A DNA stretch of 64,000 nucleotides from an uncultured Thermodesulfobacteriota bacterium. GTDB lineage: Bacteria > Desulfobacterota > DSWW01. The position numbers and the translations under genes were made by a program. Of this stretch, positions 1 to 64,000 are shown piece after piece. The stretch spans positions 1 through 64,000 of the forward strand of contig CAYLMK010000004.1 of NCBI GenBank assembly GCA_964384945.1, written 5' to 3'. Positions within the stretch are counted from its first letter, which is position 1. Every line of letters starts with the position of its first letter. The notes below the pieces were generated by a model. That model made no database searches. It was given only the letters and a program-made list of their open reading frames with translations, and had not been told where the DNA came from.

Positions 1-126
1 CCGTCTCGTGATGAACCGACCCTGAAGCCGCATGTTGACATGGTACGTCCAGAAGGTGTCCGCGGCCCTGACCTTCTCACGGATGAAAGCCACTGGGTCT
101 GCGGGTAATCTGGGATCAGAAGTCAT
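1..126 (-). CDS. Hypothetical protein, N-terminal part (gene continues beyond window start)
   Basis: Reverse-strand ATG at 124-126 opens a frame that runs off the window edge. Co-directional with the downstream HD-domain gene. Confidence 0.3.
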   Translation of the reverse strand, partial: MTSDPRLPADPVAFIREKVRAADTFWTYHVNMRLQGRFITRR

Positions 127-212
127 TGTCTCTCCACTTCATTGTTCTTGTGCATCCAACGTTTGAAATCACCGGCGGCCGCAGGCCGTCGGGTGGATTG
201 AATTGTTATGCG

Positions 213-752
213 CTACCACTTCATGAAGGGCGGCGGGCTGAACGGATGCTTTGCAAACCACTCGCGCGCGCCTTTCATGAGAAAGCGGTGAAATCCATTA
301 TTTGGGATGGCCTTCCTGACCTCGCGCACATAGGCGGGAGGAATGCCGCACTTAAATAAGCCAAGAGAAAAATCAACCAAGTCGCCCTTTCTGAACCGCT
401 CCACCAGCGGATAGCGGTCTGTCTTGTATGTGCGAACCTTGTGGTGCATCTCGATCATCAGACCAATTTCCTCGCACCATTCCTGTCGCCCGGTTTCGCA
501 TAGGTACTTCTTTACTTCGGACACCGAAGGCGGGATGTAGTCCACGGCATGAGCCGACCAAAGACCTATATCGTGAAAGCAAGCGGCAATTGCCAACTTG
601 GTCTTTTCTTCTTCGGTGCAGGAACCGAGTGCCAAACAGAAATTGAACATTCGATAGACGTGTCCCCTATAACCCGGGTAGTCATCCCCGATTCGGTCTT
701 TCCATGTAGCGAGAATCTCTTCTATGAGATCGTTCTTTGTCTCGATGTTCAT
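213..752 (-). CDS. HD-domain metal-dependent phosphohydrolase
   Basis: The ORF 213..779 carries the ...AIAACFHDIGLW... HD motif. The internal ATG at 752 is preceded by GAGGA, so the start is likely MNIETK. Confidence 0.6.
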   Translation of the reverse strand: MNIETKNDLIEEILATWKDRIGDDYPGYRGHVYRMFNFCLALGSCTEEEKTKLAIAACFHDIGLWSAHAVDYIPPSVSEVKKYLCETGRQEWCEEIGLMIEMHHKVRTYKTDRYPLVERFRKGDLVDFSLGLFKCGIPPAYVREVRKAIPNNGFHRFLMKGAREWFAKHPFSPPPFMKW

Positions 753-915
753 GCACGATCCTCTGGCGCATAACGCCAAGGGTAACCTGCGGCGGCAATT
801 GAACTTGACGAAACGCCGGATGCTCTCCGCCGTCAGGTTGACCCAATTGTTAGAAGCTTTTTGGTTCTTTTATTCCTTTTATTTCGTTCACCACCTGGCG
901 AACATCTGCGAGACA

Positions 916-1074
916 TCACCTGCCCTTTGGATTTGTTGATTCACAGTTGCAATTGCCATCTTTCTTTTCATTCATGATACGGTCCATGATTGTGGACCTG
1001 CCATTCACTTGAATGTCTTTTCGTATATCTTCCGATGTGTAGTTGAAGCAGTAACAGATTTTTTCTTGATCCAT
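916..1074 (-). CDS. Small BFD-like [2Fe-2S]-binding domain protein (52 aa)
   Basis: Hand translation of the minus strand gives MDQEKICYCFNYTSEDIRKDIQVNGRSTIMDRIMNEKKDGNCNCESTNPKGR. The C-x-C...C-x-C spacing matches bacterioferritin-associated-ferredoxin-like domains. A GAGGAA RBS sits 6 nt upstream. The gene lies in a ~40% GC island and is absent from the ORF track, which has a size cutoff. Confidence 0.5.
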   Translation of the reverse strand: MDQEKICYCFNYTSEDIRKDIQVNGRSTIMDRIMNEKKDGNCNCESTNPKGR

Positions 1075-1195
1075 TTTTGTTTCCTCATTGTGTGTTTAAA
1101 GTTTTCTCAAATGCTTTTACAACCATTTTTCATTTTATAACAAGAATTTGACAGAACTGTTTATCTCCTATGAACGCCGCAAGCTCGTCAAAGTA

Positions 1196-2995
1196 TCACT
1201 CTGAGACCCTCGAATGGGGATCCGTGAACCTCTCGGCCCAGGGCTCGAGGTACTCTTCGACCTCGGATAGGAGGGGCTCCGGGACCTCTGCGGCCATGGC
1301 CTCGAGCACCCCCTCCACGGTCAGTTCGACCGAGGACATCCGAATGTCCAGGGCCTGGTTCTCATCCACATCGAAGAGGATGCTCTTGGGGCCGCCCGTC
1401 TCGTTCGACCAGGGCTGCCACTCGGGAAGCCCCGAGCCCGGAGGATTCGGATCGCCCGTGCGGGCGAACTGCGCCGCGTAGGCCATCATGGCATCGGACA
1501 GGGCCTCCCGGCCCGGGCGGTTCTGCTCGGTAAAGAGCAGGGCCTGCAGCGCGCCGAAGAAGACGTCGTTGCCGAAGAAGAAAGGAATCTCCAGGCCGTG
1601 GAAGGCGCCCAGCCGGAATCCCCAGGGGTCGGGAAGCTCACTCTCGCCGTTCTCGTCCAGGCTGCCCCAGAGGAATTGATACGTGTAGACGGACGGCTGC
1701 GCCGCATGGGATCGCAGCAGCCGGGCCGGCTGGTCCACGCCCGTGGCCTTCCAGACGTCGCTTCCGTAAGAGGTGACGACCGCATAGAGATCGTCCCTCC
1801 CGGCCAGGGCCGGGTCCGCGAACATGAAGAGCTTGAGTTCGTCCTTATTGCTGCCCAGGATAGTGGGCACCTTGTTCGGATAGGTGCCGGACTCGAGCGT
1901 CTCGCAGCCCGTGTCGGGCAGGACCGTGCCGTCTTCGAACACGTTCGGCAGCGTGATCATGCCGCCGAACCAAGGCTCGTACGCCAGAAGGATCTCGCGC
2001 GGGCTCTTGGCCCTCAGGTAGGCCTCTATCTCGGCGGCGCTCATGCCTGCAAGGCGCCCCTCGGCCGCCTCCGTATCGGCCGCGGTCCCGTCGTTGACGA
2101 GAAGTTTGAGGATCGCGTTCCGGGCGCTCTCTTCCCCCTCTTCCACGGTGCTCGAAAGCGGCCCGCCGCTCTCCGCCATGGCCCTGTGGAAGAGGCCCTC
2201 GGCCAGCGGAGAGACGAGAAGGGAGAAAACGTTCATGGCCCCGGCCGACTCGCCCGCGATCATCACCCGTCCCGGGTCGCCGCCGAAGGCCTCGATGTTG
2301 TCACGCACCCACTCGAGGGCCTTGACGAGATCCAGGGTTCCGTAGTTGCCCGAATCGTCCCCTTCGCTGCCCGGCACCCCCTGCCGGAGGGCGGGATGTG
2401 TGAACCACCCAAACGGCCCGAGCCGGTAGTTCACCGTCACGACCACCAGGTTGGACCGGCTGGCGAGGTTTGCGCCGTTGTAGTCCTCGGTGCATGCGGT
2501 CCCCATGCTGTTGCCGCCGCCGTGTATCCAGAAGTACACGGGCAGGCCGGCCTCCGGCGTGCGGGGGCGCCAGATGTTCAGGTACAGGCAATCCTCGCTT
2601 CCGTACGTTCGGTTTCCGATCAGGAAATACTGGGCGCAGGGCTCGCAGAAGCTGCTCGTCTTCCGGACCCCGTCCCATGGCTCCGGGTCCCGGGGCGCCT
2701 TCCATCGAAGCGGTCCGACCGGCGGCCTGGCAAACGGGATCGCCTTCCAGACCCAGGTGTCCGCGTTTCCCTCCACGGCCTCCACGGCCCCTGACCGGGT
2801 CCGGGTCCTGGGATCCCCAGTCCAGGCCGGGGAATTCGAGGCCGTGGCCCCCTCGTCGTCACCGCACCCGTGCGCAAATAGGCCGGCGAGAAGGGCAAAC
2901 GAGAGAATGGAAATGGAGAGGCCGCAAATTCCCTTTCTGCCGTCCTCGCGGGGCCGGGAACGGTCCGAGCCATGACTCGAGATGCCGAACAGCAT
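1196..2995 (-). CDS. Type-B carboxylesterase/lipase, probable lipoprotein
   Basis: The GESAGA nucleophile elbow, the HGGG oxyanion-hole motif (YFWIHGGGNSMG) and ~600 aa match the carboxylesterase type B family. The likely start is MLFGISSHG... with a lipobox-like LFAHGC. The upstream 76 aa of the ORF is probably spurious. Confidence 0.8.
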   Translation of the reverse strand: MLFGISSHGSDRSRPREDGRKGICGLSISILSFALLAGLFAHGCGDDEGATASNSPAWTGDPRTRTRSGAVEAVEGNADTWVWKAIPFARPPVGPLRWKAPRDPEPWDGVRKTSSFCEPCAQYFLIGNRTYGSEDCLYLNIWRPRTPEAGLPVYFWIHGGGNSMGTACTEDYNGANLASRSNLVVVTVNYRLGPFGWFTHPALRQGVPGSEGDDSGNYGTLDLVKALEWVRDNIEAFGGDPGRVMIAGESAGAMNVFSLLVSPLAEGLFHRAMAESGGPLSSTVEEGEESARNAILKLLVNDGTAADTEAAEGRLAGMSAAEIEAYLRAKSPREILLAYEPWFGGMITLPNVFEDGTVLPDTGCETLESGTYPNKVPTILGSNKDELKLFMFADPALAGRDDLYAVVTSYGSDVWKATGVDQPARLLRSHAAQPSVYTYQFLWGSLDENGESELPDPWGFRLGAFHGLEIPFFFGNDVFFGALQALLFTEQNRPGREALSDAMMAYAAQFARTGDPNPPGSGLPEWQPWSNETGGPKSILFDVDENQALDIRMSSVELTVEGVLEAMAAEVPEPLLSEVEEYLEPWAERFTDPHSRVSE

Positions 2996-3075
2996 GCGAA
3001 TCTCCTCCGTAATGGCTGCCGAAAACGATTCGAAGACCCCGCGGCGTCCGTGGACACCGCAGATCCTTTTCGACG

Positions 3076-3834
3076 CTATTTGAAAACCTCCACCCTGTGA
3101 AAGGCCTCGGCCAGCTCGAAGCCCTCCTGTCCGGCAAAGGCCTTGCACAGGGGCCTGAGCCAGCCCTCCAAGTCTGTGGAACCGACCGCACGGGCAATCT
3201 GTTCCATCTGGGTCCCGTGGCACCGAAGTGCGGCAACCTTGAGGTCAAAGGTTGCCGTGATGTCCGAGCGGTAGTTGACGTCATCGGAGCCCCAGAAAAG
3301 GAGCTCCTGCACCTTGTGAGGGGCCAGGCCCTGCTTGAGCAGGTCGGGGTAGGAAAGAGGGTCTCGCGCAAAGGGATAAACCGCGTCCAGGACAACCTGC
3401 CCAGTAATGCGATGATCGCGGTGGGAGATGTAGCGGCGATAGGGATCCGAGGTGGCAACCGTCCGGGGCCGGTAGGCCCGGATCACCCGCACAATCTCTT
3501 TGCGGAAGGCCGGCGTGTCTTCCAGGCTCTGGTCCGGGTGCCGAAGGAAGACGACCTCGCGGACTCCCAGCACCGCGGCCGCCTCCCTCTGCTCGGTCTC
3601 CCGGATTTCCGCAAGGCGCTCGGGCGCCATGTCGGGGTCGGACGTTCCCTTGTCTCCGTTCGTGCAAATGACGTAGACGACCTTCTTTCCCTGCCCTGTC
3701 CATGCCGCCACGGTGCCGCCGGCGCCGAATTCCGCGTCATCCGGATGGGCGGCGATCACCAGTACGTCCGCCAGTATACTCACGTTGCGAAGCCCCGCCT
3801 CTTGTACAGGTTCTATTTCCACACTGTCAGCCAA
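3076..3834 (-). CDS. PIG-L/LmbE family N-acetylglucosaminyl deacetylase
   Basis: The N-terminal AHPDDAEFGAGG motif and a later HxDH motif are typical of MshB/BshB/LmbE-like zinc deacetylases. Confidence 0.8.
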   Translation of the reverse strand: MADSVEIEPVQEAGLRNVSILADVLVIAAHPDDAEFGAGGTVAAWTGQGKKVVYVICTNGDKGTSDPDMAPERLAEIRETEQREAAAVLGVREVVFLRHPDQSLEDTPAFRKEIVRVIRAYRPRTVATSDPYRRYISHRDHRITGQVVLDAVYPFARDPLSYPDLLKQGLAPHKVQELLFWGSDDVNYRSDITATFDLKVAALRCHGTQMEQIARAVGSTDLEGWLRPLCKAFAGQEGFELAEAFHRVEVFK

Positions 3835-4813
3835 CGAACACCCGGCACCTGTAGAGCGGGACCGGGCTGCCCCCCAGCCGCCGCTTGTATGCCTCGGCGC
3901 CTTTCAGAAAATCGAATTTCTTCTTCCCCTCCCGGATCGCCTCCCGGATGCTGAGCACCTTGCTGAGGAAGCCCACGCTGAGGGAACCAAAACGGGGGTC
4001 GTAGCCGTTGTTGTAAAGGTAAACCGTGGAACGGTCCTGAAAACACAGTACCGCAGCGGCGGACTCGCCATCAAGCTCGAGAATCGAAAGCCTGAGCAGG
4101 CCGGCCCGGGCCGTCTCCTCGGCCAGGGACCGGAAGAAGCAAGCCCGCCGGCTCGTCAGGAAGGCGGCTTTGTCCGGCCGGCTGGCTTTGAAGAGCTGCA
4201 GAAAGGTATCCATCGCCGGGCCGGTCTGCGCCGGGTCGCCCGCCGTACGGAACTGGATCCGTCCCGCCTCCTGAAGTCTCTTGAGCTTCCGCCGGATCTC
4301 GTGCCGCTCCGCCCCCTTGAGAAGCCGCAGGTATTCCTCCCAGGTGGCCGGCAGCGCAAGCTCGTAGGAGACATCCTCACGCTTGAGGAGGGCCTCGCAG
4401 CCCATCTTCTTCGCCTCGGGGAGAAGCCCGCCCATCACCGCCGAGTCCGGCCGTACCGGCCCCAGTTCCAGGAGCCGGATCCCCTGCCGCCTCAACTCCT
4501 CGATCAGGGCTTGGAAAAACTCCGGGCCTCTTCCCGGGGCCGTGACGAAATCCAGGTAATCGCACACGTCCGGCGCGCCGACGAACGAGGCCTCCGCCTC
4601 CCGGACCCGCAGGGGCGCAATCCCGATCAGGTCCTGTCCCTTTTCGACCGAAAGGAGCAGGAGCGCACCGGATTCTCCGAAGGCGTTCCACCACGCCCGC
4701 AACCAGGAGGGGTGCACAAAGGGACAATTCCATGCAAGGCGGCTCCCGCCGCCCGTCCATCGTGAAGACAGGCTCTCGAACGTCTCCCGCCTCACCCTGC
4801 AGCCCTCTTCCAT
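3827..4813 (-). CDS. FemAB/CelD-like GNAT acyltransferase (Acetyltransf_6 / BioF2-like family)
   Basis: The C-terminal ...FDFLKGAEAYKRRLG... region is characteristic of the CelD/FemAB-like GNAT family. It overlaps the deacetylase gene by 8 nt, which suggests an operon. Confidence 0.65.
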   Translation of the reverse strand: MEEGCRVRRETFESLSSRWTGGGSRLAWNCPFVHPSWLRAWWNAFGESGALLLLSVEKGQDLIGIAPLRVREAEASFVGAPDVCDYLDFVTAPGRGPEFFQALIEELRRQGIRLLELGPVRPDSAVMGGLLPEAKKMGCEALLKREDVSYELALPATWEEYLRLLKGAERHEIRRKLKRLQEAGRIQFRTAGDPAQTGPAMDTFLQLFKASRPDKAAFLTSRRACFFRSLAEETARAGLLRLSILELDGESAAAVLCFQDRSTVYLYNNGYDPRFGSLSVGFLSKVLSIREAIREGKKKFDFLKGAEAYKRRLGGSPVPLYRCRVFVG

Positions 4814-4832
4814 ATCGGCTCATCTTCGAAAT

Positions 4833-5140
4833 TCAAAGGGAAACGGTTCGTCCCGTGCGGGCCGCCTCTGCCAGCCCGTCCAGCACCCTCATGTTGCGCA
4901 CGCTTTCCTCGGGAGAGATCAGGGGGGCGGTCCGGCCCAGAACGGCATCGGAGAAATGTTCCACCATGAGCCGATACTCGTCCGCACCCGGCACCCGGTG
5001 CTCCTCGCCCGCATCCTGGTCCCTCCTCCGCAAGGTGAAGGTCGTGTCCTTTTCCCACGGCACAAAGGCGTCCTGAGGCAGGTCGACAGCTCCGTCGGAA
5101 CCGATATATCAGGGCCTCCATCAGAAGGGCCAGCGGAGTT
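4833..5140 (-). pseudogene. Remnant of a Gfo/Idh/MocA-family oxidoreductase (C-terminal ~100 aa only)
   Basis: The 76-aa ORF 4833..5063 reads ...EEHRVPGADEYRLMVEHFSDAVLGRTAPLISPEESVRNMRVLDGLAEAARTGRTVSL, which is the conserved C-terminal dimerization region of Gfo/Idh/MocA enzymes. The ~250 aa of N-terminal Rossmann domain that should lie upstream is occupied by the next gene. Confidence 0.5.
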
Positions 5141-5147
5141 TGGACCA

Positions 5148-6419
5148 TCATGCTTCGGCACTCCCCCCGCCTTTCATGTGCCATCGAGGGCCGCAAGAGG
5201 TGTCCTCGACGACCACGCCCCCTCGCAGGAGTGCGTCACGGATCGCGTCCGCCTCCTGCCATTGCCGGGCCTGCCGGAACCTCTCCCGGAGAGCAAGCAA
5301 CTCCTCGACCAGCGGCGCAACGAAACCGGAAGGGTCTGCCGCACGGGGCCAGAGCTTGACGCCGAGCGAGACGATCATTTCTCTGAGGATCTCCCTCGCC
5401 TGCGAGATGAACTCCCCGCTCTCGATATCCTGGTGCGCCTCCCAGATCGTCCGATCCAACTCGAGAAGGGCGTTGATCGCAGCTCCCGGCTCGTTCGACA
5501 CGAGACCCTTCTCAAAGGCGGCCTCGATTCGGTGAACCTCGTCCCAGAAGGGTTCTTCCCTCGTGCCCGTCGAGACCCGATCGGTCTCGGCAACCGGCGC
5601 CTCCCGCCTCCATCCCGTCCAGAGATCCCCTCCACGCAGGGCATCCAGGGGAACAGGCCGTCCCCCTTCGAAGGACTTCTCGCCTCGGCGGCTGCGCAGG
5701 GTCACCCGGCCGATCCCCTTGATGACCGCCTCCTCCCTTTCGAGGTCGACCAGGCAGGCCGTGTGTTCGTCGAGGCCCAGCACGGAGACATCCTCGGGGA
5801 GGAGAGACTCCAATTCCCGGAACCGCGGCTCTCCCATGTAACAGAAACGGGTGTCGTGGGTTCCTCCTTCGGCGTTGTTCCAGTGAGGGATCACCACGAG
5901 ATTCAAACCGAACCGGCCCAGGAGATCCATCCCCTCCAGCCAGTGAACCGCCTCGCCTACCTTGTAGATCTCATAGACCGGCAGGGTGAAACGACCCACG
6001 GTCAGGGCGGCGGCGCTCGCAGCCACCAGACACCCGCCCTGTTCCACCCTGTTCGCCAGAATCTCCGGAATCGGCGTTTCACGCCACTGACGGACCGCAT
6101 AACTGGGGCTGCCGGGCCCGATGAGTACATAGTCGGCCTGGCGGAGGCAGTGGAAGGCCTGCTCCGCCTCGAACGGGGTCGCCTTCTCGTGAGACTTGAA
6201 GGAAGCGACGGAGATGGGATGTCGCACGTGGTTTCGGAAATACTCGGCGGCCCTCTGCGAGAGATGCTCCACATTGAGCTGGAAGCCGGCCGGCGTATCC
6301 AGGAAGACGGCTCGGGGGGCGTCTCCGATGCCGGCAAGCAAGTCCTTGTGGACCTCGACCATGGTGGCGGTCAGCTCACCCGAGCCCATCAGGGCGATGA
6401 CGCCCTTCTTCGTTGACAT
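5148..6419 (-). CDS. Fusion protein: N-terminal peptidase S51 (dipeptidase E/cyanophycinase-like) domain + C-terminal cysteinyl-tRNA synthetase-like helical domain
   Basis: The start at MSTKKGVIALMGSGE (ATG 6417-6419) fits PepE-like architecture, with ...ADYVLIGPGSPS... and ...LVAASAAALT... at the nucleophile position. The C-terminal ~100 aa (...ADAIRDALLRGGVVVEDTSCGPRW) closely resembles the extreme C-terminus of bacterial CysRS. No HIGH or KMSKS motif is present, so it is not a synthetase. Confidence 0.55.
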   Translation of the reverse strand: MSTKKGVIALMGSGELTATMVEVHKDLLAGIGDAPRAVFLDTPAGFQLNVEHLSQRAAEYFRNHVRHPISVASFKSHEKATPFEAEQAFHCLRQADYVLIGPGSPSYAVRQWRETPIPEILANRVEQGGCLVAASAAALTVGRFTLPVYEIYKVGEAVHWLEGMDLLGRFGLNLVVIPHWNNAEGGTHDTRFCYMGEPRFRELESLLPEDVSVLGLDEHTACLVDLEREEAVIKGIGRVTLRSRRGEKSFEGGRPVPLDALRGGDLWTGWRREAPVAETDRVSTGTREEPFWDEVHRIEAAFEKGLVSNEPGAAINALLELDRTIWEAHQDIESGEFISQAREILREMIVSLGVKLWPRAADPSGFVAPLVEELLALRERFRQARQWQEADAIRDALLRGGVVVEDTSCGPRWHMKGGGSAEA

Positions 6420-6525
6420 GGGCCTCCCCGACGTCCCGACCGGGCCGGCCGCGGCCCCACAAAGGGCGTGAGCGGGGTGCCCGGCCCTTCTGAGGAGGCT
6501 ACCACAGCCCATTTCGCCTTGCCAA

Positions 6526-6583
6526 CTGCCGTGGCTGAGCCGCCGGCGAAGCGGCGAGCTTGCTCGCCGTGACGGCCGTCGGA
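6526..6583. repeat. Copy A of a ~58-nt conserved intergenic element (copy B at 11803..11860)
   Basis: CTGCCGTGGCTGAGCCGCCGGCGAAGCGGCGAGCTTGCTCGCCGTGACGGCCGTCGGA differs from the copy at 11803-11860 at 6 of 58 positions. It contains the internal hairpins cgccg/cggcg and gacgg/ccgtc. Confidence 0.55.
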
Positions 6584-6672
6584 CGCTCTCGCAGGCAATA
6601 CGCTCCGATTCCTGCCCCCTGTCGGGGCTCAGGGCGATCATGACGGCGGGCGGAGAACCGAGCCGGGCTCCC

Positions 6673-8007
6673 CTACTTCTTTTTGAAGGCCGTCTTGGGG
6701 AAAAAGCAGACCGGGCACTCCTCGGGCGGCTCTTCCCCGTAGTGAACGTAACCGCACATCCGGCACCGCCAGACGGACCTTCCCTTTTCCTTTCCGGATT
6801 CCAGCTCTTCGGGGTCCATCTCCCGTTGGATCGGAAGATCCTCCAGCGGGGGCATCACCGGTTCGTAGGCGCCCAGGGCAAAGCCTGAGATGATGATTCG
6901 CTGAATCTCGCTGGTCCCCTCGTAGATCTTGAAGAGGCGGCTGTCGCGCAGGAGCTTTTCGACCGGAAACATCTTCGTGTACCCGTAGCCCGCGAAGATT
7001 TGCAGGGCCTCGCTCAAGATCGACTCGGCCGCCTCGGTGGAGTACATCTTGGCCATGGACGCGGTCAGGGTCGGGTCCATGCCCCGGTCCGCCTCCCACG
7101 CCGCCTTCCAGACCAGCAGGCGGGCCGTCTCCACCTTCTGGTACATCTCGGCCAGCTTGAACTGAATGGCCTGGAAGTTGGCGATGGGCTGCCCGAAGGC
7201 ACGTCTCTTCTTCGCGTAATCGATGGCGAACTCCATGGCCGACCGGGATGCGCCGACCGCAAAGGCGCCGATGGCCGGACGGGTACGGCCGAAGGTCTTC
7301 ATGGCAAGCACGAAGCCCTCTCCGGGCGGCGCGAGCACGTTCTCCTTGGGCACCTTCACGTTCTTGAAGTTCAGAGACCCCGTGTTGGATGCCCGTTGGC
7401 CGAGCTTCTGGATGGTCGCGCCCGTCGAGACGCCCTCCCAGCCCCGCTCCACCAGAAAAGCGCAGATTCCCTTGTGCTTGGATTCCGGGTCCACGGTGGC
7501 GAAAACGGACATGTAGTCGGAGATGCCCGCGTTCGTGATCCAGAACTTGGTGCCGTCGAGCACCCAGTGGTCGCCCTCCTCCCTGGCCCGGCACCGGATA
7601 CCGGAGACGTCCGAGCCCATGGTGGGCTCGGAGGTGGCAAAGCAGATGAGCTTGAATTCCTTTGCGATTTTGGGGAGGTACTTTTCCTTCAGGGGCTCGT
7701 TCGAACAGAGAATGAGCGGCTCCATTCCCAGGGAGTTGTCGAAGATCGAGGTCGCCAGCCCCGGACAGGCCGCGGCAAGCTCCTCGGTAACGATGACGCC
7801 GTCGAGCAGCCCGTAGCCCGCCCCCCCGTACCGCACCGGGATGTCCCCGTTCATGATGCCCGCGTCGAAGGCCTTCCGGAGCACGTGCATCGGGGTTTCG
7901 TGCTTTTCGTCGTAGTGCCAGGCGACCGGGAGGATCTCTTTCCGTGCGAATTCGCGGGCCTTTTCCTGCAGCTTCCGTTGCTCGGGAGTGAGGGTGAAAT
8001 CGAGCAT
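6673..8007 (-). CDS. Acyl-CoA dehydrogenase with C-terminal rubredoxin-like domain
   Basis: Full ACAD fold signatures are present (N-terminal MLDFTLTPEQ..., FAD/CoA motifs, catalytic E in YEGTSEIQRIII). Terminal CRMCGY...CPVC is a rubredoxin-type 4-Cys knuckle. The start is taken at the MLDF Met. Confidence 0.85.
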   Translation of the reverse strand: MLDFTLTPEQRKLQEKAREFARKEILPVAWHYDEKHETPMHVLRKAFDAGIMNGDIPVRYGGAGYGLLDGVIVTEELAAACPGLATSIFDNSLGMEPLILCSNEPLKEKYLPKIAKEFKLICFATSEPTMGSDVSGIRCRAREEGDHWVLDGTKFWITNAGISDYMSVFATVDPESKHKGICAFLVERGWEGVSTGATIQKLGQRASNTGSLNFKNVKVPKENVLAPPGEGFVLAMKTFGRTRPAIGAFAVGASRSAMEFAIDYAKKRRAFGQPIANFQAIQFKLAEMYQKVETARLLVWKAAWEADRGMDPTLTASMAKMYSTEAAESILSEALQIFAGYGYTKMFPVEKLLRDSRLFKIYEGTSEIQRIIISGFALGAYEPVMPPLEDLPIQREMDPEELESGKEKGRSVWRCRMCGYVHYGEEPPEECPVCFFPKTAFKKK

Positions 8008-8066
8008 GGGGGACTCCCTGCTTCTCGGGTTGCCTTCGTCCTTCTCCTCCGATGCCGCCATGCGAA

Positions 8067-8093
8067 CTTGCTCCCCGTAACCAGGGGGAGCAA
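8067..8093 (-). terminator. Perfect 10-bp GC-rich stem-loop between the encapsulin stop and the ACAD start
   Basis: CTTGCTCCCC-gtaacca-GGGGAGCAAG. No clear U-tract follows, so it may be a processing or attenuation hairpin rather than an intrinsic terminator. Confidence 0.35.
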
Positions 8094-8127
8094 GGAATCG
8101 GGCTTCCGTCGGTGAGAAAGGAGGACT

Positions 8128-8934
8128 CTACTTCGCCTTCGGGGCCAGGGGCACGTACGCGGCCGGCTCGATGACCCGGAAAGTGAAGCTCTCGGTGACG
8201 AAGAGGGTGACTTCGGTGCTCGTGTGCGACTGGTAGCCCACCGCGAAGTCCTGGCCGATGATCAATTCCAGATCCTGGCCCCGCGTCGACACGAGGAACC
8301 CGCCCTTGGAGGAATGGCTGTAGACGATGGGTCCGCCCAGAAGACCCTGGACATGCTGCTGCAGGGGGAATCCCTCGGCGTAGCTTGCCACCAGCTGCCA
8401 GAGGTCCGGGTTTACGACCAGTGCGTAAGGGCCGCCGATGGAGGCCGCGATCAGGATGCCGACGCCCTGGGAGACGGCCTCGAGGAACCCCGCAGGGGTC
8501 TTTGCGAAGGCGATCGGCTTGTGGCGGCAGGCCTGCTGCATACCGACGATGCAGGCCGGCTCGAATCCGTTGAGGATCGCGTTCTCTTCGAACAAGGCGA
8601 TCTTTCGGGAGGCATCTTCGAGGGACTTGAGTTCGATATCTTTGGCGCCGCGGATGATATTGTCGAGCTCCCAGACATCCAGAACGAAGGAGGCGCGGCA
8701 CTCGACCAGGGGCTGCACCGCGTGGATACCGTACTGGACATCTTCCTTTTTCTGTCCTTTCGGCACCTCGAGGCGTCCGAGCGGAACGGCCGCGTAGTCC
8801 CAGCCCTGGGGCCCCACCACATCGACGAATTTGCGAGCGGACAGATAGGCCGTGAGCACCAGCCTAGCCTGTCGGTCGATCTCCTGCCAGGCTTCGAGCG
8901 TGATCGGTGCGAGGGTTCGCTTCAGAATGTCCAT
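8128..8934 (-). CDS. enc: Family 1 encapsulin nanocompartment shell protein (Linocin_M18-like, HK97 fold), 268 aa
   Basis: MDILKRTLAPITLEAWQEIDRQAR...FVDVVGPQGWDYAAVPLG...FVLDVWELDN...GPYALVVNPDLWQ...LIIGQDFAVGYQSHTSTEVTLFVTESFTFRVIEPAAYVPL is collinear with Thermotoga/Myxococcus encapsulins (MEFLKRSFAPLT...FTFQVVNPEA). The 614-aa ORF in the track is an upstream read-through, and the true ATG is at 8932-8934. Confidence 0.85.
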   Translation of the reverse strand: MDILKRTLAPITLEAWQEIDRQARLVLTAYLSARKFVDVVGPQGWDYAAVPLGRLEVPKGQKKEDVQYGIHAVQPLVECRASFVLDVWELDNIIRGAKDIELKSLEDASRKIALFEENAILNGFEPACIVGMQQACRHKPIAFAKTPAGFLEAVSQGVGILIAASIGGPYALVVNPDLWQLVASYAEGFPLQQHVQGLLGGPIVYSHSSKGGFLVSTRGQDLELIIGQDFAVGYQSHTSTEVTLFVTESFTFRVIEPAAYVPLAPKAK

Positions 8935-9060
8935 TCGTCTCTCCTTTCCTCTTTCTTTTTGCATATACTGTTGCTCGGAACATGGGAAAGGGTTCAAAAA
9001 CGTGGTATGAGTGGAAACCGGCACTTCCTTGCCAGCGGGCTCGAACCGGGAGGCGCAAAC

Positions 9061-9948
9061 ATGAGCTACGAGACCATTCTTTACGGGAGAAAGGGAAGGA
9101 TCGGGACGATCACCCTGAACCGGCCCGAGAAGTTCAACACCATACGGCCGCCCATGCCTGCGGAGATCGAATCGGCTCTGGCGGAAGCGAATGCGGACGG
9201 AGAAGTGCGGGTCATCGTCCTGCAGGGAGCGGGCGAGGCCTTTTGCGCCGGCTTCGATTTTTCCGGGGGACTCGAGCACTTCGCCGGCTGGGGCGGGCAG
9301 CCCGACGGCCGGGCCTGGGACCCGGGAAGGGACCTGATGATGGTGGCGAGCCCGTTCACAGGCCCTGTGCCCAAGTTCATGAGCATCTGGAGAAGCCCCA
9401 AGCCGGTGATCGCCAAGGTGCACGGATGGTGCGTGGGCGGCGGCTCGGACATGGCCCTTCTTTCCGACGTGATCATCGCAGCCGAGGACGCAAGATTCGG
9501 CACCCCCTATTCCAGGGTCTGGGGGTGCTACCTGACCGGGATGTGGTTCTACCGCCTGGGGCTGACGAAGACCAAGCTGCTCGCCCTGACCGGGGACAGC
9601 CTGTCCGGCAGGGAGGCGGCCGAGATGGACCTCATCAACATCGCGGTTCCGAGGGACAAGCTCGATGAGGAGGTCGAGTACTGGGCGAACCGGATGGCCC
9701 AGTGCCCCGTCTCCCAGCTCGCGGCCATGAAGCTCTCCGTGAACCAGGCTTTTGACAACATGGGGCTCGCCAACACCCAGCTTGTCGGGTCGATCCTCGA
9801 CGGCTACATGCGGAACACGCCCGAGGCCCTGGAGTTCGTCAAGACGGCCAAGGAGAAGGGAGTGGCGGCAGCCATCGCCGAGAGGGACCGGCCCTTCGGG
9901 GACTACAGCCAGGGGCCTCCCTCCATGAAGCCCGCCCGCGGGAAATAG
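9061..9948 (+). CDS. Enoyl-CoA hydratase/isomerase (crotonase family)
   Basis: ITLNRPEKFN...VLQGAGEAFCAGFDF...AKVHGWCVGGGSDMAL is the canonical crotonase oxyanion-hole region. The ATG at 9061 is the start, divergent from the encapsulin gene. Confidence 0.85.
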   Translation: MSYETILYGRKGRIGTITLNRPEKFNTIRPPMPAEIESALAEANADGEVRVIVLQGAGEAFCAGFDFSGGLEHFAGWGGQPDGRAWDPGRDLMMVASPFTGPVPKFMSIWRSPKPVIAKVHGWCVGGGSDMALLSDVIIAAEDARFGTPYSRVWGCYLTGMWFYRLGLTKTKLLALTGDSLSGREAAEMDLINIAVPRDKLDEEVEYWANRMAQCPVSQLAAMKLSVNQAFDNMGLANTQLVGSILDGYMRNTPEALEFVKTAKEKGVAAAIAERDRPFGDYSQGPPSMKPARGK

Positions 9949-10066
9949 CGGAAGGCGGGGCCCGGCAAACAAACGGGCAGGGTCTTGCGACCGTCCGCGT
10001 CGGCCCCTGCATCAAATGCATTGGGGAATTCATGCAAACACGAAACCTGCGTTGGGAGGTGCAAGG

Positions 10067-10612
10067 ATGCGGCTGACCGCGGGAGACAAGGCAAGGGATT
10101 TCGAAGTGAAGGATCTTTCGGGCAGCAAGGTTTCCCTTGGGGAGTATCGGGGCAAGCGGTTGATGCTGTCTTTTTACCGGTACGCGTCGTGTCCCTTGTG
10201 CAACCTGAGGGTTCACGAACTTGCCGGGCATTACGATTCCATGAAGGAGAAGGGCTTGCTTATGCTCGCCTTTTTCCAGTCGCCGGAGGACAGTATCCGC
10301 CGATACGTGGGCAAGCAGGATCCCCCCTTCAGGATCGTGGCCGATCCGGAACGGAAGGTGTACCGCCTCTACGGGGTCGAGTCCTCATGGGCGGGTTTCC
10401 TGAAGGGATCCCTCCGGGTCTCCTCGATGATCGCTGCCGCAGGTAAGGGCTTTTTCCCCGGCAAGATGGAGGGCGACAAGGCGATGATACCGGCCGATTT
10501 CCTCATCGGCCCGGACCTGATCGTAGAGAGGGCCTACTACGGAGCCGATATCGGGGACCACATGCCTCTGGAGGACATCACGGCCTGGCTGGCGTCTTCG
10601 AAAAGCGAATAG
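10067..10612 (+). CDS. Thioredoxin-fold redoxin (AhpC/TSA-like, CxxC)
   Basis: The DFEVKDLSGSKVSL...SCPLC motif indicates a redoxin. A GGAGG RBS sits 8 nt upstream of the ATG at 10067. Confidence 0.7.
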   Translation: MRLTAGDKARDFEVKDLSGSKVSLGEYRGKRLMLSFYRYASCPLCNLRVHELAGHYDSMKEKGLLMLAFFQSPEDSIRRYVGKQDPPFRIVADPERKVYRLYGVESSWAGFLKGSLRVSSMIAAAGKGFFPGKMEGDKAMIPADFLIGPDLIVERAYYGADIGDHMPLEDITAWLASSKSE

Positions 10613-10619
10613 TGCCGTA

Positions 10620-11684
10620 TCAATCTTCCTCCAGGATTCCGTCCTTGAGTGCCTTCAGGTTGGGAACCGGCATCGGCGAAAGGAAGCCGTTCTCCGGGTT
10701 GAACATCATGCGGTAGGACACCGCCGCATTGCCCTGCCGGCTCATCACGTCCCATCCCCGCACCAGATAAGGGCACTCGTCGTTGAAGCAGATGTACATG
10801 TAGTCGTGTTGCCAGATGTTGAAAGGCGAATCCGGGATCAGCCACTTCTTCATCTTCCGGCCGCAGTGGGGGCAACACAGGGTCCTTTTGACCTCCTCTC
10901 GCTGCGCCCGCATCTGTTCGGCCGTCAGGGTCCGCGCTTCTTCCTGCGGGATGGACGGCCTTCGGATTCTCTTCGGATCCCCGCCCTTCTTCTCGGCATA
11001 GACAGCATAGATCGGATCACTCGGAAGCCCGCTGTCCGCGTACTTGTCATCCTTGGGCCTGGGCTTTCCCTTCGAGGTGAAAACCACCGGCTTCTCGAAT
11101 CGTTCGCCGGCCCCGAAGTAGTCTTCCACCAGCAGGATACGTTCCGGCTCGCTCGATTCCCTCCAGACCTTCACCACCTTTTCCGGAAACATGCGGTTGG
11201 AAAAGATGACCAGGAAAAGCCCCCCCGGCTTGAGTATTCTCGCCACCTCGCGAAACACCTGAAAGGGCTTGATCATGTAGTCCACGGAGGCCGTGTTCAG
11301 GACCACATCGAAGCGGTTGTCTTCAAAGGGCAGGACGGGATCCATGTTCAGGTCGTGCAGTACGATTTCCGTCAGGGCCCGGTTCCTGGAAAGCTCGTTT
11401 TCATTCAGGCCGAGGCCCACGACCTCGTCGGCATCGATGGATTTGGGGATGTGGGAGTCCCACCCGGCCATCAGATCCAGGATGGCCGGCCTCTTTTCCA
11501 CGACAAGCGTCCTGATGAGTCTCTCGACCGTGGCCAGGGCCACCGCGTCGAGGTGTTCCACAAACCGGTCACGGGAATAGAAATGCCTGTCATCGGATTC
11601 GTCGTTCCTGGAGAATCCGTCCCCGCTGTTCAAGAACTCCTCCATGCTGCAGCGAGCATTTTCTTCGAGGTGGGGGCTGTTCAT
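10620..11684 (-). CDS. Class I SAM-dependent methyltransferase with C-terminal zinc-ribbon
   Basis: VLDLMAGWDSH...VVLNTASVDYM...LKPGGLFLV are methyltransferase motifs I-III. The C-terminal CCPHCG...CFNDECPY is a Zn ribbon. The start is at MNSPHLE (ATG 11682-11684). Confidence 0.7.
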   Translation of the reverse strand: MNSPHLEENARCSMEEFLNSGDGFSRNDESDDRHFYSRDRFVEHLDAVALATVERLIRTLVVEKRPAILDLMAGWDSHIPKSIDADEVVGLGLNENELSRNRALTEIVLHDLNMDPVLPFEDNRFDVVLNTASVDYMIKPFQVFREVARILKPGGLFLVIFSNRMFPEKVVKVWRESSEPERILLVEDYFGAGERFEKPVVFTSKGKPRPKDDKYADSGLPSDPIYAVYAEKKGGDPKRIRRPSIPQEEARTLTAEQMRAQREEVKRTLCCPHCGRKMKKWLIPDSPFNIWQHDYMYICFNDECPYLVRGWDVMSRQGNAAVSYRMMFNPENGFLSPMPVPNLKALKDGILEED

Positions 11685-11802
11685 CGATTCCTTCCTTTCT
11701 GTACCACCACGGCGCGTTCCCTTTACCGTGCGTCGGATGCCGAAATCGGGTTGATAACCTGGCCTGCCTCCCCAAGTGGGGAGGGATAATAAAGTCGTAT
11801 AT

Positions 11803-11860
11803 CTGCCGCGGCTGAGCCGCGGGCGAAGCGGCGGTATTGCTCGCCGTGACGACCGTCGGA
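11803..11860. repeat. Copy B of the ~58-nt conserved intergenic element
   Basis: ~90% identical to 6526-6583. A 14-bp inverted repeat (ATCTGCCGCGGCTG at 11801-11814 and CAGCCGCGGCAGAT at 11900-11913) brackets the element. Confidence 0.55.
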
Positions 11861-11946
11861 TCAAGCCGCCTGATGGACGGCGCTCCGCGCCGGCCTCAGG
11901 CGGCTGCTCCAGCCGCGGCAGATGGCACGGCGCGAAGCGTCCGTGC

Positions 11947-11962
11947 CATCTAAATTTAGATG
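11947..11962. promoter_or_regulatory. Perfect AT-rich 16-bp palindrome CATCTAAATTTAGATG (candidate operator)
   Basis: It is a perfect palindrome, very AT-rich in a 65% GC background, and flanked by CGTGCC/GGCACG. It lies ~260 nt upstream of the minus-strand methyltransferase start. Confidence 0.3.
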
Positions 11963-12036
11963 CAATGGTGGGCACGTTCCGTCGCTCGGCAACCGCAGAC
12001 CATTGGGAGGAAATCGGTAGCCGGAAACTACCCCCC

Positions 12037-12870
12037 TCAGCGGGACAGGCCTCGAAGGAATTCCAGCACCGCCCGGTTCCATCGGCCCGGATCTTCGAAG
12101 TAGGTGGAATGCCCGCTCGCCGGTATCTCGATGACCCGGGCACCTGCCATGAAACCCGCGGCAGCCCGGATGTCCTCGCCGGGAAACAGGGGATCCAGGG
12201 AGGAGGCCACGAAGAGCACAGGGGCCGCAAGCCCCCGGAGATCATCCTTCGTATAGCCAGTCTGCATCAGTTCCAGGAAGGCCGACATGGGGGTGGGCGG
12301 CGCGAGGCTCGAGATCTGCGTGTACAGAAAGGCCCTGGCAGGCTCCCTTTCCGGGAAGTCCGGGGCCAGGCAGGGATGCTCCCCGCCTACGGGCAGGTTC
12401 GGCTGGAGAAGTGCTGCGGCGACACGTTCGCGGGCCTGCCGGGTCTCCTCGGAGGGGTCCGAAACCCGGATGCCGCCGATCGTGTTGGCCATGACCAGGG
12501 ACCTGACACGGTCGGGATACCGCAGGGCGAACCCCAGAATGACCCATCCGCCCATGGACTGGCCCACGAGATGGGCCCTGTCGATTGCCAGGTGGTCCAG
12601 AAGGGCCGCCAGGTCCATGACCGCAGCGCCGGGCCCGGATCGATCCGACCGATTCGTGGAACGGCCGAAGCCGCGCTGATCCCAGGTAACGACCCTGTAC
12701 CGGGATACGAAGACAGGAACCTGCTGATACCAGCTCGCGTGGTTTCCTCCCGCCCCGTGGCAGAACACGACAGCCTCCCCCTCGCCGGAGGCCTCGTAAT
12801 AGATCTCCTCGCCGTCGGAGGCGAGGAACCCTGTCGAGCGCTCGAACGCCTTCCTGCCAGGCTCTTGCAT
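12037..12870 (-). CDS. Alpha/beta-fold hydrolase
   Basis: HLVGQSMGG nucleophile elbow, HGAGG oxyanion region and C-terminal His. Confidence 0.8.
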   Translation of the reverse strand: MQEPGRKAFERSTGFLASDGEEIYYEASGEGEAVVFCHGAGGNHASWYQQVPVFVSRYRVVTWDQRGFGRSTNRSDRSGPGAAVMDLAALLDHLAIDRAHLVGQSMGGWVILGFALRYPDRVRSLVMANTIGGIRVSDPSEETRQARERVAAALLQPNLPVGGEHPCLAPDFPEREPARAFLYTQISSLAPPTPMSAFLELMQTGYTKDDLRGLAAPVLFVASSLDPLFPGEDIRAAAGFMAGARVIEIPASGHSTYFEDPGRWNRAVLEFLRGLSR

Positions 12871-12880
12871 GGGCGACCTC

Positions 12881-13315
12881 TCAAAGGGTGATGTGGTAGG
12901 AATCGGTGACCCCGTCGAGAAAAAGAAAGCTCTTCGCCCTTACCGATATGACCTCAGCCTCCGGGTGGCTCAGAAACTGCTTCATGTCGGGATGCCGGAC
13001 CAGGAACTGCTCCAGGATCCGCTTCCTCTTCCCCTCGTTCTCAACCGCGTGAAAGATGCCGTGTACGGTCAGGGCCTGGATCTTTTCCCGCTCGATGGGC
13101 AATCGATCGCACCGGTTGTCCACGAGGAGGCTCACCTGCTCATTGGCGAGAAGGTTCGCGTACTTGGTCGTGGCTCTGTGCGTAACCATGTAGATCCATT
13201 CCGCTTCCTCGTCCGCCACATAGGCCATCAGCGAGCAGTGAGGCTTGCCCTCCCGCGCGGTTGCCAGGACGCACATGTCCTTTTCTTTGAGAAACGACTT
13301 GATTCGGTCTTGCAT
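12881..13315 (-). CDS. Pyridoxamine 5'-phosphate oxidase-like FMN-binding protein
   Basis: ~144 aa split-barrel pattern (...CVLATAREGKPHCSLMAYV...). Confidence 0.65.
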   Translation of the reverse strand: MQDRIKSFLKEKDMCVLATAREGKPHCSLMAYVADEEAEWIYMVTHRATTKYANLLANEQVSLLVDNRCDRLPIEREKIQALTVHGIFHAVENEGKRKRILEQFLVRHPDMKQFLSHPEAEVISVRAKSFLFLDGVTDSYHITL

Positions 13316-13459
13316 TCTCGGGTGCCTTTCGCCTCTGTCCTCCGGATGATTCCCTCGGGGCGGGGCGGGCCTCGGAGGAATCCCTCTCGTTGCACGTAGA
13401 TTCTCAGGTACATTCTAGGGAACTTCCCGGGGGCAGGCAAATCGATCCGTTCGGTCGCC

Positions 13460-14992
13460 TCATCCGCAGCGAACGCGCGGGTCGAGGCTCGGGTCGAAGG
13501 GAACAGGCCCGGCGACCACCGGTCTTCCGACACGCTGCGCAATCGTCCGCAGCATTCCCCGGAAGAGCCACACGTGGACCGGATAGAAGGCCCACCAGTA
13601 AAGAATCCCGAAAATTCCCCTGGGGAGAAATGTGGAGATCTGCCGCAGCTCGCTCTCCCCGTCTGCCGTCCGCATCACGCGAAACTCCAGGGTGGCCTCT
13701 CCGGGAAGCTTCATTTCGGCGAGCAGCAAGAGCCGGTTCGGCGGGCTCACCTCCAGGACCCTCCAGAAGTCCAGGGCGTCTCCGGCGTACAGTTCCTCGG
13801 GATGCCTGCGGCCCCTCCGTATCCCGCTCCCCCCTGAAAGCATGTCCATCCAGCCGCGAACGACCCAGAGAAAATCCCCGAAATACCAGCCGTTGGAACC
13901 GCCCAGCCTGCTGATGGGCACCCAGAGCTCCTCCGGCTCGGCCCGCAGCCGGATGCGGTGGGCGCACGTCAGCGCGGTTCCCCCGGCATACGGGGCATCC
14001 CCTTCCCGGACCCACTCAGGGGGCGCAACGCTGCCTGCATCGGTCCAGCTCGTCTCCACGCGCTGCTGCGCGACCCGCTCGAGGGCGAGGCGTATGGCCT
14101 CCCGGCAGGTCAGGCGGGCGCCGGGTATCATATCCAGGATCCGGTTGTCCTTGCACAGGACCGGAACCGAGAGCCCTTCGGCCAGAGGCCTGGCGATCGA
14201 GGCGTGGACCGGGGTAACCAGATGGATCCAGTAGGAACTGAGCCTCGGTGTAAGGACCGGAACCGGCACGACCAGGCGCTTTCTCAGGCGGGCCTCTTCC
14301 GCATATATGTCCATGATCTGACGGTAGGTCAGGATCTCCGGGCCCCCGATCTCCAGGATTTCGCCTCGGGTCTCATCGTTCTCCAGACAACCCTTGAGAT
14401 AGCGAAGAACGTCCCGGATCGCGATCGGCTGGGACGGCGTGCGCACCCATCGGGGCGTGACCATGACCGGAAGTCGGTCGACCAGATAGCGCAGAATCTC
14501 GAAGGAAGCGCTTCCGGACCCCAGGATCATGCCGCACCGGAGGTAGGTGCAGGGAACCGGGCCGGAACGCAGAATTCCGGCCACTTCGTGGCGGGAACGA
14601 AGATGCTTGCTCAGGACGCCCCCCTCTTCCCCGAGACCTCCGAGGTAGATGATCCGATCGGCGCCCGCGTCCCGCGCGGCCGCCGCCATGTTGGCCGCCG
14701 CTTCCCGGTCCTTCTGCTCGAAGCTCCTGTGGGAGCCGCTCATGGAGTGCACGAGGTAGTAGATCGCCCAGCACCCTTGCGCGGCCCGGGTTAAGGAATC
14801 CCGGTCCAGGGCGTCGCCGGCCGCGATCTCTATGCGCGGGTGCCCTGCCCAGGGCCGGCAGGTCAGCTTGCCCACGGAACGGGCCATGGCCCGGACCCTG
14901 TAGCCTGATTCGAGGAGGAGAGGAACGAGCCTCCCTCCCACATAACCGGTTGCCCCGGTGACCAGAACCGGCCCGGACCTGTTCGTAACCAT
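13460..14992 (-). CDS. NAD(P)H-binding NmrA/SDR-like domain fused to DUF2867-like C-terminal domain
   Basis: N-terminal VLVTGATGYVGGRLV Rossmann motif. The ~250-aa C-terminal domain contains WYFGDFLW. Confidence 0.65.
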   Translation of the reverse strand: MVTNRSGPVLVTGATGYVGGRLVPLLLESGYRVRAMARSVGKLTCRPWAGHPRIEIAAGDALDRDSLTRAAQGCWAIYYLVHSMSGSHRSFEQKDREAAANMAAAARDAGADRIIYLGGLGEEGGVLSKHLRSRHEVAGILRSGPVPCTYLRCGMILGSGSASFEILRYLVDRLPVMVTPRWVRTPSQPIAIRDVLRYLKGCLENDETRGEILEIGGPEILTYRQIMDIYAEEARLRKRLVVPVPVLTPRLSSYWIHLVTPVHASIARPLAEGLSVPVLCKDNRILDMIPGARLTCREAIRLALERVAQQRVETSWTDAGSVAPPEWVREGDAPYAGGTALTCAHRIRLRAEPEELWVPISRLGGSNGWYFGDFLWVVRGWMDMLSGGSGIRRGRRHPEELYAGDALDFWRVLEVSPPNRLLLLAEMKLPGEATLEFRVMRTADGESELRQISTFLPRGIFGILYWWAFYPVHVWLFRGMLRTIAQRVGRPVVAGPVPFDPSLDPRVRCG

Positions 14993-15157
14993 GAATACCT
15001 CCTCTCACGCGATTCACGCGGTCAAGCGCTCGAAAGAAAGGGATGCATGCATCCCTCATAACGATCCATGCATCTCTTCCCTCGACGGCAAGAGAGCCCC
15101 GGCCCTGCCGACGTCTATCGATGAGCAGCCTCTCCAGCCCCCAGGAAGAGAAGAACC

Positions 15158-16624
15158 TTGCCGAAGGTACCCGAGATCCGAATCCGGCTTGCCAACCAGT
15201 CCCCGGTCAATCCCCGCGGGGATTTCGTCCTGTACTGGATGATAGCAGCCCGGAGAGTCGAGAGAAACTTCGGGCTCCAGCGGGCCGTGGAGTGGTGTAC
15301 GGAACTCGGCAAGCCGCTGGTGGTGTTGGAGGCGCTTCGCTGCGGCTACCCATGGGCCAGCGACAGGCTTCACCGGTTCATCCTGGACGGGATGGTCGAC
15401 AACCGCGAGCGGCTGCTGGGAAAGCCGGTGCTCTACTACCCGTACCTCGAGTTCGCCCACGGCGAAGGAAAAGGCCTTCTGCGCGCCATGGCCGAACTGT
15501 CCTGCACCGTCGTGACCGACGATTTTCCGACCTTCTTTCTTCCCCGCATGCTCGAGGCCGCCGGGCCGAGGCTTCCGGTCCGCCTTGAGGCCGTGGACTC
15601 GAACGGAATCCTCCCCATGGCCGCCACGGACCGTGTGTTCCTGACCGCCTTCTCGTTCCGGAGGTTTCTGCAGGGCACATTGCGGGAGCACCTGGGGTCT
15701 GCGCCGGTGGAGGATCCTATCGGGGGCGCTTCTCTGCCTGCCCCTCCTGCTATCACCGGCAAACTCCGAAAAAGATGGCCCGTCGCGGGCCCCGGGGTTC
15801 TTGCTGCCGATGCCCAAGGGTTGAAGGCCTTCGCGATCGACCACCGGGTGGAGCCCTCTCCGATCCGCGGCGGCGCGAAAGAGGCCTCCGCCGCCCTGGA
15901 CAGGTTCCTGGCAGAGCGGCTCGACCGTTACGCCGAGGAGGGAAATCACCCTGACAGCGAGGTAACCAGCGGCCTTTCTCCCTACCTTCACTTCGGGCAC
16001 ATCTCCTCCCACGAAGTCTTCGCCCGGCTCGCCCGGCACGAGGCGTGGTCCCCGCGCCGGCTCGCTGCAAAGGCCACGGGCGGCAGGTCCGGCTGGTGGC
16101 GGATGAGCGAGGGGGCGGAACGGTTCCTCGACCAGTTGATCACCTGGCGGGAACTGGGCTACAACATGTGCTCCAAGAGATCGGATCACATGGACTTCGA
16201 CTCCCTGCCCGACTGGGCCAGGGAAACCCTGGAGCGGCATGCCCGGGATCCTCGCCACACCGTCTATTCGTTGCAGGAGTTTGAGGCCGCCCGAACCCAC
16301 GATCCCCTCTGGAATGCGGCCCAGAGGCAACTGCTCCGGGAAGGGCGCATACACAACTACCTTCGCATGATCTGGGGAAAGAAGATCCTCGAATGGTCGC
16401 CTTCCCCCCGGCAGGCCCTGGCGATCATGATCGAACTGAACGACAAGTACGCTCTGGACGGCAGGGACCCGAACTCCTACAGCGGGATCTTCTGGACGCT
16501 GGGACGCTACGACCGACCCTGGGCGCCGGAGCGCCCGATTCTTGGAAAGATTCGGTACATGAGTTCGGGCAACACGGAGCGAAAGCTCCGCCTCAAGAAC
16601 TACCTCAAGCGTTACGGTTCCTGA
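15158..16624 (+). CDS. phr: Class II CPD deoxyribodipyrimidine photolyase
   Basis: FVLYWMIAARRVERNFGLQRA and the C-terminal ...EFEAARTHDPLWNAAQRQLLREGRIHNYLRMIWGKKILEWS...LDGRDPNSYSGIFW...GKIRYMS are near-diagnostic of class II photolyases. Confidence 0.85.
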   Translation: MPKVPEIRIRLANQSPVNPRGDFVLYWMIAARRVERNFGLQRAVEWCTELGKPLVVLEALRCGYPWASDRLHRFILDGMVDNRERLLGKPVLYYPYLEFAHGEGKGLLRAMAELSCTVVTDDFPTFFLPRMLEAAGPRLPVRLEAVDSNGILPMAATDRVFLTAFSFRRFLQGTLREHLGSAPVEDPIGGASLPAPPAITGKLRKRWPVAGPGVLAADAQGLKAFAIDHRVEPSPIRGGAKEASAALDRFLAERLDRYAEEGNHPDSEVTSGLSPYLHFGHISSHEVFARLARHEAWSPRRLAAKATGGRSGWWRMSEGAERFLDQLITWRELGYNMCSKRSDHMDFDSLPDWARETLERHARDPRHTVYSLQEFEAARTHDPLWNAAQRQLLREGRIHNYLRMIWGKKILEWSPSPRQALAIMIELNDKYALDGRDPNSYSGIFWTLGRYDRPWAPERPILGKIRYMSSGNTERKLRLKNYLKRYGS

Positions 16625-16740
16625 ATGATTCAGGCTCGCAGGAGGAAAGGGGCGGATATTATGCTTCTACCCGCCCCTGTCGGACCGCGGGTTCAAGATG
16701 CTCACATGCAGGAGGTGAGCCGAATGAAACGGTCTCATGT

Positions 16741-17295
16741 TCACCCGTCCAGCCAGGACTTCAGATCAGGTGTTACGGCTATGTCGGGTTCCCTCTCGCC
16801 TGTGAGCTCGGCGACCACCTTGTCATACTTGGTTCTCCAGATGTTGTGGTCGTCCGCGAACCCCTGCAGGTGTGCCTCTCCGATACGGGCGGCCATCACC
16901 ATGTCCTTGCCGGCCCCGTCCACGTCTCCCAACTCGGAAAGGGTGGTTCCCCTGCTGAAGTAGGCGATCCCGTAACGGTCATCCAGCTCGATCGCTCTGT
17001 CGAAATCCGCCTTCGCCTTCTCGCGGTCCCCCTTACTCAGGTGGGCCAGACCCCGGAAATGGTAGGCACGAGGGTCGTTCGGGTTCAGTTCGAGGGCCTT
17101 TTCGAAATCTTCCAAGGCCTTGTCGAACTCCCCGACCTTTGCCCGGGCCGCCCCGCGGCTCATATAGGCGGACTTGAATTGGGGGTCCGAGTCGATGGCC
17201 TTGGAAAAGTGATCGATGCTTCTCTCATACTCTCCTCGGGCAAACAGGTTGGCACCCTCGGAGAACATATCGTATGCTTTCGAATTCGCATTCAT
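16741..17295 (-). CDS. Tetratricopeptide repeat protein
   Basis: At least 4 TPR units (AYxxRGxAxxxxGxxxxAxxDFxxAIEL pattern). Confidence 0.75.
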   Translation of the reverse strand: MNANSKAYDMFSEGANLFARGEYERSIDHFSKAIDSDPQFKSAYMSRGAARAKVGEFDKALEDFEKALELNPNDPRAYHFRGLAHLSKGDREKAKADFDRAIELDDRYGIAYFSRGTTLSELGDVDGAGKDMVMAARIGEAHLQGFADDHNIWRTKYDKVVAELTGEREPDIAVTPDLKSWLDG

Positions 17296-17472
17296 TCTCT
17301 TATCTCCCTTTTGTCAGAGATCGTTGCGATCATCCACTCAGCAACCTTTTGTCGGGAAAAAGCCTCTTTCCCTATATCACGCCAGAACACGCCAATTCCT
17401 ACTGTGCAAGTATTGTAAGATCTGTCCTTTGGATGACAAGCCCCAGGTCGATGTTTCAGGCAGAGGCAGAAG

Positions 17473-17940
17473 ATGGGAAGACTGTACCGGATTCACAGGC
17501 GCCAGCGTCTTCCGATCGAGAACCGGGCCGCCTGGGATTTCTTTTCGGACTGCAGGAACCTCTCGAAGATCACCCCCGCTTACCTGGGGTTCAGCTTCGC
17601 AGGGGAGCCTCCGGAAAGCATGTACGAGGGGATGATCATCACCTACAAGATACGTCCCTTGCTTGGAATCCCGGTCACCTGGGTCACGGAGATCACCCAT
17701 GTGGCCGAGCCTTCCCGTTTCGTCGACGAACAGCGGTTCGGCCCCTATCGATTCTGGCACCACAAGCATCTCTTTCGGCCCATCCCGGGCGGCGTGGAGA
17801 TGGAGGACATCGTTGACTATTCCCTGCCTTTCGGCCCACTGGGCCGCGTGACCCATGCCCTCCTTGTCCGAAAGAAGCTCGAGGACATTTTCGATTACCG
17901 GGAAGGCACATTGAGGCGGATGTTCGGGGAAATCCCATAA
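17473..17940 (+). CDS. SRPBCC (START/Bet v1-like) ligand-binding domain protein
   Basis: ~155 aa with the fold-typical pattern (...WDFFSD..NL.KI.P......EITHVAEPSRFVDEQRFGPY.FWHH.H.F). Confidence 0.5.
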   Translation: MGRLYRIHRRQRLPIENRAAWDFFSDCRNLSKITPAYLGFSFAGEPPESMYEGMIITYKIRPLLGIPVTWVTEITHVAEPSRFVDEQRFGPYRFWHHKHLFRPIPGGVEMEDIVDYSLPFGPLGRVTHALLVRKKLEDIFDYREGTLRRMFGEIP

Positions 17941-18054
17941 AGGCAACAACGAGCAAGCCTGCCGTCCGGAACGGGTGGACAAGAGAACGAGCGGATTTCG
18001 ACAACTGAAGGCGGCCGGCCGAATCCATAACAAAAAACCGTTTTCAGGCAAGGG

Positions 18055-18858
18055 GTGCTTTCCATGGGCATCGCACAGATGATCCTGTTCGGATGGCTCG
18101 GGATGGCCCTGATGATGGCCGTTCTCTACGGGATAGCCCGGATCAACAAGAATGCCGGAATCGTGGATGCGGGATGGGCGACGGGCCTGGCCATCCTGGC
18201 CGTCTTCTATGCTCTGGCGGCGGACGGTTCGGCCGCCAGGAGGCTTCTGCTTGCGGCCCTGGCGGGATTCTGGGGGATCCGGCTGGGCTCTTATCTCTTC
18301 TTCAACCGCTTCCTCGGCAAGCCCGAGGACGGAAGGTACCGGGAACTGCGGAGGCGGTGGGGTAGCCGTGCGGAACCGAGTTTCTTCCTGTTTTTCCAGT
18401 TTCAGGCGGGCCTGGACGTCCTATTCTCGCTTCCCTTCCTGGCGGTCGCCTTCAACGCGAAGCCGACCCCGGGGGTCTTGGACCTGGTGGGGGCCCTCGT
18501 CTGGGCCGTGGCCGTGCTCGGGGAAACGACAGCGGACCGGCAACTGGCCCGGTTCCGCGCCCGGCCGGAAAACCGGGGAAAGACCTGCAACCAGGGGCTG
18601 TGGCATTATTCGCGCCACCCGAACTACTTTTTCGAGTGGATCCACTGGTTCGCCTACATCTTCCTGGCTGCAGGGTCTCCCCTGTGGTGGCTCACCCTCC
18701 TCGGGCCGGTTCTGATGGCGCTGTTCCTGCTCAAGATCACCGGGGTTCCTTACACCGAGCAGCAGTCGCTCAAAAGCAAAGGGGAGTCGTACCGCGAGTA
18801 CCAGCGAACCACCAGCCCCTTTATCCCATGGTTTCCCAAGAAATCGGGTCGGCCCTAA
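18055..18858 (+). CDS. DUF1295 / steroid 5-alpha-reductase-like integral membrane protein
   Basis: Multi-TM protein whose C-terminal GLWHYSRHPNYFFEW motif is typical of the ICMT / 5-alpha-reductase / DUF1295 superfamily. Confidence 0.7.
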   Translation: MLSMGIAQMILFGWLGMALMMAVLYGIARINKNAGIVDAGWATGLAILAVFYALAADGSAARRLLLAALAGFWGIRLGSYLFFNRFLGKPEDGRYRELRRRWGSRAEPSFFLFFQFQAGLDVLFSLPFLAVAFNAKPTPGVLDLVGALVWAVAVLGETTADRQLARFRARPENRGKTCNQGLWHYSRHPNYFFEWIHWFAYIFLAAGSPLWWLTLLGPVLMALFLLKITGVPYTEQQSLKSKGESYREYQRTTSPFIPWFPKKSGRP

Positions 18859-18997
18859 ACGGGGATGAAAGAGCGCATTGAAGGATCCGATGAACAAAAC
18901 CCGGAGGGCCATGATCCAAGCTGCATCCCCCTATGAATTCCAAGAACCTACCGCCGGTTCGAGCCATCTATACCCCATAGACCGAAAAGGAGGTGCA

Positions 18998-19535
18998 AGT
19001 GAGAGCCGCTCCGGGAAGAAAATGCAAGGTCTTGATCCTCATCACCATCGTTCTCGCGTGGGCGGGAAGTTCTCTCGGCGAGGATCGAGCCACAGGGAAT
19101 CGACTGAAAGAAATCGAGTCCCTTTTCAACAATTTCAACAAGGATACCCTGGACCTCGCGGATGATTTCTACGACCCGGATGTGATCTTCCTCGACCCGG
19201 TCGTGGAACTGCGCGGGCGGGACGCCCTGAAGGCCTACTACGCGGGCATGTACGATAACGTCACGAGCATCCGCTTTGATTTTTCCGGCGGAATCGAGAA
19301 AGATGATGAGGCGGTGGCCTTCTGGACCATGGAGGTCCGCGCCCGGGGTCTGAAGGGGGGCGAGCCGCTTTTCCTGGAAGGCGCCTCCCACATCCGTTTC
19401 GGGGGCGAATCGGGCAAGGCGGTCTATCACCGGGACTACTTCGACATGGGGGCATTTGTTTACGAAAACATCCCCGTGCTCGGTTCGATCATCCGCTACA
19501 CCAAGGGCCGGCTCGCAAGACGCGGCAAGGAATGA
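18998..19535 (+). CDS. Secreted SnoaL/NTF2-like domain protein
   Basis: Signal peptide (RKCKVLILITIVLAWAGSSLG). A GTG start at 18998 sits 5 nt after AAGGAGG. The NTF2-like region is ~150 aa. Confidence 0.5.
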
Positions 19536-19617
19536 CCGACCCTTCCTTCCCACGAACCGACCCGCGAGCGGTCAGGCCTGCGATGCGCGATCCGTTCAAA
19601 CAAGGAACCCGGCTCCG

Positions 19618-20424
19618 ATGGTGGAACTGAACGTTCTGACCCTGAACCTCCGGAAAGAGACGGAGGAGGACGGCGAGAACAACTGGCCGGTGCGGGTGAG
19701 CGTGGTGATCCGGCTGATCCGGGAGTTCTTGCCTCACCTGATAGGCACGCAGGAGGGCAGAAGACCGCAAATCTACGAACTTCTGAATGCGCTGGACGAG
19801 TATGCCATCGCCGACTTCCATCGGGACTGGGACCCGGAACGCTTCTATCCCTGCATCTTTTACCGCCGTGACTCGGTGAAAATTCTCGAGAGCGGGGATC
19901 GGTGGCTCTCCGAGACGCCCGAAATCCACGCGAGCAAGAGCTGGGGAAGCGCCTTTCCGCGGCTGGCCACCTGGGCCCGGTGCAGGTCGCGGGTCTCCTC
20001 GACCGATTTCTTGTTCGCCTGCACCCACATGGATCACGTAAGCGCGGAAGCGAGATCCGGGCAGGCCAGGGTTCTCAGGAATCTGCTGGAGGAGAAGAAC
20101 CGAGACGGCCTCCCCGTGATTCTGGTGGGCGATTTCAACGACGTCCCCGGATCCGCGCCCTATCAGACCCTGACCTCCTTGCTGAAGGACGTGTGGCTGG
20201 ACACCCACTCCTGGAATGCGGGCGAGGGAACCTGGCACGGCTTTTCAGGAAAGGCGCAGAAAGGGCGGCTGGACTGGATCCTCGCAAGCCCCGGAGTGCA
20301 GACTCGTGAGGTCAGGATTCTTCGAAGCGCCTATCAGGGGCGGTACCCCTCCGACCATTTCCCGGTATACGCCACCCTGCAGGTAGGCGGTTCTGGACCC
20401 GCAGAAAGGGACAAGGCGTCATAG
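19618..20424 (+). CDS. Endonuclease/exonuclease/phosphatase (EEP) family protein
   Basis: VLTLNLR...THMDHVS...VGDFND...SDHFPV are EEP catalytic motifs. The start is at MVELNVL (ATG 19618). Confidence 0.75.
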   Translation: MVELNVLTLNLRKETEEDGENNWPVRVSVVIRLIREFLPHLIGTQEGRRPQIYELLNALDEYAIADFHRDWDPERFYPCIFYRRDSVKILESGDRWLSETPEIHASKSWGSAFPRLATWARCRSRVSSTDFLFACTHMDHVSAEARSGQARVLRNLLEEKNRDGLPVILVGDFNDVPGSAPYQTLTSLLKDVWLDTHSWNAGEGTWHGFSGKAQKGRLDWILASPGVQTREVRILRSAYQGRYPSDHFPVYATLQVGGSGPAERDKAS

Positions 20425-20505
20425 ACCCAATCCCGTTCGGTCCTGGCAAGGCGGGGCTGCCCGTCCCGCAGCCTGTTCAAGTTCCTTTCATGTTCTCCTT
20501 TTCGA

Positions 20506-21237
20506 TCAACGCGGTTCCTCTGAACCGAGCAGGCTGAGGAGAAGGCTGCGGCTCGGCCGGTAGTGGTACTCGCACTGTTCGTCCGGATAGCGGGAAGACC
20601 GGCCCACGGGGCAGGCGTCGCGAACCGCAAGCCAGAGCCTCCAGCTCTCCGATACCTTCTTTGCCATGGGTGCGTCCTTGGAGGCCGCCACCGCCCGATC
20701 CAGCGCGGGGAGGCAGGGCTTGCGGCAGGGCGTGCAGGGGTCCGGCGCAGGGGCCGGTCCGGCCCATGGCCAGTCCTCGTCGAGCACAAGGACGGCTCGC
20801 AGAGCGATCCAGGGCCCGTGCACCGGATGAATGCTCAGATGGCTGGGCGAGGTGTGGGCAAGGCCTGCGATCCTCGCGGCCCGCTGTATGGCGACAGGGC
20901 CGGGCTCCGAGCTGTGGGCCCACCGGGCCTCGCAGGCCAGGGGAAGGCCCTGAACCAGGCCTCGGACCGTCTCCGCCACGTAGGTATTTACCGGATGATC
21001 CGATTCGCGAAGCTTCTCGGATGCCCTCAGGGCCTCGAGGAAGGCAGGCCAGAACGCGCGGCTGTTGCCAAGCAAGACGCCGACAGGGCCCTGTCTTCCG
21101 AAGTCGGGAAGAAGGTAGGCACGGGGAACGGACCGATTGTATGCATCGACGGGAAACGCGGAACAGAGGTCCAAGCCTGGCCGCTCTGCGGAACGGCCCA
21201 ACGTCTCAAGGAGTTGCCGCAATTCGTTCGAATGCAC
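20506..21237 (-). CDS. MMACHC (cblC)-like cobalamin-processing protein homologue
   Basis: Collinear with human MMACHC: ...AYNRSVPRAYLLPDFG.../[20 protein letters not shown]... and ...IHPVHGPWIALRAVLVLD...P.P..C.P/...IHPRFGGWFAIRGVVLLP.... Similarity is judged from memory of the family. Confidence 0.45.
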   Translation of the reverse strand: MHSNELRQLLETLGRSAERPGLDLCSAFPVDAYNRSVPRAYLLPDFGRQGPVGVLLGNSRAFWPAFLEALRASEKLRESDHPVNTYVAETVRGLVQGLPLACEARWAHSSEPGPVAIQRAARIAGLAHTSPSHLSIHPVHGPWIALRAVLVLDEDWPWAGPAPAPDPCTPCRKPCLPALDRAVAASKDAPMAKKVSESWRLWLAVRDACPVGRSSRYPDEQCEYHYRPSRSLLLSLLGSEEPR

Positions 21238-21454
21238 TTCTCATGACCCCCTGTTGTCTCGTGTCCTTCCTTGCATTGTAGGTGGGCCGATGCTTACGGC
21301 ACAAGAGGGGGGGGCGCGCCCGTCTGCCGGCAGAGATCAGGCCGCACGGGCCCTTTTCGAGGCGGGAACGTACGAATGATCTTCCCCTCTGGGACGCCCG
21401 GACAATCGGGCGCCCCAGGAAGGAGAGGATCCTGTTGCGCAAAGGTATGCGTGA

Positions 21455-22225
21455 TTACAGAGGGTCGATCTGGGCCACGGTCCCGTCCTGGAATTGGGCA
21501 AGAAGGAAGACGTCGGCCACCTGATTGACGGCAAAGATGTTCACAATACTCCCTGCCGGGATCGCCGGTGTCGCGAACGTGAGGTCGGGGACCGCATCGT
21601 TGTCCACGTCGAACCCGATCGTGTAGGCCCCGGCCGGAAGGATCAGATACTCTCCGATATCGCGGAAGTTCACATTTTCGTATAACAATATCGGATTCAG
21701 CAGATCGCTGACCTCCCAGATGTCCACCTCACCCACGTCCGGGGCCACATGAATCGCACGAAGACGTATGTTTCCCGTACCGGTGCTGCTCAGATCGTCT
21801 TCAAGCAACAGGGCCTCGATCGGTGCGGCAAGCTCGTTGAAGGCAACTGCGGTGTACGCCTTGTTCGCCTGGAGCTGCAAGGGGCCGATATCCAGGACGC
21901 TCGGCGGCGGAGGCGGCGCCCCGGCCGCAGTGACGTTGAATGTGTAGGAACCTGCATCCGCGTCTACGAAAGGTGTCGATTCCCCGAAGGCGAGATCCTC
22001 GATGGCTGCCGGCGGGGTGCCGTTGACGTAAATATCGACAGCGGGCGCGTCGGGAGAGAGGTGGATCGCGCGCACTCTCGCCTCGCCCACAGGGGCCTGC
22101 GCCTCTTCCTCATCATCATCACCGCACCCGTAGCCTCCCAGCGCGATCAGGGCCGCTGCGAACAGGACCAGCCCCCGGAAAAATGCCTTTTGAAGCAGAT
22201 CGTTGCTAAATGCCCAAATCTTCAT
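21455..22225 (-). CDS. DUF4397-like lipoprotein
   Basis: Signal peptide plus lipobox (LGGYGC) followed by an acidic linker. Repeated beta-rich modules. Confidence 0.55.
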   Translation of the reverse strand: MKIWAFSNDLLQKAFFRGLVLFAAALIALGGYGCGDDDEEEAQAPVGEARVRAIHLSPDAPAVDIYVNGTPPAAIEDLAFGESTPFVDADAGSYTFNVTAAGAPPPPPSVLDIGPLQLQANKAYTAVAFNELAAPIEALLLEDDLSSTGTGNIRLRAIHVAPDVGEVDIWEVSDLLNPILLYENVNFRDIGEYLILPAGAYTIGFDVDNDAVPDLTFATPAIPAGSIVNIFAVNQVADVFLLAQFQDGTVAQIDPL

Positions 22226-22258
22226 GGCTTCCTCCTTCCGATTGCTTGATGTTCAATG

Positions 22259-22280
22259 GATTGTCTTGGGATTGTCTTGG
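22259..22280. repeat. Tandem direct repeat (GATTGTCTTGG)x2
   Basis: Exact 11-bp unit repeated head-to-tail in the intergenic region upstream of the DUF4397 gene and downstream of the PAS-LuxR regulator. Confidence 0.4.
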
Positions 22281-22489
22281 AACCAAACGAGTCGGTCGGG
22301 ACTATGCTTGTCGGAGCTTGCCTGGCGCAATTGATCAAGCTCTTTGTTTTTTTGCATTTCAGCTTTTCGTTTTGTAGTGCCCCGCAAAGACTATAGATGC
22401 CGAATGGTCGACCTTAATTCTAACTTTCAGACGTTCCTTGCGAACGGGGGGTTCCAGGGAAAAGCTGGTAGGGAATCGGCAGGGGAAGC

Positions 22490-23440
22490 CTATGATTCGG
22501 AGAGGGAAAGCAAGGTGGATCTGAGGTTGGCCTTCTTGCTCTTCAGGCCCAGCTTTCTGCGGATGTTCTTCCTGTGGAAGTCCACCGCGCTCGCGGAAAT
22601 ATTGAGGAAGCGGGCGATTTCCTTGGTCATCTTTCCATCCTTGACCAGGCCGGCCACCTGGATCTCCTGGGGCGTCAGCCCGTAGTAGCTCGACGTGAGG
22701 CGATCCAGGAACGGCGAGACAATCTCCTGAAGATTCGACTCGACGACTCGCACGCATTCCGCAGCCTCCGTCTGCAGCCTCATTCCTTTCAGCCTCTCCA
22801 GGTACGGAAGAACCCTCTGCTTGACGTTCCCGAGAACCCGTTCCTCGAATTCCTTCCTGTCCGCTTCCCGCCTCTCGAGAAGCACCTTGAGGGCGGTGTT
22901 GATTTCGCCCAGGTCCCGGGTCTTTCCCTCAAGCTCTCGCTCACGCTCCCCGAGCCGTTCTTCCGCCCTCTTGAGCGCCGTGATGTCCTCGTGCGAGACG
23001 ACCACGCGCAGCGGCCCCGGGCCGTCCAGGCGCACGGCCCGCATGAAGTACCATCGCTTCTCGGTCGGCGAGTGGCACGGATACTCGATCGAATACTCCT
23101 GCTCTTCTCCGGAGAGCACGGACCGGATGCCTCGGGCCACCTCCCCGGCCTCCTCCGAGTATTCGCCCTCGGCCGCATCGCAGACGGCCAGGTAATTCAT
23201 TCCGATCGTGTCGCGCGCGCTTCCGCTCGTGTTCTTCCTGCCGTACTCGTTCCACTCCAGGTTCGTGGCGATGATCGTGCCGTCGGCATCGAGAAGCGCC
23301 ACGTGGATCGACAGGGCATTCAGCACGGTCTTTCCGAGTCCCTCCAGAAGGGCCGCCTTCTGTTCCCCGGCCTCGGCAAGCCTTCGCTCCAGCCTCTCGA
23401 TCTCTTCGAGCAGATCCTTCTGACCGGGCGAGACCTTCAT
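22490..23440 (-). CDS. PAS-domain LuxR/GerE-type transcriptional regulator
   Basis: N-terminal coiled-coil and PAS region. C-terminal ...LTPQEIQVAGLVKDGKMTKEIARFLNISASAVDFHRKNIRRKLG is a LuxR-type HTH. Confidence 0.8.
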   Translation of the reverse strand: MKVSPGQKDLLEEIERLERRLAEAGEQKAALLEGLGKTVLNALSIHVALLDADGTIIATNLEWNEYGRKNTSGSARDTIGMNYLAVCDAAEGEYSEEAGEVARGIRSVLSGEEQEYSIEYPCHSPTEKRWYFMRAVRLDGPGPLRVVVSHEDITALKRAEERLGERERELEGKTRDLGEINTALKVLLERREADRKEFEERVLGNVKQRVLPYLERLKGMRLQTEAAECVRVVESNLQEIVSPFLDRLTSSYYGLTPQEIQVAGLVKDGKMTKEIARFLNISASAVDFHRKNIRRKLGLKSKKANLRSTLLSLSES

Positions 23441-23584
23441 GCGGAATCCCTCGGTACGAAAACCAATGTACTCCTCCCCTCATCTATGATACATAATGTG
23501 CTGTTTTGGAATCAAAAATATCTGATCGGGATCCTCTGTCGAAAGATCTTGAGCACCAGCCCTCCAGAGCCCTGCGACCGCCCT

Positions 23585-24043
23585 ATGCAAGCGGATGACC
23601 GCCGCATACAGATACTGAAAACGCTGCTCGCCTCCCAGAGGCTGGCCGTTCTGGCCACCCAGAGGGGGGGGCAACCCTATGGCAGCCTCGTTTCGTTCGC
23701 CGCCACGCAGGACATGCGGGAGATCCTCTTCGCAACGACCCGCGCAACCCGCAAATACGAGAATCTGCTTGCAGAGCCGCGGGTGGCGCTGCTGATCGAC
23801 AACCGATCGAACAAGGAATCGGACATCCACGAGGCCACGGCGGTGACCGCCACCGGGCGGGCCGAGGAACTGGCAGGAGCAGACCGGGAGGTTTACCTGG
23901 ATCTCTATTTGAGAAAGCATCCGTATCTTCGAGATTTTGTCCTCTCGCCCACCTGCGCCCTCCTCCGGGTGAAGGTGACGACCTATTACATGGTGAACCG
24001 ATTCCAGGAAGTCACCGAACTCCACGCGGGACAATGGACCTGA
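23585..24043 (+). CDS. Pyridoxamine 5'-phosphate oxidase-like (FMN-binding split barrel) protein
   Basis: 152 aa. Only the C-terminal part of the 489-aa track ORF is gene-like. Its stop overlaps the next start by 10 nt. Confidence 0.65.
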   Translation: MQADDRRIQILKTLLASQRLAVLATQRGGQPYGSLVSFAATQDMREILFATTRATRKYENLLAEPRVALLIDNRSNKESDIHEATAVTATGRAEELAGADREVYLDLYLRKHPYLRDFVLSPTCALLRVKVTTYYMVNRFQEVTELHAGQWT

Positions 24044-26247
24044 TCCTTCCCCTCGATTTCGTGCGCCCGGAAGAGGGCCCCTTCATCGGCGGCAAGTGTC
24101 TTGCCCTCGCCCTCATGAGGCGAAGAGGCTTCCGGGTGCCGGAAACCCTGTGCGTCCGGACCGAGGCCTATCAGGAATTCGTCGAGCGAAACGGGCTCCG
24201 GGAGCGTATCCTGCTCGAACTCAACCGGAAGGACTTCCGGGACATGCGCTGGGAGGAGATCTGGGACGCCTCTCTGCGGATTCGCAACCTCTTCCTGACC
24301 ACCCCGATGCCGACGGCCCTCGCCGAGAGGCTCGGGCCGGTGATCGAAGGCCGCTTCGGCGACGCTCCCGTGGTAGTGAGATCCTCAGCGCCCGGCGAGG
24401 ACTCGGCAGCGGCCTCCTTCGCGGGCCTGCACGAGTCCTACGTAAACGTGCGCGGCACGGAATCGATCCTGGATCACCTGCGAAAGGTGTGGGCATCCCT
24501 GTGGTCGGATGCGGCGTTGCTCTACCGGCGGGAACTCGGGTTGGACGTGGAGAGGAGCACCATGGCCGTGGCCGTCCAGGAAATCGTCACCGGCGACTGC
24601 TCCGGCGTGGCGTTCGGTGTGAATCCGAACGACCCTTCCCAGGCGGTCGTCGAATCGGTCTACGGGCTCAACCAGGGCCTGGTGGACGGCGCCGTGGAGC
24701 CGGACAGGTGGATCCTGGACAGGCAGAGCGGGGTGGTGATCGAGCACAGGGAGGCCAGGAGGGAGCGGCGAATGGTCGCCGCATCCCGAGGGGTTTCCCT
24801 GGAACCTCTTCCCCCGGAGCTCTCCGGGAGGCCGCCGCTTGCGCCCGAGCAGGTCGCTCTCGTCTTCCGGTTCGCAAAGGATCTGGAGAAGCTCTTCAGG
24901 GCGCCCCAGGATGTGGAATGGACGTTTCGCGGGGGCGAGGCCTTCGTTCTGCAGTCGCGGCCCGTGACCGCGGGCAGCGATGCGCAGCAGGGGGATCAGC
25001 GGCCCTGGTATCTGAGCCTTCGCAGGAGCTACGAAAGCCTCAAGGCGATGCGCACGGCCATCGAGGGACGGCGGATCCCGGAAATGATCGAGGAGGCCCG
25101 GAAGCTCGCGCGCCTGGACCTGGCGGGCCTCCCGGACGCCGAACTCGCCGGGGAGATCCGCCGCCGGCAAGGGATTTTCGAAAAATGGAAAGACATCTAC
25201 TGGGCGGAATTCATTCCCTTTGCCCACGGGGCGAGGCTTTTCGGCCGGGTTTACAACGACACCCTCAGGCCGTCCGACCCTTACGAGTTCGTCGACCTCC
25301 TCTCCGATTCGGGGATGATCAGCGTGGAACGCAACCGGATGCTCGGCGAGATGGCCGGCCGAATCCGGCGGGACCCGGGGCTTGCCCGGGACCTGCGGGA
25401 AGGCAACGGGATCGCGGACCCGGTCTTTTCCGAACTCCTGGACCGCTTCCTCGACAGGTTCGGCCCCCTGGCAACGCCGTCCTCCTCCAAGGAAAAGGCG
25501 GTTGACGGGATCTTGCGGCTCGCCCTCGAGATGGCCTCGTCGCCCCGCGCCCGGGAGAGTGCAACGCCAACGCGCCGGGAAGAGCTCGAGGCAGCCTTTC
25601 TCGGAAGGTTTGAGGGAGAAAGGAGGCAGGAGGCCCTCGACCTTCTCGATCTGGCGCGGGCGAGCTACAGGCTCCGAGACGACGACAACCTCTACCTGGG
25701 CAGGATCGAGGCCCAACTGGGCGCAGCGGTCGAGGTCGCCAGAGGCCGTCTCAGGACGCGGGGCGCTCCGGCGGAGCCCGAGGGGCTCGGCACGGACGAA
25801 CTGATCGAATGCCTGGTGGATCCGGCCCGCGTTCCGCGCCCGGCGGATCCAGGAGCGGACGTCCCGAGGCCGGCGGGCCAGGGATTCATCCAACGGGCCA
25901 GGCAGCTCATCGGTCAACCCGCAGGGCCGGGGATCTCCCAGGGCGCCGCGAGGGTGATTCTTCGGCCGTCCGACCTTCTGGAGTTCAAATCGGGGGAGAT
26001 CCTTGTCTGCGACGCCCTGGACCCCAACATGACCTTTGTCGTCCCTCTGGCGGCCGGGATCGTCGAGCGCAGGGGCGGGATGTTGATCCACGGAGCGATC
26101 ATCGCCCGAGAGTACGGACTGCCCTGCGTGACCGGTGTGCCCGAGGCCACCCGACGCATCCGCACGGGCGACACCCTCACCGTGGACGGCTACCTGGGGA
26201 TCGTGATCCTCGGCGAAGACGCGGTGAGACGACAAACAGGAGGTTGA
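24034..26247 (+). CDS. PEP-utilizing-enzyme family phosphotransferase (PPDK_N ATP-grasp + C-terminal phosphohistidine swivel domain; rifampicin-phosphotransferase-like architecture)
   Basis: The N-terminal ~300 aa is a pyruvate-phosphate-dikinase N-terminal ATP-grasp (...VVVRSSAPGEDSAAASFAGLHESYVNV...). The C-terminal mobile-domain motif GGMLIHGAIIAREYGLPCVTG carries the catalytic His. No PEP/pyruvate-binding TIM barrel is present. Confidence 0.75.
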   Translation: MDLILPLDFVRPEEGPFIGGKCLALALMRRRGFRVPETLCVRTEAYQEFVERNGLRERILLELNRKDFRDMRWEEIWDASLRIRNLFLTTPMPTALAERLGPVIEGRFGDAPVVVRSSAPGEDSAAASFAGLHESYVNVRGTESILDHLRKVWASLWSDAALLYRRELGLDVERSTMAVAVQEIVTGDCSGVAFGVNPNDPSQAVVESVYGLNQGLVDGAVEPDRWILDRQSGVVIEHREARRERRMVAASRGVSLEPLPPELSGRPPLAPEQVALVFRFAKDLEKLFRAPQDVEWTFRGGEAFVLQSRPVTAGSDAQQGDQRPWYLSLRRSYESLKAMRTAIEGRRIPEMIEEARKLARLDLAGLPDAELAGEIRRRQGIFEKWKDIYWAEFIPFAHGARLFGRVYNDTLRPSDPYEFVDLLSDSGMISVERNRMLGEMAGRIRRDPGLARDLREGNGIADPVFSELLDRFLDRFGPLATPSSSKEKAVDGILRLALEMASSPRARESATPTRREELEAAFLGRFEGERRQEALDLLDLARASYRLRDDDNLYLGRIEAQLGAAVEVARGRLRTRGAPAEPEGLGTDELIECLVDPARVPRPADPGADVPRPAGQGFIQRARQLIGQPAGPGISQGAARVILRPSDLLEFKSGEILVCDALDPNMTFVVPLAAGIVERRGGMLIHGAIIAREYGLPCVTGVPEATRRIRTGDTLTVDGYLGIVILGEDAVRRQTGG

Positions 26248-26256
26248 AGGGTTCCG

Positions 26257-27687
26257 ATGCAAACCAGGAAGACCAAGATCGTCTGTACCATCGGCCCTGC
26301 CAGCGCATCCCGCAGGGTGCTCAAAGAGCTCCTTCTCGCAGGGATGAATGTGGCCCGATTGAACTTCTCCCACGGCACGCACGAAGATCACGGGAAGGCG
26401 CTGCTGACTGTTCGCTCCCTGTCGGAGAGGCTTGGAAGGCCCGTGGCCATTCTGCTGGACCTGCAGGGCCCCAAGATCCGGACCGGCAGGCTCGAAGGAG
26501 GGTCCGTGGTGCTCAAGGCCCGGCAGGAGTGGGTGGTCACTCCGCGGAAGATAGTCGGCAAGCCGGGGATCATCCCGGTGAGCTACCCGCGCATCGCCCG
26601 GGAACTCGCAAGAGGGGACCGGATTCTTCTCGCCGACGGCGAGATGGAGCTCGAAGTGGTCTCCAGGAAGGGGCGGGATCTCGTATGCCGCGTCCTGACC
26701 GGAGGGATCCTGGGCGAGCGCAAGGGCGTCAACCTGCCGGGCGTGAAGACCGTGCTGCCGAGCCTGACCCGGAAGGACAGGGAGGACATCCGCTTCGGTA
26801 TCGAAATGGGAGTCGACTACATGGCCCTGTCCTTTGTCCGAAGCGCAAGGGACGTACTGGCCCTGAAGCGCCTCCTGAAGGCCAGGGGCGCGAACATCCC
26901 GGTCATCTCCAAGATCGAGAAGCCGCAGGCCCTCGAAGATCTCGAGGCGATCCTGGAGGCCTCCGACGGCGTGATGGTGGCCCGGGGCGATCTCGGGGTC
27001 GAGCTTTCGCCCGAGAAGGTGCCCATCGCCCAGAAGCGCATCATCCGGCTGGCCAACGAAAAGGGCAAGTGGGTGATCACGGCCACACAGATGCTCGAGT
27101 CCATGACCGAACACGCCCGGCCGACCCGGGCCGAGACCTCGGACGTCGCCAATGCCATCCTCGACGGAACCGATGCGGTCATGCTGTCCGGCGAGACGTC
27201 GGTGGGCCGGTATCCGGCCGCCTCGGTCCGGATGATGGACCGGATCGCCCGGGAGACGGAGCGCGCGTTCCCGGCCGGCTCGATCTCGGCCCCTTCGCGC
27301 CGCGGCCAGGCCAAGGGCATCCCGGATGCCATCAGCCTTGCAGCCTGCGCCGCCGCGGACAGCCTGGGGCTCAAGGCGATCTGCTGCTTCACAAAATCGG
27401 GCTTCACCGCAGGGCTCGTCTCCAAGCACAGGCCCACGGTCCCGATCATCGCATTCACGCACGATCGGGCCGTGCAGAGGAGGCTTTCCCTCTACTGGGG
27501 GGTCAGCGCCCGAATCGTGCCCCTGAAGAGGCACACCGAGGCCATGTTCGAGGCCCTTGAGGGACAGCTTCTGCGGGAACGGATGGTCAGAACCGGGGAC
27601 GAAGTAGCCATCGTGGCCGGAATTCCTCTCATGATCGGCGGGATCGCCAACCTGCTCAAGCTCCACGTCATCGGCGAAAAGGCCTGA
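26257..27687 (+). CDS. pyk: Pyruvate kinase
   Basis: KTKIVCTIGPA...NFSHG..., the K+ and Mg2+ site motifs and 476 aa match pyruvate kinase. Confidence 0.9.
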   Translation: MQTRKTKIVCTIGPASASRRVLKELLLAGMNVARLNFSHGTHEDHGKALLTVRSLSERLGRPVAILLDLQGPKIRTGRLEGGSVVLKARQEWVVTPRKIVGKPGIIPVSYPRIARELARGDRILLADGEMELEVVSRKGRDLVCRVLTGGILGERKGVNLPGVKTVLPSLTRKDREDIRFGIEMGVDYMALSFVRSARDVLALKRLLKARGANIPVISKIEKPQALEDLEAILEASDGVMVARGDLGVELSPEKVPIAQKRIIRLANEKGKWVITATQMLESMTEHARPTRAETSDVANAILDGTDAVMLSGETSVGRYPAASVRMMDRIARETERAFPAGSISAPSRRGQAKGIPDAISLAACAAADSLGLKAICCFTKSGFTAGLVSKHRPTVPIIAFTHDRAVQRRLSLYWGVSARIVPLKRHTEAMFEALEGQLLRERMVRTGDEVAIVAGIPLMIGGIANLLKLHVIGEKA

Positions 27688-27695
27688 ACGAAACC

Positions 27696-29039
27696 GTGGG
27701 CTCGACCTCCGTCCGGACAGAGGCCCGGGACATGAATCCGGAAACCGAACCTCGCCGCTTCTACGGCTGGTGGCTCCTCTTCTTCCTGTGGGTGATCTAC
27801 ACCCTTCCGATCGGCTTCGCCTTTTACAGCCCGGTCGTCCTGGCGCCGTTCATGATTCAGGACCTGGGGTGGTCGCGAGGCCGGATCATGACCGGGGTGA
27901 CGGCCATCATGCTGGTTTTCGGGATCACCTCCCCCCTGACCGCCTGGATGATCATGCGCATGGGCGCCCGCAGGACGATCGCGATCGGGGGGTGCATCGC
28001 CGCCTCGGCCGCCTTCCTGGTGAGCCGGCTGGGCCATGTCTTCCCCCTGTTCGTCGCCTTCGGGGTCCTGCAGGGCCTGGGGGTCTCGCTTTCCGCCATG
28101 ATCCCGGTCCAGACGGTCGCGATCGCCTGGTTTCACGCCCGCCGTGCCCTGGCCCTGGGCCTCGTGTTGGGAGGAGGCGCCGTGGGAGGCTTCCTGGCGC
28201 CGCAGTTCATCAACTGGGCGGTGATCCGGGCGGGGGGCAACTGGCGCCTCGGCTTTCTGCTGATCGCGCTTGCCTCCCTGGCGGGCGCTGCGGTGGCCCT
28301 GCTGGCCGTCCGCAACCGGCCCGCGGATGTGGGCCAGCAACCGGACGGCGAGCATCCCTGGGCGCGTTCTGAAGAGGCGGCGGGCGGGCCACGCCACGCC
28401 GCCCGCACCCACCGGACGGCCGACCGGTGGACGGTTCGGGAGGCCCTGAAAACGCGCGCCCTGTGGCTGCTCATCCTGGCGATCACGGGAACCTTCTACA
28501 TGTGGCAGGTCATCGTGACGCAGGGTCCCCTCCACCTGCAGGACCGGGGCTTCGAGCCCGCCACGAGCGCCTTTCTCTACAGCCTTGCCATCGGCCTGAG
28601 CATCGTGGGCCGTTTCGCGACCGCCGGCCTGGGCGACCGGATCGAGCCGAAGATCCTCTTTGCCGCAGGCTCTCTTTGCGTGTTCGCGGGCGGGATCCTG
28701 TTCTGGTTCGTCTCCCCAAAGGCGATGTGGACCGCCTACCTCTACCCGCTGCTGGCAGGCTTCGGTTTCGGCGCGGCCTATGTCTGCATTCCGACGATCA
28801 CGGGCAACTACTGGGGGCCGGACGCCTTCCCGGGGTTGAGCGGGATCATCTCCCCCATCGCCATGCTGATCCAGGCATCGGCGGCCCCCGTTGCAGGCCT
28901 TCTTTACGACCGCGAGGGCACGTACCTGGCGGTCATGGTCATCTCCTGGCTGGCCGTCTCGGTGGGCTTCCTGGCCATGCTATTCTGCCACCCTCCGCGG
29001 CGCAGCAAAACATCGGACGGGGGGGTGGAAGCCTCATGA
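27696..29039 (+). CDS. MFS transporter
   Basis: 12 predicted TM helices and MFS signature loops (GxxxDRxGRR-like ...MRMGARRTIAIGG...). An alternative start is the MNPETEP Met at 27732. Confidence 0.8.
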   Translation: MGSTSVRTEARDMNPETEPRRFYGWWLLFFLWVIYTLPIGFAFYSPVVLAPFMIQDLGWSRGRIMTGVTAIMLVFGITSPLTAWMIMRMGARRTIAIGGCIAASAAFLVSRLGHVFPLFVAFGVLQGLGVSLSAMIPVQTVAIAWFHARRALALGLVLGGGAVGGFLAPQFINWAVIRAGGNWRLGFLLIALASLAGAAVALLAVRNRPADVGQQPDGEHPWARSEEAAGGPRHAARTHRTADRWTVREALKTRALWLLILAITGTFYMWQVIVTQGPLHLQDRGFEPATSAFLYSLAIGLSIVGRFATAGLGDRIEPKILFAAGSLCVFAGGILFWFVSPKAMWTAYLYPLLAGFGFGAAYVCIPTITGNYWGPDAFPGLSGIISPIAMLIQASAAPVAGLLYDREGTYLAVMVISWLAVSVGFLAMLFCHPPRRSKTSDGGVEAS

Positions 29040-30703
29040 GGAGGACGCATCGGTACGGCTGTCTGCCCCGGGGGCTCCACGGCGGCTCGTTATGGGTGAT
29101 CTTTGTCCTTGCGGGCCTCGCATTCCCGCCTCCGGGGCGCCCCGCGGACGAGCCGCGGACCGAACCGGCGGAGCTGCCTCTTGCCGACGATACCGACGAC
29201 GACCCGGGTCGGGGCGAGGAAGGGCCCGCGGAAGCCCTGGAAGCACTTCTGTCCGCCGCCGTCCGGGCAAGGGGAGGGCTCGACAGGCTCCGAGGAATCC
29301 GGGACGAGGTTTCGGTCACGCGCATTCTTTACGGCGATGTGTACAAGGCGGAGGTGATCTGCAAGACCTGGCGCATGGAGCCCCATTTCTTCCGGGAGGA
29401 CATGACGCGGGACGGCGTGATCCTCTCGTCGCGGCAGTACGACGGGAGGGACTTCCTCGAAGGGTACGGGGGCCGCGTCCGCTTCGGGCTGAAAAAAGAC
29501 CTCGATGCGTTCCTGGAGAACGCGGAACTCAACCGGATCTTCTCCCTGCTGCCCATAAACACGGGAGCCTGCCCCGCGCGTCTCGGCAACAGGGTCCTGC
29601 AGGACGGCGCGTGGCTGCGGGAGGTTGCCGTCGCCACTTCCGCCGGCCTGACCTGCAAGCTCTTCTTCGACGAACAGACGCGCCTCGTGACCAGGCTGGA
29701 ATACCTGGAGCGACTGCAATACGCAGACAGCCGGGAGGTCCACCCCGTCGTCACCCTCGTCGATTCCTACAGGACGGTGGATGGCGTGCTCGTTCCGGAA
29801 AGGCTGCGGATCTTTTCTCGAGATACGCTGAAGGCCGAGGTGCGCCTGATCGAGCACAACCTGAACGTCGGCTTGAACGAAGGCTTCTTCAGCCGGGACC
29901 GATTGCGGAAGGAACTGGAAGCGAACGCCAAGCGGAGAGGGGGCGTGAAGACAACCGGGCCCATCGAACAGGAATGGAAGAAGTCCGCCTATCGGAAGAT
30001 CGCCGAACGGCTTGCAACCCACGCAGCAAGCCGCTTCAGGCGAGCGGCCTCCTACGGCGATCCGAAGAGGTACCACGACCGCCTGTTCAAATCGGGCCTC
30101 TCCCTCGTGGTGGACCCCGACTACCTTCAAGACCAGGATGTGCTCGCCTTTTACGCGGAGATCCTGCCCGGGCCGGAAGGCTTCTACGAGGACTCGATCG
30201 TGCTGGCCCGCGCTCCGCACAGCGCTTCGATTTCCGGCGAACTCCTGCTCCACGAGGCCACCCACGCGCTCCTGTGCCGGGGCCGGGAATCCGAGCCGCT
30301 CGCTGTCGCGGATGACGAGTATCTCTCGTACTACCAGGCCGGCCTGTTCGCGGTCGGGAGCCTTCTCGAATCCTTTGAACGAATCGCGCTGGGCGGCAAG
30401 CAGGGACAAGACCCCCGGAACGCGCAGGAGGCCAAACGTGCCTGGCGGGCCGCAGAGCGGCGTCTCCAGCAAAGCCTCAGGGACAATCACATGACAGAGG
30501 AAGCCCTGAGGCAATTTCGGGAGTGGTGCGGCGTGGATTTCGACCTGCATCGCATCCGACACTGCTATCTCGGCCTGGGGGTTGATCCGGCGTGGATGCC
30601 GATGAGGTCCGCGGAAGCCGGCGAAAAGGGGGGTGTGTCAGGTGGGGCGCCTTTCCGCTCTGCTTTGACTCGGGGCCAACCGGTGATTACCTTCTCGGAA
30701 TAG
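29036..30703 (+). CDS. Secreted hypothetical protein with HExxH motif
   Basis: Signal-peptide-like N-terminus (LWVIFVLAGLAFPPP). LLLHEATHALL is a possible zincin motif. Start ATGA overlaps the MFS stop. Confidence 0.5.
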   Translation: MRRTHRYGCLPRGLHGGSLWVIFVLAGLAFPPPGRPADEPRTEPAELPLADDTDDDPGRGEEGPAEALEALLSAAVRARGGLDRLRGIRDEVSVTRILYGDVYKAEVICKTWRMEPHFFREDMTRDGVILSSRQYDGRDFLEGYGGRVRFGLKKDLDAFLENAELNRIFSLLPINTGACPARLGNRVLQDGAWLREVAVATSAGLTCKLFFDEQTRLVTRLEYLERLQYADSREVHPVVTLVDSYRTVDGVLVPERLRIFSRDTLKAEVRLIEHNLNVGLNEGFFSRDRLRKELEANAKRRGGVKTTGPIEQEWKKSAYRKIAERLATHAASRFRRAASYGDPKRYHDRLFKSGLSLVVDPDYLQDQDVLAFYAEILPGPEGFYEDSIVLARAPHSASISGELLLHEATHALLCRGRESEPLAVADDEYLSYYQAGLFAVGSLLESFERIALGGKQGQDPRNAQEAKRAWRAAERRLQQSLRDNHMTEEALRQFREWCGVDFDLHRIRHCYLGLGVDPAWMPMRSAEAGEKGGVSGGAPFRSALTRGQPVITFSE

Positions 30704-30735
30704 TCTTAATTCTTTCGGATGCCACGGAGAGAGGC

Positions 30736-32643
30736 ATGTACAAGAAACCGCAAATCCATCGACAGCAGAACGACAACCTGTTCGACAAGATGAAGCCCTC
30801 CATTCCCCCCAAAGGAGACCCGAACCGTCGCAAGTTCCACTTTTCCATCTGGTATTTCGTACTGGCGCTTCTTTTTTTCTCCCTCATTCACGACTACATG
30901 GCCGAAAGGCAGGTCGAGACGCTTCCCTACTCTGAATTCAAGCGATACGTGGCGGATGGCCAGGTCCGAGACCTTGTGCTCAGGCCTGAACAAATCACGG
31001 GAAGACTCGTCAGAGACCGACAGGGCCGGGAGAACCGGCCCTTTGTCACCGTCCGTGTGGACGATCCGGAACTGGTCAAGGTTCTGGATCAAAAGGGGAT
31101 CGAGTATGCCGGCCGACATGCCAGCCCGTGGCTGGCGGCCCTGTTGTCCTGGGTGCTGCCCCTGGCCCTGTTCTTCCTGGTCTGGAGATTCCTCATCGGC
31201 CGCATGGCAGGGGGCGCCCAGGGCGTGCTGTCCGTGGGCAAATCGCGGGCCAAGATCTATGCGGAAAAGGAGGTGGGGGTCACCTTTCAGGATGTGGCGG
31301 GAATCGACGAGGCCAAGCAGGAGCTCGCGGAGATCGTGGAGTTTCTCAAGACACCCGAGAAATTCACCCGACTCGGGGGCAAGATCCCCAAGGGCGTTCT
31401 GCTGGTCGGCGCCCCGGGCACCGGAAAGACCCTGCTGGCCAAGGCGGTGGCCGGCGAGTCCGGGGTTCCCTTCTTCAGCATCAGCGGGTCGGACTTTGTG
31501 GAGATGTTCGTGGGCGTCGGCGCGGCCAGGGTCAGGGACCTCTTCGCCCAGGCGAAACAGAACGCGCCCTGCATCATCTTCATCGACGAGCTCGACGCCT
31601 TGGGCAAGGCGCGAGGCATCGGAATGTTCGGGGGCCATGACGAACGCGAGCAGACCTTGAACCAGCTTCTTGTGGAGATGGACGGGTTCGACGCCAACGC
31701 GGGCGTGATCATCATGGCGGCGACGAACCGGCCCGAGATCCTGGACCCCGCGCTGCTCAGGGCGGGTCGCTTCGACCGCCACGTGGCCATCGACCGGCCC
31801 GATGTGGCAGGCCGGGAATTCATCCTGAAGATCCACACCAAGGGGGTGACGCTGGGTCCGGACGTCGACCTGGCCAAGGTGGCGGCCCTGACCCCGGGTT
31901 TCGTGGGCGCGGACCTGGCGAACCTCGTGAACGAGGCCGCCCTGCTTTCTGCGAGACAGAACAAAGACAGAGTGGAGATGAAGGATTTCCAGGAGGCGAT
32001 CGACCGGATCGTCGGAGGCCTGGAAAAGAAGAACCGCATGATCAATGCGAAGGAGAAGCGGATCGTGGCCTACCACGAGATCGGCCATGCCCTGGTCGCC
32101 ATGTCGGTCCCCACGGCCGACCCGGTCAACAAGGTCAGCATCATTCCCAGGGGAATCGCCGCACTCGGCTACACGCAGCAGATGCCCACGGAGGACCGCT
32201 ACCTCATGACCCGGCAGGAGCTTCTCGACCGGATCTGCGTGCTGCTCGGAGGCAGGGTGGCCGAGGAGATCGTTTTCGGGGACATCTCGACCGGAGCGCA
32301 GAACGACCTGCAACGGGCCACGGACATCGTCCGCAGCATGATCACCGAATACGGCATGAGCGACAGGCTCGGGTTGGTGACCTTCACACAGCAGAGGCGG
32401 CCCCTGTTCCTCGATACCGGTCCCGGCGCGGCCCCTGCCAGGGAATACAGCGAGGACACGGCCCGGGCGATCGACGAAGAGATATCCCGCTTGATGACAG
32501 AGGCCCACGAACGTGTCAGGCAGATCTTGACCGAAAAGCGCGACCAACTGGAAACCCTTTCCGCCACGCTCTTGGAGAAGGAAACGCTGCTTGGAGACGA
32601 GCTGAAGGCGCTGCTCGAACGTCCCCGCCCCGCAGCGCAGTAG
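30736..32643 (+). CDS. ftsH: ATP-dependent zinc metalloprotease FtsH
   Basis: Two N-terminal TM segments, AAA+ Walker A (GAPGTGKT), SRH, the HEIGHA zinc motif, 636 aa. Confidence 0.9.
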
Positions 32644-32713
32644 AGAACCGGGCCCCCAACGAGTTTTGCCGAGGCAGCAAGCGGGCCGAGGCTTTAGGAA
32701 CCCCTGGAAAGGA

Positions 32714-33286
32714 ATGATCTTCATGATCCCCACTCAGCTTGCCGTTCTTTCCCTCGTCTTTGGTTCTCTCCTTCCGGGATGCGGCGCAACGCATACCAGG
32801 GCATTGCCCGATCTCGCGGTGGTGCCGAAGGTGGAGATCGACCGTTACATCGGAACCTGGTACGAGATCGCCCGATACCCCAACCGGTTTCAGAAAGAGT
32901 GCGAGGCCGTCACGGCGGACTATTCGCTTCGCGATGACGGGAAGATCCGGGTGGTCAACGCATGCCGCAAGGGCGGCCTGGAAGGGCCGATGAAGCGGAT
33001 CGAGGGAAAGGCCTGGGTTGTGGACAGACAGACGAACGCGAAGCTCAAGGTCCAATTCTTCTGGCCGTTCCGGGGCTCCTACTGGATCATCGATCTCGGA
33101 AAGGACTACGAATATGCGGTCGTGGGGCACCCGAACCGCAAGTACCTCTGGATCCTGAGCCGTTCGCCGCAGATGCCGCCCGAGGTTTACGAGGCCATTG
33201 TGGGGCGTCTTCCCGCCAAGGGATACGATCCCGGCCGTCTGCAGCGAACCCTGCAGCCCCTCCCGGAAGAAAGGCCACATCCCTGA
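32714..33286 (+). CDS. blc: Bacterial lipocalin Blc (outer-membrane lipoprotein)
   Basis: Lipoprotein signal (LLPGCG). The lipocalin SCR1 motif GTWYEIARYPN. Confidence 0.8.
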   Translation: MIFMIPTQLAVLSLVFGSLLPGCGATHTRALPDLAVVPKVEIDRYIGTWYEIARYPNRFQKECEAVTADYSLRDDGKIRVVNACRKGGLEGPMKRIEGKAWVVDRQTNAKLKVQFFWPFRGSYWIIDLGKDYEYAVVGHPNRKYLWILSRSPQMPPEVYEAIVGRLPAKGYDPGRLQRTLQPLPEERPHP

Positions 33287-33331
33287 ACCGAACCGGGTGC
33301 GACGTTTGTGGATTCGCACCGAAAGGGCAGC

Positions 33332-34342
33332 CTACCTCCTCCTGCCCCGGATTCGAAGGACAATCAGGGCCCCGAGGGGGAGAAGGAACAGGCCCAGGCG
33401 CTTGCCGAGATCCGAGGCTCCGTGTACGGGGCTTCCAAGCGTGGAGGCCTCCGCGCTTCCGGCACACGTGGAGGCGCAGCCCTCATCCACCTGGCCGTAC
33501 CCGGCGTCGCCGGGGCATTGGTTGTCCAGTCCGTCGCAGATCTCGGGCGCTCCGGGGTGGATCTTCGGGGCGCCGTCGTTGCAGTCGACCGGACCGCACT
33601 CCCCGCCTTCAAGGGAGTAGCCGTCCCCGTCGCCATCCATGCAGGGAGGAGGCGGAACGTACTGTCCTGCCGCGCTGAAGATGATCCGGGTCTCCTTGGG
33701 GGGGTACCCGGTTCCAGAGGTCCAGGTAAATCGGACATTCCCCGTCAGAGTCCAAGGCTGGCTGGCGCTCACCGGGATGTCCACCGCTCGCAGCGCGGTC
33801 GGGTCGCCCAGGTTGGCGCTCGCGGAGAGATCCGCCTGTGTGACCCCGTCCAGTTGCAGGTCCGTCAGATAGACCGCACTGGAATCGACCTGCGCCGGCA
33901 GGTTGCAGTCCCAGCCTCCGGCCTGACAGGTCTTGTAGGGAACGGCAAAGCACGTGCTGACATCCGAGCCCGCGGTGGCCTTGACGTAAAGGTGCAGGTT
34001 GTTCACCGGCGAGGCGGGCGGGGCCGTCGGCGAGGTCGTACGCAGGACGCCCGAGTCGGGCGTATCCACGACCCAGGCAACCTGGCGGGTTGCCGGGTCA
34101 TAGGTCAGCGCAAAGGGAAAGGTCGTGTCCCCGTCCGCCCAGTAGACAATGCTGCACTGCAGGTCATGGAAGTACCCCGCCTCCGAGCCGTCCGCGTCGA
34201 ATACGTGGATGTCCAGATTTCGATTCCCCTGATTGAATCCATGGACCCGGGCCTCGAACAGCGTCACCGTTTCGGCAGTCGCCGGGCTCACGCCCGCCAC
34301 ACAGAATGCTGCCAGACACACGATGCTCACGACTCTCTTCAT
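33332..34342 (-). CDS. Secreted protein with Myxococcus-type cysteine-rich repeats (CDGxDNxC) and C-terminal sorting-signal-like tail
   Basis: Signal peptide (MKRVVSIVCLAAFCVAGVSPATA). DGDGDGY...CGPVDCNDG...ICDGLDNQC repeats. The C-terminus LGLFLLPLGALIVLRIRGRRR is a hydrophobic helix followed by an Arg cluster, like PEP-CTERM/MYXO-CTERM anchors. Confidence 0.6.
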   Translation of the reverse strand: MKRVVSIVCLAAFCVAGVSPATAETVTLFEARVHGFNQGNRNLDIHVFDADGSEAGYFHDLQCSIVYWADGDTTFPFALTYDPATRQVAWVVDTPDSGVLRTTSPTAPPASPVNNLHLYVKATAGSDVSTCFAVPYKTCQAGGWDCNLPAQVDSSAVYLTDLQLDGVTQADLSASANLGDPTALRAVDIPVSASQPWTLTGNVRFTWTSGTGYPPKETRIIFSAAGQYVPPPPCMDGDGDGYSLEGGECGPVDCNDGAPKIHPGAPEICDGLDNQCPGDAGYGQVDEGCASTCAGSAEASTLGSPVHGASDLGKRLGLFLLPLGALIVLRIRGRRR

Positions 34343-34717
34343 CTCCTTTTTCCTTTCTCTGATGCATGGTCGATGCTGATGACCCCTCTCTCGCACAGGA
34401 TTGTTACGACCGTTCACGCAAATCGGTTAAGAAACGACGTTTGCCGAAAAAATGGCTTGTTCTCCACGTCGGAGAGCGGCTTTTTAAGCCTTCATTTCTT
34501 TACAACAAACTATTTTTGATTGTCAACAAAGAACCGTTGTTCTACATCCTTCTAACCCGATGCTGAATCCGATAAAGACGGGCGGCATCGAAACAACCGC
34601 GGCGACGGGGCACGGCCCCTCCCCCGCGCTGAGGCCATTTGCCTTCGATCCGCGATCGTGCTTCTAATGAAGGAGGCTCGACCACCGCAACCACCCCCGG
34701 CCCGAAAGGCGACTCAC

Positions 34718-35668
34718 ATGACGAGCATCCGCGTCTCGGCCGTCCCGTTCAAGGCCGGCCCCGTGCGTTCTTTCAGCGACTTCGCCGACCATGCCGCCCG
34801 GTGCGTGGAGCAGGCCGCGGCCCGGGCCCCGGACTTCCTGGTCTTCCCCGAGCTTTTCACGGCCGAGCTGATGAACTTCTTCGACGGGCGGGACATCGTC
34901 GGGAAATTCGCACGGCTCACGAAATACACAGGGGACTACGTGAGCCTCTTCCGCGGCCTGGCCCGGGACAAGGGCTTCTACATCCTGGCGGGCTCGCACC
35001 TCACGGAATCCGGAGGCAGGTTCTACAACACGGGCCACATGTTCACGCCCGACGGGCAGGTCTGGGAACAAAAGAAGTGCCACCTCGTTCCCCTCGAGAC
35101 CGCCTGGACGACCCCCGGGGACGGGTTGCACGTGTTCGAAACCGAAAAGGTGAAGCTCGGCATCCTGACCTGCTATGACCTCGAGTTTCCGGAATCCGCG
35201 CGCCTGGTGACGCTCAAAGGCGCCGAGCTGCTTCTTTCCCCATCGGCCACCCTGGACGAGCCGGGCTACTGGCGGGTCCGACACTGCGGCCATGCACGCG
35301 CCATCGAAGACCAGGTGTACGTGGTGCATTGCAGCCTGCTGGGAAACGCGGCAGGGATTCCGTTCTGGGGGATGGCGTCGGTCCTGACCCCGTGCGATAC
35401 GGGGTTCCCGGCAAAGGGAATCGCGGCCGAATCCCCGCTGAACGAAGAGGCCGTGATCACGGCCGACCTCGACCTGGCGAGGCTTCACGAACACAGGGAG
35501 CGCGGTACCGTGACCACGCTGAAGGACCGGAGGTGGGATGTGATCGAGGCCCTGCATGCCTTCGAAGGCCGGCAGCCTGAAGGATCCAGGGCGAAAGACG
35601 CGCAGACCGAAGACCACGGGGCAGCAAGATGTGGGCAAATGGCAAGAGGCGCGCAAGGGGAGCCGTGA
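34718..35668 (+). CDS. Carbon-nitrogen hydrolase (nitrilase superfamily)
   Basis: The E-K-C triad context is present (FPELF..., ...KVKLGILTCYDLEFPE...). The start is at MTSIRVSAV. Confidence 0.8.
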   Translation: MTSIRVSAVPFKAGPVRSFSDFADHAARCVEQAAARAPDFLVFPELFTAELMNFFDGRDIVGKFARLTKYTGDYVSLFRGLARDKGFYILAGSHLTESGGRFYNTGHMFTPDGQVWEQKKCHLVPLETAWTTPGDGLHVFETEKVKLGILTCYDLEFPESARLVTLKGAELLLSPSATLDEPGYWRVRHCGHARAIEDQVYVVHCSLLGNAAGIPFWGMASVLTPCDTGFPAKGIAAESPLNEEAVITADLDLARLHEHRERGTVTTLKDRRWDVIEALHAFEGRQPEGSRAKDAQTEDHGAARCGQMARGAQGEP

Positions 35669-35749
35669 CCGACCGGCGTCGGTTTCATCCGTGATGAGCG
35701 AACGCCACCACCGTTGGGCAGAAAGGGTCCGATTTCGGTCGACCCATTC

Positions 35750-36830
35750 TCACCGCGGGGCATCGGGCTGCCGCGAAGGGGGGAATCTGCAGTCCAGGAA
35801 CTTGGGCTCGAAGATGGCTCCGATCAACAACCGGTCCCAGCGCACCGCGCCCACGGTCGAGGCCGAGATCTCTTCCCCCGTGTCGAGATAGACCTCTTCC
35901 ACGTCGTATCCCCCTGCCGCCCGCTGGCCGAGGCGGAGCACCTGGGAGGGCGAGAGCGACCCCGGGTCTTTGAAGTGCTTCGCTGCCGTGAGAAGCTTTG
36001 GATGCGCCCCGATCCACAGGTCCCCTCCCGCACCCACCTCGACGTTGTCCACGCCGGTATGCAGCTCGATCTTCTCGCGATGCGAGAGCCGGCCCGATGC
36101 GGGGTCGCGGTCATAGACGCGAACGGATCCCTCCGTGAGGGCGCAGACGTAGAGCAGCTTCCCGTCGGGGCTTACGTTGATTCCGTTGGCGTACCCGATC
36201 CCCGACGCAGCCCGGACGAACTCCGACCCGTCAAAGAACACGATGTTCGAAAGGCGAAGCCGCAGGTAGTCCTCCAGGGTCCGCTTCCACCCGGAAGGGA
36301 ACCGGTGGTCGTTCGTGACGTAAAAGGAATCAGGGCCCACCCCGACGATGTCGTTCGGGGAGACGAGGATGGGGGAGATGAGGGTCTTCCTGTGAATCAA
36401 CCGCTCCCCCTTCAGGTCGTATATCTCGATGCGGTGCGATCCGCCCTGGTGGTTGATGACGAACAGGACGGCCGGGCCCGCCTCCCCCACGAAGAGACTC
36501 AGGCCGTGGGGCCTGAAATCAGGGTCCGCCTCCGGGGTCAGGTTGACGGTGGGGCTGGCGACCGCGTTCAGGTCGTAGGCGTAGATCGCCCCGCTGCCGG
36601 GCCTGCCTTGCTGCACGGCCCTGCGGTCACAGCTCGACACATAGGCGATCCCTGTTCCCGGGTGAATCGTGATGTCTTCCGGCCCGACGACACCCACCAC
36701 CGGCTCGCACCTGCCCGAGAAATGCGGCTCGATCGTCCTGAACTGCCCGGCCTCCCGGTAGAGATGAAAGATCCAGGCGGCGCCGAGGATCAAGAGAACT
36801 ACCAGTGCGATCACGAGGCGTTTCGTCATG
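35750..36830 (-). CDS. SMP-30/gluconolactonase/paraoxonase-like beta-propeller protein (membrane-anchored)
   Basis: N-terminal TM helix (LVIALVVLLILGAAWIF). Repeated propeller blades resemble arylesterase or strictosidine-synthase-like proteins. Only the 3' ~360 codons of the 719-aa track ORF are gene-like. Confidence 0.55.
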
Positions 36831-36952
36831 GCCCGTCCTCCTGCCCATTTTGTGAAGTATGCCGGATCCCTGTATAACACACCCTCGTTGACTCGACCAA
36901 GTCCAGGTTCTAAGATCCTCGAAACCCTTGCCATCGACCCGTTCCCGCTGAC

Positions 36953-37897
36953 ATGACGAGAGAGAGCGATACTTACAGCAGCCCTGCATTGACCGGCATT
37001 CCGCGCTGGAAGCTGTTCCTGGCGCTCTCCAGGACCCCCCACGGCATCCTGGATCTCGCCGCACCGGCCCTGGCGGCCTTGCTGTCGGCCGGCGGCTTTC
37101 CACCCGCCGGGGTGGTCGCTCTGGGGCTCCTCGCCGCCTTCGCCGGCTACACGGCCGTGTACGCGCTGAACGACGTGGTCGACTACAGAGTGGACAGGGA
37201 AAAGGTCCTTGAGGGCATGCTGCCGGGACACGGAGGCGATCTGGACGCCGTCTATATGCGCCATCCCCTGGCCCAGGGGCTTCTCAGCCTGAAGGAGGCG
37301 CTCCTGTGGACAGGGGGGTGGGCCCTCACCGCCCTGATTGGGGCTTACCTGCTGAACCCGGTATGTGCCGTGATCTTCCTCGCCGGGGGCCTGCTCGAGG
37401 CCGTTTACTGCCTTCTGCTCAGGCTGAGCTATCTGCGGGTGATCGTGAGCGGGGTGGTCAAGACCCTCGGCGCGGTCGCGGCCGTGTTTGCCGTGGACCC
37501 GGAGCCCGCCCCAGGTTTCCTCGTCGTCCTGTTCCTGTGGATCTTCTTTTGGGAAATCGGCGGGCAGAACATCCCGAACGACTGGACGGATCTCAAGGAA
37601 GACCTGCGCCTCAAGGCCAAGACCGTCCCGGTCCGGTTCGGACCGGAGGGCTCGGTCCGGCTGATCGGCGCATCCCTCCTCCTCGCCGTCGGGCTGAGCA
37701 TCGCCCTTTTCTGGACGACCCCGAACCGGCTCGGGCCCCTGTACCTCGCAGGCGGCCTGGTGGCAGGGCTCTTTCTCCTTCTCCTGCCGGCCCGCAGGCT
37801 CTCCACCGGGAAGTCCCCTGAGCAGGCCATCGCGCTCTTCAACCGCGCGAGCACGTACCCGCTCGCCATGGTCCTCGTCGTCATGCTGAGCTGGTGA
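36953..37897 (+). CDS. UbiA-family aromatic prenyltransferase
   Basis: ~9 TM helices. The NDVVDYRVD Asp-rich motif (NDxxDxxxD) is typical of UbiA/MenA prenyltransferases. Confidence 0.8.
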   Translation: MTRESDTYSSPALTGIPRWKLFLALSRTPHGILDLAAPALAALLSAGGFPPAGVVALGLLAAFAGYTAVYALNDVVDYRVDREKVLEGMLPGHGGDLDAVYMRHPLAQGLLSLKEALLWTGGWALTALIGAYLLNPVCAVIFLAGGLLEAVYCLLLRLSYLRVIVSGVVKTLGAVAAVFAVDPEPAPGFLVVLFLWIFFWEIGGQNIPNDWTDLKEDLRLKAKTVPVRFGPEGSVRLIGASLLLAVGLSIALFWTTPNRLGPLYLAGGLVAGLFLLLLPARRLSTGKSPEQAIALFNRASTYPLAMVLVVMLSW

Positions 37898-37916
37898 TTC
37901 GCGGCGCAAATCGCGG

Positions 37917-39173
37917 TCACAGCCAGATCAGTTGCAGCAGGATGTGCGCGGTCGCCACGGCGGCCACGGAAAAGGGGATGCTGATCCTCAGGTACTGCCC
38001 CAGCGGGACCTTGTGGCCGTGTTTCTCCAGGATGCCGCAGGCGAACACATTGGCCGTCGCACCCACCGGGGAGATGTTGCCGCCCACGCCGGTGCCGATC
38101 AGCATGCCGTAAAGGAGCGGCCAGGCCGCGATCCCGAGGGAGGCCGCCAGGCTCTGGCATACCGGAATCATCAGGATCGTGTAGGGCACGTTGTCCATGA
38201 ACGAGGAAAGGGCGACCGAGATCCAGGTGAGCAGCGCCAGCATGGCCGAGGGCCGGGCCAGCCCTGCGTCGACGACCCGGCGGCCGAACGCATCCAGCAG
38301 GCCCGAGAGGGTGAGCGTGTGGATGACCATGAAGACGCCCACGATGAAGAGAAAGGAGTTCCAGTCGAACTCCACCAGCATTTCCCTGAGTTCGCTGCGG
38401 CCTCCCATGTAGAGGGCGATCAGCCCCGCCGAAAACCCCACGATGCCGGGGCGCACGCCGAATTCGGGGCCGACCATGAGCGCGGCCACGCCGACCACGA
38501 AGAGCACCGAGGCGCCCTTGGTGGCTGCGATGGGTTCGGGTTTCACCTCGACGGGCTTGTTCATCCAGCGGAACTGGACCAGGAGCGTCGACAGGGCCAC
38601 GAGCACTGCGACGAAGGTGATGGTGCCCAGCCCGATCTTCCCCAGGAAGTAGTAGAAGTCCAGAGGCTTCATACCCGTCTCCATGGCCAGGATGATGGAG
38701 GGCGGATCGGCCACCATGGTGAGTGTGGTGACCACATTCGAGCTGATCGCGATGGCGACGAGATAGTGGAAGAGCGAGGAGTCGAGGCGCTTCGTCACGG
38801 CGACGGCCACGGGCGCCATCATCAGGACCACGCCCACGTTCTCCATGAAGGCCGACAGCAACGCCGTGAGCGCGCACAGGACGAATATGGCGTGGCGTTC
38901 CACCTTGACCCGGGCCAGGATGCGGTTGGAGAGCAGTTCGGGCATGCGGCTCTTCATGAAGACGTGGGAGACCATCATGAAGCCCCAGTAGATGCCCAGC
39001 ACGTCCCATTTGATGGCCTTGGTCACGGCCTCTCCCGGTTTCAAAAGCCCCAGGATCAGAAACAGGGCGGAGGCGCCCAAGGAGGCATAGGCGATCTTTA
39101 CCTTGCGGCTCAAGGCCAGGGCATAGCAGGCGATGAAGATGACGAGGACGAGGATCTTTTCCGGGCCGGCCAT
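37917..39173 (-). CDS. ArsB/NhaD-superfamily anion permease
   Basis: 418-aa polytopic membrane protein with internal repeat halves typical of ArsB/NhaD/CitT-like permeases. Confidence 0.7.
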   Translation of the reverse strand: MAGPEKILVLVIFIACYALALSRKVKIAYASLGASALFLILGLLKPGEAVTKAIKWDVLGIYWGFMMVSHVFMKSRMPELLSNRILARVKVERHAIFVLCALTALLSAFMENVGVVLMMAPVAVAVTKRLDSSLFHYLVAIAISSNVVTTLTMVADPPSIILAMETGMKPLDFYYFLGKIGLGTITFVAVLVALSTLLVQFRWMNKPVEVKPEPIAATKGASVLFVVGVAALMVGPEFGVRPGIVGFSAGLIALYMGGRSELREMLVEFDWNSFLFIVGVFMVIHTLTLSGLLDAFGRRVVDAGLARPSAMLALLTWISVALSSFMDNVPYTILMIPVCQSLAASLGIAAWPLLYGMLIGTGVGGNISPVGATANVFACGILEKHGHKVPLGQYLRISIPFSVAAVATAHILLQLIWL

Positions 39174-39179
39174 GTCGAC

Positions 39180-39917
39180 TCAAGCCTTTCTCCGTGCGGT
39201 GTGCACGACCGAGATCCCGTTCGTCAGCCTGCGGTATCTCACATCCGTGAATCCGACCCGTTCGAGAAGGGCGGACAGCTCGTCCGGGAGAGGGAAGGTG
39301 CGGATCGACTCCGGAAGGTAGGTGTAGGAAGGCATCGAACGCCCGAGCAGGCGCATGACAAGGGGCATATAGAGGAACGAATGAAGGTCGTAGAGCCCGC
39401 GAAACCAGGCCGAGGTGGGCCGGGAGAACTCGAGGCACATGAGCGTTCCCCCGGGCTTGAGAACCCGGCGCATTTCCCGGAAGCCCTGCTCCATGTCGGT
39501 CAGGTTCCGGACGCCGAAGCCCACCATGGCCGCATCGAACCGGCCGCTCTTCATGGCGATTTCCTGGGCGTCTCCCCGGACAAACCGGATCCGGTCCGAA
39601 AGGGAGGCGCGGACCACCTTGGGTCTGCCCGCCTCGATCATCTGCCGGTTGAAATCGTAGAGACAGACGCGGCCCTTCGGGCCTACCGCGCGGGCGGCCA
39701 GGATGGAGAGGTCCGCCGTGCCTCCGCACACGTCCAAGACCCGGTCGCCCGGCCTGAGAGGCATGCTCCGGACGGCAGCCCGGCGCCACAGGTGATGGAC
39801 CCCGAGGCTCATGACCGAGTTCATCAGGTCGTACCGCCGCGCCGAGGAAGAGAAATGATCGTGCACGAGCCCGGGCTTCTCTTCGACGGCCACGGTCGCG
39901 TAGCCGAAACCGGTCGT
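39180..39917 (-). CDS. ubiE: Demethylmenaquinone / ubiquinone C-methyltransferase UbiE/MenG
   Basis: ...HDHFSSSARRYDLMNSVMSLGVHHLWRR...VLDVCGGTADL... is near-identical in pattern to UbiE. The exact start codon is not resolved, so the 5' end is approximate. Confidence 0.75.
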   Translation of the reverse strand, partial: TTGFGYATVAVEEKPGLVHDHFSSSARRYDLMNSVMSLGVHHLWRRAAVRSMPLRPGDRVLDVCGGTADLSILAARAVGPKGRVCLYDFNRQMIEAGRPKVVRASLSDRIRFVRGDAQEIAMKSGRFDAAMVGFGVRNLTDMEQGFREMRRVLKPGGTLMCLEFSRPTSAWFRGLYDLHSFLYMPLVMRLLGRSMPSYTYLPESIRTFPLPDELSALLERVGFTDVRYRRLTNGISVVHTARRKA

Positions 39918-40020
39918 TGCGCCCCGACGCTTTGTCTGCGGGTTCCCTCCGGCCTGATTCTTTCCTGCCAAGGCGCTTCTCCGTCGGCGGTCGGATCCCC
40001 GGTCCCGGCTCTCCAGCCCC

Positions 40021-40968
40021 TCAGGTTGTTTCCTCTCGCCCTTGCCCTTTCGCCTTTCGCCTTCCCGCGCCGGTTCCCGAACCCGTGGCGCCACTCGCGC
40101 GTACCCTGGGCCTCGCAGGCCGCCCCTCAAGCTTCAGCCCCGCGGCCTCGAACAGGGGAAGGACGTAGTCCAGCGCTTCCCGGCCGGCCTCGACCGGGGT
40201 GTCGAGGTAGGTGTAGAGCTCCAGGCAGATATCCCGGTCATAGCCCAGCCTGGCCATCGTCTTGAAGGTCTCCAGAAAGTCGATCCCCCCGCGGCCCGGA
40301 ATCAAGTGGTTGTGAACCCGGCTCGGGGCGATATCATCGAGATGCACGTGGCGGATCCGCGGGAACAAGCTTTCGAAAGATGCGCTCGGGTCCTCTCCCA
40401 GGCAATAGAAATGGCCGATGTCGAAATTCACGCCCAGCGCGGGAGACCGCGCCTCCTCGACAAAGGCCCTGAAATGCCGGTAATTCTCGCCGAGAAGACC
40501 CGGTTCCGGCTCGACAAGCACCTCCACCCCCAGTTCCTCGGCCAGGGAGAGCACCTGTTCCAGCCTCCGATGAAAAAGGGATAGAAACCCCTGCCTCGTC
40601 AGGTTCCGAGGGGGCGTCCCCGTCGGAATCGAGATGTTCCGGCATCCCAGGTACGAGGCCAGCCGCAGGGACCGCAGCGTGTGCGCAATCCGTTCTTCCG
40701 GGGTCTCTTCCGGGGCGCCCTCCCGGGAGGCCGATGGGCCGTCCTCGGTCGAAAAAAGGGTGGAGCAATTCAGGTTGATCACCTTCAGGCCCTCGGCCTC
40801 GATGCATGCGCCGAGCCGGGGCCATTCCGCCTCGCCGAAGTCGGGGGCGTGGGCGTGGGGCCGTTTGCACATGATCTCGATGCCCCGGAAGCCCAGCCGG
40901 CCGATCTCCTCCACGGCCTCGAAGATCGAGTGCCTCTTGAACGCGTTGCTGCTGTAACCCAGGATCAA
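40021..40968 (-). CDS. Sugar-phosphate isomerase/epimerase (xylose-isomerase-like TIM barrel)
   Basis: MILGYSSNAFKRHSIFEAVEEIGRLGFRGIEI... is a typical AP-endonuclease-2 / TIM-barrel start. The last ~35 codons run into a CCTTTCGCC repeat tract. Confidence 0.65.
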   Translation of the reverse strand: MILGYSSNAFKRHSIFEAVEEIGRLGFRGIEIMCKRPHAHAPDFGEAEWPRLGACIEAEGLKVINLNCSTLFSTEDGPSASREGAPEETPEERIAHTLRSLRLASYLGCRNISIPTGTPPRNLTRQGFLSLFHRRLEQVLSLAEELGVEVLVEPEPGLLGENYRHFRAFVEEARSPALGVNFDIGHFYCLGEDPSASFESLFPRIRHVHLDDIAPSRVHNHLIPGRGGIDFLETFKTMARLGYDRDICLELYTYLDTPVEAGREALDYVLPLFEAAGLKLEGRPARPRVRASGATGSGTGAGRRKAKGQGREETT

Positions 40969-41323
40969 GGGGGCCTCTCCGTTCCCTCAGAACCCAAAAG
41001 AATTTTCAACATACTATGGGGGCAAGCTGCGTATCAACCAATGCTGCTTGGGTGCTCCCATTCTCGCAGGGCGACTCAGGAGAAGGGGTCAGGGCCCCCC
41101 AGAGGCGAAAGGGAAAAGGGGAAAGGCGAAAGGGGTCGATCTCGAATGGAATAGGCGATGAGCGGAACCGTCGCCGTGGGCCATTCGGCTATAGAAACAC
41201 GTTCTTTAAATTGTTGACCTCCTTTTGACCCTTTGCCCTTGACCCTTTCGCCTTGGGTGGATGAGGGGAGAAGGACTAAAGCACTCAGCCAAGGCGAATG
41301 AAGGCGCCGCAGGGAACGGCGCT

Positions 41324-42247
41324 TCAGACTTGGGGGCGGGGATAGAGGCCGGCCTCCTTGACCATCTCCGGGACCTTCTCCTCCCATTCGATGGCCATGA
41401 TGTGCACGCCGGCCACGCCCTCCATCTCCCTGAGCTGCTGGATGGTCTCCACGCAGATCTTGATCCCCTCCTTGGCGGCATTGCCCTTGCCCGCCTCTCG
41501 CAGGCGCTTGATGATCTCGTCCGGCACGTCCATGCCGGGGACCGATTTCTTCATGTACTGCGCCATACCGACGCTCTTCATGGGGGTGACGCCGGCCAGG
41601 ATCTTGACCTTCTCGTGCAGGCCTCGGTCCACCACGCCCTTCATCCATTTGCGGAACTTGTCCATGTTGTAGATGCACTGGGTCTGGATGAAGTCCACCC
41701 CGGCCGCCGCCTTCTTGGCCAGCCGGGGAACCCGGATCGCAAAGGGGTCGGCAAACGGGTTGGCCGCAGCACCGATGAAGAACTTGGGAGGGGTCTTGAT
41801 CTCCTGACCGTTGATGAACTTGCCCTCTTCCCGCATCCGGTGAACCGCCTGGATGAGCTGGATGGAGTCGATGTCGTACACATTCTTCGCGGTGGGGTTG
41901 TCCCCGAAGCGCTGATGATCCCCGGAAAGGCAAAGCAGGTTGTTCATCCCGAGGGCCGCGGCGCCGAGCAGGTCGCTCTGCAGGGCAATGCGGTTCCGGT
42001 CCCGGGTCGTCATCTGCACGATCGGCTCGAGGCCCATCCCCTTCAGGATCACGCACGCCGCAATCGAAGACATCCGCACCACCGAAGTCTGGTTGTCGGT
42101 CACATTGATCGCGTCCACGCAATCCTTGAGGAGCTCGCCCTTCTCCCGGATCGCCTGAGGATCCGCCCCCCGCGGGGGGCCGCACTCGGAGGTAACGGCA
42201 AACGCACCACTTTCCAGTACCTTTTCCAAGCGACTGGCTGTCTTCAT
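41324..42247 (-). CDS. metF: Methylenetetrahydrofolate reductase
   Basis: MKTASRLEKVLESGAFAVTSE...DFIQTQ... matches the MTHFR TIM-barrel family. 307 aa. Confidence 0.85.
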   Translation of the reverse strand: MKTASRLEKVLESGAFAVTSECGPPRGADPQAIREKGELLKDCVDAINVTDNQTSVVRMSSIAACVILKGMGLEPIVQMTTRDRNRIALQSDLLGAAALGMNNLLCLSGDHQRFGDNPTAKNVYDIDSIQLIQAVHRMREEGKFINGQEIKTPPKFFIGAAANPFADPFAIRVPRLAKKAAAGVDFIQTQCIYNMDKFRKWMKGVVDRGLHEKVKILAGVTPMKSVGMAQYMKKSVPGMDVPDEIIKRLREAGKGNAAKEGIKICVETIQQLREMEGVAGVHIMAIEWEEKVPEMVKEAGLYPRPQV

Positions 42248-42915
42248 TCTCGCATGTCCTCCCTGACGATCTTTCTCGGCCCGCCGTCCCGACTCGTGTT
42301 CCAGTCTTTGTAGGGCGCCACCTGTTCGTACATTTGCTCGAGCAGCCCGAGAGCCTCCAGGCGATCCACGATCAACTGCCAGCCGCAGGGCACATCCGGG
42401 TCGATCTCGCACTTGCCTCCCGAAGACCCGCCGCAGGGGCCGTTGAGCAGGCTCTTCGAGCACCGCGTGATCGGGCAGATGCCGCCGGTCAGGTGCAGGA
42501 CGCAGTTCCCGCAACCCTGGCACCGCTCGACCCAGACCCCCTGTTCCTGGGAGCCGCCCATGAAATCCGTATTCAGCCCGGGCAGGGCCGGAATATCCTT
42601 GTAACGCTCCGCCATGTACTGCACGCCCACGCCGCAGGCGATCGACAGGACGGCCTGGTAGTCGTGCACGAAGCCCTCGATCTGCTCGATGTATTCCGGG
42701 TCGCACTGCCTCTCGAGGGTCACCTCCTTCACCTCGATGTCCCGCCCGTCCTTCTTGCGCGCCAGCCGTATGGCGGAAGCCAGGATGCCCACCTCCTTCT
42801 CGCCGCCCGCGGCGCAAACGGCCACGCACCCCTTGCAGCCGATCAAGGCGATCTTGTCGAAGGGCTCGAGCATCTTGAGGATTTCTTCCAGCGGCTTTCG
42901 ATGTCCGATGATCAT
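42244..42915 (-). CDS. metV: MTHFR C-terminal-domain-like Cys-rich subunit (MetV-like)
   Basis: Multiple Cys clusters (CKGCVAVC..., CQGCGNC, GPCGG). Overlaps metF by 4 nt. Such partners are known in acetogen-type MetFV. Confidence 0.7.
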   Translation of the reverse strand: MIIGHRKPLEEILKMLEPFDKIALIGCKGCVAVCAAGGEKEVGILASAIRLARKKDGRDIEVKEVTLERQCDPEYIEQIEGFVHDYQAVLSIACGVGVQYMAERYKDIPALPGLNTDFMGGSQEQGVWVERCQGCGNCVLHLTGGICPITRCSKSLLNGPCGGSSGGKCEIDPDVPCGWQLIVDRLEALGLLEQMYEQVAPYKDWNTSRDGGPRKIVREDMRE

Positions 42916-43203
42916 GTAACGCCTCCCCTTAATGCGTCCTATCCCATGTGGCGTCGATTCGTACTAGATCCAAGCGTAGAGCGTCATGGATCCCTTCACG
43001 TTGCTTGTCATTCCGGGCTTGACCCGGAATCCAGTCTCTTTTCCCTTCCGGATTCCTTCCTTCGCAGGAAGGACGGCTCTCAAGGTCGCAATATCCGTCA
43101 AGCAGCGTCAGACGCACTGCACTAGCTGTCAGCGTTTCGTTCCCAGGCCGGGGAGGAGAGGGGGATCTGACCCCTGTCCCCTGAAACCTGACCCCTGCAC
43201 TGT

Positions 43204-43650
43204 TCATGCAGCCGGTTGGGCCGGTTCCCCTTCCGGGTGCTTGCCCTCGGCCTTGTCTCCCTTCCCGCCCGACTTCCGTTTCTGCTCCGCCGGCTCTTCC
43301 GTGGGCTCGCTTCCTTTGCCGGTCCGGATCGGACTCGGGCCCAGGGCCTTGATCCTTTCGGTGAACTTGCGCGCGATGTCGACGAAGCGGGGCCCGTCGG
43401 CCGCCGACAGGTTGAACATCTCCACCCGCGCCGGGTTGATCCCCAGGTCCTTCAGGATCGACTTCACATAGCCGACCCGCTTCTTGGCCCGGATGTTTCC
43501 CTTCAGGAAATGACAGTCCCCTTCCTCGCAGCCGGCCACATAGACGCCGTCCACCCCGTCTTCCAGGGCCTTGAGAAGGTAGAGGGCATCCACCTTGCCC
43601 GTGCAAGGTATTCGGATGATCTTCACGTTCGTCGGGTAATCCATTCGCAT
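43204..43650 (-). CDS. mvhD: MvhD/FlpD-like hydrogenase delta-subunit-type iron-sulfur protein
   Basis: KIIRIPCTGKVDALYLLKALEDGVDGVYVAGCEEGDCHF matches the methyl-viologen-reducing hydrogenase delta subunit family. Confidence 0.75.
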   Translation of the reverse strand: MRMDYPTNVKIIRIPCTGKVDALYLLKALEDGVDGVYVAGCEEGDCHFLKGNIRAKKRVGYVKSILKDLGINPARVEMFNLSAADGPRFVDIARKFTERIKALGPSPIRTGKGSEPTEEPAEQKRKSGGKGDKAEGKHPEGEPAQPAA

Positions 43651-43723
43651 CGAACCTGCCAGGTCCGCAGCCGTGTACGCTCAGTAATTGCAGCAGTAGG
43701 CCAGGATTTCCGGCTCAAAAGAC

Positions 43724-46700
43724 TCAGCCATTTTTCTGTTCTCCTTTTTCCGAACGGTCTTCCGCCGCCGTTCCGGTCCCGGGTCCCGAGGCCAGAGAAA
43801 CGAGCGCCCCGCTTTTCTCCAGGATCTGGCGGTCCGTGTAATGCTGGAGCTGAATCGCCTTCTGGGGGCACTCGGCCACGCAGTTTCCGCACCCCTGGCA
43901 GCGGGACGGATCGATGTACGAATAGCCGTCCTCGTGAATGTACGGCACGTTGTAGGGGCACGCGCGCACGCAGATCAGACACACGGCACACTTGTCCGGC
44001 TCCACCTTGGCCACCACGCCGCCCACCTGCATCCGGTCCTTGCTGATCACGGTGCAGGCCCGGGAGACGGCGGCCGCGGCCTGGGAGATGGATTCGTGGA
44101 TCGGCTTGGGTCCGTGCCCCAGCCCGGCCATGAACACCCCGTCGCTCGCGAAGTCGACCGGACGGAGCTTCATGTGGGCCTCCAGGTAGAATTTGTCCAG
44201 GGTGCGGGACACCTTGAACAGGTTCGCCACCCGGTCGTTGTCCCTCGGGATGATGGCCGCGCTCAAGACGAGCAGGTCGGGCCTGAGCTTCACCTTCCTC
44301 TGAATCGTGGGGTCCCATGCCGTCACGACGAGAGCGCCGTTTTCCTCAACCACCTCGGGCTTGTGGTCCAGGTCGTACCGCGTGAACAAGACGCCCTGCT
44401 GCCGGGCCTTTGTGTAGTATTGCTCGAACATCCCGTACGTGCGCACGTCCCTGTAGAGAATGTTCACGCTCGCGTTCGGGTTGATCTCTTTGATCTTGAG
44501 CGCATTCTTGATCGCGCTCGAGCAACAGATGCGGCTGCAGTAAGGCCTCTCCGGGATCCGGGAGCCCACACACTGGATCATGACGACCTCGTTCAGCCGC
44601 TTCGGATCGATCTGTCCGGAGACGAGCTTCTCCTCGAAGGCCTGCTGGGTCACCACGCGGGGGTTCTCGCCGTGAAGATACTCGTCCGGCTTCCACTCCT
44701 GGCCGCCGGTGGCCAGGATGACGATTCCGTGCTCCAGGCTCCGGTATTGTTTCTCCGGGCCCACCACGATTCCTGTCTTGTAGGTTCCCTTGGAGCCGGA
44801 ATGATCCACCAGCTCCGCTTCGGTGAAAAGCTCGATCGAAGGATGATTCCGGACCCTCTCGACCATGTCCCGGTAGAGGGCCTTCACATCCTTCCCGTCG
44901 ATCGTGTAGTGAAGGTGCCGGAGGTTGCCTCCCAGCTCGGCCTCCTTCTCCACCAGGTAGACCGAGAAACCCTGGTCGGCGAGCTGAATGGCCGCGCTCA
45001 TCCCGCTCAGGCCGCCTCCGACCACAAGGCCCTTCTTGTTGATCTCCTTGTATTCGGTGGGCAGGGGCTGCAGCAGGCGGGCCTTGGCCACGGCCATCCG
45101 GATCAGCTCCTTGGCCTTGGATGTCGCCTCTTCGTGGTGGTGCATGTGGACCCAGGAGCACTGGTCCCGAATGTTGGCCATTTCGAAGAGGAACGGGTTC
45201 AATCCCGCCTCCCGGATGCTCTGGCGGAACAGGGGCTCATGGGTTCTCGGCGAACAGCTCGCCACCACCACCCGGTTCAGGTCGTGGGCCTCCACCGCCT
45301 CCCGGATGTTGACCAGGCTGTCCGAGGAACAGCTGAAGAGGAACTCCTGCGCATGCACCACGCCCGGCAGGGAGGCGGCATAGTCCTTGACGGCGGGCAC
45401 GTCGACGACCGACCCGATGTTCACGCCGCAGTGGCAGACAAACACACCCACGCGCGGCTCCAGGCCCTCCACGTCCTTCTCCGGGGGAAGTTCGGCCTTG
45501 TAGAGCAGGGTTCCCCTGGCCTCGGCGATCTCCGAGGCCGCGAAGGCGGCGGCCCCGCTCGCCTGGGCCACGGTCTCGGGGATGTCCTTGGGGGACTCGA
45601 AGGCGCCGCACACATAGACGCCCGGCCGGGATGTGGCCAGGGGCCGGAACGGGTCGGTCTCGCAGAACCCGTGTTTGTCGAGCTTCACGTTGAGCCGTTC
45701 CGCAAGTGCGCGGGTCTCCCTTCTGGGACCGAGCCCCACGGAGAGCACCACCATGTCGAATTCCTCGTCCTGGATCGCTCCGTTTTCGGCCACGTAGCGC
45801 AAAAGGAGGTTCCTGGTCTTGGGATCCTCGACCACACGCGAAATTTGGGACCGTATGTAGCGGACCCCGTGTTCGTTCTTGGCCCGCTCGTAGTAGCCGT
45901 CGAACCCCTTCCCATGGGCACGGACATCCATGTAGAAGATGGTGGGCTCCACGAAGGAAAGGTGCTCCTTCGTGATGATCGCCTCCTTGGTGGCGTACAT
46001 ACAGCAGACCGACGAGCAGTAGTCATGATCGCAGTCCCGGGACCCGACGCACTGGATCCAGGCGATTTTCTTAGGGATGTCACCGTCCGACGGCCGCATC
46101 GGGATGCTCGAGAAGGGGCCGGTGGCGGAAAGCATCCGCTCGAACTCGATGCTCGTGACCACGTTGTCGTACCGGCCGTAGCCGTACTCGCCCCTCTCGG
46201 ACGGATCGTATTCCTCGAAGCCCAAGGCCAGCAGAACGCTGCCCACTTCGATCTCTTCGATCCGCTCCTTTTCGGCATAGTCGAGAGCTTTCGCCTCACA
46301 GACATCCTCGCAGATTCCGCACCCGAGGCACTTTCTGCAGTTCAGGCAGCGCCCGGCCTCCTCGACCGCCTGCGCGTCCGTGAATCCGGTCTCGACCTCG
46401 TCGAATCCCTTGATCCGCTCGGCCAGGGCCCTCTGGGGCATCCTCTGCCGAAGCTTGAAGAGGAACCCGGTCCGGGCGTCCTCCACCGGGATGCGCTCCT
46501 CCAGCCCGCGGCCCTCGGACATGTCCATGCCGCGCAGGTATCTGTGGATGCTCTCCGCGGCCCGCGCGCCCCCGGCGATCGCGTCGATTGCAATGAAGGG
46601 ACCCTTCTCCGCATCGCCCCCCGCGAACACGCCGGCCACGTTGGTGGCTCCGGTCACCGGATCCACCTTGACCGTCCTCCACCGGGTCATCTTGACACCG

Positions 46701-48223
46701 GTCTTGTCCGGGTCGAAGGGTAGACTCACCCCCTGGCCGATGGCCGGGATGATCACGTCGGCCTTGACCGTAAACTCCGAGCCCTGGATCGGGACCGGCC
46801 GCTGGCGGCCGGATGCATCCGCCTCCCCGAGCTTCATGCGCAGCAGTTCGAGGCCCGTCACCTTGCCGTCGGAGGCCACGACCCGTACCGGAGCGACCAG
46901 GAAGTGCATGCGGACCCCCTCGTCGAGGGCGGCCTGGACCTCCTCGTGATGGGCCGGCATTTCGTTGCGGGTCCGCCGGTAGTACAGGCTCACCTCCCGC
47001 GCGCCGAGCCTGAGCGCGCTCCGGGCCGCATCGATGGCCACGTTGCCGCCGCCGATGACGGCCACGCTGCCCTTCATCGGGACCTGCTTGCCCGCATTGA
47101 TGTCCCGAAGGATCTCGACACCCGGCTTGACGCCTTCCGCCTCTTCCCCGGGAATCTTGAGTTTCATCCCTTCCCAGGCCCCGACCCCGATGAAGGCGGC
47201 CTTGAACCCCATCTCGCCCATGAGCGACTCGAACGGAATATCCGTTCCGATCCTCTTGCCGAGCTCGACCTCCACGCCGTGGTCCAGAACGGCCTGGATT
47301 TCCCGGTCCAGGATGTCCCTGGGCAGGCGGTATTCCGGTATTCCGTAACGGAGCATGCCCCCGAGCTTGGGCTGCGCGTCGAAAATCGTTACCGGATATC
47401 CCTTCCGGGCCAGGTTGTAAGCCGCGGTCAGGCCCGCAGGCCCGCCGCCCACGATTGCGACCTTCTCCGCGAAGGCCTTCTCGGGCCTTTCCGCCGGTAT
47501 CGGCTTGCCCTGCTGGATCTCCCTGTCCGCAACGAACCGCTTGAGCTGGCAGATGGCGATCGGCTCTTCCAGCTTGGTGCCCCGCAGGCACTGCTCCTCG
47601 CAGGGCCGCGTGCAGATCCGGCCGATCGTGGCCGGGAAGGGAAGCTTTTCACGGATCAGGGCCAGCGACGCCTCGAATTCCCCGGAGGCGATGAGCCCCA
47701 CATACTCCCGGACGTCGAGCCGGACCGGGCAGGTGAGCTGGCAGGGCGCGTTCTTGCGGTCGATCACGTGCGTATTGGGCACGGCCTGGGGGTAATCGAT
47801 GAAGATCGCCTTCCGCTTGGTCAGGGACTGGTTGTATTCGCTCGCAATCTCCAGGGGGCAGTACTGCTGGCAGAGCCCGCACCCGGTACACTTGCTCGGA
47901 TCGACCCGCCTTGGATGGCGCAGGATCCTGGCCTTGAAATTCCCCGCCTCTCCGTCGAGCCCGAGGAGTTCGGAGAAGGGGATGATTCGGATGTTCTTCT
48001 CCCGGCCTACCTCGACCAGCTTGGGCGACATGATGCACATGGCGCAGTCGTTGGTCGGAAAGGTCTTGTCGAGCTGGCTCATCGTCCCGCCGATGCCCCC
48101 GGCCTTGTCCACCAGATAGACCTTGAAGCCGGCCTCCACGAGATCCAGGGAGCACTGCATGCCTCCGATGCCGGCCCCCACGACCAGGACGGCGCCTACT
48201 TTCCCGTTGTTCCTTGGAGCCAT
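43724..48223 (-). CDS. hdrL: HdrL-type large HdrA-like flavoprotein (HdrA N-domain + GltD-like NAD(P)H-binding insert + two HdrA modules + ferredoxin domains), 1499 aa
   Basis: N-terminal GAVLVVGAGIGGMQCSLDL FAD motif. An inserted ...VAIVGGGPAGLTAAYNL...VAVIGGGNVAIDAAR... glutamate-synthase-small-subunit-like domain. A second ...GLVVGGGLSGMSAAIQL... HdrA module. Multiple CxxCxxCxxxC ferredoxin motifs (four-Cys thioredoxin-like insert). Confidence 0.8.
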   Translation of the reverse strand: MAPRNNGKVGAVLVVGAGIGGMQCSLDLVEAGFKVYLVDKAGGIGGTMSQLDKTFPTNDCAMCIMSPKLVEVGREKNIRIIPFSELLGLDGEAGNFKARILRHPRRVDPSKCTGCGLCQQYCPLEIASEYNQSLTKRKAIFIDYPQAVPNTHVIDRKNAPCQLTCPVRLDVREYVGLIASGEFEASLALIREKLPFPATIGRICTRPCEEQCLRGTKLEEPIAICQLKRFVADREIQQGKPIPAERPEKAFAEKVAIVGGGPAGLTAAYNLARKGYPVTIFDAQPKLGGMLRYGIPEYRLPRDILDREIQAVLDHGVEVELGKRIGTDIPFESLMGEMGFKAAFIGVGAWEGMKLKIPGEEAEGVKPGVEILRDINAGKQVPMKGSVAVIGGGNVAIDAARSALRLGAREVSLYYRRTRNEMPAHHEEVQAALDEGVRMHFLVAPVRVVASDGKVTGLELLRMKLGEADASGRQRPVPIQGSEFTVKADVIIPAIGQGVSLPFDPDKTGVKMTRWRTVKVDPVTGATNVAGVFAGGDAEKGPFIAIDAIAGGARAAESIHRYLRGMDMSEGRGLEERIPVEDARTGFLFKLRQRMPQRALAERIKGFDEVETGFTDAQAVEEAGRCLNCRKCLGCGICEDVCEAKALDYAEKERIEEIEVGSVLLALGFEEYDPSERGEYGYGRYDNVVTSIEFERMLSATGPFSSIPMRPSDGDIPKKIAWIQCVGSRDCDHDYCSSVCCMYATKEAIITKEHLSFVEPTIFYMDVRAHGKGFDGYYERAKNEHGVRYIRSQISRVVEDPKTRNLLLRYVAENGAIQDEEFDMVVLSVGLGPRRETRALAERLNVKLDKHGFCETDPFRPLATSRPGVYVCGAFESPKDIPETVAQASGAAAFAASEIAEARGTLLYKAELPPEKDVEGLEPRVGVFVCHCGVNIGSVVDVPAVKDYAASLPGVVHAQEFLFSCSSDSLVNIREAVEAHDLNRVVVASCSPRTHEPLFRQSIREAGLNPFLFEMANIRDQCSWVHMHHHEEATSKAKELIRMAVAKARLLQPLPTEYKEINKKGLVVGGGLSGMSAAIQLADQGFSVYLVEKEAELGGNLRHLHYTIDGKDVKALYRDMVERVRNHPSIELFTEAELVDHSGSKGTYKTGIVVGPEKQYRSLEHGIVILATGGQEWKPDEYLHGENPRVVTQQAFEEKLVSGQIDPKRLNEVVMIQCVGSRIPERPYCSRICCSSAIKNALKIKEINPNASVNILYRDVRTYGMFEQYYTKARQQGVLFTRYDLDHKPEVVEENGALVVTAWDPTIQRKVKLRPDLLVLSAAIIPRDNDRVANLFKVSRTLDKFYLEAHMKLRPVDFASDGVFMAGLGHGPKPIHESISQAAAAVSRACTVISKDRMQVGGVVAKVEPDKCAVCLICVRACPYNVPYIHEDGYSYIDPSRCQGCGNCVAECPQKAIQLQHYTDRQILEKSGALVSLASGPGTGTAAEDRSEKGEQKNG

Positions 48224-48239
48224 ATGGGTTGCTCTCCTA

Positions 48240-48620
48240 TCAGGAAGCCCTGTAAAAGGGCGTTCGATCTTCGATTCTATCGATCGCGACCAGGTTCTTG
48301 CGGCGGAGTTCCACCACCTCCGGGAGGATCTCCGCCGGGGACTTCCCGAGATCCTCCGCGATCTGCTTGACCGATTTCGCTTCCCCTCGGACCACCTCGA
48401 GGATGCGGCACCGCAAGTATTCGGTGCGGAAGATGGCGTCGTAGCAGATGTTGACCTGCGTCTGTGCGTAAAGTTCGCCGTACACGTTCTTGCCCTTCAG
48501 GAAGGATTCCCTTCCCAGCAGCGTCCGGAGCTTCTCCGCCATGTCCGGCCGCTGCTTCTCGATGAAGGCGAGCATTTGCTCACGGCCGGGTTGCTCGAGT
48601 TCGAACTTGTTCGGTTCCAT
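48240..48620 (-). CDS. Small winged-helix-like protein embedded in the hdr cluster (putative regulator)
   Basis: 126 aa. ...LRCRILEVVRGEAKSVKQIAEDLGKSPAEILPEVVELRRKNLVAI... resembles a wHTH. A strong RBS is present. Function is inferred only. Confidence 0.4.
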   Translation of the reverse strand: MEPNKFELEQPGREQMLAFIEKQRPDMAEKLRTLLGRESFLKGKNVYGELYAQTQVNICYDAIFRTEYLRCRILEVVRGEAKSVKQIAEDLGKSPAEILPEVVELRRKNLVAIDRIEDRTPFYRAS

Positions 48621-48805
48621 CTTTCCTCTTCCCTCTTGGCGTTAGCTGTCAGCTATTGGCTGTTAGCTGTTAGCTCCCCACCCAACTTCCCCAATGCGTG
48701 CCCTTCTCGAAAGGGGAGGGACGCCTGCCAGAAACGCTTAGGGGCCCTCTTCCTTCCCTCTGGGGGATGGGTGCGGGGCCTGACCCCTGACCCCTGATCC
48801 CTGAC

Positions 48806-49684
48806 TCACGCCAGGGCATACCGGCCGAGAAGCTCTCTCGGGTCCACGAAGCGCTTCCGCCAATGTCGGTTGCCCATCTGCGCACCGGCCGCCACCCCGA
48901 TCAGGTCGCTGATGTAGAAGACGGGCATGTGGTACGGAACGGCCTTCTCGCTCCTGAGCTTGTCCTGGTTCACGTCCAGGTTGGTCTGGCACAGAGGGCA
49001 GGTGGCCACGATCGCATCCGCCCCCAGCCGGTAGGCCATCTCGAAGAGCTTCTCGCAGAGACGGACGGACACGGGCGAATCGATCAGGGAGAAGCCGGCT
49101 CCGCAACAATCCGTCTTGTAAGGCCAGTCCAGGGGCTCGGCGCCGACGAGTCGGAGCAATCCTTCCATGGACCGGGGATTCTCACGGTCGTCGAAGCATG
49201 GGACCCCCGGGGTCCTTGTGAGATAGCAGCCGTAATAGCAGACAACCTTCATGCCGCCCAGGTCATGCTTCTTGGCCCTCAGGATCTCGTCCGGGCCCAC
49301 CTCGGTCCACAGGATCTCCAGGATGTTCTTGACCTGCACGGTGCCCATGTAGCGCAAGGGCGCAAGGACCTCGTTCACGTGGGCCGCCACCTCATCGTTC
49401 CTGCGGATCTTCTCGGCCGCGGTCAGCAACCGTGTGTAGCAGGCCGAGCAGGGGACGAGCAGCGTGGTGAGACCCTGCTTCTCGGCCAGGGCCAGGTTGC
49501 GGGCAGGCAGCGCCAGCCCGAGCAGCTCGCTCGTCGAGTGCGCCGAGGAGGCCCCGCAGCAGTTCCAGTCTTCGATCGGGACGAGCCGCGTCCCCAGCCT
49601 GCCAAAGCATGCCTCCAGAGACCTGGCATAGTCGTTCGAGGAGGCGTTCAGGGAACAGCTCTTGTAATATCCTATCCGTTTCAT
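48806..49684 (-). CDS. hdrB: Heterodisulfide reductase subunit B-like (two CCG domains)
   Basis: CCG-domain Cys patterns (...DWNCCGASSAH..., ...KTDCCGAGFS...). The start is at MKRIGYYKSC (ATG 49682-49684). Confidence 0.8.
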   Translation of the reverse strand: MKRIGYYKSCSLNASSNDYARSLEACFGRLGTRLVPIEDWNCCGASSAHSTSELLGLALPARNLALAEKQGLTTLLVPCSACYTRLLTAAEKIRRNDEVAAHVNEVLAPLRYMGTVQVKNILEILWTEVGPDEILRAKKHDLGGMKVVCYYGCYLTRTPGVPCFDDRENPRSMEGLLRLVGAEPLDWPYKTDCCGAGFSLIDSPVSVRLCEKLFEMAYRLGADAIVATCPLCQTNLDVNQDKLRSEKAVPYHMPVFYISDLIGVAAGAQMGNRHWRKRFVDPRELLGRYALA

Positions 49685-50259
49685 TTCTTGCCTCCCCGCT
49701 CCTCGACCCTGCGGCAGATCTCCCGGAACGCCTTTTTGTCCGACACGCTCTCCGGCAGGAGGCCCATGCGGCCCTTGAGAAACATGCGCAGGCCCAGGCC
49801 GGCATTCTGGAACGCCTGGCCCGTCTTGAGCTGGTAACGGGCGAGCAATTCGCCCTCGAAGGTCCTGCCCCGCTTCCTCACGTTGTCCAGGAAATACTTG
49901 TGAAACAGGCCCACATTCTCCACCGCGGGGCGCCTGCCCTTCTTGAGGGCCCGCTCTCTGAGCGAATCGATGACCAGGGCGATGTCGATGTCGTTCGGGC
50001 ATCGAATGCTGCAGGTGTTGCAGGTCAGGCAGACCCAGATCGTCTTGGAGGCGAGCAACTCGTCTTCCTGCCCGAGCTGGATCATCCGCATGATCTGGCT
50101 CGGCGGGTAGTCCATGGCAAAGGTCATGGGACAGCCGGCACTGCACTTGAGGCACTGGTAGCACCGGTACACGTCCTCGCCGTGATCGATCTTGATCTCT
50201 TCGGCCAGGCCGCGTTTCGGTTCGAGAACAGGCCTTTCCTGAGGGGCTTGTTCGTTCAA
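49681..50259 (-). CDS. hdrC: Heterodisulfide reductase subunit C-like (2x[4Fe-4S])
   Basis: CYQCLKCSAGCP and CLTCNTCSIRCP ferredoxin motifs. The proposed start is TTG at 50259, 7 nt after GGAGGG. The track's upstream extension lies in an AT-rich leader and is rejected. Confidence 0.65.
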   Translation of the reverse strand: MNEQAPQERPVLEPKRGLAEEIKIDHGEDVYRCYQCLKCSAGCPMTFAMDYPPSQIMRMIQLGQEDELLASKTIWVCLTCNTCSIRCPNDIDIALVIDSLRERALKKGRRPAVENVGLFHKYFLDNVRKRGRTFEGELLARYQLKTGQAFQNAGLGLRMFLKGRMGLLPESVSDKKAFREICRRVEERGGKK

Positions 50260-50276
50260 GGCTCTACCCTCCTTAC

Positions 50277-50294
50277 TGAATGAATATTCATTCA
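50277..50294. promoter_or_regulatory. Perfect 18-bp palindrome TGAATGAATATTCATTCA in hdrC leader (candidate operator)
   Basis: Self-complementary over all 18 nt, AT-rich, and located 5-20 nt upstream of the hdrC RBS within a 120-nt AT-rich leader. Confidence 0.35.
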
Positions 50295-50397
50295 ACAAAA
50301 ATATAACCGACGAAGGCATGAATGTCAACATTGCCGAACGGGAAACAACAAACAAAAAATCAAGCAAAACAATAGGATAAGCGGTGCAGGGTTCGTT

Positions 50398-51060
50398 CTA
50401 CCCGTGGGGAGGCTCCCCGGCGAGGCCCAGCATATCCTTGCACACATCCACGGCCCGTGCGGCATCGGGCGCATAGCCGTCCGCGCCCGCCGCCTTCGCC
50501 TTTCGCGCGTCCAAGACGGCTCCTCCCACGAGCACCCCGACGCGTTTTCGAAGGCCCCTCTTGTCGAGGGCCAGGATCGTCTTCTCCAGCCAGGGGAGGC
50601 TCGTGGTCAGCAGGGCACTCATGGCCACGACCTGAACCTCGCCCTTCTCTGCCTCGGCCACGAAGGCCTCCGGGTCCACGTCGATGCCGAGATCCTTCAC
50701 CCGAAATCCGGCGCCACGAAGCATCATGGCCACGATGTTCTTGCCGATGTCGTGCTGATCGCTCTTCACGGTGCCGATCACCACCGAGCCGCGGGGCTTC
50801 ACGCCCGCCTCGGCGAGAAGAGGCTCCAGAAGCTCCATGCCCCTGTGGATGGCGTGGGCGGAAAGCATCACCTCGGGCAGGAAGAGAAGCCCGTCCGAAA
50901 AGTCCTTCCCTACCTTGTCCAGGGATGCGATCAGCCCCTGGTTCAGCAGGCGGACCGGGTCGGTTCCGTTCGCAAGAAGGCCCCGGGCGATCTCGACCAC
51001 CTTGCGGTCATCGCCCTCGTAGACGGCCTGGTGCATGAGATCAAAGGCCTGCACGCGCAC
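50398..51060 (-). CDS. Corrinoid (cobalamin)-binding protein of methyltransferase systems (B12-binding_2 + B12-binding domains)
   Basis: DQHDIGKN (DxHxxG), ...AMSALLTTSL (SxL) and ...VLVGGA (GG) B12-binding signature. Confidence 0.75.
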   Translation of the reverse strand: MRVQAFDLMHQAVYEGDDRKVVEIARGLLANGTDPVRLLNQGLIASLDKVGKDFSDGLLFLPEVMLSAHAIHRGMELLEPLLAEAGVKPRGSVVIGTVKSDQHDIGKNIVAMMLRGAGFRVKDLGIDVDPEAFVAEAEKGEVQVVAMSALLTTSLPWLEKTILALDKRGLRKRVGVLVGGAVLDARKAKAAGADGYAPDAARAVDVCKDMLGLAGEPPHG

Positions 51061-51211
51061 ACATCCTCTTCGCAGTCCTTCCGGTCAGCCCCAAGAGGCA
51101 ACTGCCACCAAGTCACGAAATATTGATTTTATAGAATAGGGCGCAGGAAATAAACCGGGTGGGCGGAAATCGCCTCAGGCCAACCTCGGTTCGCGGCCGC
51201 CTTCTCCTTCC

Positions 51212-51907
51212 TCAAGGCAGACGGTAACAGAGCCGGAGTTCCATCCTGCCGACCAAATCTCCCTGGGGGGAATACCGCTCCAGGGTTCCGATCTCGATGA
51301 ACGACCCCGTGATGCCCCGGAAATCGCCGGATCCTCCGACGATCCGCCCCCGTCCGCCCGGCAGAGGCCCCAGGGTGTTCACGTTCGTCCAGCTTCCGGA
51401 CCAGGTATTGCCCGAGATCATGACGGGGAGGGCTACGGTCTTCACGAGCTTCCAGTTGTTCTCCGTCTGGTACAGGTGGATGCTGCCCCTTCCGGGAAGG
51501 ATGAGCGACCAGTACGTGTCGGTCATGATCCGCCCCCGAAGCAGGCTGCTCTGGCGGCTGACGGTCTCAAGTTCCGTGGCGAATCCGATTACGCGGCCGT
51601 CGCCGTCTAGGATCTTGGTGATGATCGCCAGACCGCTCTCGAGGCTGGACTCGCCGAGGAGGGGCATTCCGGCGGGAAAGGGCCTGAACGGGAAGGCGCC
51701 GCCGTGGGTGGCGGCCACGACGCTCTCCGGGATGTCCAGGAAGAAGGAGATCCTCTCCCCCTCGCAGGAGACGCCGAAGTCGGCGAGCACCCGGTCGGTC
51801 CTGAACGTGTGGGGATAGGGGAAAAGGTAAACCGAAAGGGAAACCAGAAGCGCTCCAGAGACCATTCCGGCCAGGCAGAAAAGGGCGACCTTGATCCTGC
51901 TTCCCAT
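51212..51907 (-). CDS. Hypothetical membrane-anchored/secreted protein, paralogue 1
   Basis: N-terminal hydrophobic helix. Shares the ...THGG.FP...P.G...G..RGR...VIGFA.ELE...PGRG.L.L.......G.....GP....G..WTG.W.......G...GGRG...GG...F.G..G.F.E.... pattern with the next gene. Confidence 0.5.
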   Translation of the reverse strand: MGSRIKVALFCLAGMVSGALLVSLSVYLFPYPHTFRTDRVLADFGVSCEGERISFFLDIPESVVAATHGGAFPFRPFPAGMPLLGESSLESGLAIITKILDGDGRVIGFATELETVSRQSSLLRGRIMTDTYWSLILPGRGSIHLYQTENNWKLVKTVALPVMISGNTWSGSWTNVNTLGPLPGGRGRIVGGSGDFRGITGSFIEIGTLERYSPQGDLVGRMELRLCYRLP

Positions 51908-51913
51908 CTTTCA

Positions 51914-52593
51914 TCACTCCCGGTTGAGACGAAGCTCGAGGGCGCCCACGAGCACCCCCTCGGGAAGGAAGCCGGTGAGGCGGACCACTTCTACGAAATT
52001 CCCTTTCGCTCCCTCGAAATCGTGCGTTCCTCCCAGGACGAGCCCCCGGCCGCCCGGCCCAGGCCCGGATGTGGTCTGCACGGTCCAGTCGCCCGTCCAC
52101 GCCCTACCCGAGGCCAGCGCGGGTCCGATCACCTTCGGTCCGAGTTCGCCGGATCGCTCCCGTTCGTGGAGATACAGGGTGCCCCTGCCCGGGATGACGA
52201 CGACCCAGTCGGTGCTCCATTCGAGGTCGTCCTGCAAAACGTTCCCCTCGGGATGCACCTCGAGCTCGGCCGCAAAGCCGATCACATCGCCTCTCCGGTC
52301 TCGCACCTTTGTAAGGATCCCGAGCCCGCCCCGCACCCCCGGCTCTTCCAGCCGCGCGATGCCCTGCGGGAAGAGGCCCAGCGGAAAGCCTCCTCCGTGC
52401 GTGACGGCAACCCCGTCCTTCGTAAGGTCGATGTAGAACGACTCCACGAGTCTTCCGTCCGGGGACCGCGTCACGCCCGGCTCCGCAGCGGGCAAGCCCG
52501 CGGGCGGCAGTTTGGACAGGAGGAAGGCCATGCCGGCAGCACCGGCGACTAGGCCCAGAAGATAGACCTTGGTTCGGATAGAGAACCTCTTCA
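51914..52593 (-). CDS. Hypothetical membrane-anchored/secreted protein, paralogue 2
   Basis: Tandem paralogue of 51212..51907 with 7-nt spacing. Same strand as the downstream amidohydrolase. Confidence 0.5.
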
Positions 52594-52622
52594 TGCCTCC
52601 GTTCCTCCCGGCAGGGAAACCT

Positions 52623-53489
52623 TCAGGGAAGCAGATCCTCCCGCCCGACAAAGCGCAGGGCGTTGCCGCCCATGAGATTGGACCTCTCCTCCTCGGTGAA
52701 CCCGAAGCCCTCCACGCAATCCACCCACCAGCTCTGGGGCTGGACAGGGAAGTCGGTTCCGAACATCGCCTTGCCCGCAAGCTTCAGCTGCTTCACGAGG
52801 CCCAGCGTGTTCAGGATTCCCTCCCGCGTCATCGGCATGGGTGCCGAGGTGTCCGTGTAGACGTTCGCGTGGTTCGCCAGGCACATCATGAGATCGAGGG
52901 CATCCGGGAGAAAGGGGTACTTGCCGAAGTGGCATATCTGGATCTTCAGGTCCGGCAGGTCGTGTGCCAGCTCGTCGATGGGCCCGATGTCGCAGAACTT
53001 GAGCCGGCAACCGGAAAACGGGATCGGCTGGATGTGAAAGGCCACAGGAATGCCCATCTCGATACACGTTTCGTAGATGGGATAGAGCGTCCTGTTGTCG
53101 GGCACGAACTCCATGGCCACGGGATGAAGCTTGAGCCCCCGGAGCCCCATATCGTAAGCGTCCTTCAGCATCGCCAACGCCTCGTTCACGCCTCTTCGGA
53201 CCGGGTTTATACCGGCGTAGCCGCAAATGAACCGATCAGGGTGTCTCCGAATCGTCTCGGCGATGTACTCGTTCGGGATATCGAGGCCCGCTTCCTTCAG
53301 GTCGTATGCCTGCAGGACGGCATACTGGACCCCTGCATTGTCCATCTGTTCCAGAAGCACCTCCGGCGTCGGCATCCCGCAGTCCCAGGCAAGGAGTTCG
53401 CCCACCGCTCTCAGGAACTCGGGAGAAACCATGCTTTCGTCTGCGAACACGTGACAGTGGACATCCACCATCGGCACGGACTTCTTCAT
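52623..53489 (-). CDS. Amidohydrolase-2 family metal-dependent TIM-barrel hydrolase
   Basis: N-terminal VDVHCHV metal-binding HxH. A later ...ICHFGK... and a terminal Asp follow. The start is at MKKSVPMVD. Confidence 0.75.
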   Translation of the reverse strand: MKKSVPMVDVHCHVFADESMVSPEFLRAVGELLAWDCGMPTPEVLLEQMDNAGVQYAVLQAYDLKEAGLDIPNEYIAETIRRHPDRFICGYAGINPVRRGVNEALAMLKDAYDMGLRGLKLHPVAMEFVPDNRTLYPIYETCIEMGIPVAFHIQPIPFSGCRLKFCDIGPIDELAHDLPDLKIQICHFGKYPFLPDALDLMMCLANHANVYTDTSAPMPMTREGILNTLGLVKQLKLAGKAMFGTDFPVQPQSWWVDCVEGFGFTEEERSNLMGGNALRFVGREDLLP

Positions 53490-53535
53490 CACGGGACCTC
53501 TTGTCTTCCTTGGTTGCGGCTGCCAGAGGCGTGAA

Positions 53536-53550
53536 TCAAGAAACGTGCCA
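53536..53550 (-). promoter_or_regulatory. Candidate sigma-54 promoter (TGGCAC-gtttc-TTGA) upstream of the amidohydrolase operon
   Basis: The minus-strand sequence TGGCACGTTTCTTGAT places the -24 GG and the -12 element at 10-nt spacing with one mismatch (A for C). It sits ~50 nt upstream of ATG 53489 and next to a divergent sigma-54 activator. Confidence 0.4.
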
Positions 53551-53711
53551 AGGTCCGGCCAGGCCCGGGGCAAGGCCCAAGGGGCAAGAAAATGATTCAC
53601 AATCGCCCGAAGGTCCTTTGGATTCGTGCAGGGACGGGCCGAATAGGACCCGCTTTATTTGACGGTAATGCGAAATATCGAGGAGGCTTGCCGCCGAAGG
53701 GCCTGCATGGT

Positions 53712-55871
<2,160 letters not shown>

Positions 55872-56045
55872 CGCCGGGCCGTCCGTCCGGTCGGGCCTGT
55901 CTCCGGCCTTTCTGCGATATTTCGCGTTCCCGTAAAATGTCGAGGACGGGGCGCCCCCGACCCACGTGCCCTCCGGTCCCTCCTCACGGGTGATTCGCTA
56001 TTCAAAACAAAGGTTTGACAACACCTCCGGCAGCTTTACGCGCCT

Positions 56046-56060
56046 TGGCACGATGTTTGA
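56046..56060 (+). promoter_or_regulatory. Candidate sigma-54 promoter (TGGCAC-gatgt-TTGA) upstream of the ABM/DUF1302/DUF1329 genes
   Basis: TTGGCACGATGTTTGAG has a perfect -24 and the same -12 variant as the other candidate. It lies ~100 nt upstream of GTG 56162. Confidence 0.4.
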
Positions 56061-56161
56061 GAAAGATTTCTATGATCTGAGGGGAGACGCATGCTCGGAA
56101 GTGAAATCAAGAGACCGGCAGGTTCGCTTCCCCACCTCCTGTCCAAAAGGGGCCGGTTGCC

Positions 56162-56485
56162 GTGGTCGTGACCACGATAAGCTTAGAAGCCCTTCCCGGC
56201 AAACACAAAGAACTCGCACAGACTCTGAGCGCCCTGATGGGCCCCACCCGTACAAGCCAGGGATGTCTGGACTGCCGACTGTACGAGGACACGGAAACCC
56301 GGCGGACCGTGTGCATGGTTACGGAGTGGAGATCCGAGGCGGATTTTGAGAGGTACCGGGCATCCGACACGGGCGGGGTTCTCCTGGGCGCCGTCCAGGC
56401 GCTCTGCGAGGGGGCACACCTGACCCTGAGCAGAATCTCGTCGAGAGAGAAGGCGGAGATCAGCACGTCCGGAAGCCGCCCGTGA
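56162..56485 (+). CDS. ABM-domain (antibiotic-biosynthesis-monooxygenase/Dabb-like) small protein
   Basis: 107 aa with a ferredoxin-like beta-alpha-beta pattern. GTG start. Confidence 0.5.
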   Translation: MVVTTISLEALPGKHKELAQTLSALMGPTRTSQGCLDCRLYEDTETRRTVCMVTEWRSEADFERYRASDTGGVLLGAVQALCEGAHLTLSRISSREKAEISTSGSRP

Positions 56486-56543
56486 GGGGAGGTCCCCGGA
56501 AGTCCTGTTTCTTGCGGTGCAGAAGCCAGCGGGGGGGGAAGTA

Positions 56544-58169
56544 ATGAAAAAAAACATCTGGAGACTCGTTTGCCTTCCTGTAGCGGGCCTTCTTTGGTTG
56601 CTCTTCCCGATACAGACCGGGGCCTTGTTCCTGGACGACAACCAGACCCTGGAGGTGGTGGCGAGGCTGCAGACGCGGACATCCTTGCGCCTCCAGGATT
56701 CGGAAGGATTCACTTCTCCGAGCGTATCCGTGGGCAACCTGGTGCAGTGGCGTAACCTCGCCATGCTCGAAATCGATCACGATCTTGGCGAACTGACGCA
56801 GACGCTCGACGTCCTGTATCCCCTGGAGGCCTTGGACATTCGCTCGAGGTATCGCCTGGTGGGCCGATTTCTGTACGAGGCCGTCTACAACGTCGGTCCA
56901 CAGGCCTTTCAGGATACCCGCGAGGCGGACAAGGAGAACATCGACAGTTTCAAGGAGAGCTACGATCTGTGGGAATGCTACGCCGACTTCTCCAGGGGCC
57001 CGGCCTTCCTGAGGCTCGGAAGGCAGAACCTGGCCTGGGGCGAGACCGACATCTTCCGGCTTCTCGATTACATCAATCCGCTGGACAACACCTTCGGCGG
57101 CCCCTTCGAGGATCTGGACGACAGACGCATCCCGCTCTGGATGCTGCGGGGGAGCTACAACTTCGGCACCCTCGGTCCTGTCTCCACATTCTCGCTCGAG
57201 GGGTTCTGGGTACCCGGCGCCTGGGACGCACGGGTGGCGCCGCTTCCGCCCGGCGGCACTCCGTATGCGCCGCCCGCTCCCTCCTCTCCACTGGAGCTGC
57301 GGGTGCTCACACCGGACAAGACCATCTCCAGCAGTCGGTGGGGAGCGCGGCTCATGGGGGTTCTTGCAGGAGGGCTCCAGCTTTCGCTCGCCCACTACAG
57401 CACCTTCCTCGACACCCCTGCGATCCGCGTAGGCGTTACGCCCGGCCTTCCGATCCTCATGAACCCGGCCGACGCCTATCAGGAACTGAGCTTTCCGGAC
57501 GTGCAAGTCACGGGTGCTGCGATGAACTACTGGCAGCCGCAATTGGACGTGGTCCTCAGAGCCGAAGCGGCCTGGTTCTGGGATGAGCCCGTCTTCATCC
57601 CGGAGGAGAACCTCAAGCTTTCCGACACGACGATTCCGCTGCCTCCCGCCCTCGTTTCCCTGCTCTCCGGGCTCGCGGGCACGGACCTCGCCGCCCTCGG
57701 CCTTGACTCCATACCGCTCAACCCCACAGGCGGAACCATCCCGGAAAAGGACATCTTCCGGTACATGATCGGGTTCGACAAGCAGGTCTGGATTCGGCCG
57801 CTCAACGGAACCAGCATGTTCCTGGTCTCGATGCAGTACTTCGCCCAGTGGATCCAGGACTTCGATGCCCGGATTCGCCAGCCCCTCGTCCTCTATCCCG
57901 ATCCCGGCCAGTTCGCAGGGCTCAAAGAGTACGAAAGCGTCTTCACAGCACTGGTCAACACAACGTATCGGAACGGCACGATCATGCCGCAAATGGCCGT
58001 TGCCTACGACGTGCGCGGGGCGTGGCTCGTCGCAACCTCGGCCAGCTACATCCTGGAGCCTTTCCGGTTCGGCGTCGCGTACAGCGCAATTATGGGGAAC
58101 TTCACGAATTTCGGTGCCTTTCGAGACCGGGACCAGATCACCTTCACCCTAACTTACCTGCTCAACTAG
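56544..58169 (+). CDS. DUF1302-family outer-membrane protein
   Basis: Signal peptide. A ~540-aa beta-rich protein with the GRQNLAWGETD..FRLLD motif typical of DUF1302, which pairs with DUF1329. Confidence 0.65.
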   Translation: MKKNIWRLVCLPVAGLLWLLFPIQTGALFLDDNQTLEVVARLQTRTSLRLQDSEGFTSPSVSVGNLVQWRNLAMLEIDHDLGELTQTLDVLYPLEALDIRSRYRLVGRFLYEAVYNVGPQAFQDTREADKENIDSFKESYDLWECYADFSRGPAFLRLGRQNLAWGETDIFRLLDYINPLDNTFGGPFEDLDDRRIPLWMLRGSYNFGTLGPVSTFSLEGFWVPGAWDARVAPLPPGGTPYAPPAPSSPLELRVLTPDKTISSSRWGARLMGVLAGGLQLSLAHYSTFLDTPAIRVGVTPGLPILMNPADAYQELSFPDVQVTGAAMNYWQPQLDVVLRAEAAWFWDEPVFIPEENLKLSDTTIPLPPALVSLLSGLAGTDLAALGLDSIPLNPTGGTIPEKDIFRYMIGFDKQVWIRPLNGTSMFLVSMQYFAQWIQDFDARIRQPLVLYPDPGQFAGLKEYESVFTALVNTTYRNGTIMPQMAVAYDVRGAWLVATSASYILEPFRFGVAYSAIMGNFTNFGAFRDRDQITFTLTYLLN

Positions 58170-58191
58170 CTCGGGAATGGGAGGCGACCCC

Positions 58192-59499
58192 ATGCGAAGC
58201 ACAACACCCTCGGGCATCCTTGCAGCGGCTGCCTGGCTGACCCTTTTCCTTGCCGGCCCCGCCCCGGCAGACGTGGCGCCCGGGGACCTCATCGATGCAA
58301 CGAATTGGCAGAAGGCCGAAGGGCTCCTGCCCGAGCCGGTCCTGAACTGGGTGAAGAAGGGCGACGTACTCCATGTCGGAAAGCTCACGTACGATCCGTC
58401 GAAATTCTTTCCCCCGGCAGGCCTTCGCTCCCTTGAGTCGAACAAGGGAAGATTCGACCTGGACGCGGACGGCGTTGTGGTGGATTCGGAGACGGGCAAG
58501 GCCCCGGCCTTCATCGACGGGTTTCCTTTTCCGGAAATCGATCCCAAGGACCCGCGTGCGGGCGAAAAGATCATGTATAACAAGTTCTATTATCAGTACG
58601 CCTGCGGGAACATGAAGGTCGGCGCACAGATGGCGAAATGGATCGGCCGAAATACCGGCTACGAGCGGGAGATATCGTTCGAATCCCTCTCCTACCCGAA
58701 GGACGGTTACGAGGGGGCGCAGAACCACAAGAATCCGGATAACCTGGAGACCTACATCATCTTCCGCATGCTCGCGCCCGTCGACGTCCGGGGCACGAAC
58801 GTACTCACCTGGCGATTCCGGGACGCCCGCCAGGACCACACCTTCACATACGTCCCGGCCATCCGAAGGGTCCGACGCATGAGCCCGGCAAACCGGTCCG
58901 ACGCCTTCCTCGGGTCGGACTTCTGCGTGGACGACGCATGGGGATACGGCGGAAAGGTCAACGCCTTCGAATGGAAGCTGCTCGGCGTCCGGGAGCAGCT
59001 CGTTCCCTTCCGGGCCTCGACTCCCCTGCGTATCGTCCAGAACCCGAAGGGGGAATGGGTGTCCGAGAAGGTGCAGCCCGGCGAGGAGAACGTCTACGGA
59101 TGGGAAAAGGACGGATACGGGGGCGCGCCCTGGTTTCCCACCAACATCATCTGGGTCAAGCGGCCGGTCTACGCCCTGGAGATCAAGGCCAAGGACCCGT
59201 ACTACAATTACGGCCTCCAGTACCTTTGGATCGACGCGGAGTTCTTCCAGCCCACCTTCAAGGAGATCCACAACCGGGCCGGGGAGTACTGGAAGGTGGA
59301 GTGGCAGATCCAGACCGGCAACGAAAACGCGGACGGCAGCATCCGGATCGTGGGCCTGGCCGACATGATCGCCGTGGACGACCGGAGCGATCATGCGACG
59401 GTCATCGTGTCTCACGACCCGAAGTGCCTGGTTCGGTTCTTCGCCGTCCTGGACGAGAACGACTTTTCCCTGGCCGGTTTCCAGAAACTCTGCAGGTAG
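58192..59499 (+). CDS. DUF1329-family (LolA-like) outer-membrane-associated protein
   Basis: Signal peptide. ...YKFYYQY...W.GRNTGYER... is characteristic of DUF1329. Immediately downstream of the DUF1302 gene. Confidence 0.65.
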   Translation: MRSTTPSGILAAAAWLTLFLAGPAPADVAPGDLIDATNWQKAEGLLPEPVLNWVKKGDVLHVGKLTYDPSKFFPPAGLRSLESNKGRFDLDADGVVVDSETGKAPAFIDGFPFPEIDPKDPRAGEKIMYNKFYYQYACGNMKVGAQMAKWIGRNTGYEREISFESLSYPKDGYEGAQNHKNPDNLETYIIFRMLAPVDVRGTNVLTWRFRDARQDHTFTYVPAIRRVRRMSPANRSDAFLGSDFCVDDAWGYGGKVNAFEWKLLGVREQLVPFRASTPLRIVQNPKGEWVSEKVQPGEENVYGWEKDGYGGAPWFPTNIIWVKRPVYALEIKAKDPYYNYGLQYLWIDAEFFQPTFKEIHNRAGEYWKVEWQIQTGNENADGSIRIVGLADMIAVDDRSDHATVIVSHDPKCLVRFFAVLDENDFSLAGFQKLCR

Positions 59500-59574
59500 G
59501 GCGTGCGGCTGTTTAGAAGGCGCAGAGGGCCTTTCAACCGCCTCCTCGAGGACAACCCGAGTGGAGGAGTGCGC

Positions 59575-59920
59575 TTGGAACCGTTCAAAGACAAAGTGGC
59601 CATCGTGACGGGGGGCCTACGGGGTGAAGGTGAGCGTGGTCTGCCCGGGCATGATCGACACGGCCATCTTCGAGACCAGCGTCATGGTCGGCAATGCGGA
59701 CCGGGAGAAGTTTCACGCCAGGGCCCGTTCCAGGTTCAGGCCCATGAACGCGGACAAGGTCGGCCTTGCGATTCTTGAGGGAACGGCCCGGAACCGGGCG
59801 ATCATCCTCTTCCCCGTCCGGGCTCGGGTTCTCTCGCGCCTCTACCGGATCCGGCCCGCGCTGCTGAATCCCCTGTTCCGGGGACTCATGCAAGGACTCC
59901 GGCAGGCCTCTGCGGGCTAG
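59575..59920 (+). pseudogene. Internally deleted short-chain dehydrogenase/reductase remnant
   Basis: The KDKVAIVTGG NAD-binding start is joined after 2 codons to the frame-shifted late SDR motif VSVVCPGMIDT, so the central ~170 aa is missing. Confidence 0.5.
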
Positions 59921-59944
59921 CACCCGGGGAATCTCGCTGCGAGT

Positions 59945-60973
59945 TCAGCCGGCAAGCGCGAGCACGCGGGCCGGGTTGGCCCTAGCGATGGTGTTGACGG
60001 CCTCATCGCTCATACCCTTCTGCCGCATGAGGGGCAACACGTTCTCGATGAGGTAGGCATAGCCTTCGCCTCCGTATCGGGTCAGGTGGTGCTTGGTGCA
60101 GATGTCCTGGGAAACCAGGAGCCTTTCCAGGTACCCCGCCTCGATCAAATCCAGAATCCGGTCGACCCGCACGGCGTCGTTGGGCATGTCGATCGGGGCC
60201 AGGGGATAGAAGCTCGACTCCTGCCCGAAGAGGTCGAACTCGAGGTAGCATCCCGTCCTGGCCAGCCGGATCATGGACTCCGCGTCGAAGAGCGTCCGGT
60301 CGATGTGGCACATCACGGTCCTGGCGGGGTCTCCTCCCTCCTCGGCGACGATACGCATCGCCTCGAAGGGCGCCTTGCCGTCTCGGCCCGGATGAATGCT
60401 CAGCGAAGCCCCGGAGCGGCGCTGCGCCCGAACGGCCGCCCTGAGGACCTTCTCTTCGTTATCGTACACCGGCCAGCTCAGGCCGATCTCCCCGATGATC
60501 CCTGCCCGGATGCCCGTCTCTCCGATCCCTTCTCCGATCTCGCGCAAAATCCTCTCCTCGATCTCTTGCCCGCTCATGCCGGCCAGCTCCGGCGGATGGT
60601 ATTCGACTTGATAGAACCCGCTTCCGGCGACGATGTGGACCGCGGTCCGTCGAGACACCCTTGCCAGGGCCTCGGGATCCGGGTTCATTCCGTGGACGCT
60701 CTGTTCCACGATGGTGCCGCCTCCGGCTTCCCTGAATCGCCTCATCTCGTCGACCGCAGCCTCCTCGTCGTCCAGGAAGAGGTTCTCCGGGTTCGATATC
60801 CAGTTCCGGCGCAGCACCCCGAGGTCCTCCATCCGAATCGGTTCCCCCTTCAGGTCGCGCAGGTTGGGCGGCAGGAGGTTGACGAACAGGTGCTCGTGGG
60901 GCTGGACATGACCGAGCTCGGCGGGCTCGATCGGCCCCAGGACGGTCTGAACCTTGCCGGCGAGAACGGACAT
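59945..60973 (-). CDS. Phosphotriesterase-family (PTE/Pter-like) metal-dependent hydrolase
   Basis: GHVQPHEHLF N-terminal His pair. Later HxH and Asp metal ligands within a TIM barrel. 342 aa. Confidence 0.8.
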   Translation of the reverse strand: MSVLAGKVQTVLGPIEPAELGHVQPHEHLFVNLLPPNLRDLKGEPIRMEDLGVLRRNWISNPENLFLDDEEAAVDEMRRFREAGGGTIVEQSVHGMNPDPEALARVSRRTAVHIVAGSGFYQVEYHPPELAGMSGQEIEERILREIGEGIGETGIRAGIIGEIGLSWPVYDNEEKVLRAAVRAQRRSGASLSIHPGRDGKAPFEAMRIVAEEGGDPARTVMCHIDRTLFDAESMIRLARTGCYLEFDLFGQESSFYPLAPIDMPNDAVRVDRILDLIEAGYLERLLVSQDICTKHHLTRYGGEGYAYLIENVLPLMRQKGMSDEAVNTIARANPARVLALAG

Positions 60974-61290
60974 GACAAACCTCCTTTCCATCGGCGGCCG
61001 CGAGCCGTGCCGCGCCATAGATTTGGACTTTTCCACAGATTCATACATGCTTTTCCGGAGAATGGCCAGGCCCGGGGGCCGCTGGGATAGAGGCTCGCAC
61101 CCACGGCGTCCCCAGAGGCCGCGCGAAATCCGTAAGCCGCCCGGTCGCGAATTCCGTATTGGATTCAAACCGTTTCGTGATTTGGGTGGATCCTCCGGCG
61201 ATCTTCCGGCTTCTAACGAGGCATGAGAGCCCCTTTCAAACCGGACAAAGGCCTACCGTGAGATCACCCCAGGGGAAATGGATCGATCTG

Positions 61291-62310
61291 ATGGGTATCG
61301 GCCGGGATTCCCGCAAGAGGATATGGTCCCGGCGGGCGGTCACGATCCCTGCCTATTTCGCTTGCTTCGTTCTGCTGGTCGCCCTGGCGCCCATCCTGCT
61401 TCCCCTGGCCGCCCTGGCGGACCTCGCCCGCCGGTCCCGGTTCGCTCTCCTGCGAATGATCGCCTTTCTGCTCCTCTACTTCACATGCGAGGTCCTCGGC
61501 ATCCTCGCAAGCCTCTTCCTTTGGCTCATCGGCGGGCCGTGGATCTCCTCGGACGCGGAGCGTTACGTACGCTGGAACTTCAGGCTTCAGTGGCGGTGGG
61601 CCGGGGCCCTGGCAGGGGGGGCCTTCCGGATCTTCTCCATCCGGCTCGACGTGCAAGGCCTCCAGGATTACCGGAACCGCCCGATCCTCCTGTTCACCCG
61701 CCACGTAAGCACCGCAGACACCGTCTTGCCCGCCCTGCTGATCTCCATCCCGCAGGGCATTCTCCTGCGGTACGTGATCAAGCGGGAACTCCTCGCCGAC
61801 CCGTGCCTGGACATCGTGGGGCACCGCATTCCGAACTATTTCGTTCGCCGTGGGTCCGGTCAGACCGAGCAGGAGGTCCGCGCGATCGCAAGCCTGATGC
61901 AGGATCTCCGTCCCGGGCACGGCGTCCTGATGTACCCGGAGGGGACACGCTTCACGGCCCGAAAAAGGGCGCGGGTTCTTCGGCGGTTCGAGGAGAGCGG
62001 CGACCGCGAGTCCCTGGAGCGGGCCAGGTCCATGCCCCTCGTGCTTCCGCCCCGCCTGCCGGGCTCCCTTGCGCTCCTGGAGAACAACACCGGCGCGGAT
62101 GCCGTCTTCTGCATTCACACCGGGTTTGAATCCACCATGTCCATGGGAGATCTGTGGAGGGGGGAGCTGGTGGGAAAACAGGTCCGGGTCAGGTTCTGGA
62201 CCGTGCCCTATGAGCAAATCCCGAAGGGCCGGGAAGCCCTTTCGAGATGGATGTGGGAGGAGTGGGCCAAGGCGAACGCCGTCCTTGAGGAATGGAGAGA
62301 CGCCGAATGA
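61291..62310 (+). CDS. Lysophospholipid/1-acyl-glycerol-3-phosphate acyltransferase (PlsC family)
   Basis: N-terminal TM helices. The HxxxxD box (FTRHVSTADT) and the YPEGTR motif. Confidence 0.7.
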   Translation: MGIGRDSRKRIWSRRAVTIPAYFACFVLLVALAPILLPLAALADLARRSRFALLRMIAFLLLYFTCEVLGILASLFLWLIGGPWISSDAERYVRWNFRLQWRWAGALAGGAFRIFSIRLDVQGLQDYRNRPILLFTRHVSTADTVLPALLISIPQGILLRYVIKRELLADPCLDIVGHRIPNYFVRRGSGQTEQEVRAIASLMQDLRPGHGVLMYPEGTRFTARKRARVLRRFEESGDRESLERARSMPLVLPPRLPGSLALLENNTGADAVFCIHTGFESTMSMGDLWRGELVGKQVRVRFWTVPYEQIPKGREALSRWMWEEWAKANAVLEEWRDAE

Positions 62311-63023
62311 ACCGGGTGATGCAGCAAATCCTCCTCCTGGTCTTTTCCGCCGCACTCGCAGCGGAAGGGGTTGCCCAGGAAACCGAGGCGATCTATTGGG
62401 GCGACGCCGTGGACAAAGAGGGAAGGCTCCTCTACCGGGAGAAGCACATGACCCGCACCCGGGACGGCCGCACCCTGGCATCCCTCACCCTTTACCTGGA
62501 TCCCGCGGGGCGCAAAATCGCCTCGCTCGAGTCCGATTACGAGAAGAGCCTGGCGATGCCGACTTACGTCTTCAAGGACTTTCGAAGGAACTACGAGGAA
62601 GGGCTTCGGTACAGGAACGGAACCTACTACATCTACAACAAGGGCACCGAGCAAGGCGAGAAGGAGAAGGCGCTCGAGGATCCGACCCACGTCTTCTCCT
62701 GCCAGGGCTGGCATTACTACATCGTGGAAAACCTGGACCGGATCGCACGGGGCGACACGTTTCTCCTGCGGCTCATCTTCCCGAACAAGCTTCGCACGTA
62801 CAATTTCAAGATCGAGAAGGTCAGCGGCGAGGGGAATCTCCTGAACGTCCGGGTGCGTTTTGCCAACCGGCTGGTGGGCTTTTTTGTCCCTCACCTGGAC
62901 CTCGTCTATGACAAGAACGAGAGAAGGCTGATCGAATACCGCGGGGTTTCGAACATCTTCGATGCGAACGACAATCTTCAGGAAGTGCGGATCACCTACT
63001 CCGACGACCCGCCGGTGAGCTGA
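62307..63023 (+). CDS. Secreted hypothetical protein
   Basis: Signal peptide (MNRVMQQILLLVFSAALAAEG). The start overlaps the acyltransferase stop (ATGA). Confidence 0.5.
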   Translation: MNRVMQQILLLVFSAALAAEGVAQETEAIYWGDAVDKEGRLLYREKHMTRTRDGRTLASLTLYLDPAGRKIASLESDYEKSLAMPTYVFKDFRRNYEEGLRYRNGTYYIYNKGTEQGEKEKALEDPTHVFSCQGWHYYIVENLDRIARGDTFLLRLIFPNKLRTYNFKIEKVSGEGNLLNVRVRFANRLVGFFVPHLDLVYDKNERRLIEYRGVSNIFDANDNLQEVRITYSDDPPVS

Positions 63024-63100
63024 TCCGAGCCTTTCGGCGGGCGGCTGGGCATCTTCCCGCTTGACGCAAACCGGCCACAAGGATACCGGATGACTCACCG

Positions 63101-64000
63101 ATGAACCACGGGAGCGTGTTCTCCGAGATCGCCGCCATCTTGCTCCTCGCAACCCTGCTCGGCATCGTCGGGCAGAGGCTTCGCCAGCCTCTGTTGATCA
63201 TGTTCCTGGCGGCGGGGATTCTGGCCGGCCCTGCGGTTCTGGGCATCATCGCAAGCTACCAGCAGATCGAATTGCTTGCGCACATGGGAATCGCCCTCCT
63301 GCTCTTCATCGTGGGTCTCAAGCTCGATTTGAAGCTCATCCGCACCACCGGCCCCGTCGCCCTGGCAACCGGCCTGGGGCAGATCGTCTTCACGTCCGCG
63401 ATCGGCTTCGTGATCGCCCTCGCCCTGGGCATGTCCTTCCTGACCTCGGCCTATGTATCGGTTGCGCTCACGTTCTCCAGCACCATCATCATCGTCAAGC
63501 TCCTGTCGGACAAGAAGGAAATCGACTCCCTTCACGGTCAGATAGCGATCGGATTCCTGATTGTCCAGGACATTGCCGCTATCGTCGCCCTGGTGGGGCT
63601 GACCACCTTCGGATCGTCCGCTGCCGGAAACGGGTCGCCATACGCTTCCGCCGTCCTCATTGCCGCCAAAGGGGCGGGCCTGCTCGGCGTTATCGCTCTG
63701 TTGATGAAATACGTGATCCCGCGTTTGACCCTCCGCCTGGCTCACTCGCTGGAATTGCTGACTCTTTTCGCCATCGCGTGGGCGGTGTTTCTCGGCGCAG
63801 GCAGCGAGTGGCTCGGATTCAGCAAAGAGGTGGGCGCGTTTCTGGCCGGTGTTTCGCTGGCGTCCACGGATTACCGCGACTCCATCGGAGCGCGCCTGAC
63901 GACCCTCCGGGATTTCCTTCTTCTGTTCTTCTTCATCGACCTCGGCTCGCGCCTGGATTGGTCCTCGGTCGGTTTGCAGCTGGGTTCGTCCTTGGTGTTC
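63101..64000 (+). CDS. Monovalent cation:proton antiporter (CPA2/Kef-type), 5' part (continues past window end)
   Basis: Hand translation gives MNHGSVFSEIAAILLLATLLGIVGQRLRQPLLIMFLAAGILAGPAVLGII... with consecutive TM helices typical of KefB/NhaP-type exchangers. No stop occurs before position 64000. Confidence 0.75.
   Translation, partial: MNHGSVFSEIAAILLLATLLGIVGQRLRQPLLIMFLAAGILAGPAVLGIIASYQQIELLAHMGIALLLFIVGLKLDLKLIRTTGPVALATGLGQIVFTSAIGFVIALALGMSFLTSAYVSVALTFSSTIIIVKLLSDKKEIDSLHGQIAIGFLIVQDIAAIVALVGLTTFGSSAAGNGSPYASAVLIAAKGAGLLGVIALLMKYVIPRLTLRLAHSLELLTLFAIAWAVFLGAGSEWLGFSKEVGAFLAGVSLASTDYRDSIGARLTTLRDFLLLFFFIDLGSRLDWSSVGLQLGSSLVF

Follow-up and report, generated by a model that had tools for sequence, protein, structure and literature searches.

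Mycothiol synthesis in Actinomycetota (Ino1, MshA, MshA2, MshB, MshC, MshD) and bacillithiol synthesis (BshA, BshB, BshC) are the closest described pathways to the one considered here. In the latter, a GT4 enzyme transfers GlcNAc, a PIG-L-family enzyme deacetylates the product, and cysteine is added, which is the same logic as in the scheme proposed below. The individual proteins of the locus have their own nearest relatives among FemABX-type transferases (FemX, the aaPGS domain of MprF, Orf11/Sba18/Sbb17, PacB, DhpH/DhpK), peptidase family S51 (dipeptidase E, cyanophycinase), and cysteinyl-tRNA synthetase (CysRS) with its paralogue MshC. To our knowledge, all characterised S51 enzymes are hydrolases and none is a transferase.

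The locus lies at 3076-6419 of the window, i.e., of the whole 64-kb stretch of DNA that was analysed. An earlier note described it as three co-directional genes, coding for a PIG-L/LmbE deacetylase, a FemAB/CelD-like GNAT, and a fusion of an S51 peptidase with the C-terminus of CysRS. The cluster is real, and the minus strand carries all of its features (Table 1). The linkage of the three genes is conserved in other genomes, but the grouping had to be revised. The three genes of the window are a remnant, a trimmed copy of a larger undescribed operon that is common in anaerobic sediment bacteria and whose invariant core elsewhere is GNAT-GT4-PIG-L. A literature search did not find a description of the operon or of the fusion.

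Table 1. Features of the locus and the evidence on which each was assigned.
Feature	Coordinates	Strand	Evidence
PIG-L/LmbE-family deacetylase	3076-3834	(-)	ORF; PF02585
CelD/BcsL-FemAB-like double-GNAT ('GNAT6'), 328 aa	3827-4813	(-)	PF13480
Gfo/Idh/MocA pseudogene remnant, 90 aa	4836-5105	(-)	tblastn
S51::CysRS-C fusion, 423 aa from MSTKK + stop	5148-6419	(-)	PF03575 + PF23493
S51 (PepE/cyanophycinase-like) serine-hydrolase domain of the fusion, residues 1-262	5634-6419	(-)	Foldseek, PepE alignment
Variable, predicted-disordered linker of the fusion, residues 263-287	5559-5633	(-)	pLDDT, alignment
CysRS-derived C-terminal module of the fusion, residues 288-423	5151-5558	(-)	PF23493, TIGR00435, phmmer, Foldseek
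Alpha/beta anticodon-binding domain, residues 370-416, after four long helices	5172-5312	(-)	with R382, W387, D391, R394

The fusion architecture was upheld by Pfam profiles, the predicted structure, and Foldseek, which agree with one another; only the length had to be corrected from 424 to 423 aa, since the former figure includes the stop codon. For the fusion family, clustering at 90% identity gives at least 8000 clusters and clustering at 50% identity gives 476 representatives (E<1e-30), and the architecture of ~420 aa is common to nearly all of them. The domain matches of the locus are far beyond chance. The N-terminal half barely passes the cut-off of PF03575 (Peptidase_S51; 24.9 bits vs. 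23.9) and is 13-19% identical to solved members of the family. Its predicted structure matched S51 peptidase 6nqc with an E-value of 4e-14 and a TM of 0.83, and PepE and cyanophycinase were also matched with a Foldseek probability of 1.0. S135, H179, and E218 of the fusion align within the PepE motifs GWSAG, NPHF, and LPEG, in which we take the PepE triad to be S120/H157/E192. Conservation of these residues among 114 deep representatives of the family is 113, 114, and 110, respectively. Ser135 (codon 6015-6017), His179, and Glu218 form the predicted catalytic triad. The linker that follows is unconserved in alignment A1, and pLDDT drops below 50 at residues 268-285. Like cphB beside cphA, the fusion adjoins the genes that would build the compound; unlike any characterised S51 enzyme, it carries a CysRS-derived tail of 135 residues.

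The tail scored 29.9 bits on PF23493 (CysS_C), against a cut-off of 23. Positions 362-464 of the 466 in the TIGR00435 cysS profile correspond to fusion residues 313-414, phmmer aligned the tail to residues 415-461 of E. coli CysRS, and a Foldseek search with the predicted structure retrieved the E. coli CysRS-tRNACys complex (1u0b_B, E 2.6e-4). Over its last ~100 residues, the fusion corresponds to the helical-bundle end and the C-terminal anticodon-binding domain of CysRS. In the E. coli enzyme, the anticodon is contacted by R427, W432, D436, and R439, based on PDB 1U0B (PMC13449415). These residues align with R382, W387, D391, and R394 of the fusion, which are conserved in 109, 111 (as W/F/Y), 111, and 112 of the 114 deep representatives. 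Because the anticodon contacts are kept, the similarity is, on the evidence of the alignment, genuine and not that of a generic helical bundle, a possibility that had been raised earlier. The sequence of the fusion contains no HIGH/KMSKS motifs, the Pfam search gave no class-I synthetase match in it, including tRNA-synt_1e, and no MshC chain was among the PDB sequence matches to the tail. Compared with CysRS and MshC, the fusion lacks the Rossmann catalytic domain, HIGH/KMSKS, the CP domain, and the stem-contact fold. It cannot activate cysteine. An assignment of the fusion as a CysRS was rejected, as the TIGR00435 match is limited to the region given above and there is no catalytic core.

The FemAB/CelD-like call for the GNAT is sound (PF13480, Acetyltransf_6, E 3e-33). 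By sequence, the protein belongs to Acetyltransf_6 (CelD/BcsL) and not to FemAB, for it scored 24 bits on PF04339 (FemAB_like), just below the cut-off of 27, and no sequence-level match to solved structures was found. The AF2 model (pLDDT 93.4), however, comes closest to the FemABX-type fold. Its first 13 Foldseek matches in the PDB are Sbb17/Sba18, MprF, aaPGS, and FemX (E 1e-12 to 5e-11, TMq 0.55-0.67), whereas CoA-dependent tandem GNATs are lower (TM 0.35-0.48). The PDB entries of Sbb17/Sba18 describe aminoacyl-tRNA-dependent peptide synthases with streptothrisamine bound. The model thus has the double-GNAT fold of the aminoacyl-tRNA-dependent type and strengthens the earlier hint that the protein may use aminoacyl-tRNA. 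No conserved acetyl-CoA motif was seen in the GNAT. Its K304 is invariant and lies 24 residues from the C-terminus; the catalytic lysine of FemX is K305, and the two proteins do not align at the sequence level. FemA is also among the leading Foldseek matches.

In loci of the Desulfobacterota/Nitrospirota type, the fusion is the first gene, in the order fusion-(Gfo x2)-GNAT-GT4-PIG-L. Among fusion loci with at least 54% identity and enough downstream sequence, 27 of 31 have GNAT, GT4, PIG-L, or Gfo partners, so the lack of conserved co-occurrence that would have told against a functional link does not apply. The order and strand of this linkage are kept across Desulfobacterota, Nitrospirota, Nitrospinota, and others, and in many loci the fusion stands directly beside the GNAT, with no Gfo genes between them. 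When the loci were centred on the GNAT, GT4 followed in 35/36 and PIG-L in 30/36. Of the 22 GNAT-centred loci that extend at least 4.5 kb upstream, 11 have no fusion gene; as half of them do without it, the fusion is not required in cis. It also occurs without these neighbours in Dormibacterota, Acidimicrobiia, Chloroflexota, and Syntrophomonadaceae.

An MshA-like GT4 and accessory genes of the mycothiol type lend further weight to the analogy with mycothiol and bacillithiol that was drawn earlier from the deacetylase. The operon GT4 scored 301-331 bits over its full length on the MshA model and at most 119 bits on that of any other family (~108 bits on BshA). The best score lies under the MshA equivalog cut-off (331 vs. 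462.5). The best PDB sequence match of GT4 is C. glutamicum MshA (E 1e-63), with cyanobacterial sucrose-phosphate synthase 6kih nearly as similar pairwise (2e-62). Recurrent neighbours include an Ino1-type inositol-3-phosphate synthase (TIGR03450, 397 bits), a HAD phosphatase, and a mycoredoxin-TrxR fusion. An MshD-like double GNAT was found in 23 of 80 GNAT-centred loci and a glyoxalase-II-like (GloB-like) MBL hydrolase in 22 of 80; in type-B loci, the double GNAT scored 101 bits against the MshD cut-off of 163. The inositol-linked neighbours favour inositol over malate as the aglycone. There are also differences from mycothiol synthesis. All matches of the operon are under equivalog cut-offs, the genes are clustered and belong to Desulfobacterota, Nitrospirota, and other non-actinobacterial phyla, the S51::CysRS-C protein and the Gfo pair are added, and MshC is absent from the operon, with the FemX-like double-GNAT in its slot. 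Neither MshC, nor a CysRS paralogue, nor a further conserved gene family was found in 166 loci of either operon type; nor is there a BshC-like conserved gene in the operon. No synthetase Pfam domain was present in the annotated loci, and no dedicated tRNACys gene or T-box was found nearby. The window copy lacks GT4 and both Gfo genes, and no GT4, inositol-phosphate synthase, MshD-like GNAT, or other accessory gene was found in the 64-kb window. This copy can be functional only if another part of the genome encodes a GT4.

From the observed domain identities, folds, residue conservation, and gene linkage, we infer substrates, tRNA use, cysteine as the amino acid, and a direction for the S51 reaction. 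Our leading reading, to which we give slightly less than an even chance, is that the three genes are the remnant of a widespread operon making an N-aminoacylated glucosaminyl-inositol, a probably protective, mycothiol-like thiol of low molecular weight. An Ino1-type synthase would provide inositol phosphate, the MshA-like GT4 would join GlcNAc to it, and the HAD phosphatase would strip the phosphate. Next, the PIG-L enzyme would take off the N-acetyl group, and the freed amine would be acylated by the FemX-like double-GNAT with cysteine from Cys-tRNACys. The GNAT, proposed from its modelled fold as a putative aminoacyl-tRNA-dependent transferase, would stand in for the ATP-dependent cysteine ligase MshC, with Cys-tRNACys as its donor and GlcN-inositol as its acceptor. 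Where present, the MshD-like GNAT would cap the cysteine. The fusion would be an accessory enzyme docking on tRNACys via the retained anticodon-binding domain, with its Ser-His-Glu triad acting on the acyl bond of the cysteinyl group. Its most likely task would be to capture or hand over the cysteinyl group of Cys-tRNACys and so couple the pathway to the pool of charged tRNACys. The near-invariant anticodon contacts, together with the S51 triad, are a pointer to tRNACys that is independent of the GNAT evidence. No known FemABX-type system has a partner protein bearing a synthetase anticodon-binding domain, unlike the operon described here. The idea of a tRNA-dependent or cysteine-linked pathway, put forward in the earlier note, is supported to this extent; its tRNA dependence and thiol product stay conditional.

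Several observations go against the thiol-pathway reading: the GT4 score below the MshA cut-off, the nearly equal pairwise similarity of GT4 to sucrose-phosphate synthase, the dispensability of the fusion in cis, and the hydrolytic nature of all characterised S51 enzymes. The same holds for the occurrence of the fusion without operon neighbours in some phyla, the lack of a nearby tRNACys gene or T-box, and the lack of accessory genes in the window.

A rather unlikely alternative keeps the same GT4/PIG-L/GNAT pathway and makes the fusion a turnover S51 amidase, freeing cysteine from Cys-GlcN-inositol. Its CysRS-derived domain would sense tRNACys (e.g., uncharged, in cysteine starvation), and the recycling module would also include the Gfo pair and a second, short cyanophycinase-like S51 paralogue that often accompanies the fusion (15 loci). 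The hydrolysis of aminoacyl or aspartyl amide bonds by known S51 enzymes and the position of cyanophycinase cphB beside the synthetase cphA are in line with such a role. So are the half of operons that do without the fusion in cis and the Gfo enzymes, which are ThuA/ThuB-like with weak NCBIfam matches that include glycoside 3-dehydrogenases of catabolic type. However, the fusion opens a biosynthetic operon in which it is tightly packed, and in many loci it adjoins the GNAT with no Gfo genes present. The alternative also requires an anticodon-binding domain to serve a peptidase as its allosteric sensor, for which we know of no precedent.

It is less probable that the product is a non-thiol N-acyl-glucosaminyl-inositol or related glycoconjugate (an osmolyte, envelope, or polysaccharide component), with a GNAT using acyl-CoA and a CysRS-like tail recruited to a purpose other than binding tRNACys. 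GT4 and PIG-L pairs are also known in GPI-type and aminoglycoside pathways, the GT4 is pairwise almost as near to an osmolyte enzyme, sucrose-phosphate synthase, as to MshA, and the GNAT is named in databases 'CelD/BcsL family acetyltransferase involved in cellulose biosynthesis' and is under the FemAB_like cut-off. These points are opposed by the strong purifying selection on the four anticodon-contact residues, by a GNAT fold nearer to aminoacyl-tRNA-dependent enzymes than to CoA-dependent ones and devoid of a CoA motif, and by the mycoredoxin-TrxR, GloB-like, and MshD-like neighbours, whose recurrence points to thiol chemistry. That the fusion is a free-standing housekeeping enzyme of tRNACys (e.g., one that deacylates or edits mis- or pre-charged tRNACys), whose placement beside the GlcN-inositol genes, seen in one group of phyla, has no mechanistic meaning, is improbable: the family does occur in many phyla, its more distant members lack the operon, and trans-editing factors likewise combine a hydrolase domain with a tRNA-binding domain, but the linkage in 27/31 close loci has the same order and strand across several phyla, and we know of no need of CysRS for editing.

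The thiol-pathway reading can be extended, more doubtfully than for the locus itself. In many anaerobes of the Desulfobacterota, Nitrospirota, and neighbouring phyla, the main low-molecular-weight thiol, a mycothiol-type Cys-GlcN-inositol, might be made by a ribosome-independent Cys-tRNACys route in which the FemX-like GNAT replaces MshC. S51::CysRS-C would then be a new class of enzyme that aims a serine acyl-hydrolase/transferase at one specific (aminoacyl-)tRNA via a synthetase anticodon-binding domain. Through the fusion, the thiol pool would then be linked to the charging of tRNACys.

The PIG-L gene, which is the final gene of the conserved operon, was correctly recognised earlier (PF02585, E 9e-35, 120 bits), and the protein shows the AHPDD (AHPDDAE) and HRDH motifs characteristic of metal binding. 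Its proposed role is MshB/BshB-like, i.e., deacetylation of GlcNAc-inositol. The best NCBIfam score was obtained with BshB1 (99 bits vs. a cut-off of 182), followed by BshB2 (86 vs. 195) and MshB (51 vs. 224); the protein is therefore nearer to BshB than to MshB, and its assignment as an equivalog of either was rejected, with every score under the cut-off. The ORF as listed codes for 252 aa. Comparison with the homologues in L001 and L002 suggests that the true start is likely the GTG at 3783, which gives 235 aa.

The sequence between the GNAT and the fusion is, as noticed earlier, a Gfo/Idh/MocA remnant. It is 66% identical (tblastn, E 1e-36) to residues 247-336, the last 90, of the intact operon protein GFO_b of locus L003. 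The ORF at 4833-5063 scored exactly at the cut-off of PF02894, and stop codons are found in frame upstream of the remnant. It is a pseudogene: of the second Gfo/Idh/MocA oxidoreductase in the ancestral operon, it keeps the C-terminal 90 aa. The intact Gfo pair is present in L003, L085, L087, L088, and others.

All relevant genes of the window lie on the minus strand. The earlier note had described a PIG-L/LmbE deacetylase, a CelD/FemAB-like GNAT and a fusion of a peptidase S51 with the C-terminus of cysteinyl-tRNA synthetase (CysRS), and Pfam searches showed this description to be accurate. The fusion passed both Pfam cut-offs (Peptidase_S51, 24.9 against 23.9; CysS_C, 29.9 against 23). Its alignment to the cysS model was confined to the C-terminal positions 362–464 of 466, and the Rossmann core, HIGH and KMSKS were all absent from it, in agreement with the note, which had seen no catalytic motifs. 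In the case of the GNAT, a sub-threshold FemAB_like match was also present. The NCBIfam models closest to the PIG-L protein were BshB1 (99 bits), BshB2, Mca and MshB, each scoring below its equivalog cut-off; comparison with homologues suggests that its true start is a GTG at 3783. The Gfo/Idh/MocA oxidoreductase (Gfo) remnant noticed between the genes was found as well. It shares 66% identity with the C-terminal end of an intact operon Gfo gene, and stop codons precede it.

Coordinates of features in the window, in the fusion protein and in comparison loci from other genomes and metagenomes (L-numbers)
Feature	Location	Strand	Description
Type-B carboxylesterase	window 1196–3223	-	PF00135, 307 bits
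PIG-L/LmbE deacetylase	window 3076–3834	-	Pfam PF02585, E 9e-35
GNAT	window 3827–4813	-	328 aa; Acetyltransf_6 (CelD/BcsL), E 3e-33
Gfo/Idh/MocA remnant	window 4836–5105	-	90 aa, between fusion and GNAT; similarity to operon Gfo
Fusion	window, within ORF 5148–6641, start at 6419	-	423 aa; Peptidase_S51 + CysS_C
Acyl-CoA dehydrogenase::rubredoxin	window 6673–8061	-	C-terminal rubrerythrin-type rubredoxin domain (PF21349)
Family-1 encapsulin shell protein	window 8128–8928	-	Pfam Linocin_M18, 264 bits
Flavoprotein/iron-sulfur protein	window 43724–48223	-	1499 aa; three pyridine-nucleotide-disulfide oxidoreductase modules + 4Fe-4S domains
Fusion, alpha/beta domain	residues 1–262		AlphaFold2 model
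Fusion, disordered linker	residues 263–287		AlphaFold2 model
Fusion, four long helices + one short helix + beta-hairpin	residues 288–415		AlphaFold2 model
Short S51 gene directly 5′ of fusion	L060:7187–7912, L062, L028, L055, L056, L012, L043, L047, L016, L036, L027, L022, L038, L025, L082		Cyanophycinase-like, ~230–245 aa; GSSAGAM/PHH/IDE motifs
Mycoredoxin-like glutaredoxin + thioredoxin-reductase-type flavoenzyme	L028:5854–7125, L036, L012, L023		CATCD motif; just 5′ of operon
GfoA	L085:7123–8796 and homologues		~550 aa; ~195-aa N-terminal extension
Compact five-gene type B clusters	L103, L109, L115, L129, L136, L138, L143, L159		Metagenome loci
Resolvase, AAA_25 protein, integrase, tRNA-Ser	L084:2183–7680		Directly 5′ of Chloroflexota cluster
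Fusion called as three fragments	L086:8502–9761		156, 90 and 70 aa; last carries CysS_C
c-di-GMP-I-GGC riboswitch	L067:4230–4306	-	65 bits; Bacillota MAG

The fusion was modelled with AlphaFold2 from a 40-sequence alignment, which gave a three-part model with a mean pLDDT of 76.5. Foldseek comparison with the PDB placed S51 peptidases at the top (6nqc, E 4e-14, TM 0.83), then PepE and cyanophycinase; after the S51 set came 1u0b, the complex of E. coli CysRS with tRNACys, at E 2.6e-4 and with 26% identity across 128 columns. Profile and structure searches together recovered both of the similarities that had been claimed. In an alignment with PepE, S135, H179 and E218 of the fusion fall in the triad motifs. 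For E. coli CysRS, a 2026 engineering paper that starts from 1U0B (PMC13449415) names R427, W432, D436 and R439 as the residues in contact with the anticodon, and the phmmer alignment pairs them with R382, W387, D391 and R394 of the fusion. Conservation was determined in a set of 114 sequences, consisting of the query and 113 representatives from a 50%-identity library that are 36–66% identical to it. S135 was kept in 113, H179 in all 114 and E218 in 110 of them, and R382 in 109, D391 in 111 and R394 in 112, while position 387 was W, F or Y in 111. This near-invariance indicates strong purifying selection on functional residues of both halves. By fold and triad the fusion is an S51 member; it bears the CysRS anticodon-binding domain, yet it is not a CysRS.

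At 90% identity the fusion family falls into at least 8000 clusters; at 50% identity it has 476 representatives with E<1e-30. Its database names are generic only ('peptidase E', 'cyanophycinase-like', 'type 1 glutamine amidotransferase-like'). Species-representative genomes contain at least 597 confirmed stretches matching the fusion, in Desulfobacterota, Nitrospirota, Nitrospinota, Aminicenantes, Syntrophomonadaceae, Dormibacterota, Acidimicrobiia, Chloroflexota and Methylomirabilota, and metagenomes from sediment and groundwater are rich in the family. Extra domains in 'fusion' ORFs of 620–710 aa from high-GC loci were rejected as arginine-rich N-terminal read-through artefacts.

The AlphaFold2 model of the window GNAT was confident (pLDDT 93.4, pTM 0.89). 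Its best Foldseek matches in the PDB were exclusively aminoacyl-tRNA-dependent double-GNAT enzymes. They were Sbb17 and Sba18 (E about 1e-12, TM to target 0.67–0.73), deposited as aminoacyl-tRNA-dependent peptide synthases complexed with streptothrisamine, together with the MprF aminoacyl-phosphatidylglycerol synthase domain, FemX (TM 0.66) and FemA. The CoA-dependent tandem GNATs ranked lower, at TM 0.35–0.48 (clavulanate tandem GNAT, VipF, glucosamine N-acetyltransferase and MAB_4324). Acetyl-CoA-binding GNATs carry a Q/R-x-x-G-x-G/A motif, and no positionally conserved motif of this kind was found in the family of the window GNAT. Single-sequence and profile comparisons gave no link to solved structures, and only the fold comparison was informative. 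According to a review, the FemX-like enzyme Orf11 converts streptothrisamine into glycylthricin using Gly-tRNAGly. The reaction proposed for the GNAT from its sequence and predicted fold would be of the same type; the GNAT may act as FemX and Orf11 do, but its Pfam family is Acetyltransf_6.

Three long contigs carry the order fusion-GNAT-(GT4)-PIG-L, where GT4 is an MshA-like glycosyltransferase, and in one of them two Gfo/Idh/MocA genes are inserted after the fusion. The partner proteins were searched by tblastn against 83 loci, and those with at least 6.5 kb downstream were tabulated. Where the fusion was at least 54% identical to that of the window, a partner was retained at 27 of 31 loci (GNAT 25, GT4 24, PIG-L 21, Gfo 11), and the co-occurrence on which the earlier note had made its reading depend was observed here. 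The corresponding figures were 4 of 6 loci at 48–54% identity and 3 of 13 below 48%. Conserved fusion neighbours were also sought in Dormibacterota, Acidimicrobiia, Methylomirabilota and Syntrophomonadaceae, with lineage-level synteny as the only result; a Gfo pair, in L077 and L078, is all that the loci of distant phyla share with the Desulfobacterota operon. Two distant-phyla loci have an alpha/beta hydrolase upstream, and those of Syntrophomonadaceae have a small GNAT downstream. A stand-alone S51 gene directly precedes the fusion in 15 loci and is absent from the window. No dedicated tRNACys gene was found near the operon in the window and 60 loci, and a search upstream of it at Rfam gathering thresholds, covering the window and 10 loci, gave neither a T-box nor another riboswitch. 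In window 2900–6900, no promoter or terminator signal exceeded shuffled expectation. The c-di-GMP riboswitch of L067, ~3.7 kb 5′ of the fusion, is probably unrelated.

The neighbourhood was also analyzed from the GNAT, in a sample of 80 metagenome loci. GT4 lay 3′ of the GNAT in 35 of the 36 loci of sufficient length and PIG-L in 30 of 36, but the fusion lay 5′ in only half (11/22) of the loci that had 4.5 kb or more of upstream sequence. Two operon types were distinguished. Type A has the order (short S51)-fusion-(GfoA-GfoB)-GNAT-GT4-PIG-L, and type B the order GNAT-GT4-[MshD-like]-PIG-L-[MBL hydrolase], with the bracketed genes on the opposite strand and with neither the fusion nor any further conserved gene. 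It follows from these counts and types that GNAT, GT4 and PIG-L form the invariant core and that the fusion is accessory. The type B cluster resembles a full mycothiol-like pathway with MshC as its only replaced member. The possibility that the fusion itself replaces MshC was downgraded, because type B operons keep the GNAT without it. In L084, the tRNA adjoining a Chloroflexota GNAT-GT4-MshD-like-PIG-L cluster appears to have been the integration site of a mobile element.

The operon GT4 matched the MshA model (D-inositol-3-phosphate glycosyltransferase) end to end with 301–331 bits, under the equivalog cut-off of 462.5 bits, and the next family reached at most 119 bits. Positions K78, Y110, T134 and R154 of MshA, which we take to be the inositol phosphate-binding residues, are conserved in the GT4 alignment. 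The best PDB sequence match was C. glutamicum MshA (1e-63), with T. elongatus sucrose-phosphate synthase a close second (2e-62); the structure of the latter was itself obtained by molecular replacement with MshA (PMC7264703). Other recurrent neighbours were counted in two locus sets, the second GNAT-centred, and scored with NCBIfam. They were an inositol-3-phosphate synthase (TIGR03450 'mycothiol_INO1', 397 bits, 5 loci), a HAD-IA phosphatase (8 + 9 loci), an MshD-like double GNAT (101 bits, 2 + 23 loci), a GloB-like MBL hydrolase (83 bits, 9 + 22 loci) and a mycoredoxin-like N-terminal domain fused to thioredoxin reductase (69 and 314 bits, 4 + 2 loci), a candidate reductase of the putative thiol system. 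The operon Gfo proteins show weak similarity to inositol 2-dehydrogenase and to glycoside 3-dehydrogenases. The N-terminal extension of GfoA has a faint ThuA-like match, reminiscent of the ThuA/ThuB pair that makes 3-keto-disaccharides. As annotated from sequence, the neighbours jointly cover all mycothiol-pathway functions save the cysteine ligase MshC, and no MshC-like conserved gene was present in the loci examined.

The domain identities, the folds, the conservation of catalytic and anticodon-contact residues and the operon linkage in both directions are directly established. In the proposed pathway, GT4 would form GlcNAc-inositol-phosphate, which the phosphatase and PIG-L would convert into GlcN-inositol. 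The FemX-like GNAT would then take the place of MshC and acylate the amine with cysteine drawn from Cys-tRNACys, after which acetylation by an MshD-like enzyme may follow. The fusion would grip tRNACys at the anticodon, and its serine triad would act on the acyl bond of the cysteinyl group. The fold of the GNAT and the CysRS-derived domain point to tRNA independently of each other; of the two, the CysRS-derived domain alone specifies cysteine. We regard this tRNA-linked mycothiol-like pathway as a serious possibility, falling slightly short of an even chance. The reaction of the fusion is its least certain part and could be cysteinyl capture and hand-over, deacylation or tRNA-gated hydrolysis of a conjugate. 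The homoserine O-acyltransferase MetA shows this fold class to be capable of ping-pong acyl transfer, and the cyanophycinase gene cphB, which adjoins the synthetase gene cphA, is a precedent in gene organisation for tRNA-gated conjugate hydrolysis. Judged from genes and models, the system would work like mycothiol or bacillithiol biosynthesis, but it is not a member of either, as its components all score under equivalog cut-offs and the ligase is missing. By type it would be a pathway to a GlcN-aglycone thiol in which both the ligation strategy and the domain fusion are new.

For the low-molecular-weight thiol of sulfate reducers and related anaerobes, the operon offers a concrete, testable candidate, and it predicts a GlcN-inositol thiol outside Actinomycetota. 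If the model is true, cysteine attachment would draw in a new way on the translation pool instead of a dedicated ATP-dependent ligase, and the few small-molecule enzymes that depend on aminoacyl-tRNA would gain an example from primary metabolism. We know of no earlier peptidase-fold enzyme fused to an aminoacyl-tRNA synthetase anticodon-binding domain, so the fusion would be the first. A non-exhaustive full-text search of the literature found neither the fusion nor the operon described, nor any tRNA-dependent route of the mycothiol type.

The 64 kb of the window contain no MshA-like GT4, no intact Gfo and none of the accessory genes. In L088, a metagenome relative with the same flanks, fusion-GfoA-GfoB-GNAT-GT4-PIG-L lies between the acyl-CoA dehydrogenase::rubredoxin gene upstream and the type-B carboxylesterase downstream, which is likely the ancestral order. 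The Gfo pair is missing and GT4 kept in L001, and L002 is without both, as is the window. In the close relative L086 the fusion is fragmented and the GNAT shortened to 275 aa, by either decay to a pseudogene or frameshifts of long-read assembly. The Gfo deletion in the window is comparatively recent, since the remnant is still 66% identical to the intact gene. The other three genes have stayed intact, with all conserved residues in place, and from the sequence they would need a GT4 encoded outside the window to function. The window cluster is a decayed version and so a pointer to the system, not a complete example.

The unusual acyl-CoA dehydrogenase::rubredoxin gene also flanks the operon in L001, L002 and L086–L088, and the carboxylesterase is conserved 3′ of PIG-L in the same five loci. 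The carboxylesterase ORF as listed is ~79 aa longer than its homologues and overlaps the 3′ end of PIG-L, so its true start is probably near 2986. The encapsulin gene lies 67 nt upstream of the acyl-CoA dehydrogenase::rubredoxin gene and is co-directional with it; no obvious cargo gene was identified for it. Farther away, the 1499-aa protein resembles, by its predicted domains, an HdrA/GltD-like fusion, a type common in anaerobic Desulfobacterota.

What the first reader, a model, noticed from the sequence alone, without database searches (positions are those of the whole stretch)
6526..11913. ~58-nt conserved element present twice, each ~110-120 nt upstream of a minus-strand gene start
The sequences at 6526-6583 and 11803-11860 are ~90% identical (6 mismatches in 58) in intergenic DNA of a 65% GC genome. 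Both copies have the same orientation and lie at nearly the same distance upstream of the next minus-strand start codon. Those genes are the S51::CysRS-C-terminal fusion and the SAM methyltransferase. Both contain the internal palindromes cgccg/cggcg and GACGGCCGTC. The second copy is also bracketed by a 14-bp inverted repeat (11801-11814 with 11900-11913). This points to a structured cis-regulatory RNA (leader or attenuator), a small RNA, or a REP-like element, rather than chance.
Basis: seen in the sequence. Interest (0 to 1): 0.55.

Follow-up and report, generated by a model that had tools for sequence, protein, structure and literature searches.

The report
Copies of a palindromic mobile repeat
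The two similar 58-base stretches are one full copy and one fragment of a roughly 149-base, GC-rich, hairpin-forming dispersed repeat that also occurs at unrelated sites in other metagenomes (once in frame inside a gene), so it looks like an ordinary MITE-like selfish element and not a regulatory RNA for these two genes.

Summary
The repeat is real: 6526-6583 and 11803-11860 share 52 of 58 bases, with no other copy in the window. But 58 nt is only the part the two sites share. At the second site the unit is about 149 nt (11803-11951, 74% GC). Two further full-length copies turned up in unrelated metagenome contigs: L026 (132/149 identical) and L025 (126/149), each with different flanks. The L025 copy is an exact 49-codon, in-frame insertion in a membrane-protein gene whose homologues lack it. 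The closest syntenic relative (L019) has no recognisable copy upstream of either gene. No copy was found in about 130 kb of relatives' loci. The first copy is a 3' fragment that abuts a 30-nt promoter-like block conserved upstream of the S51::CysS_C gene in all relatives examined, so it probably lies outside that gene's transcript. All full copies fold into one hairpin plus a Y-shaped domain (z about -8 for copy B). There are three compensatory pairs, and variation is concentrated in unpaired positions. Rfam finds nothing. Best reading: a new family of non-autonomous, MITE/RPE-like palindromic mobile elements in an uncultured Desulfobacterota-like lineage. Copy number per genome, target-site duplication and the mobilising enzyme remain unknown.

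The parts
11803..11951 (.). Copy B: full-length (about 149 nt) GC-rich palindromic repeat between the abhydrolase gene and the methyltransferase gene
   Evidence: nhmmer with the B/C/D profile covers 11804-11950, E = 2e-44. 132/149 identical to L026:259-407 and 126/149 to L025:488-636, with no indels. MFE -106 kcal/mol on the + strand and -103 on the - strand, z about -8.
6526..6583 (.). Copy A: 58-nt fragment matching positions 92-149 of the element (read on the minus strand)
   Evidence: 52/58 identical to B, 53/58 to D, 50/58 to C. nhmmer model positions 92-148, E = 3e-11. The flanks on both sides are homologous to L019, which carries 26 unrelated bases in place of 48.
11920..11951 (.). Terminal hairpin ('hairpin 0') of copy B: AGATGGCACGG-N10-CCGTGCCATCT
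   Evidence: 11-bp perfect stem (I4). 14 pairs in the three-copy consensus. Three of them show changes on both sides that keep the pair: A-U/G-C/C-G, A-U/C-G and G-C/A-U.
11801..11814 (.). Arm of the 14-bp perfect inverted repeat ATCTGCCGCGGCTG (outer stem of the Y-shaped domain)
Evidence: I1.
11910..11923 (.). Second arm of the inverted repeat, CAGCCGCGGCAGAT. It lies inside the element, next to hairpin 0
   Evidence: I1. The outer stem is kept in all three full copies.
6496..6525 (-). Conserved promoter-like block TTGGCAAGGCGAAATGGGCTGTGGTAGCCT, directly downstream of fragment A (context, not part of the repeat)
   Evidence: Near-invariant in the four loci aligned (window, L019, L021, L022), whose flanks have diverged, and recognisable by eye in L030 and, less exactly, L033. 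Reading it as -35 TTGGCA, 18-nt spacer, TGn + TAGCCT is my inference; the consensus scanner did not call it.
5148..6419 (-). S51 peptidase::CysS_C fusion gene downstream of fragment A (context)
   Evidence: Pfam PF03575 and PF23493. Orthologues at 63-79% identity are widespread.
10620..11684 (-). Methyltransf_11 gene with an Ogr/Delta-like zinc finger, downstream of copy B (context)
   Evidence: Pfam. The same product is called on JGI and Logan contigs.

Best explanation
The finding is one complete copy (B, 11803-11951) and one 58-nt 3' fragment (A, 6526-6583) of a previously undescribed family of 147-149-nt, 74-82% GC, non-coding dispersed repeats. As a single strand each unit folds into a terminal 14-bp hairpin plus a Y-shaped domain closed by a 12-14-bp inverted repeat.

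Shown: the family occurs at unrelated loci in at least three assemblies, is missing from the orthologous sites of relatives, and has entered a coding sequence as an exact 49-codon in-frame insertion.

Inferred: it is a non-autonomous mobile element, MITE/RPE-like, moved in trans by an enzyme encoded elsewhere. I saw no consistent target-site duplication. One arm of the inverted repeat is internal. The fold is better preserved on one strand. For these reasons my preferred mechanism is recognition of single-stranded DNA hairpins, as by IS200/IS605- or REP/RAYT-type Y1 transposases. This last step is speculative.

Locally, copy B is probably a passenger in the abhydrolase-methyltransferase spacer. 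If co-transcribed it would add a very stable structure to the transcript. Fragment A sits just upstream of the -35 box of the S51::CysS_C promoter. The similar distance to the two start codons is most likely coincidence.
For: 1. Extent and family.
- A six-frame translation of site B used as a protein query found P0121. Its contig L025 carries a copy 86% identical over 144 nt.
- A representative search with P0121 found P0124. Its contig L026 carries a copy 90% identical over 146 nt.
- The three full copies align over 149 columns without indels and have unrelated flanks.

2. Insertion behaviour.
- P0121 has exactly 49 extra residues (147 nt) in a loop, compared with homologues P0122, P0123 and P0125. 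Conservation is strong on both sides of the insertion.
- The same allele occurs in a second sample (P0126, 99% identical).
- The syntenic relative L019 has a 200-nt spacer upstream of the methyltransferase gene, against 352 nt in the window. Homology stops before the element and resumes after it, 72 nt upstream of the ATG.

3. Not gene-linked.
- No copy upstream of the S51 or methyltransferase orthologues in L019, L021, L022, L030 or L033. No copy anywhere in about 130 kb of relatives' loci.

4. Origin of fragment A.
- A is as close to the foreign copy D (53/58) as to its neighbour B (52/58). It shares GAGCTTGCTC with C and D, not with B. So A is not a local duplicate of B.

5. Structure.
- For copy B, z about -8 against shuffles on both strands, 0 of 200 shuffles as good.
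- 96-98% of cells are paired, against 29-57% when partners are slid.
- Three pairs carry compensatory changes.
- Variable columns: 10 of 29 unpaired against 15 of 120 paired, Fisher p = 0.01.

6. Assembly behaviour.
- Logan contigs of the same strain stop at 11921 and restart at 11830, about one k-mer inside each end of copy B. That is what a repeat does to a de Bruijn graph.

7. No known RNA family.
- No Rfam family matches.
Against: - Only four sites are known. I could not count copies per genome: 73 kb of the source contig holds just B and A.
- A genome-contig scan with a 22-mer that matches A, B and D exactly found only one chance hit. The family is therefore rare, or its hosts are not among the representative genomes.
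- No consistent target-site duplication among the three full copies.
- The left arm of the inverted repeat is 30 nt inside the element, so it is not a textbook MITE.
- No transposase was found among the roughly 44 window ORFs scanned, plus the genes called on L027.
- The empty site for B cannot be defined to the nucleotide, because L019 has diverged there.
- L025 and L026 are short contigs of unknown organisms. P0121 is N-terminally shorter than its homologues, so the interrupted gene could be a decaying copy.
- Conservation of the fold would also fit a functional RNA.
Confidence: 0.75

Rival explanations
1. A multi-copy structured non-coding RNA (a small RNA gene, or a cis-acting RNA module such as an mRNA stabiliser or processing site). 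On this view the fold is selected at the RNA level and the copies are functional paralogues.
For: - The fold is very stable and conserved, with three compensatory pairs and variation concentrated in loops.
- Five one-sided changes are G.U on the window + strand but A.C on the - strand. That points to selection on one single strand.
Against: - The better-folding strand is antisense to the flanking genes in the window and to the host gene in L025, so it is not the mRNA strand.
- The copies share no promoter or terminator; their flanks are unrelated and there is no T-run after either end.
- One copy is an in-frame insertion inside a coding sequence, and one is a truncated fragment.
- The element is absent at orthologous sites in relatives.
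- No Rfam match.
- The strand asymmetry rests on 5 changes (one-sided p about 0.03). A single-stranded DNA transposition intermediate would explain it equally well.
Confidence: 0.12
2. A cis-regulatory leader, attenuator or riboswitch shared by the S51::CysS_C gene and the methyltransferase gene.
For: Same orientation and similar distance (106 and 118 nt) upstream of two same-strand genes. Hairpin potential.
Against: - Not conserved upstream of either orthologue in any relative.
- Fragment A ends at the 5' edge of the conserved promoter-like block, so it is probably not transcribed with the gene.
- The 78-nt pieces around the 58-mer fold no better than shuffles at site A (z = -0.1).
- The real unit is 149 nt, and only site B has it whole.
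- Copies exist at unrelated loci.
- No Rfam hit.
Confidence: 0.03
3. A double-stranded DNA site: a composite operator or enhancer for a transcription factor that co-regulates the two genes, or recombination sites bracketing the 5.3-kb encapsulin segment between the two direct copies.
For: - Many short palindromes: GACGGCCGTC in A, and GCCGCGGC.
- Fragment A abuts a -35-like box.
- The two copies are direct repeats flanking 6584-11802.
Against: - 90% identity over 58 nt, and about 88% over 149 nt between different assemblies, is far more than operators need.
- Relatives keep the same gene order without the repeats (L019), so the repeats are not att-like borders of an island.
- One copy lies inside a coding sequence.
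- The compensatory changes keep a hairpin but do not keep a fixed half-site sequence.
Confidence: 0.05

Closest known systems
Rickettsia palindromic elements (RPEs)
   Same: About 150 bp, palindromic and highly structured, dispersed, non-coding for a transposase. Able to sit in frame inside protein-coding genes, adding a peptide segment without breaking the frame (RPE traits from PMC10969869; here).
   Different: No sequence relationship was tested or expected. RPEs belong to AT-rich Rickettsia genomes; this element is 74-82% GC and comes from a Desulfobacterota-like metagenome lineage. Only one intragenic copy is known here, against dozens for RPEs.
Bacterial MITEs (for example Correia, ERIC, Nezha, and Chunjie of Geobacter uraniireducens)
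   Same: Small size, no ORF for a transposase, inverted repeats, a stable fold. Filled and empty sites between relatives, truncated copies, location mostly between genes (PMC10969869 and PMC3184786; here).
   Different: Chunjie, the known MITE from the same broad group, is 178-235 bp, A+T-rich, and has 21-bp terminal inverted repeats and 9-bp direct repeats. Here one arm of the inverted repeat is internal, a separate 32-nt hairpin forms one end, and no consistent target-site duplication is seen.
REP / REPIN elements mobilised by RAYT (Y1) transposases
   Same: GC-rich imperfect palindromes in intergenic DNA, with inverted pairs of hairpins forming a larger hairpin. No target-site duplication expected. 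Proposed single-strand hairpin recognition (PMC3184786, and general knowledge).
   Different: REPs are 20-40 nt and REPINs about 70-110 nt, present in tens to hundreds of copies. Here the unit is 149 nt with a branched fold, the copy number is unknown, and no RAYT gene was seen in the window.
IS200/IS605-derived palindrome-associated elements
   Same: Ends formed by hairpins, not by terminal inverted repeats. No target-site duplication. Strand-specific single-stranded DNA mechanism, which would fit the G.U / A.C asymmetry. The family traits are from my own knowledge.
   Different: The two end hairpins here are unlike each other. No conserved tetra- or pentanucleotide is seen next to the copies. 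No TnpA or TnpB gene was found nearby.

Membership tests
MITE (non-autonomous transposable element) | Small (about 50-500 bp) with no transposase ORF | tested here: met
   147-149 nt. It is too short to encode a transposase, and its frames yield only Ala/Arg/Pro-rich translations.
MITE (non-autonomous transposable element) | Terminal inverted repeats | tested here: inconclusive
   A 12-14-bp inverted repeat is present in all full copies. One arm is at the very end. The other lies 30 nt inside, next to a separate terminal hairpin.
MITE (non-autonomous transposable element) | Target-site duplication flanking each copy | tested here: inconclusive
   The flanks of B, C and D share no consistent direct repeat. 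A possible 2-nt NG...NG repeat fits two of the three copies, but it is confounded with base pairing. Boundaries are uncertain by about 2 nt.
MITE (non-autonomous transposable element) | Multiple dispersed copies within a genome | tested here: inconclusive
   Four sites with different flanks in three or more assemblies. Only one full copy plus one fragment in 73 kb of the source contig. Whole genomes could not be scanned.
MITE (non-autonomous transposable element) | Filled versus empty sites between related sequences | tested here: met
   The L019 spacer upstream of the methyltransferase gene lacks the element and is 152 nt shorter. P0122, P0123 and P0125 lack the 49-residue segment of P0121.
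MITE (non-autonomous transposable element) | A related autonomous insertion sequence with the same ends | not testable with these tools
   No transposase among the window proteins scanned.
Rickettsia palindromic elements | In-frame insertion in coding sequences that keeps the reading frame | tested here: met
   One case: 49 codons in P0121/P0126, with the host protein conserved on both sides.
Rickettsia palindromic elements | Sequence membership in one of the RPE families of Rickettsia | not tested
   No RPE sequences were compared. The host lineage and base composition (74-82% GC) make membership implausible. The claim is that it works like an RPE, not that it is one.
REP/REPIN with RAYT | 20-40-nt palindromic unit in high copy number, with a RAYT gene flanked by units | tested here: not met
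   The unit is 149 nt with a branched fold. There are two sites in 73 kb. No Y1 transposase among the scanned window proteins. Copy number and RAYT elsewhere in the genome could not be tested.
cis-regulatory leader RNA / riboswitch | Conserved in the 5' UTR of orthologous genes across relatives | tested here: not met
   Absent upstream of the S51::CysS_C and methyltransferase orthologues in L019, L021, L022, L030 and L033.
cis-regulatory leader RNA / riboswitch | Match to a curated RNA family | tested here: not met
   Rfam 15: nothing at gathering thresholds over the whole window. Only chance-level hits (E = 0.35 or higher) in the two spacers.

The most novel reading that the evidence does not exclude
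This is a GC-rich counterpart of the Rickettsia palindromic elements in free-living anaerobic Desulfobacterota. On this reading it is a 149-nt element mobilised strand-specifically as single-stranded DNA by an HUH/Y1-type enzyme that recognises its conserved terminal hairpin. It leaves no target-site duplication, and its stop-free frames let it persist inside protein-coding genes as new Ala/Pro/Arg-rich loop segments.
Probability: 0.2. Interest if true: 0.5.

Novelty: new member of a known kind. Interest (0 to 1): 0.3.

Why it matters
For annotation, it removes a false lead. These two genes do not share a leader RNA, and the 58-mer should be masked as repeat DNA. The real regulatory signal upstream of the S51::CysS_C gene is the neighbouring conserved 30-nt block.

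For biology, it adds a small, strongly structured, GC-rich repeat family from an uncultured anaerobic lineage. The family shows a clean example of in-frame colonisation of a membrane-protein loop. That behaviour is best documented in Rickettsia and is rarely noted in high-GC free-living bacteria.

If more copies are collected, the conserved hairpin with compensatory changes and the strand asymmetry give a concrete handle for identifying the enzyme that moves the element.

Tried and rejected
- Rfam at gathering thresholds on the whole window, and at E up to 10 on both spacers: nothing meaningful.
- Sigma-70 and terminator scans of both spacers: no promoter. The single terminator-like hit lies inside the S51 coding sequence.
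- Sigma-54 promoter reading of GGCG...TTGCT and of TTGGCA...: the spacing does not fit GG-N10-GC (read by eye).
- Genome-contig scan with GCTGAGCCGCNGGCGAAGCGGCG: one hit, inside a coding region of a Spirochaetia MAG, with similarity limited to the 23-nt pattern, so chance.
- Metagenome-contig scan with TGCTCGCCGTGACGNCCGTCGG: 15 hits, none with element similarity outside the pattern; they read like coding DNA for VLAVTxVG.
  - In hindsight this was a poor pattern. Copies C and D differ from it by one and three bases, and the source contig is not in that collection. The negative therefore says little.
- Second six-frame protein query built from copy C: found only P0121 again.
- Plasmid collection and viral contigs with two invariant blocks: no match.
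- Extending the source contig by 9 kb and scanning about 130 kb of relatives' loci: no further copy.
- First look-up of the 243-aa ORF failed because the start codon was wrong.
- Ideas rejected on the sequence:
  - Diversity-generating retroelement template/variable repeat pair: the A/B differences are not adenine-specific, and no reverse transcriptase was seen among the window ORFs scanned.
  - Integron attC: no GTTRRRY core, and gene order is conserved in relatives.
  - Retron msr/msd: no reverse transcriptase among the window ORFs scanned.
  - att-like borders of a 5.3-kb island: L019 has the same gene order without the repeats.
  - Local duplication of B giving A: A is equally close to the foreign copy D.


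Full report
OBSERVATION

The two stretches exist as described. 6526-6583 and 11803-11860 are 52/58 identical in the same orientation. blastn gives E = 4e-14 within the window. A 24-mer core with one degenerate position matches both sites exactly and nowhere else even with three mismatches allowed, and never in 100 shuffles. No third copy is present in the 64 kb, either by blastn or by nhmmer with all filters off.

Both lie in intergenic DNA upstream of minus-strand genes:
- ATG at 6419: an S51 peptidase + CysS_C fusion.
- ATG at 11684: a Methyltransf_11 protein with an Ogr/Delta-like zinc finger.
The gaps to the start codons are 106 and 118 nt.

Four details need correcting:
- The window is 63% GC.
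- The second arm of the 14-bp inverted repeat is at 11910-11923, not 11900-11913.
- GACGGCCGTC is palindromic only in copy A.
- 58 nt is not the size of the element.

WHAT THE UNIT REALLY IS

I therefore translated site B in six frames, joined the open segments and used them as a protein query, hoping that gene callers had run ORFs across other copies.

- That search found P0121. Its contig L025 (ENA ERZ27247974, 1142 bp) carries DNA 86% identical to site B over 144 nt. The match extends well beyond the 58-mer into the hairpin at 11920-11951.
- A library-wide search with P0121 then found P0124. Its contig L026 (ENA ERZ4201062, 615 bp) carries a copy 90% identical over 146 nt.

The three full copies are B = window 11803-11951, D = L026 259-407 and C = L025 488-636. 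They align over 149 columns with no indel. Identities are B-D 132/149, C-D 136/149 and B-C 126/149, and GC content is 74-82%. Their flanks are unrelated.

Site A corresponds to the last 58 positions only. A is as similar to D (53/58) as to its neighbour B (52/58). It also shares the central GAGCTTGCTC with C and D, not with B. So A is a truncated family member and not a local duplicate of B.

EVIDENCE THAT IT IS INSERTED DNA AND NOT A GENE-LINKED SIGNAL

1. Insertion in a coding sequence. In L025 the element lies inside an ORF for a membrane protein. Against three homologues (P0122, P0123, P0125), P0121 carries exactly 49 extra residues (147 nt) in a loop that is otherwise 9-10 residues long. 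Conservation is strong on both sides. A 99%-identical protein from a JGI sample has the same insertion.

2. Absence at the orthologous site. The window is JGI contig Ga0394875_0000029. The closest relative found, L019, has an S51 protein 79% identical and the same gene order: abhydrolase, methyltransferase, AhpC, encapsulin, acyl-CoA dehydrogenase-rubredoxin, S51. Its spacer upstream of the methyltransferase gene is 200 nt, against 352 nt in the window. Homology runs for about 95 nt from the upstream gene and for the last 72 nt before the ATG. In between, the window has 62 nt plus the element, and L019 has 57 nt.

3. Fragment A and the promoter block. Upstream of the S51 gene, L019 aligns with the window across the whole spacer at about 72% identity. 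Where the window has 48 bases of fragment A, L019 has 26 unrelated ones. Directly downstream of fragment A lies TTGGCAAGGCGAAATGGGCTGTGGTAGCCT (6496-6525, minus strand). This block is nearly invariant in L019, L021 and L022 in the alignment, and recognisable in L030 and, less exactly, L033, although the surrounding DNA and even the upstream gene differ. I read it as the gene's promoter: -35 TTGGCA, 18-nt spacer, TGn-extended -10 TAGCCT. That reading is an inference. If it is right, fragment A is not in the 5' UTR.

4. Relatives. No copy of the element occurs anywhere in about 130 kb of relatives' loci, nor in 9 kb of extra source contig.

5. Assembly break. Logan contigs of the same strain end at 11921 and restart at 11830, roughly one 31-mer inside each end of copy B. 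This is how a de Bruijn assembler treats a repeat. It is only suggestive, since coverage loss in a GC-rich hairpin would look similar.

STRUCTURE

Each full copy folds, on either strand, into a 14-pair terminal hairpin ('hairpin 0', 11920-11951 in B) followed by a Y-shaped domain. The outer stem of that domain is the 12-14-bp inverted repeat. The domain's two arms are long GC-rich hairpins.

- Copy B: MFE -106 (+) and -103 (-) kcal/mol, z about -8, 0 of 200 shuffles as good.
- Across the three copies, 96-98% of cells are paired, against 29-57% when partners are slid by 1-3 columns.
- All three pairs with changes on both sides lie in hairpin 0: A-U/G-C/C-G, A-U/C-G and G-C/A-U.
- Variable columns are enriched in unpaired positions: 10 of 29 against 15 of 120, Fisher p = 0.01.
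- Five one-sided changes give G.U on the window + strand but A.C on the - strand, and none go the other way. The + strand folds 3-9 kcal/mol better in every copy.

With three sequences this is thin. It does suggest that a single strand, RNA or DNA, is what selection sees. That strand is antisense to the neighbouring genes here and to the host ORF in L025.

By contrast, the 78-nt piece around the 58-mer at site A folds no better than shuffles (z = -0.1), and the piece at site B only weakly better (z about -2).

MECHANISM

Shown: this is a dispersed, structured, non-coding repeat with filled and empty sites and one in-frame intragenic insertion.

Inferred: it is a non-autonomous mobile element moved in trans.

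The flanks of B, C and D show no consistent target-site duplication, and the boundaries are uncertain by about 2 nt. One arm of the inverted repeat is internal. One end is a hairpin with compensatory evolution. There is a strand bias. Together these fit hairpin-recognising, single-strand transposition (IS200/IS605 TnpA or RAYT-like) better than a classical cut-and-paste MITE. No such enzyme was found among the roughly 44 window ORFs scanned with Pfam plus the genes called on L027, and four sites cannot settle the question.

Local consequences are inferred only. Copy B would add a structure of about -103 kcal/mol to any abhydrolase-methyltransferase read-through transcript. Fragment A could influence the adjacent promoter.

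COMPARISON WITH KNOWN ELEMENTS

- It behaves most like Rickettsia palindromic elements: about 150 bp, palindromic, tolerated in frame inside genes (PMC10969869).
- More generally it resembles bacterial MITEs.
- It differs from Chunjie, the described MITE of Geobacter, which is 178-235 bp, A+T-rich, and has 21-bp terminal repeats and 9-bp direct repeats (PMC3184786).
- It is longer and more branched than REP/REPIN units.
- It matches no Rfam family, no plasmid and no viral contig.
- The 22-mer that matches A, B and D exactly is absent from the 185,579 representative genomes, apart from one chance hit.

I therefore rate it a new member of a known kind.

VERDICT

Interest is modest: it is an ordinary class of selfish DNA, with a neat in-frame insertion and a hairpin that could lead to its transposase once more copies are collected.

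Noticed in passing
window 6496-6525 (- strand); L019 about 7907-7936; also L021, L022, L030, L033 upstream of the S51::CysS_C gene: A 30-nt block, TTGGCAAGGCGRAATCGRCTGTGTTAGCCT, is almost invariant upstream of the S51::CysS_C gene in loci whose surrounding spacer and even upstream gene differ. It is probably the promoter (-35 TTGGCA, extended -10 TGnTAGCCT) or a conserved operator. This block, not the 58-mer, is the conserved cis element of the gene.
   Followed up: partly
window 1196-6419 (- strand); L022 8001-14201; L030 10001-16221: The S51 peptidase::CysRS-C-terminal fusion gene is always followed by a GNAT/FemAB-like acetyltransferase. In relatives a GT4 glycosyltransferase, a PIG-L deacetylase and a carboxylesterase also follow. 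This gene set recalls mycothiol/bacillithiol-type thiol biosynthesis (GT4, PIG-L deacetylase, CysRS-like ligase, GNAT). The fusion family is large: about 8000 database hits, mostly unnamed (the few named hits are Syntrophobacterales, Deltaproteobacteria or other proteobacterial MAGs).
   Followed up: no
window 6673-10612: An encapsulin (Linocin_M18, 268 aa as called on other contigs) sits next to an acyl-CoA dehydrogenase with a C-terminal rubredoxin-like domain and a divergent AhpC peroxiredoxin. The window also has an enoyl-CoA hydratase gene between AhpC and the encapsulin, which the syntenic relative L019 lacks.
   Followed up: no
window 11947-11962: A perfect 16-bp AT-rich palindrome, CATCTAAATTTAGATG, is formed at the junction of the flank with the first bases (GATG) of copy B. 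It may be a coincidence of the insertion site or a hint of target preference for AT-rich DNA.
   Followed up: no
window 11830 and 11921 (ends of Logan contigs SRR12686701_124402 and SRR12686701_262935): Two contigs from an independent assembly of the same strain both terminate about 30 nt inside copy B, leaving 11831-11920 unassembled. This fits a multi-copy repeat or a presence/absence polymorphism in that sample.
   Followed up: partly
L025 238-873 (P0121) and P0126: The membrane-protein ORF that carries the in-frame copy is N-terminally much shorter than its homologues P0122 and P0123 (211 aa against 279-358 aa). It may be a truncated or decaying paralogue and not a working gene.
   Followed up: no
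window 10620-11684 (- strand): The SAM-dependent methyltransferase carries a C-terminal Ogr/Delta-like zinc-finger region (Pfam E = 1e-4, below the gathering score). It is conserved next to the S51 cluster in several relatives (L019, L030, L033).
   Followed up: no
window 42244-51060 (- strand): A cluster of genes: a heterodisulfide-reductase-like protein (CCG domain), FlpD, a 1499-aa multi-domain flavin/FeS oxidoreductase, a protein with the MetF C-terminal domain, and a B12-binding protein. This is typical of anaerobic C1 or electron-bifurcating metabolism and fits a Desulfobacterota-like anaerobe as host.
   Followed up: no

Follow-up and report, generated by a model that had tools for sequence, protein, structure and literature searches.

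Family-1 encapsulin shells usually have a cargo gene with a targeting peptide (TP) in the same operon, most often immediately upstream of the shell gene. In Myxococcus xanthus, the cargo proteins EncB, EncC and EncD are encoded away from the shell gene. The same holds for the secondary cargo proteins BfrB and FolB of Mycobacterium (bioRxiv 10.1101/085266), and both a cargo function of hemerythrin and the occurrence of cargo outside the core operon have been documented (bioRxiv 10.1101/085266, PMC8346489). In the 2021 catalogue, Actinobacteria hold 42 of the 45 hemerythrin cargos (PMC8346489).

The locus described here resembles the hemerythrin-type ("Heme") systems, such as that of Streptomyces sp. 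AA4 (Giessen & Silver, bioRxiv 10.1101/085266; PMC8346489), in its T=1-size Linocin_M18 shell and in that its clade of 88-91% identical shells pairs with a PF01814 hemerythrin carrying a C-terminal ..LGIGSLK TP; by analogy, protection from oxidative or nitrosative stress would be expected. Unlike in the Streptomyces type, the cargo gene of this clade is not directly upstream of the shell gene but divergent from it, one gene apart or at another locus. The host also differs from those of the Actinobacteria-dominated hemerythrin systems, being an anaerobic Thermodesulfobacteriota-like lineage. The closest solved shell is that of the T. maritima encapsulin (3DKT), which is in the same length class and whose cargo tail GGDLGIRKL is related to GLGIGSLK; the cargo there is a ferritin-like protein (Flp) encoded directly upstream, whereas in our clade it is a hemerythrin. 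As with the remote cargo of Mycobacterium and M. xanthus, a TP-tagged protein would be recruited in trans from a distant locus, but the core cargo of those systems usually still lies beside the shell, whereas the only cargo inferred here would be the unlinked one.

The shell gene and its surroundings

The stretch of DNA analysed, 64 kb in length and called the window below, carries the following features around the shell gene:

6673..8007, (-) strand: acyl-CoA dehydrogenase-rubredoxin fusion (ACAD-Rd), 444 aa, with ACAD N, M and C domains and a RUBY_RBDX rubredoxin-like C-terminal domain (Pfam)
8067..8094, (-) strand: intergenic hairpin separating the ACAD-Rd and shell genes, with a perfect 10-bp stem (CUUGCUCCCC / GGGGAGCAAG) and an 8-nt loop
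8128..8934, (-) strand: family-1 encapsulin shell, 268 aa, intact (PF04454, 3DKT, dN/dS)
8970..8996, (-) strand: promoter-like element TGAACCC-N16-CAAC upstream of the shell gene, within TTTTTGAACCCTTT..GCAACAGT
9061..9948, (+) strand: enoyl-CoA hydratase (ECH), divergent from the shell gene (Pfam ECH_1)
10016..10612, (+) strand: AhpC/TSA-family CxxC redoxin carrying CPLC, after the ECH gene (Pfam AhpC-TSA)

All the genes described around the shell in the original prediction were present as arranged there, and the start of ACAD-Rd, which had been placed at 8061, was corrected to 8007 (MLDFTL...), as in all homologues. The identification of the 8128-8934 ORF as a Linocin_M18-type encapsulin was borne out by a Pfam profile search, in which the shell matched PF04454 over its full length (E=1.1e-79, profile positions 1-253/253). 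It also matched 25 solved family-1 shells, the top one being the T=1 shell of T. maritima (3DKT, E=3.7e-64, residues 1-262). Comparison with the related loci L001, L100, L005 and L007 gave dN/dS values of 0.06-0.08 at dS 0.8-1.2. The product is an ordinary T=1-type shell of family 1, and strong purifying selection acts on the intact gene.

No cargo gene accompanies this shell within the 64 kb. The gene upstream of it is the divergent ECH rather than a TP-bearing cargo; scanning the ORF tails of the window revealed no plausible TP (a loose scan returned four matches, judged spurious), and none of the six reading frames contained an LGIGSL-like motif. These scans agree with the earlier statement that there was no canonical cargo nearby and that the neighbours lacked a recognisable TP. 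Neither a hemerythrin homologue nor any of the DUF5619, ArsR, ArsP, Zip and ABC-F genes of the unlinked-cargo loci described below was matched in the window by tblastn, indicating that the cargo locus lies outside these 64 kb.

Hemerythrin cargo in the shell clade

When GTDB representatives were scanned with the shell, the best match was 88% identical. The relatives at 88-91% identity comprised L001, L002 and L004 (91%), L100 (90%), and L005 and L007 (88%). Synteny among them was assessed by tblastx using long high-identity blocks only, because the output is noisy at the GC content of the window. In L005, the hemerythrin gene is adjacent to and upstream of the shell gene, and its product ends in GLGIGSLKGTT; in L007, a Thermodesulfobacteriota MAG, it is divergent from the shell gene (tail GLGIGSLRGRK). 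L100, whose ACAD-Rd is 87% identical, is syntenic with the window and encodes a TP-bearing hemerythrin 1.8 kb upstream of the shell, in the order Hem-TP, methyltransferase, shell, ACAD-Rd, CysS_C/S51 and GNAT. The hemerythrins linked to 88-90% shells are 197-202 aa long with a C-terminal GLGIGSL[KR]. On sequence comparison, the shell of the window thus falls in a clade whose members pair with TP-bearing hemerythrin cargo.

The closest lineage (L001, L002 and L004, from samples ERZ23486244, ERZ27284328 and ERZ23486235) shares the ECH/shell/ACAD-Rd order of the window. The same three samples contain the TP-bearing hemerythrin P0126 on separate contigs (L087, L088 and L092), a co-occurrence in samples that does not by itself prove one genome. 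The distance order of hemerythrins from P0126 is the same as that of shells from L001, namely L100, then L007, then L005. Unlinked hemerythrins that retain the TP recur in several lineages, and their GLGIGSL tail is invariant. Among the 80 hemerythrin loci that are more distant, 72 have the shell gene directly after the hemerythrin gene, at 47-354 bp, and the remaining eight leave too little room for a shell gene (five end ≤25 bp from the hemerythrin match, the rest 96-326 bp). A scan of metagenomes with a hemerythrin profile found, among the matches listed, relatives 55-69% identical, none of them from the sample holding the shell of the window. The divergent sequence upstream in L004 was considered as an upstream cargo and rejected, since it encodes a 59-aa fragment without TP; as the L004 and L001 contigs differ only in the part before nt 160 or so, L004 is likely a chimera or strain variant.

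The original prediction had left two alternatives, cargo encoded elsewhere or non-canonical cargo among the neighbours, and the ties of the 88-91% shells to a GLGIGSL[KR] hemerythrin favour the former and not the ACAD-Rd or the redoxin. The best explanation, which we consider probable, is that this is an encapsulin of the hemerythrin type, serving in stress protection, whose cargo gene lies at an unlinked site. From the relatives, the window's own genome most likely carries the hemerythrin elsewhere, and analogy suggests that the shell would load it and what its physiological role would be. The shell is predicted to assemble into an icosahedral compartment, which would package a hemerythrin-like di-iron protein, about 197 aa long, via its C-terminal GLGIGSL[K/R] TP and, as judged from the characterised Streptomyces system, may protect this anaerobic relative of Thermodesulfobacteriota from oxidative or nitrosative stress. 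On this view the hemerythrin-to-shell operon, normally tight, has come apart in this shallow clade, and in the window's genome the cargo gene most likely lies at a distant locus, typically DUF5619 then hemerythrin, as in related lineages.

It is unlikely, by comparison, that the hemerythrin was lost from this genome and that the shell is empty or serves a different cargo, EncFtn or DyP for instance, encoded at a distance. Andreas and Giessen counted 90 family-1 shells without an assignable cargo type (PMC8346489), so a shell truly without cargo is possible; the 64 kb without cargo would fit such a loss, and EncFtn is the cargo in more distant relatives (46-59% identity). Against this stand the strong purifying selection on the shell gene, the ties of five out of five lineages with 88-91% shells to the same hemerythrin family, and the invariance of the tail in the unlinked hemerythrins.

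The genes and signals flanking the shell

Adjacency of shell and ACAD-Rd was seen only in the window, L001-L004, L100 and L101, the ACAD-Rd gene lying on the same strand and directly downstream in the window, L001-L004 and L100; it was found neither in L005 and L007 nor in about 150 more distant shell loci (79 genome and 72 metagenome loci). The ECH is confined to the window and the L001-L003 subclade, being absent from L100, L005 and L007, and only the window has the redoxin next to the shell: no homologue of it turned up in L001-L007 or L100, among which L001, L002 and L100 extend far enough to reveal its absence. The best 120 ACAD-Rd homologues (71-90% identity) all have the same architecture, and at neither terminus does any of the 120 carry a TP-like motif. 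The ACAD-Rd tail ...CFFPKTAFKK is common to homologues with no clade-specific terminal extension, and the termini do not differ between clade members next to a shell and copies away from one, such as that of L191.

That ACAD-Rd is a functional partner outside the shell, for instance passing rubredoxin electrons to or from an encapsulated di-iron cargo, is highly doubtful. Three lineages keep the two genes adjacent at dS values near 0.8-0.9, a persistence compatible with general synteny, with a functional link also conceivable; non-targeted associated components have been described (bioRxiv 10.1101/085266), electron-transfer proteins near some Flp or IMEF operons offer a parallel, and co-transcription by read-through past the hairpin is possible. 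However, the unrelated methyltransferase, S51/CysS_C and GNAT genes are just as syntenic in the shell clade, the sister shells of L005 and L007 have no ACAD-Rd, and, compared with the shell, the ACAD-Rd family has a much wider distribution and is better conserved. The sole distant copy whose context was read (L191, 75%) stands alone, with no shell within 7 kb.

The possibility of read-through follows from the hairpin itself. The perfect 10-bp stem noted earlier between the two genes was recovered at 8067-8094, and the 88-nt intergenic stretch folds with z=-3.4; the hairpin lacks a U-tract, which would allow read-through into ACAD-Rd, and terminator prediction did not score it as a terminator. 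It may terminate transcription in part or influence RNA stability. A conserved regulatory RNA was rejected: the sequence is not kept in L001 or L100, where the aligned position holds only weaker imperfect stems, and there is no Rfam match.

The promoter-like element is kept upstream of the shells in L001-L003, L007, L100 and L101 despite diverged flanks, and the similar TGAATCC-N15-CATCTAA lies upstream of hemerythrin cargo genes. A joint pattern, built after both sets had been seen, matched the window three times against 0.39 expected, with one of the two extra matches inside a gene. Because the pattern was derived after the data had been seen, we rejected it as proof of a common regulon and kept the similarity as a lead. 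We give very little credence to a more elaborate scheme in which the operon was split in an anaerobic Thermodesulfobacteriota clade, the two genes still belong to one stress regulon under a shared alternative-sigma-type promoter (TGAAYCC-N15/16-CAWC), and the conserved downstream ACAD-Rd, as a non-encapsulated redox partner, passes electrons from fatty-acid oxidation to the encapsulated di-iron centre.

Next to no credence is left for the sequestration of ACAD-Rd, or of the ECH or redoxin, as non-canonical cargo of a fatty-acid or redox nanocompartment, as the original prediction had proposed for ACAD-Rd and the redoxin: the position of ACAD-Rd beside the shell and the lack of a canonical cargo in the window speak for it, and against it speak the absence of a TP from the homologues, of ACAD-Rd from beside the shells of L005, L007 and the more distant loci, of the redoxin from the relatives and of the ECH from L100. 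A T=1 shell, whose pores measure about 5 angstroms, would also suit poorly an FAD tetramer dependent on acyl-CoA substrates and on an electron acceptor from outside. Most likely, ACAD-Rd is a neighbour and not part of the compartment, and the redoxin and ECH are non-conserved neighbours; all three would be unrelated genes placed there by local rearrangement.

Implications for encapsulin systems

The analysis removes a false lead, that of a fatty-acid or rubredoxin nanocompartment at this locus, and it illustrates that, for an orphan shell of family 1, relatives about 90% identical point to the cargo better than its immediate neighbours do. For encapsulin catalogues, it indicates that hemerythrin-type systems are common in Desulfobacterota-like bacteria of anaerobic sediments and bioreactors, and that linkage between the shell gene and the core cargo gene has been lost in one clade, where the cargo still retains the targeting peptide.

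Shell gene and its neighbours

The reading frame predicted to encode a Linocin_M18 encapsulin was confirmed by a profile search, in which its product matched the whole of PF04454 (E=1.1e-79), and solved T=1 family-1 shells match this product end to end (T. maritima 3DKT, E=3.7e-64). The neighbouring genes and the hairpin described along with it are all present in the region; comparison with homologues moves the start of the acyl-CoA dehydrogenase-rubredoxin fusion (ACAD-Rd) from 8061 to 8007.

8128-8934 (-): family-1 encapsulin shell, 268 aa
start (MLDFTL...) at 8007 (-): ACAD-Rd, 444 aa, downstream of the shell, C-terminal rubredoxin-like domain PF21349
8067-8094: perfect 10-bp hairpin between shell and ACAD-Rd; no U-tract, no terminator called
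9061-9948 (+): enoyl-CoA hydratase (ECH), divergent, upstream of the shell
10016-10612 (+): AhpC/TSA redoxin with CPLC motif, divergent, upstream of the shell

The shell gene is intact and not decaying, since its pairwise dN/dS is 0.05-0.09 (dS 0.8-1.8), and the values do not differ between lineages in which the hemerythrin is linked and those in which it is not. Among the neighbours kept in synteny, two have an odd architecture: a SAM methyltransferase whose C-terminus bears an Ogr/Delta-like zinc finger (10620-11700, (-)), and a Peptidase_S51-like protein whose C-terminal domain resembles the CysS anticodon-binding domain (S51/CysS_C; 5148-6419, (-)).

As originally predicted, no cargo gene bearing a C-terminal targeting peptide was found near the shell. 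The ORF tails of the 64-kb window yielded no plausible targeting peptide (four loose-scan matches were judged spurious), its six reading frames contain no LGIGSL-type motif, and tblastn detected no hemerythrin homologue in it.

Cargo genes of the closest shell relatives

Homologues of the shell form a tight group at 88-91% identity, followed by identities of 74% and then 59%, and it was the gene contexts of the 88-91% shells that decided the cargo question. Loci L001-L004 (shell 91%, nucleotide identity about 83%) retain the order of divergent ECH, shell and ACAD-Rd but have no redoxin. L004 has the shell/ACAD-Rd locus in common with L001, yet before about nt 160 the two sequences are wholly different; there (L004 1-207) L004 encodes the last part of an ORF on the same strand that is unrelated, so that the contig probably reflects either a chimeric assembly or a rearrangement between strains. 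In L005 (shell 88%) a 197-aa hemerythrin with the tail ...GLGIGSLKGTT is encoded upstream on the same strand, and in L007 (a Thermodesulfobacteriota MAG, shell 88%) a divergent 197-aa hemerythrin ends in ...GLGIGSLRGRK. L100 (shell 90%, ACAD-Rd 87%) starts with a hemerythrin carrying the targeting peptide, followed by methyltransferase, a 64-aa ORF, shell, ACAD-Rd, another two genes, and after these the S51/CysS_C protein and GNAT. The methyltransferase, shell, ACAD-Rd, S51/CysS_C and GNAT genes of L100 are syntenic with those of the window; the clade therefore holds a window-like locus that still has a canonical cargo gene 1.8 kb upstream. The closest relatives of the window shell are hemerythrin-type systems with a variably linked cargo gene.

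Neighbouring enzymes as partners or cargo

Judged from its homologues, the ACAD-Rd family is very conserved and widespread. All of the best 120 (392-508 aa, most 440-449; 71-90% identical) combine ACAD with PF21349, and the few with a source name bear Desulfobacterales or Deltaproteobacteria labels. Adjacency of ACAD-Rd to the shell, which might point to a functional partner that is not encapsulated, is limited to the window, L001-4, L100 and L101, and is ordinary local synteny because the order of the unrelated methyltransferase, S51/CysS_C and GNAT genes is equally well conserved in this group. ACAD-Rd is absent from the available flanks of 79 genome shell loci (46-59% identity), 72 metagenome shell loci, L005 and L007, and such a partnership is improbable. 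ECH is absent in L100. The suggestion that ACAD-Rd or the redoxin is sequestered as non-canonical cargo is less probable still and finds no support: a targeting-peptide-like motif occurs at neither terminus in any of the 120 homologues, the ACAD-Rd tail (...CFFPKTAFKK) is the same with or without an adjacent shell, a 75% homologue is a stand-alone gene on its 380-kb contig, where no shell lies within 7 kb, the neighbours are not conserved beyond this shallow group, and no redoxin adjoins the shell in related loci long enough to show one.

Probable hemerythrin cargo at remote loci

Among the matches listed, a family-1 shell begins 47-354 bp downstream of the hemerythrin in 72 of 80 more distant loci (L111-L190, JGI metagenome contigs); the remaining eight are without room for a shell, since five stop no more than 25 bp from the hemerythrin match and the other three within 96-326 bp. 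Given this arrangement, the hemerythrin family looks like cargo dedicated to encapsulins, and a member encoded far from a shell but still bearing the tail would be expected to be loaded in trans. Two-gene operons of this kind, with targeting peptide, are abundant in environmental metagenomes by the same count; a 2021 catalogue, by comparison, has no more than 45 hemerythrin cargos, of which 42 are from Actinobacteria (PMC8346489). Some of the L111-L190 hemerythrins carry the tail variants GLGIGGLK and GLGIGKL.

With the L007 hemerythrin as query, a search for unlinked cargo found P0126 (197 aa, tail GLGIGSLRGKK) on contigs L087, L088 and L092, where ArsR, ArsP and Zip genes adjoin and no shell is nearby. 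The samples of these contigs (ERZ23486244, ERZ27284328 and ERZ23486235) are those of shell loci L001, L002 and L004, a co-occurrence that does not prove one genome. The hemerythrins P0125, P0128, P0129 and P0246 are likewise unlinked from a shell, and the GLGIGSL tail is invariant in all unlinked members. P0126 would fit as the partner of the L001-type shell because hemerythrin and shell distances rank alike, with identity to P0126 placing L100 first, then L007, then L005, the order of shell distances from L001.

Directly upstream of the unlinked hemerythrin, every locus with enough sequence has a DUF5619 gene (also in L095-L099, L103, L105, L106 and L108-L110), whose 88-98-aa product has no targeting peptide and might serve the cargo as an accessory factor.

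L094 3291-3587: DUF5619 gene
L102 and L104 7643-7909: DUF5619 gene
L107 821-1117: DUF5619 gene

In the P0125 lineage only, the unlinked hemerythrin is followed after a 9-bp gap by a gene for a 464-aa protein that matches no Pfam family and whose N-terminus is signal-like (L094 4378-5772).

Upstream of the shell, the element TTTTTGAACCCTTT-N12-GCAACAGT is conserved in the window, L001-3, L007 and L100 despite diverged flanks, and a similar element, TGAATCC-N15-CATCTAA, precedes hemerythrin genes both linked (L100, L007) and unlinked (L094-99).

Window 8970-8996 (-): shell promoter-like element, TGAACCC-N16-CAAC
L100 7858-7883 and 10304-10330: promoter-like elements of shell/hemerythrin genes
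L007 5793-5818 (-) and 5880-5906: the same
L094 3666-3691: the same

The joint pattern TGAAYCC-N15/16-CAWC, drawn after seeing both sets, occurs three times in the window versus 0.39 expected, and one match is the shell site. Another, at 34564-34589 (+), falls between genes, a short way ahead of one for a carbon-nitrogen hydrolase (34658-35668); that at 40313-40338 lies within an AP_endonuc_2-family gene and is probably due to chance. Shell and cargo may share a sigma factor, with an alternative-sigma (ECF-like) promoter co-regulating the unlinked genes, which we keep as a hypothesis only because of the way the pattern was drawn.

Of the two alternatives first offered, a cargo encoded elsewhere in the genome is supported by the tail-bearing hemerythrins of relatives, linked or unlinked, and we consider it likely; non-canonical cargo is not. 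The idea of cargo genes lying beyond the core operon is already established (bioRxiv 10.1101/085266), and Andreas and Giessen recorded 90 family-1 systems without an assignable operon type (PMC8346489). The window's genome would carry a hemerythrin gene at a remote locus, the shell would assemble as a T=1 particle, and the hemerythrin would load via its GLGIGSL[KR] tail. In Streptomyces sp. AA4, encapsulation needed the C-terminal 12 residues of the cargo, and stress protection by the hemerythrin encapsulin was shown experimentally (bioRxiv 10.1101/085266); by analogy, the compartment would protect the bacterium against oxidative or nitrosative stress.
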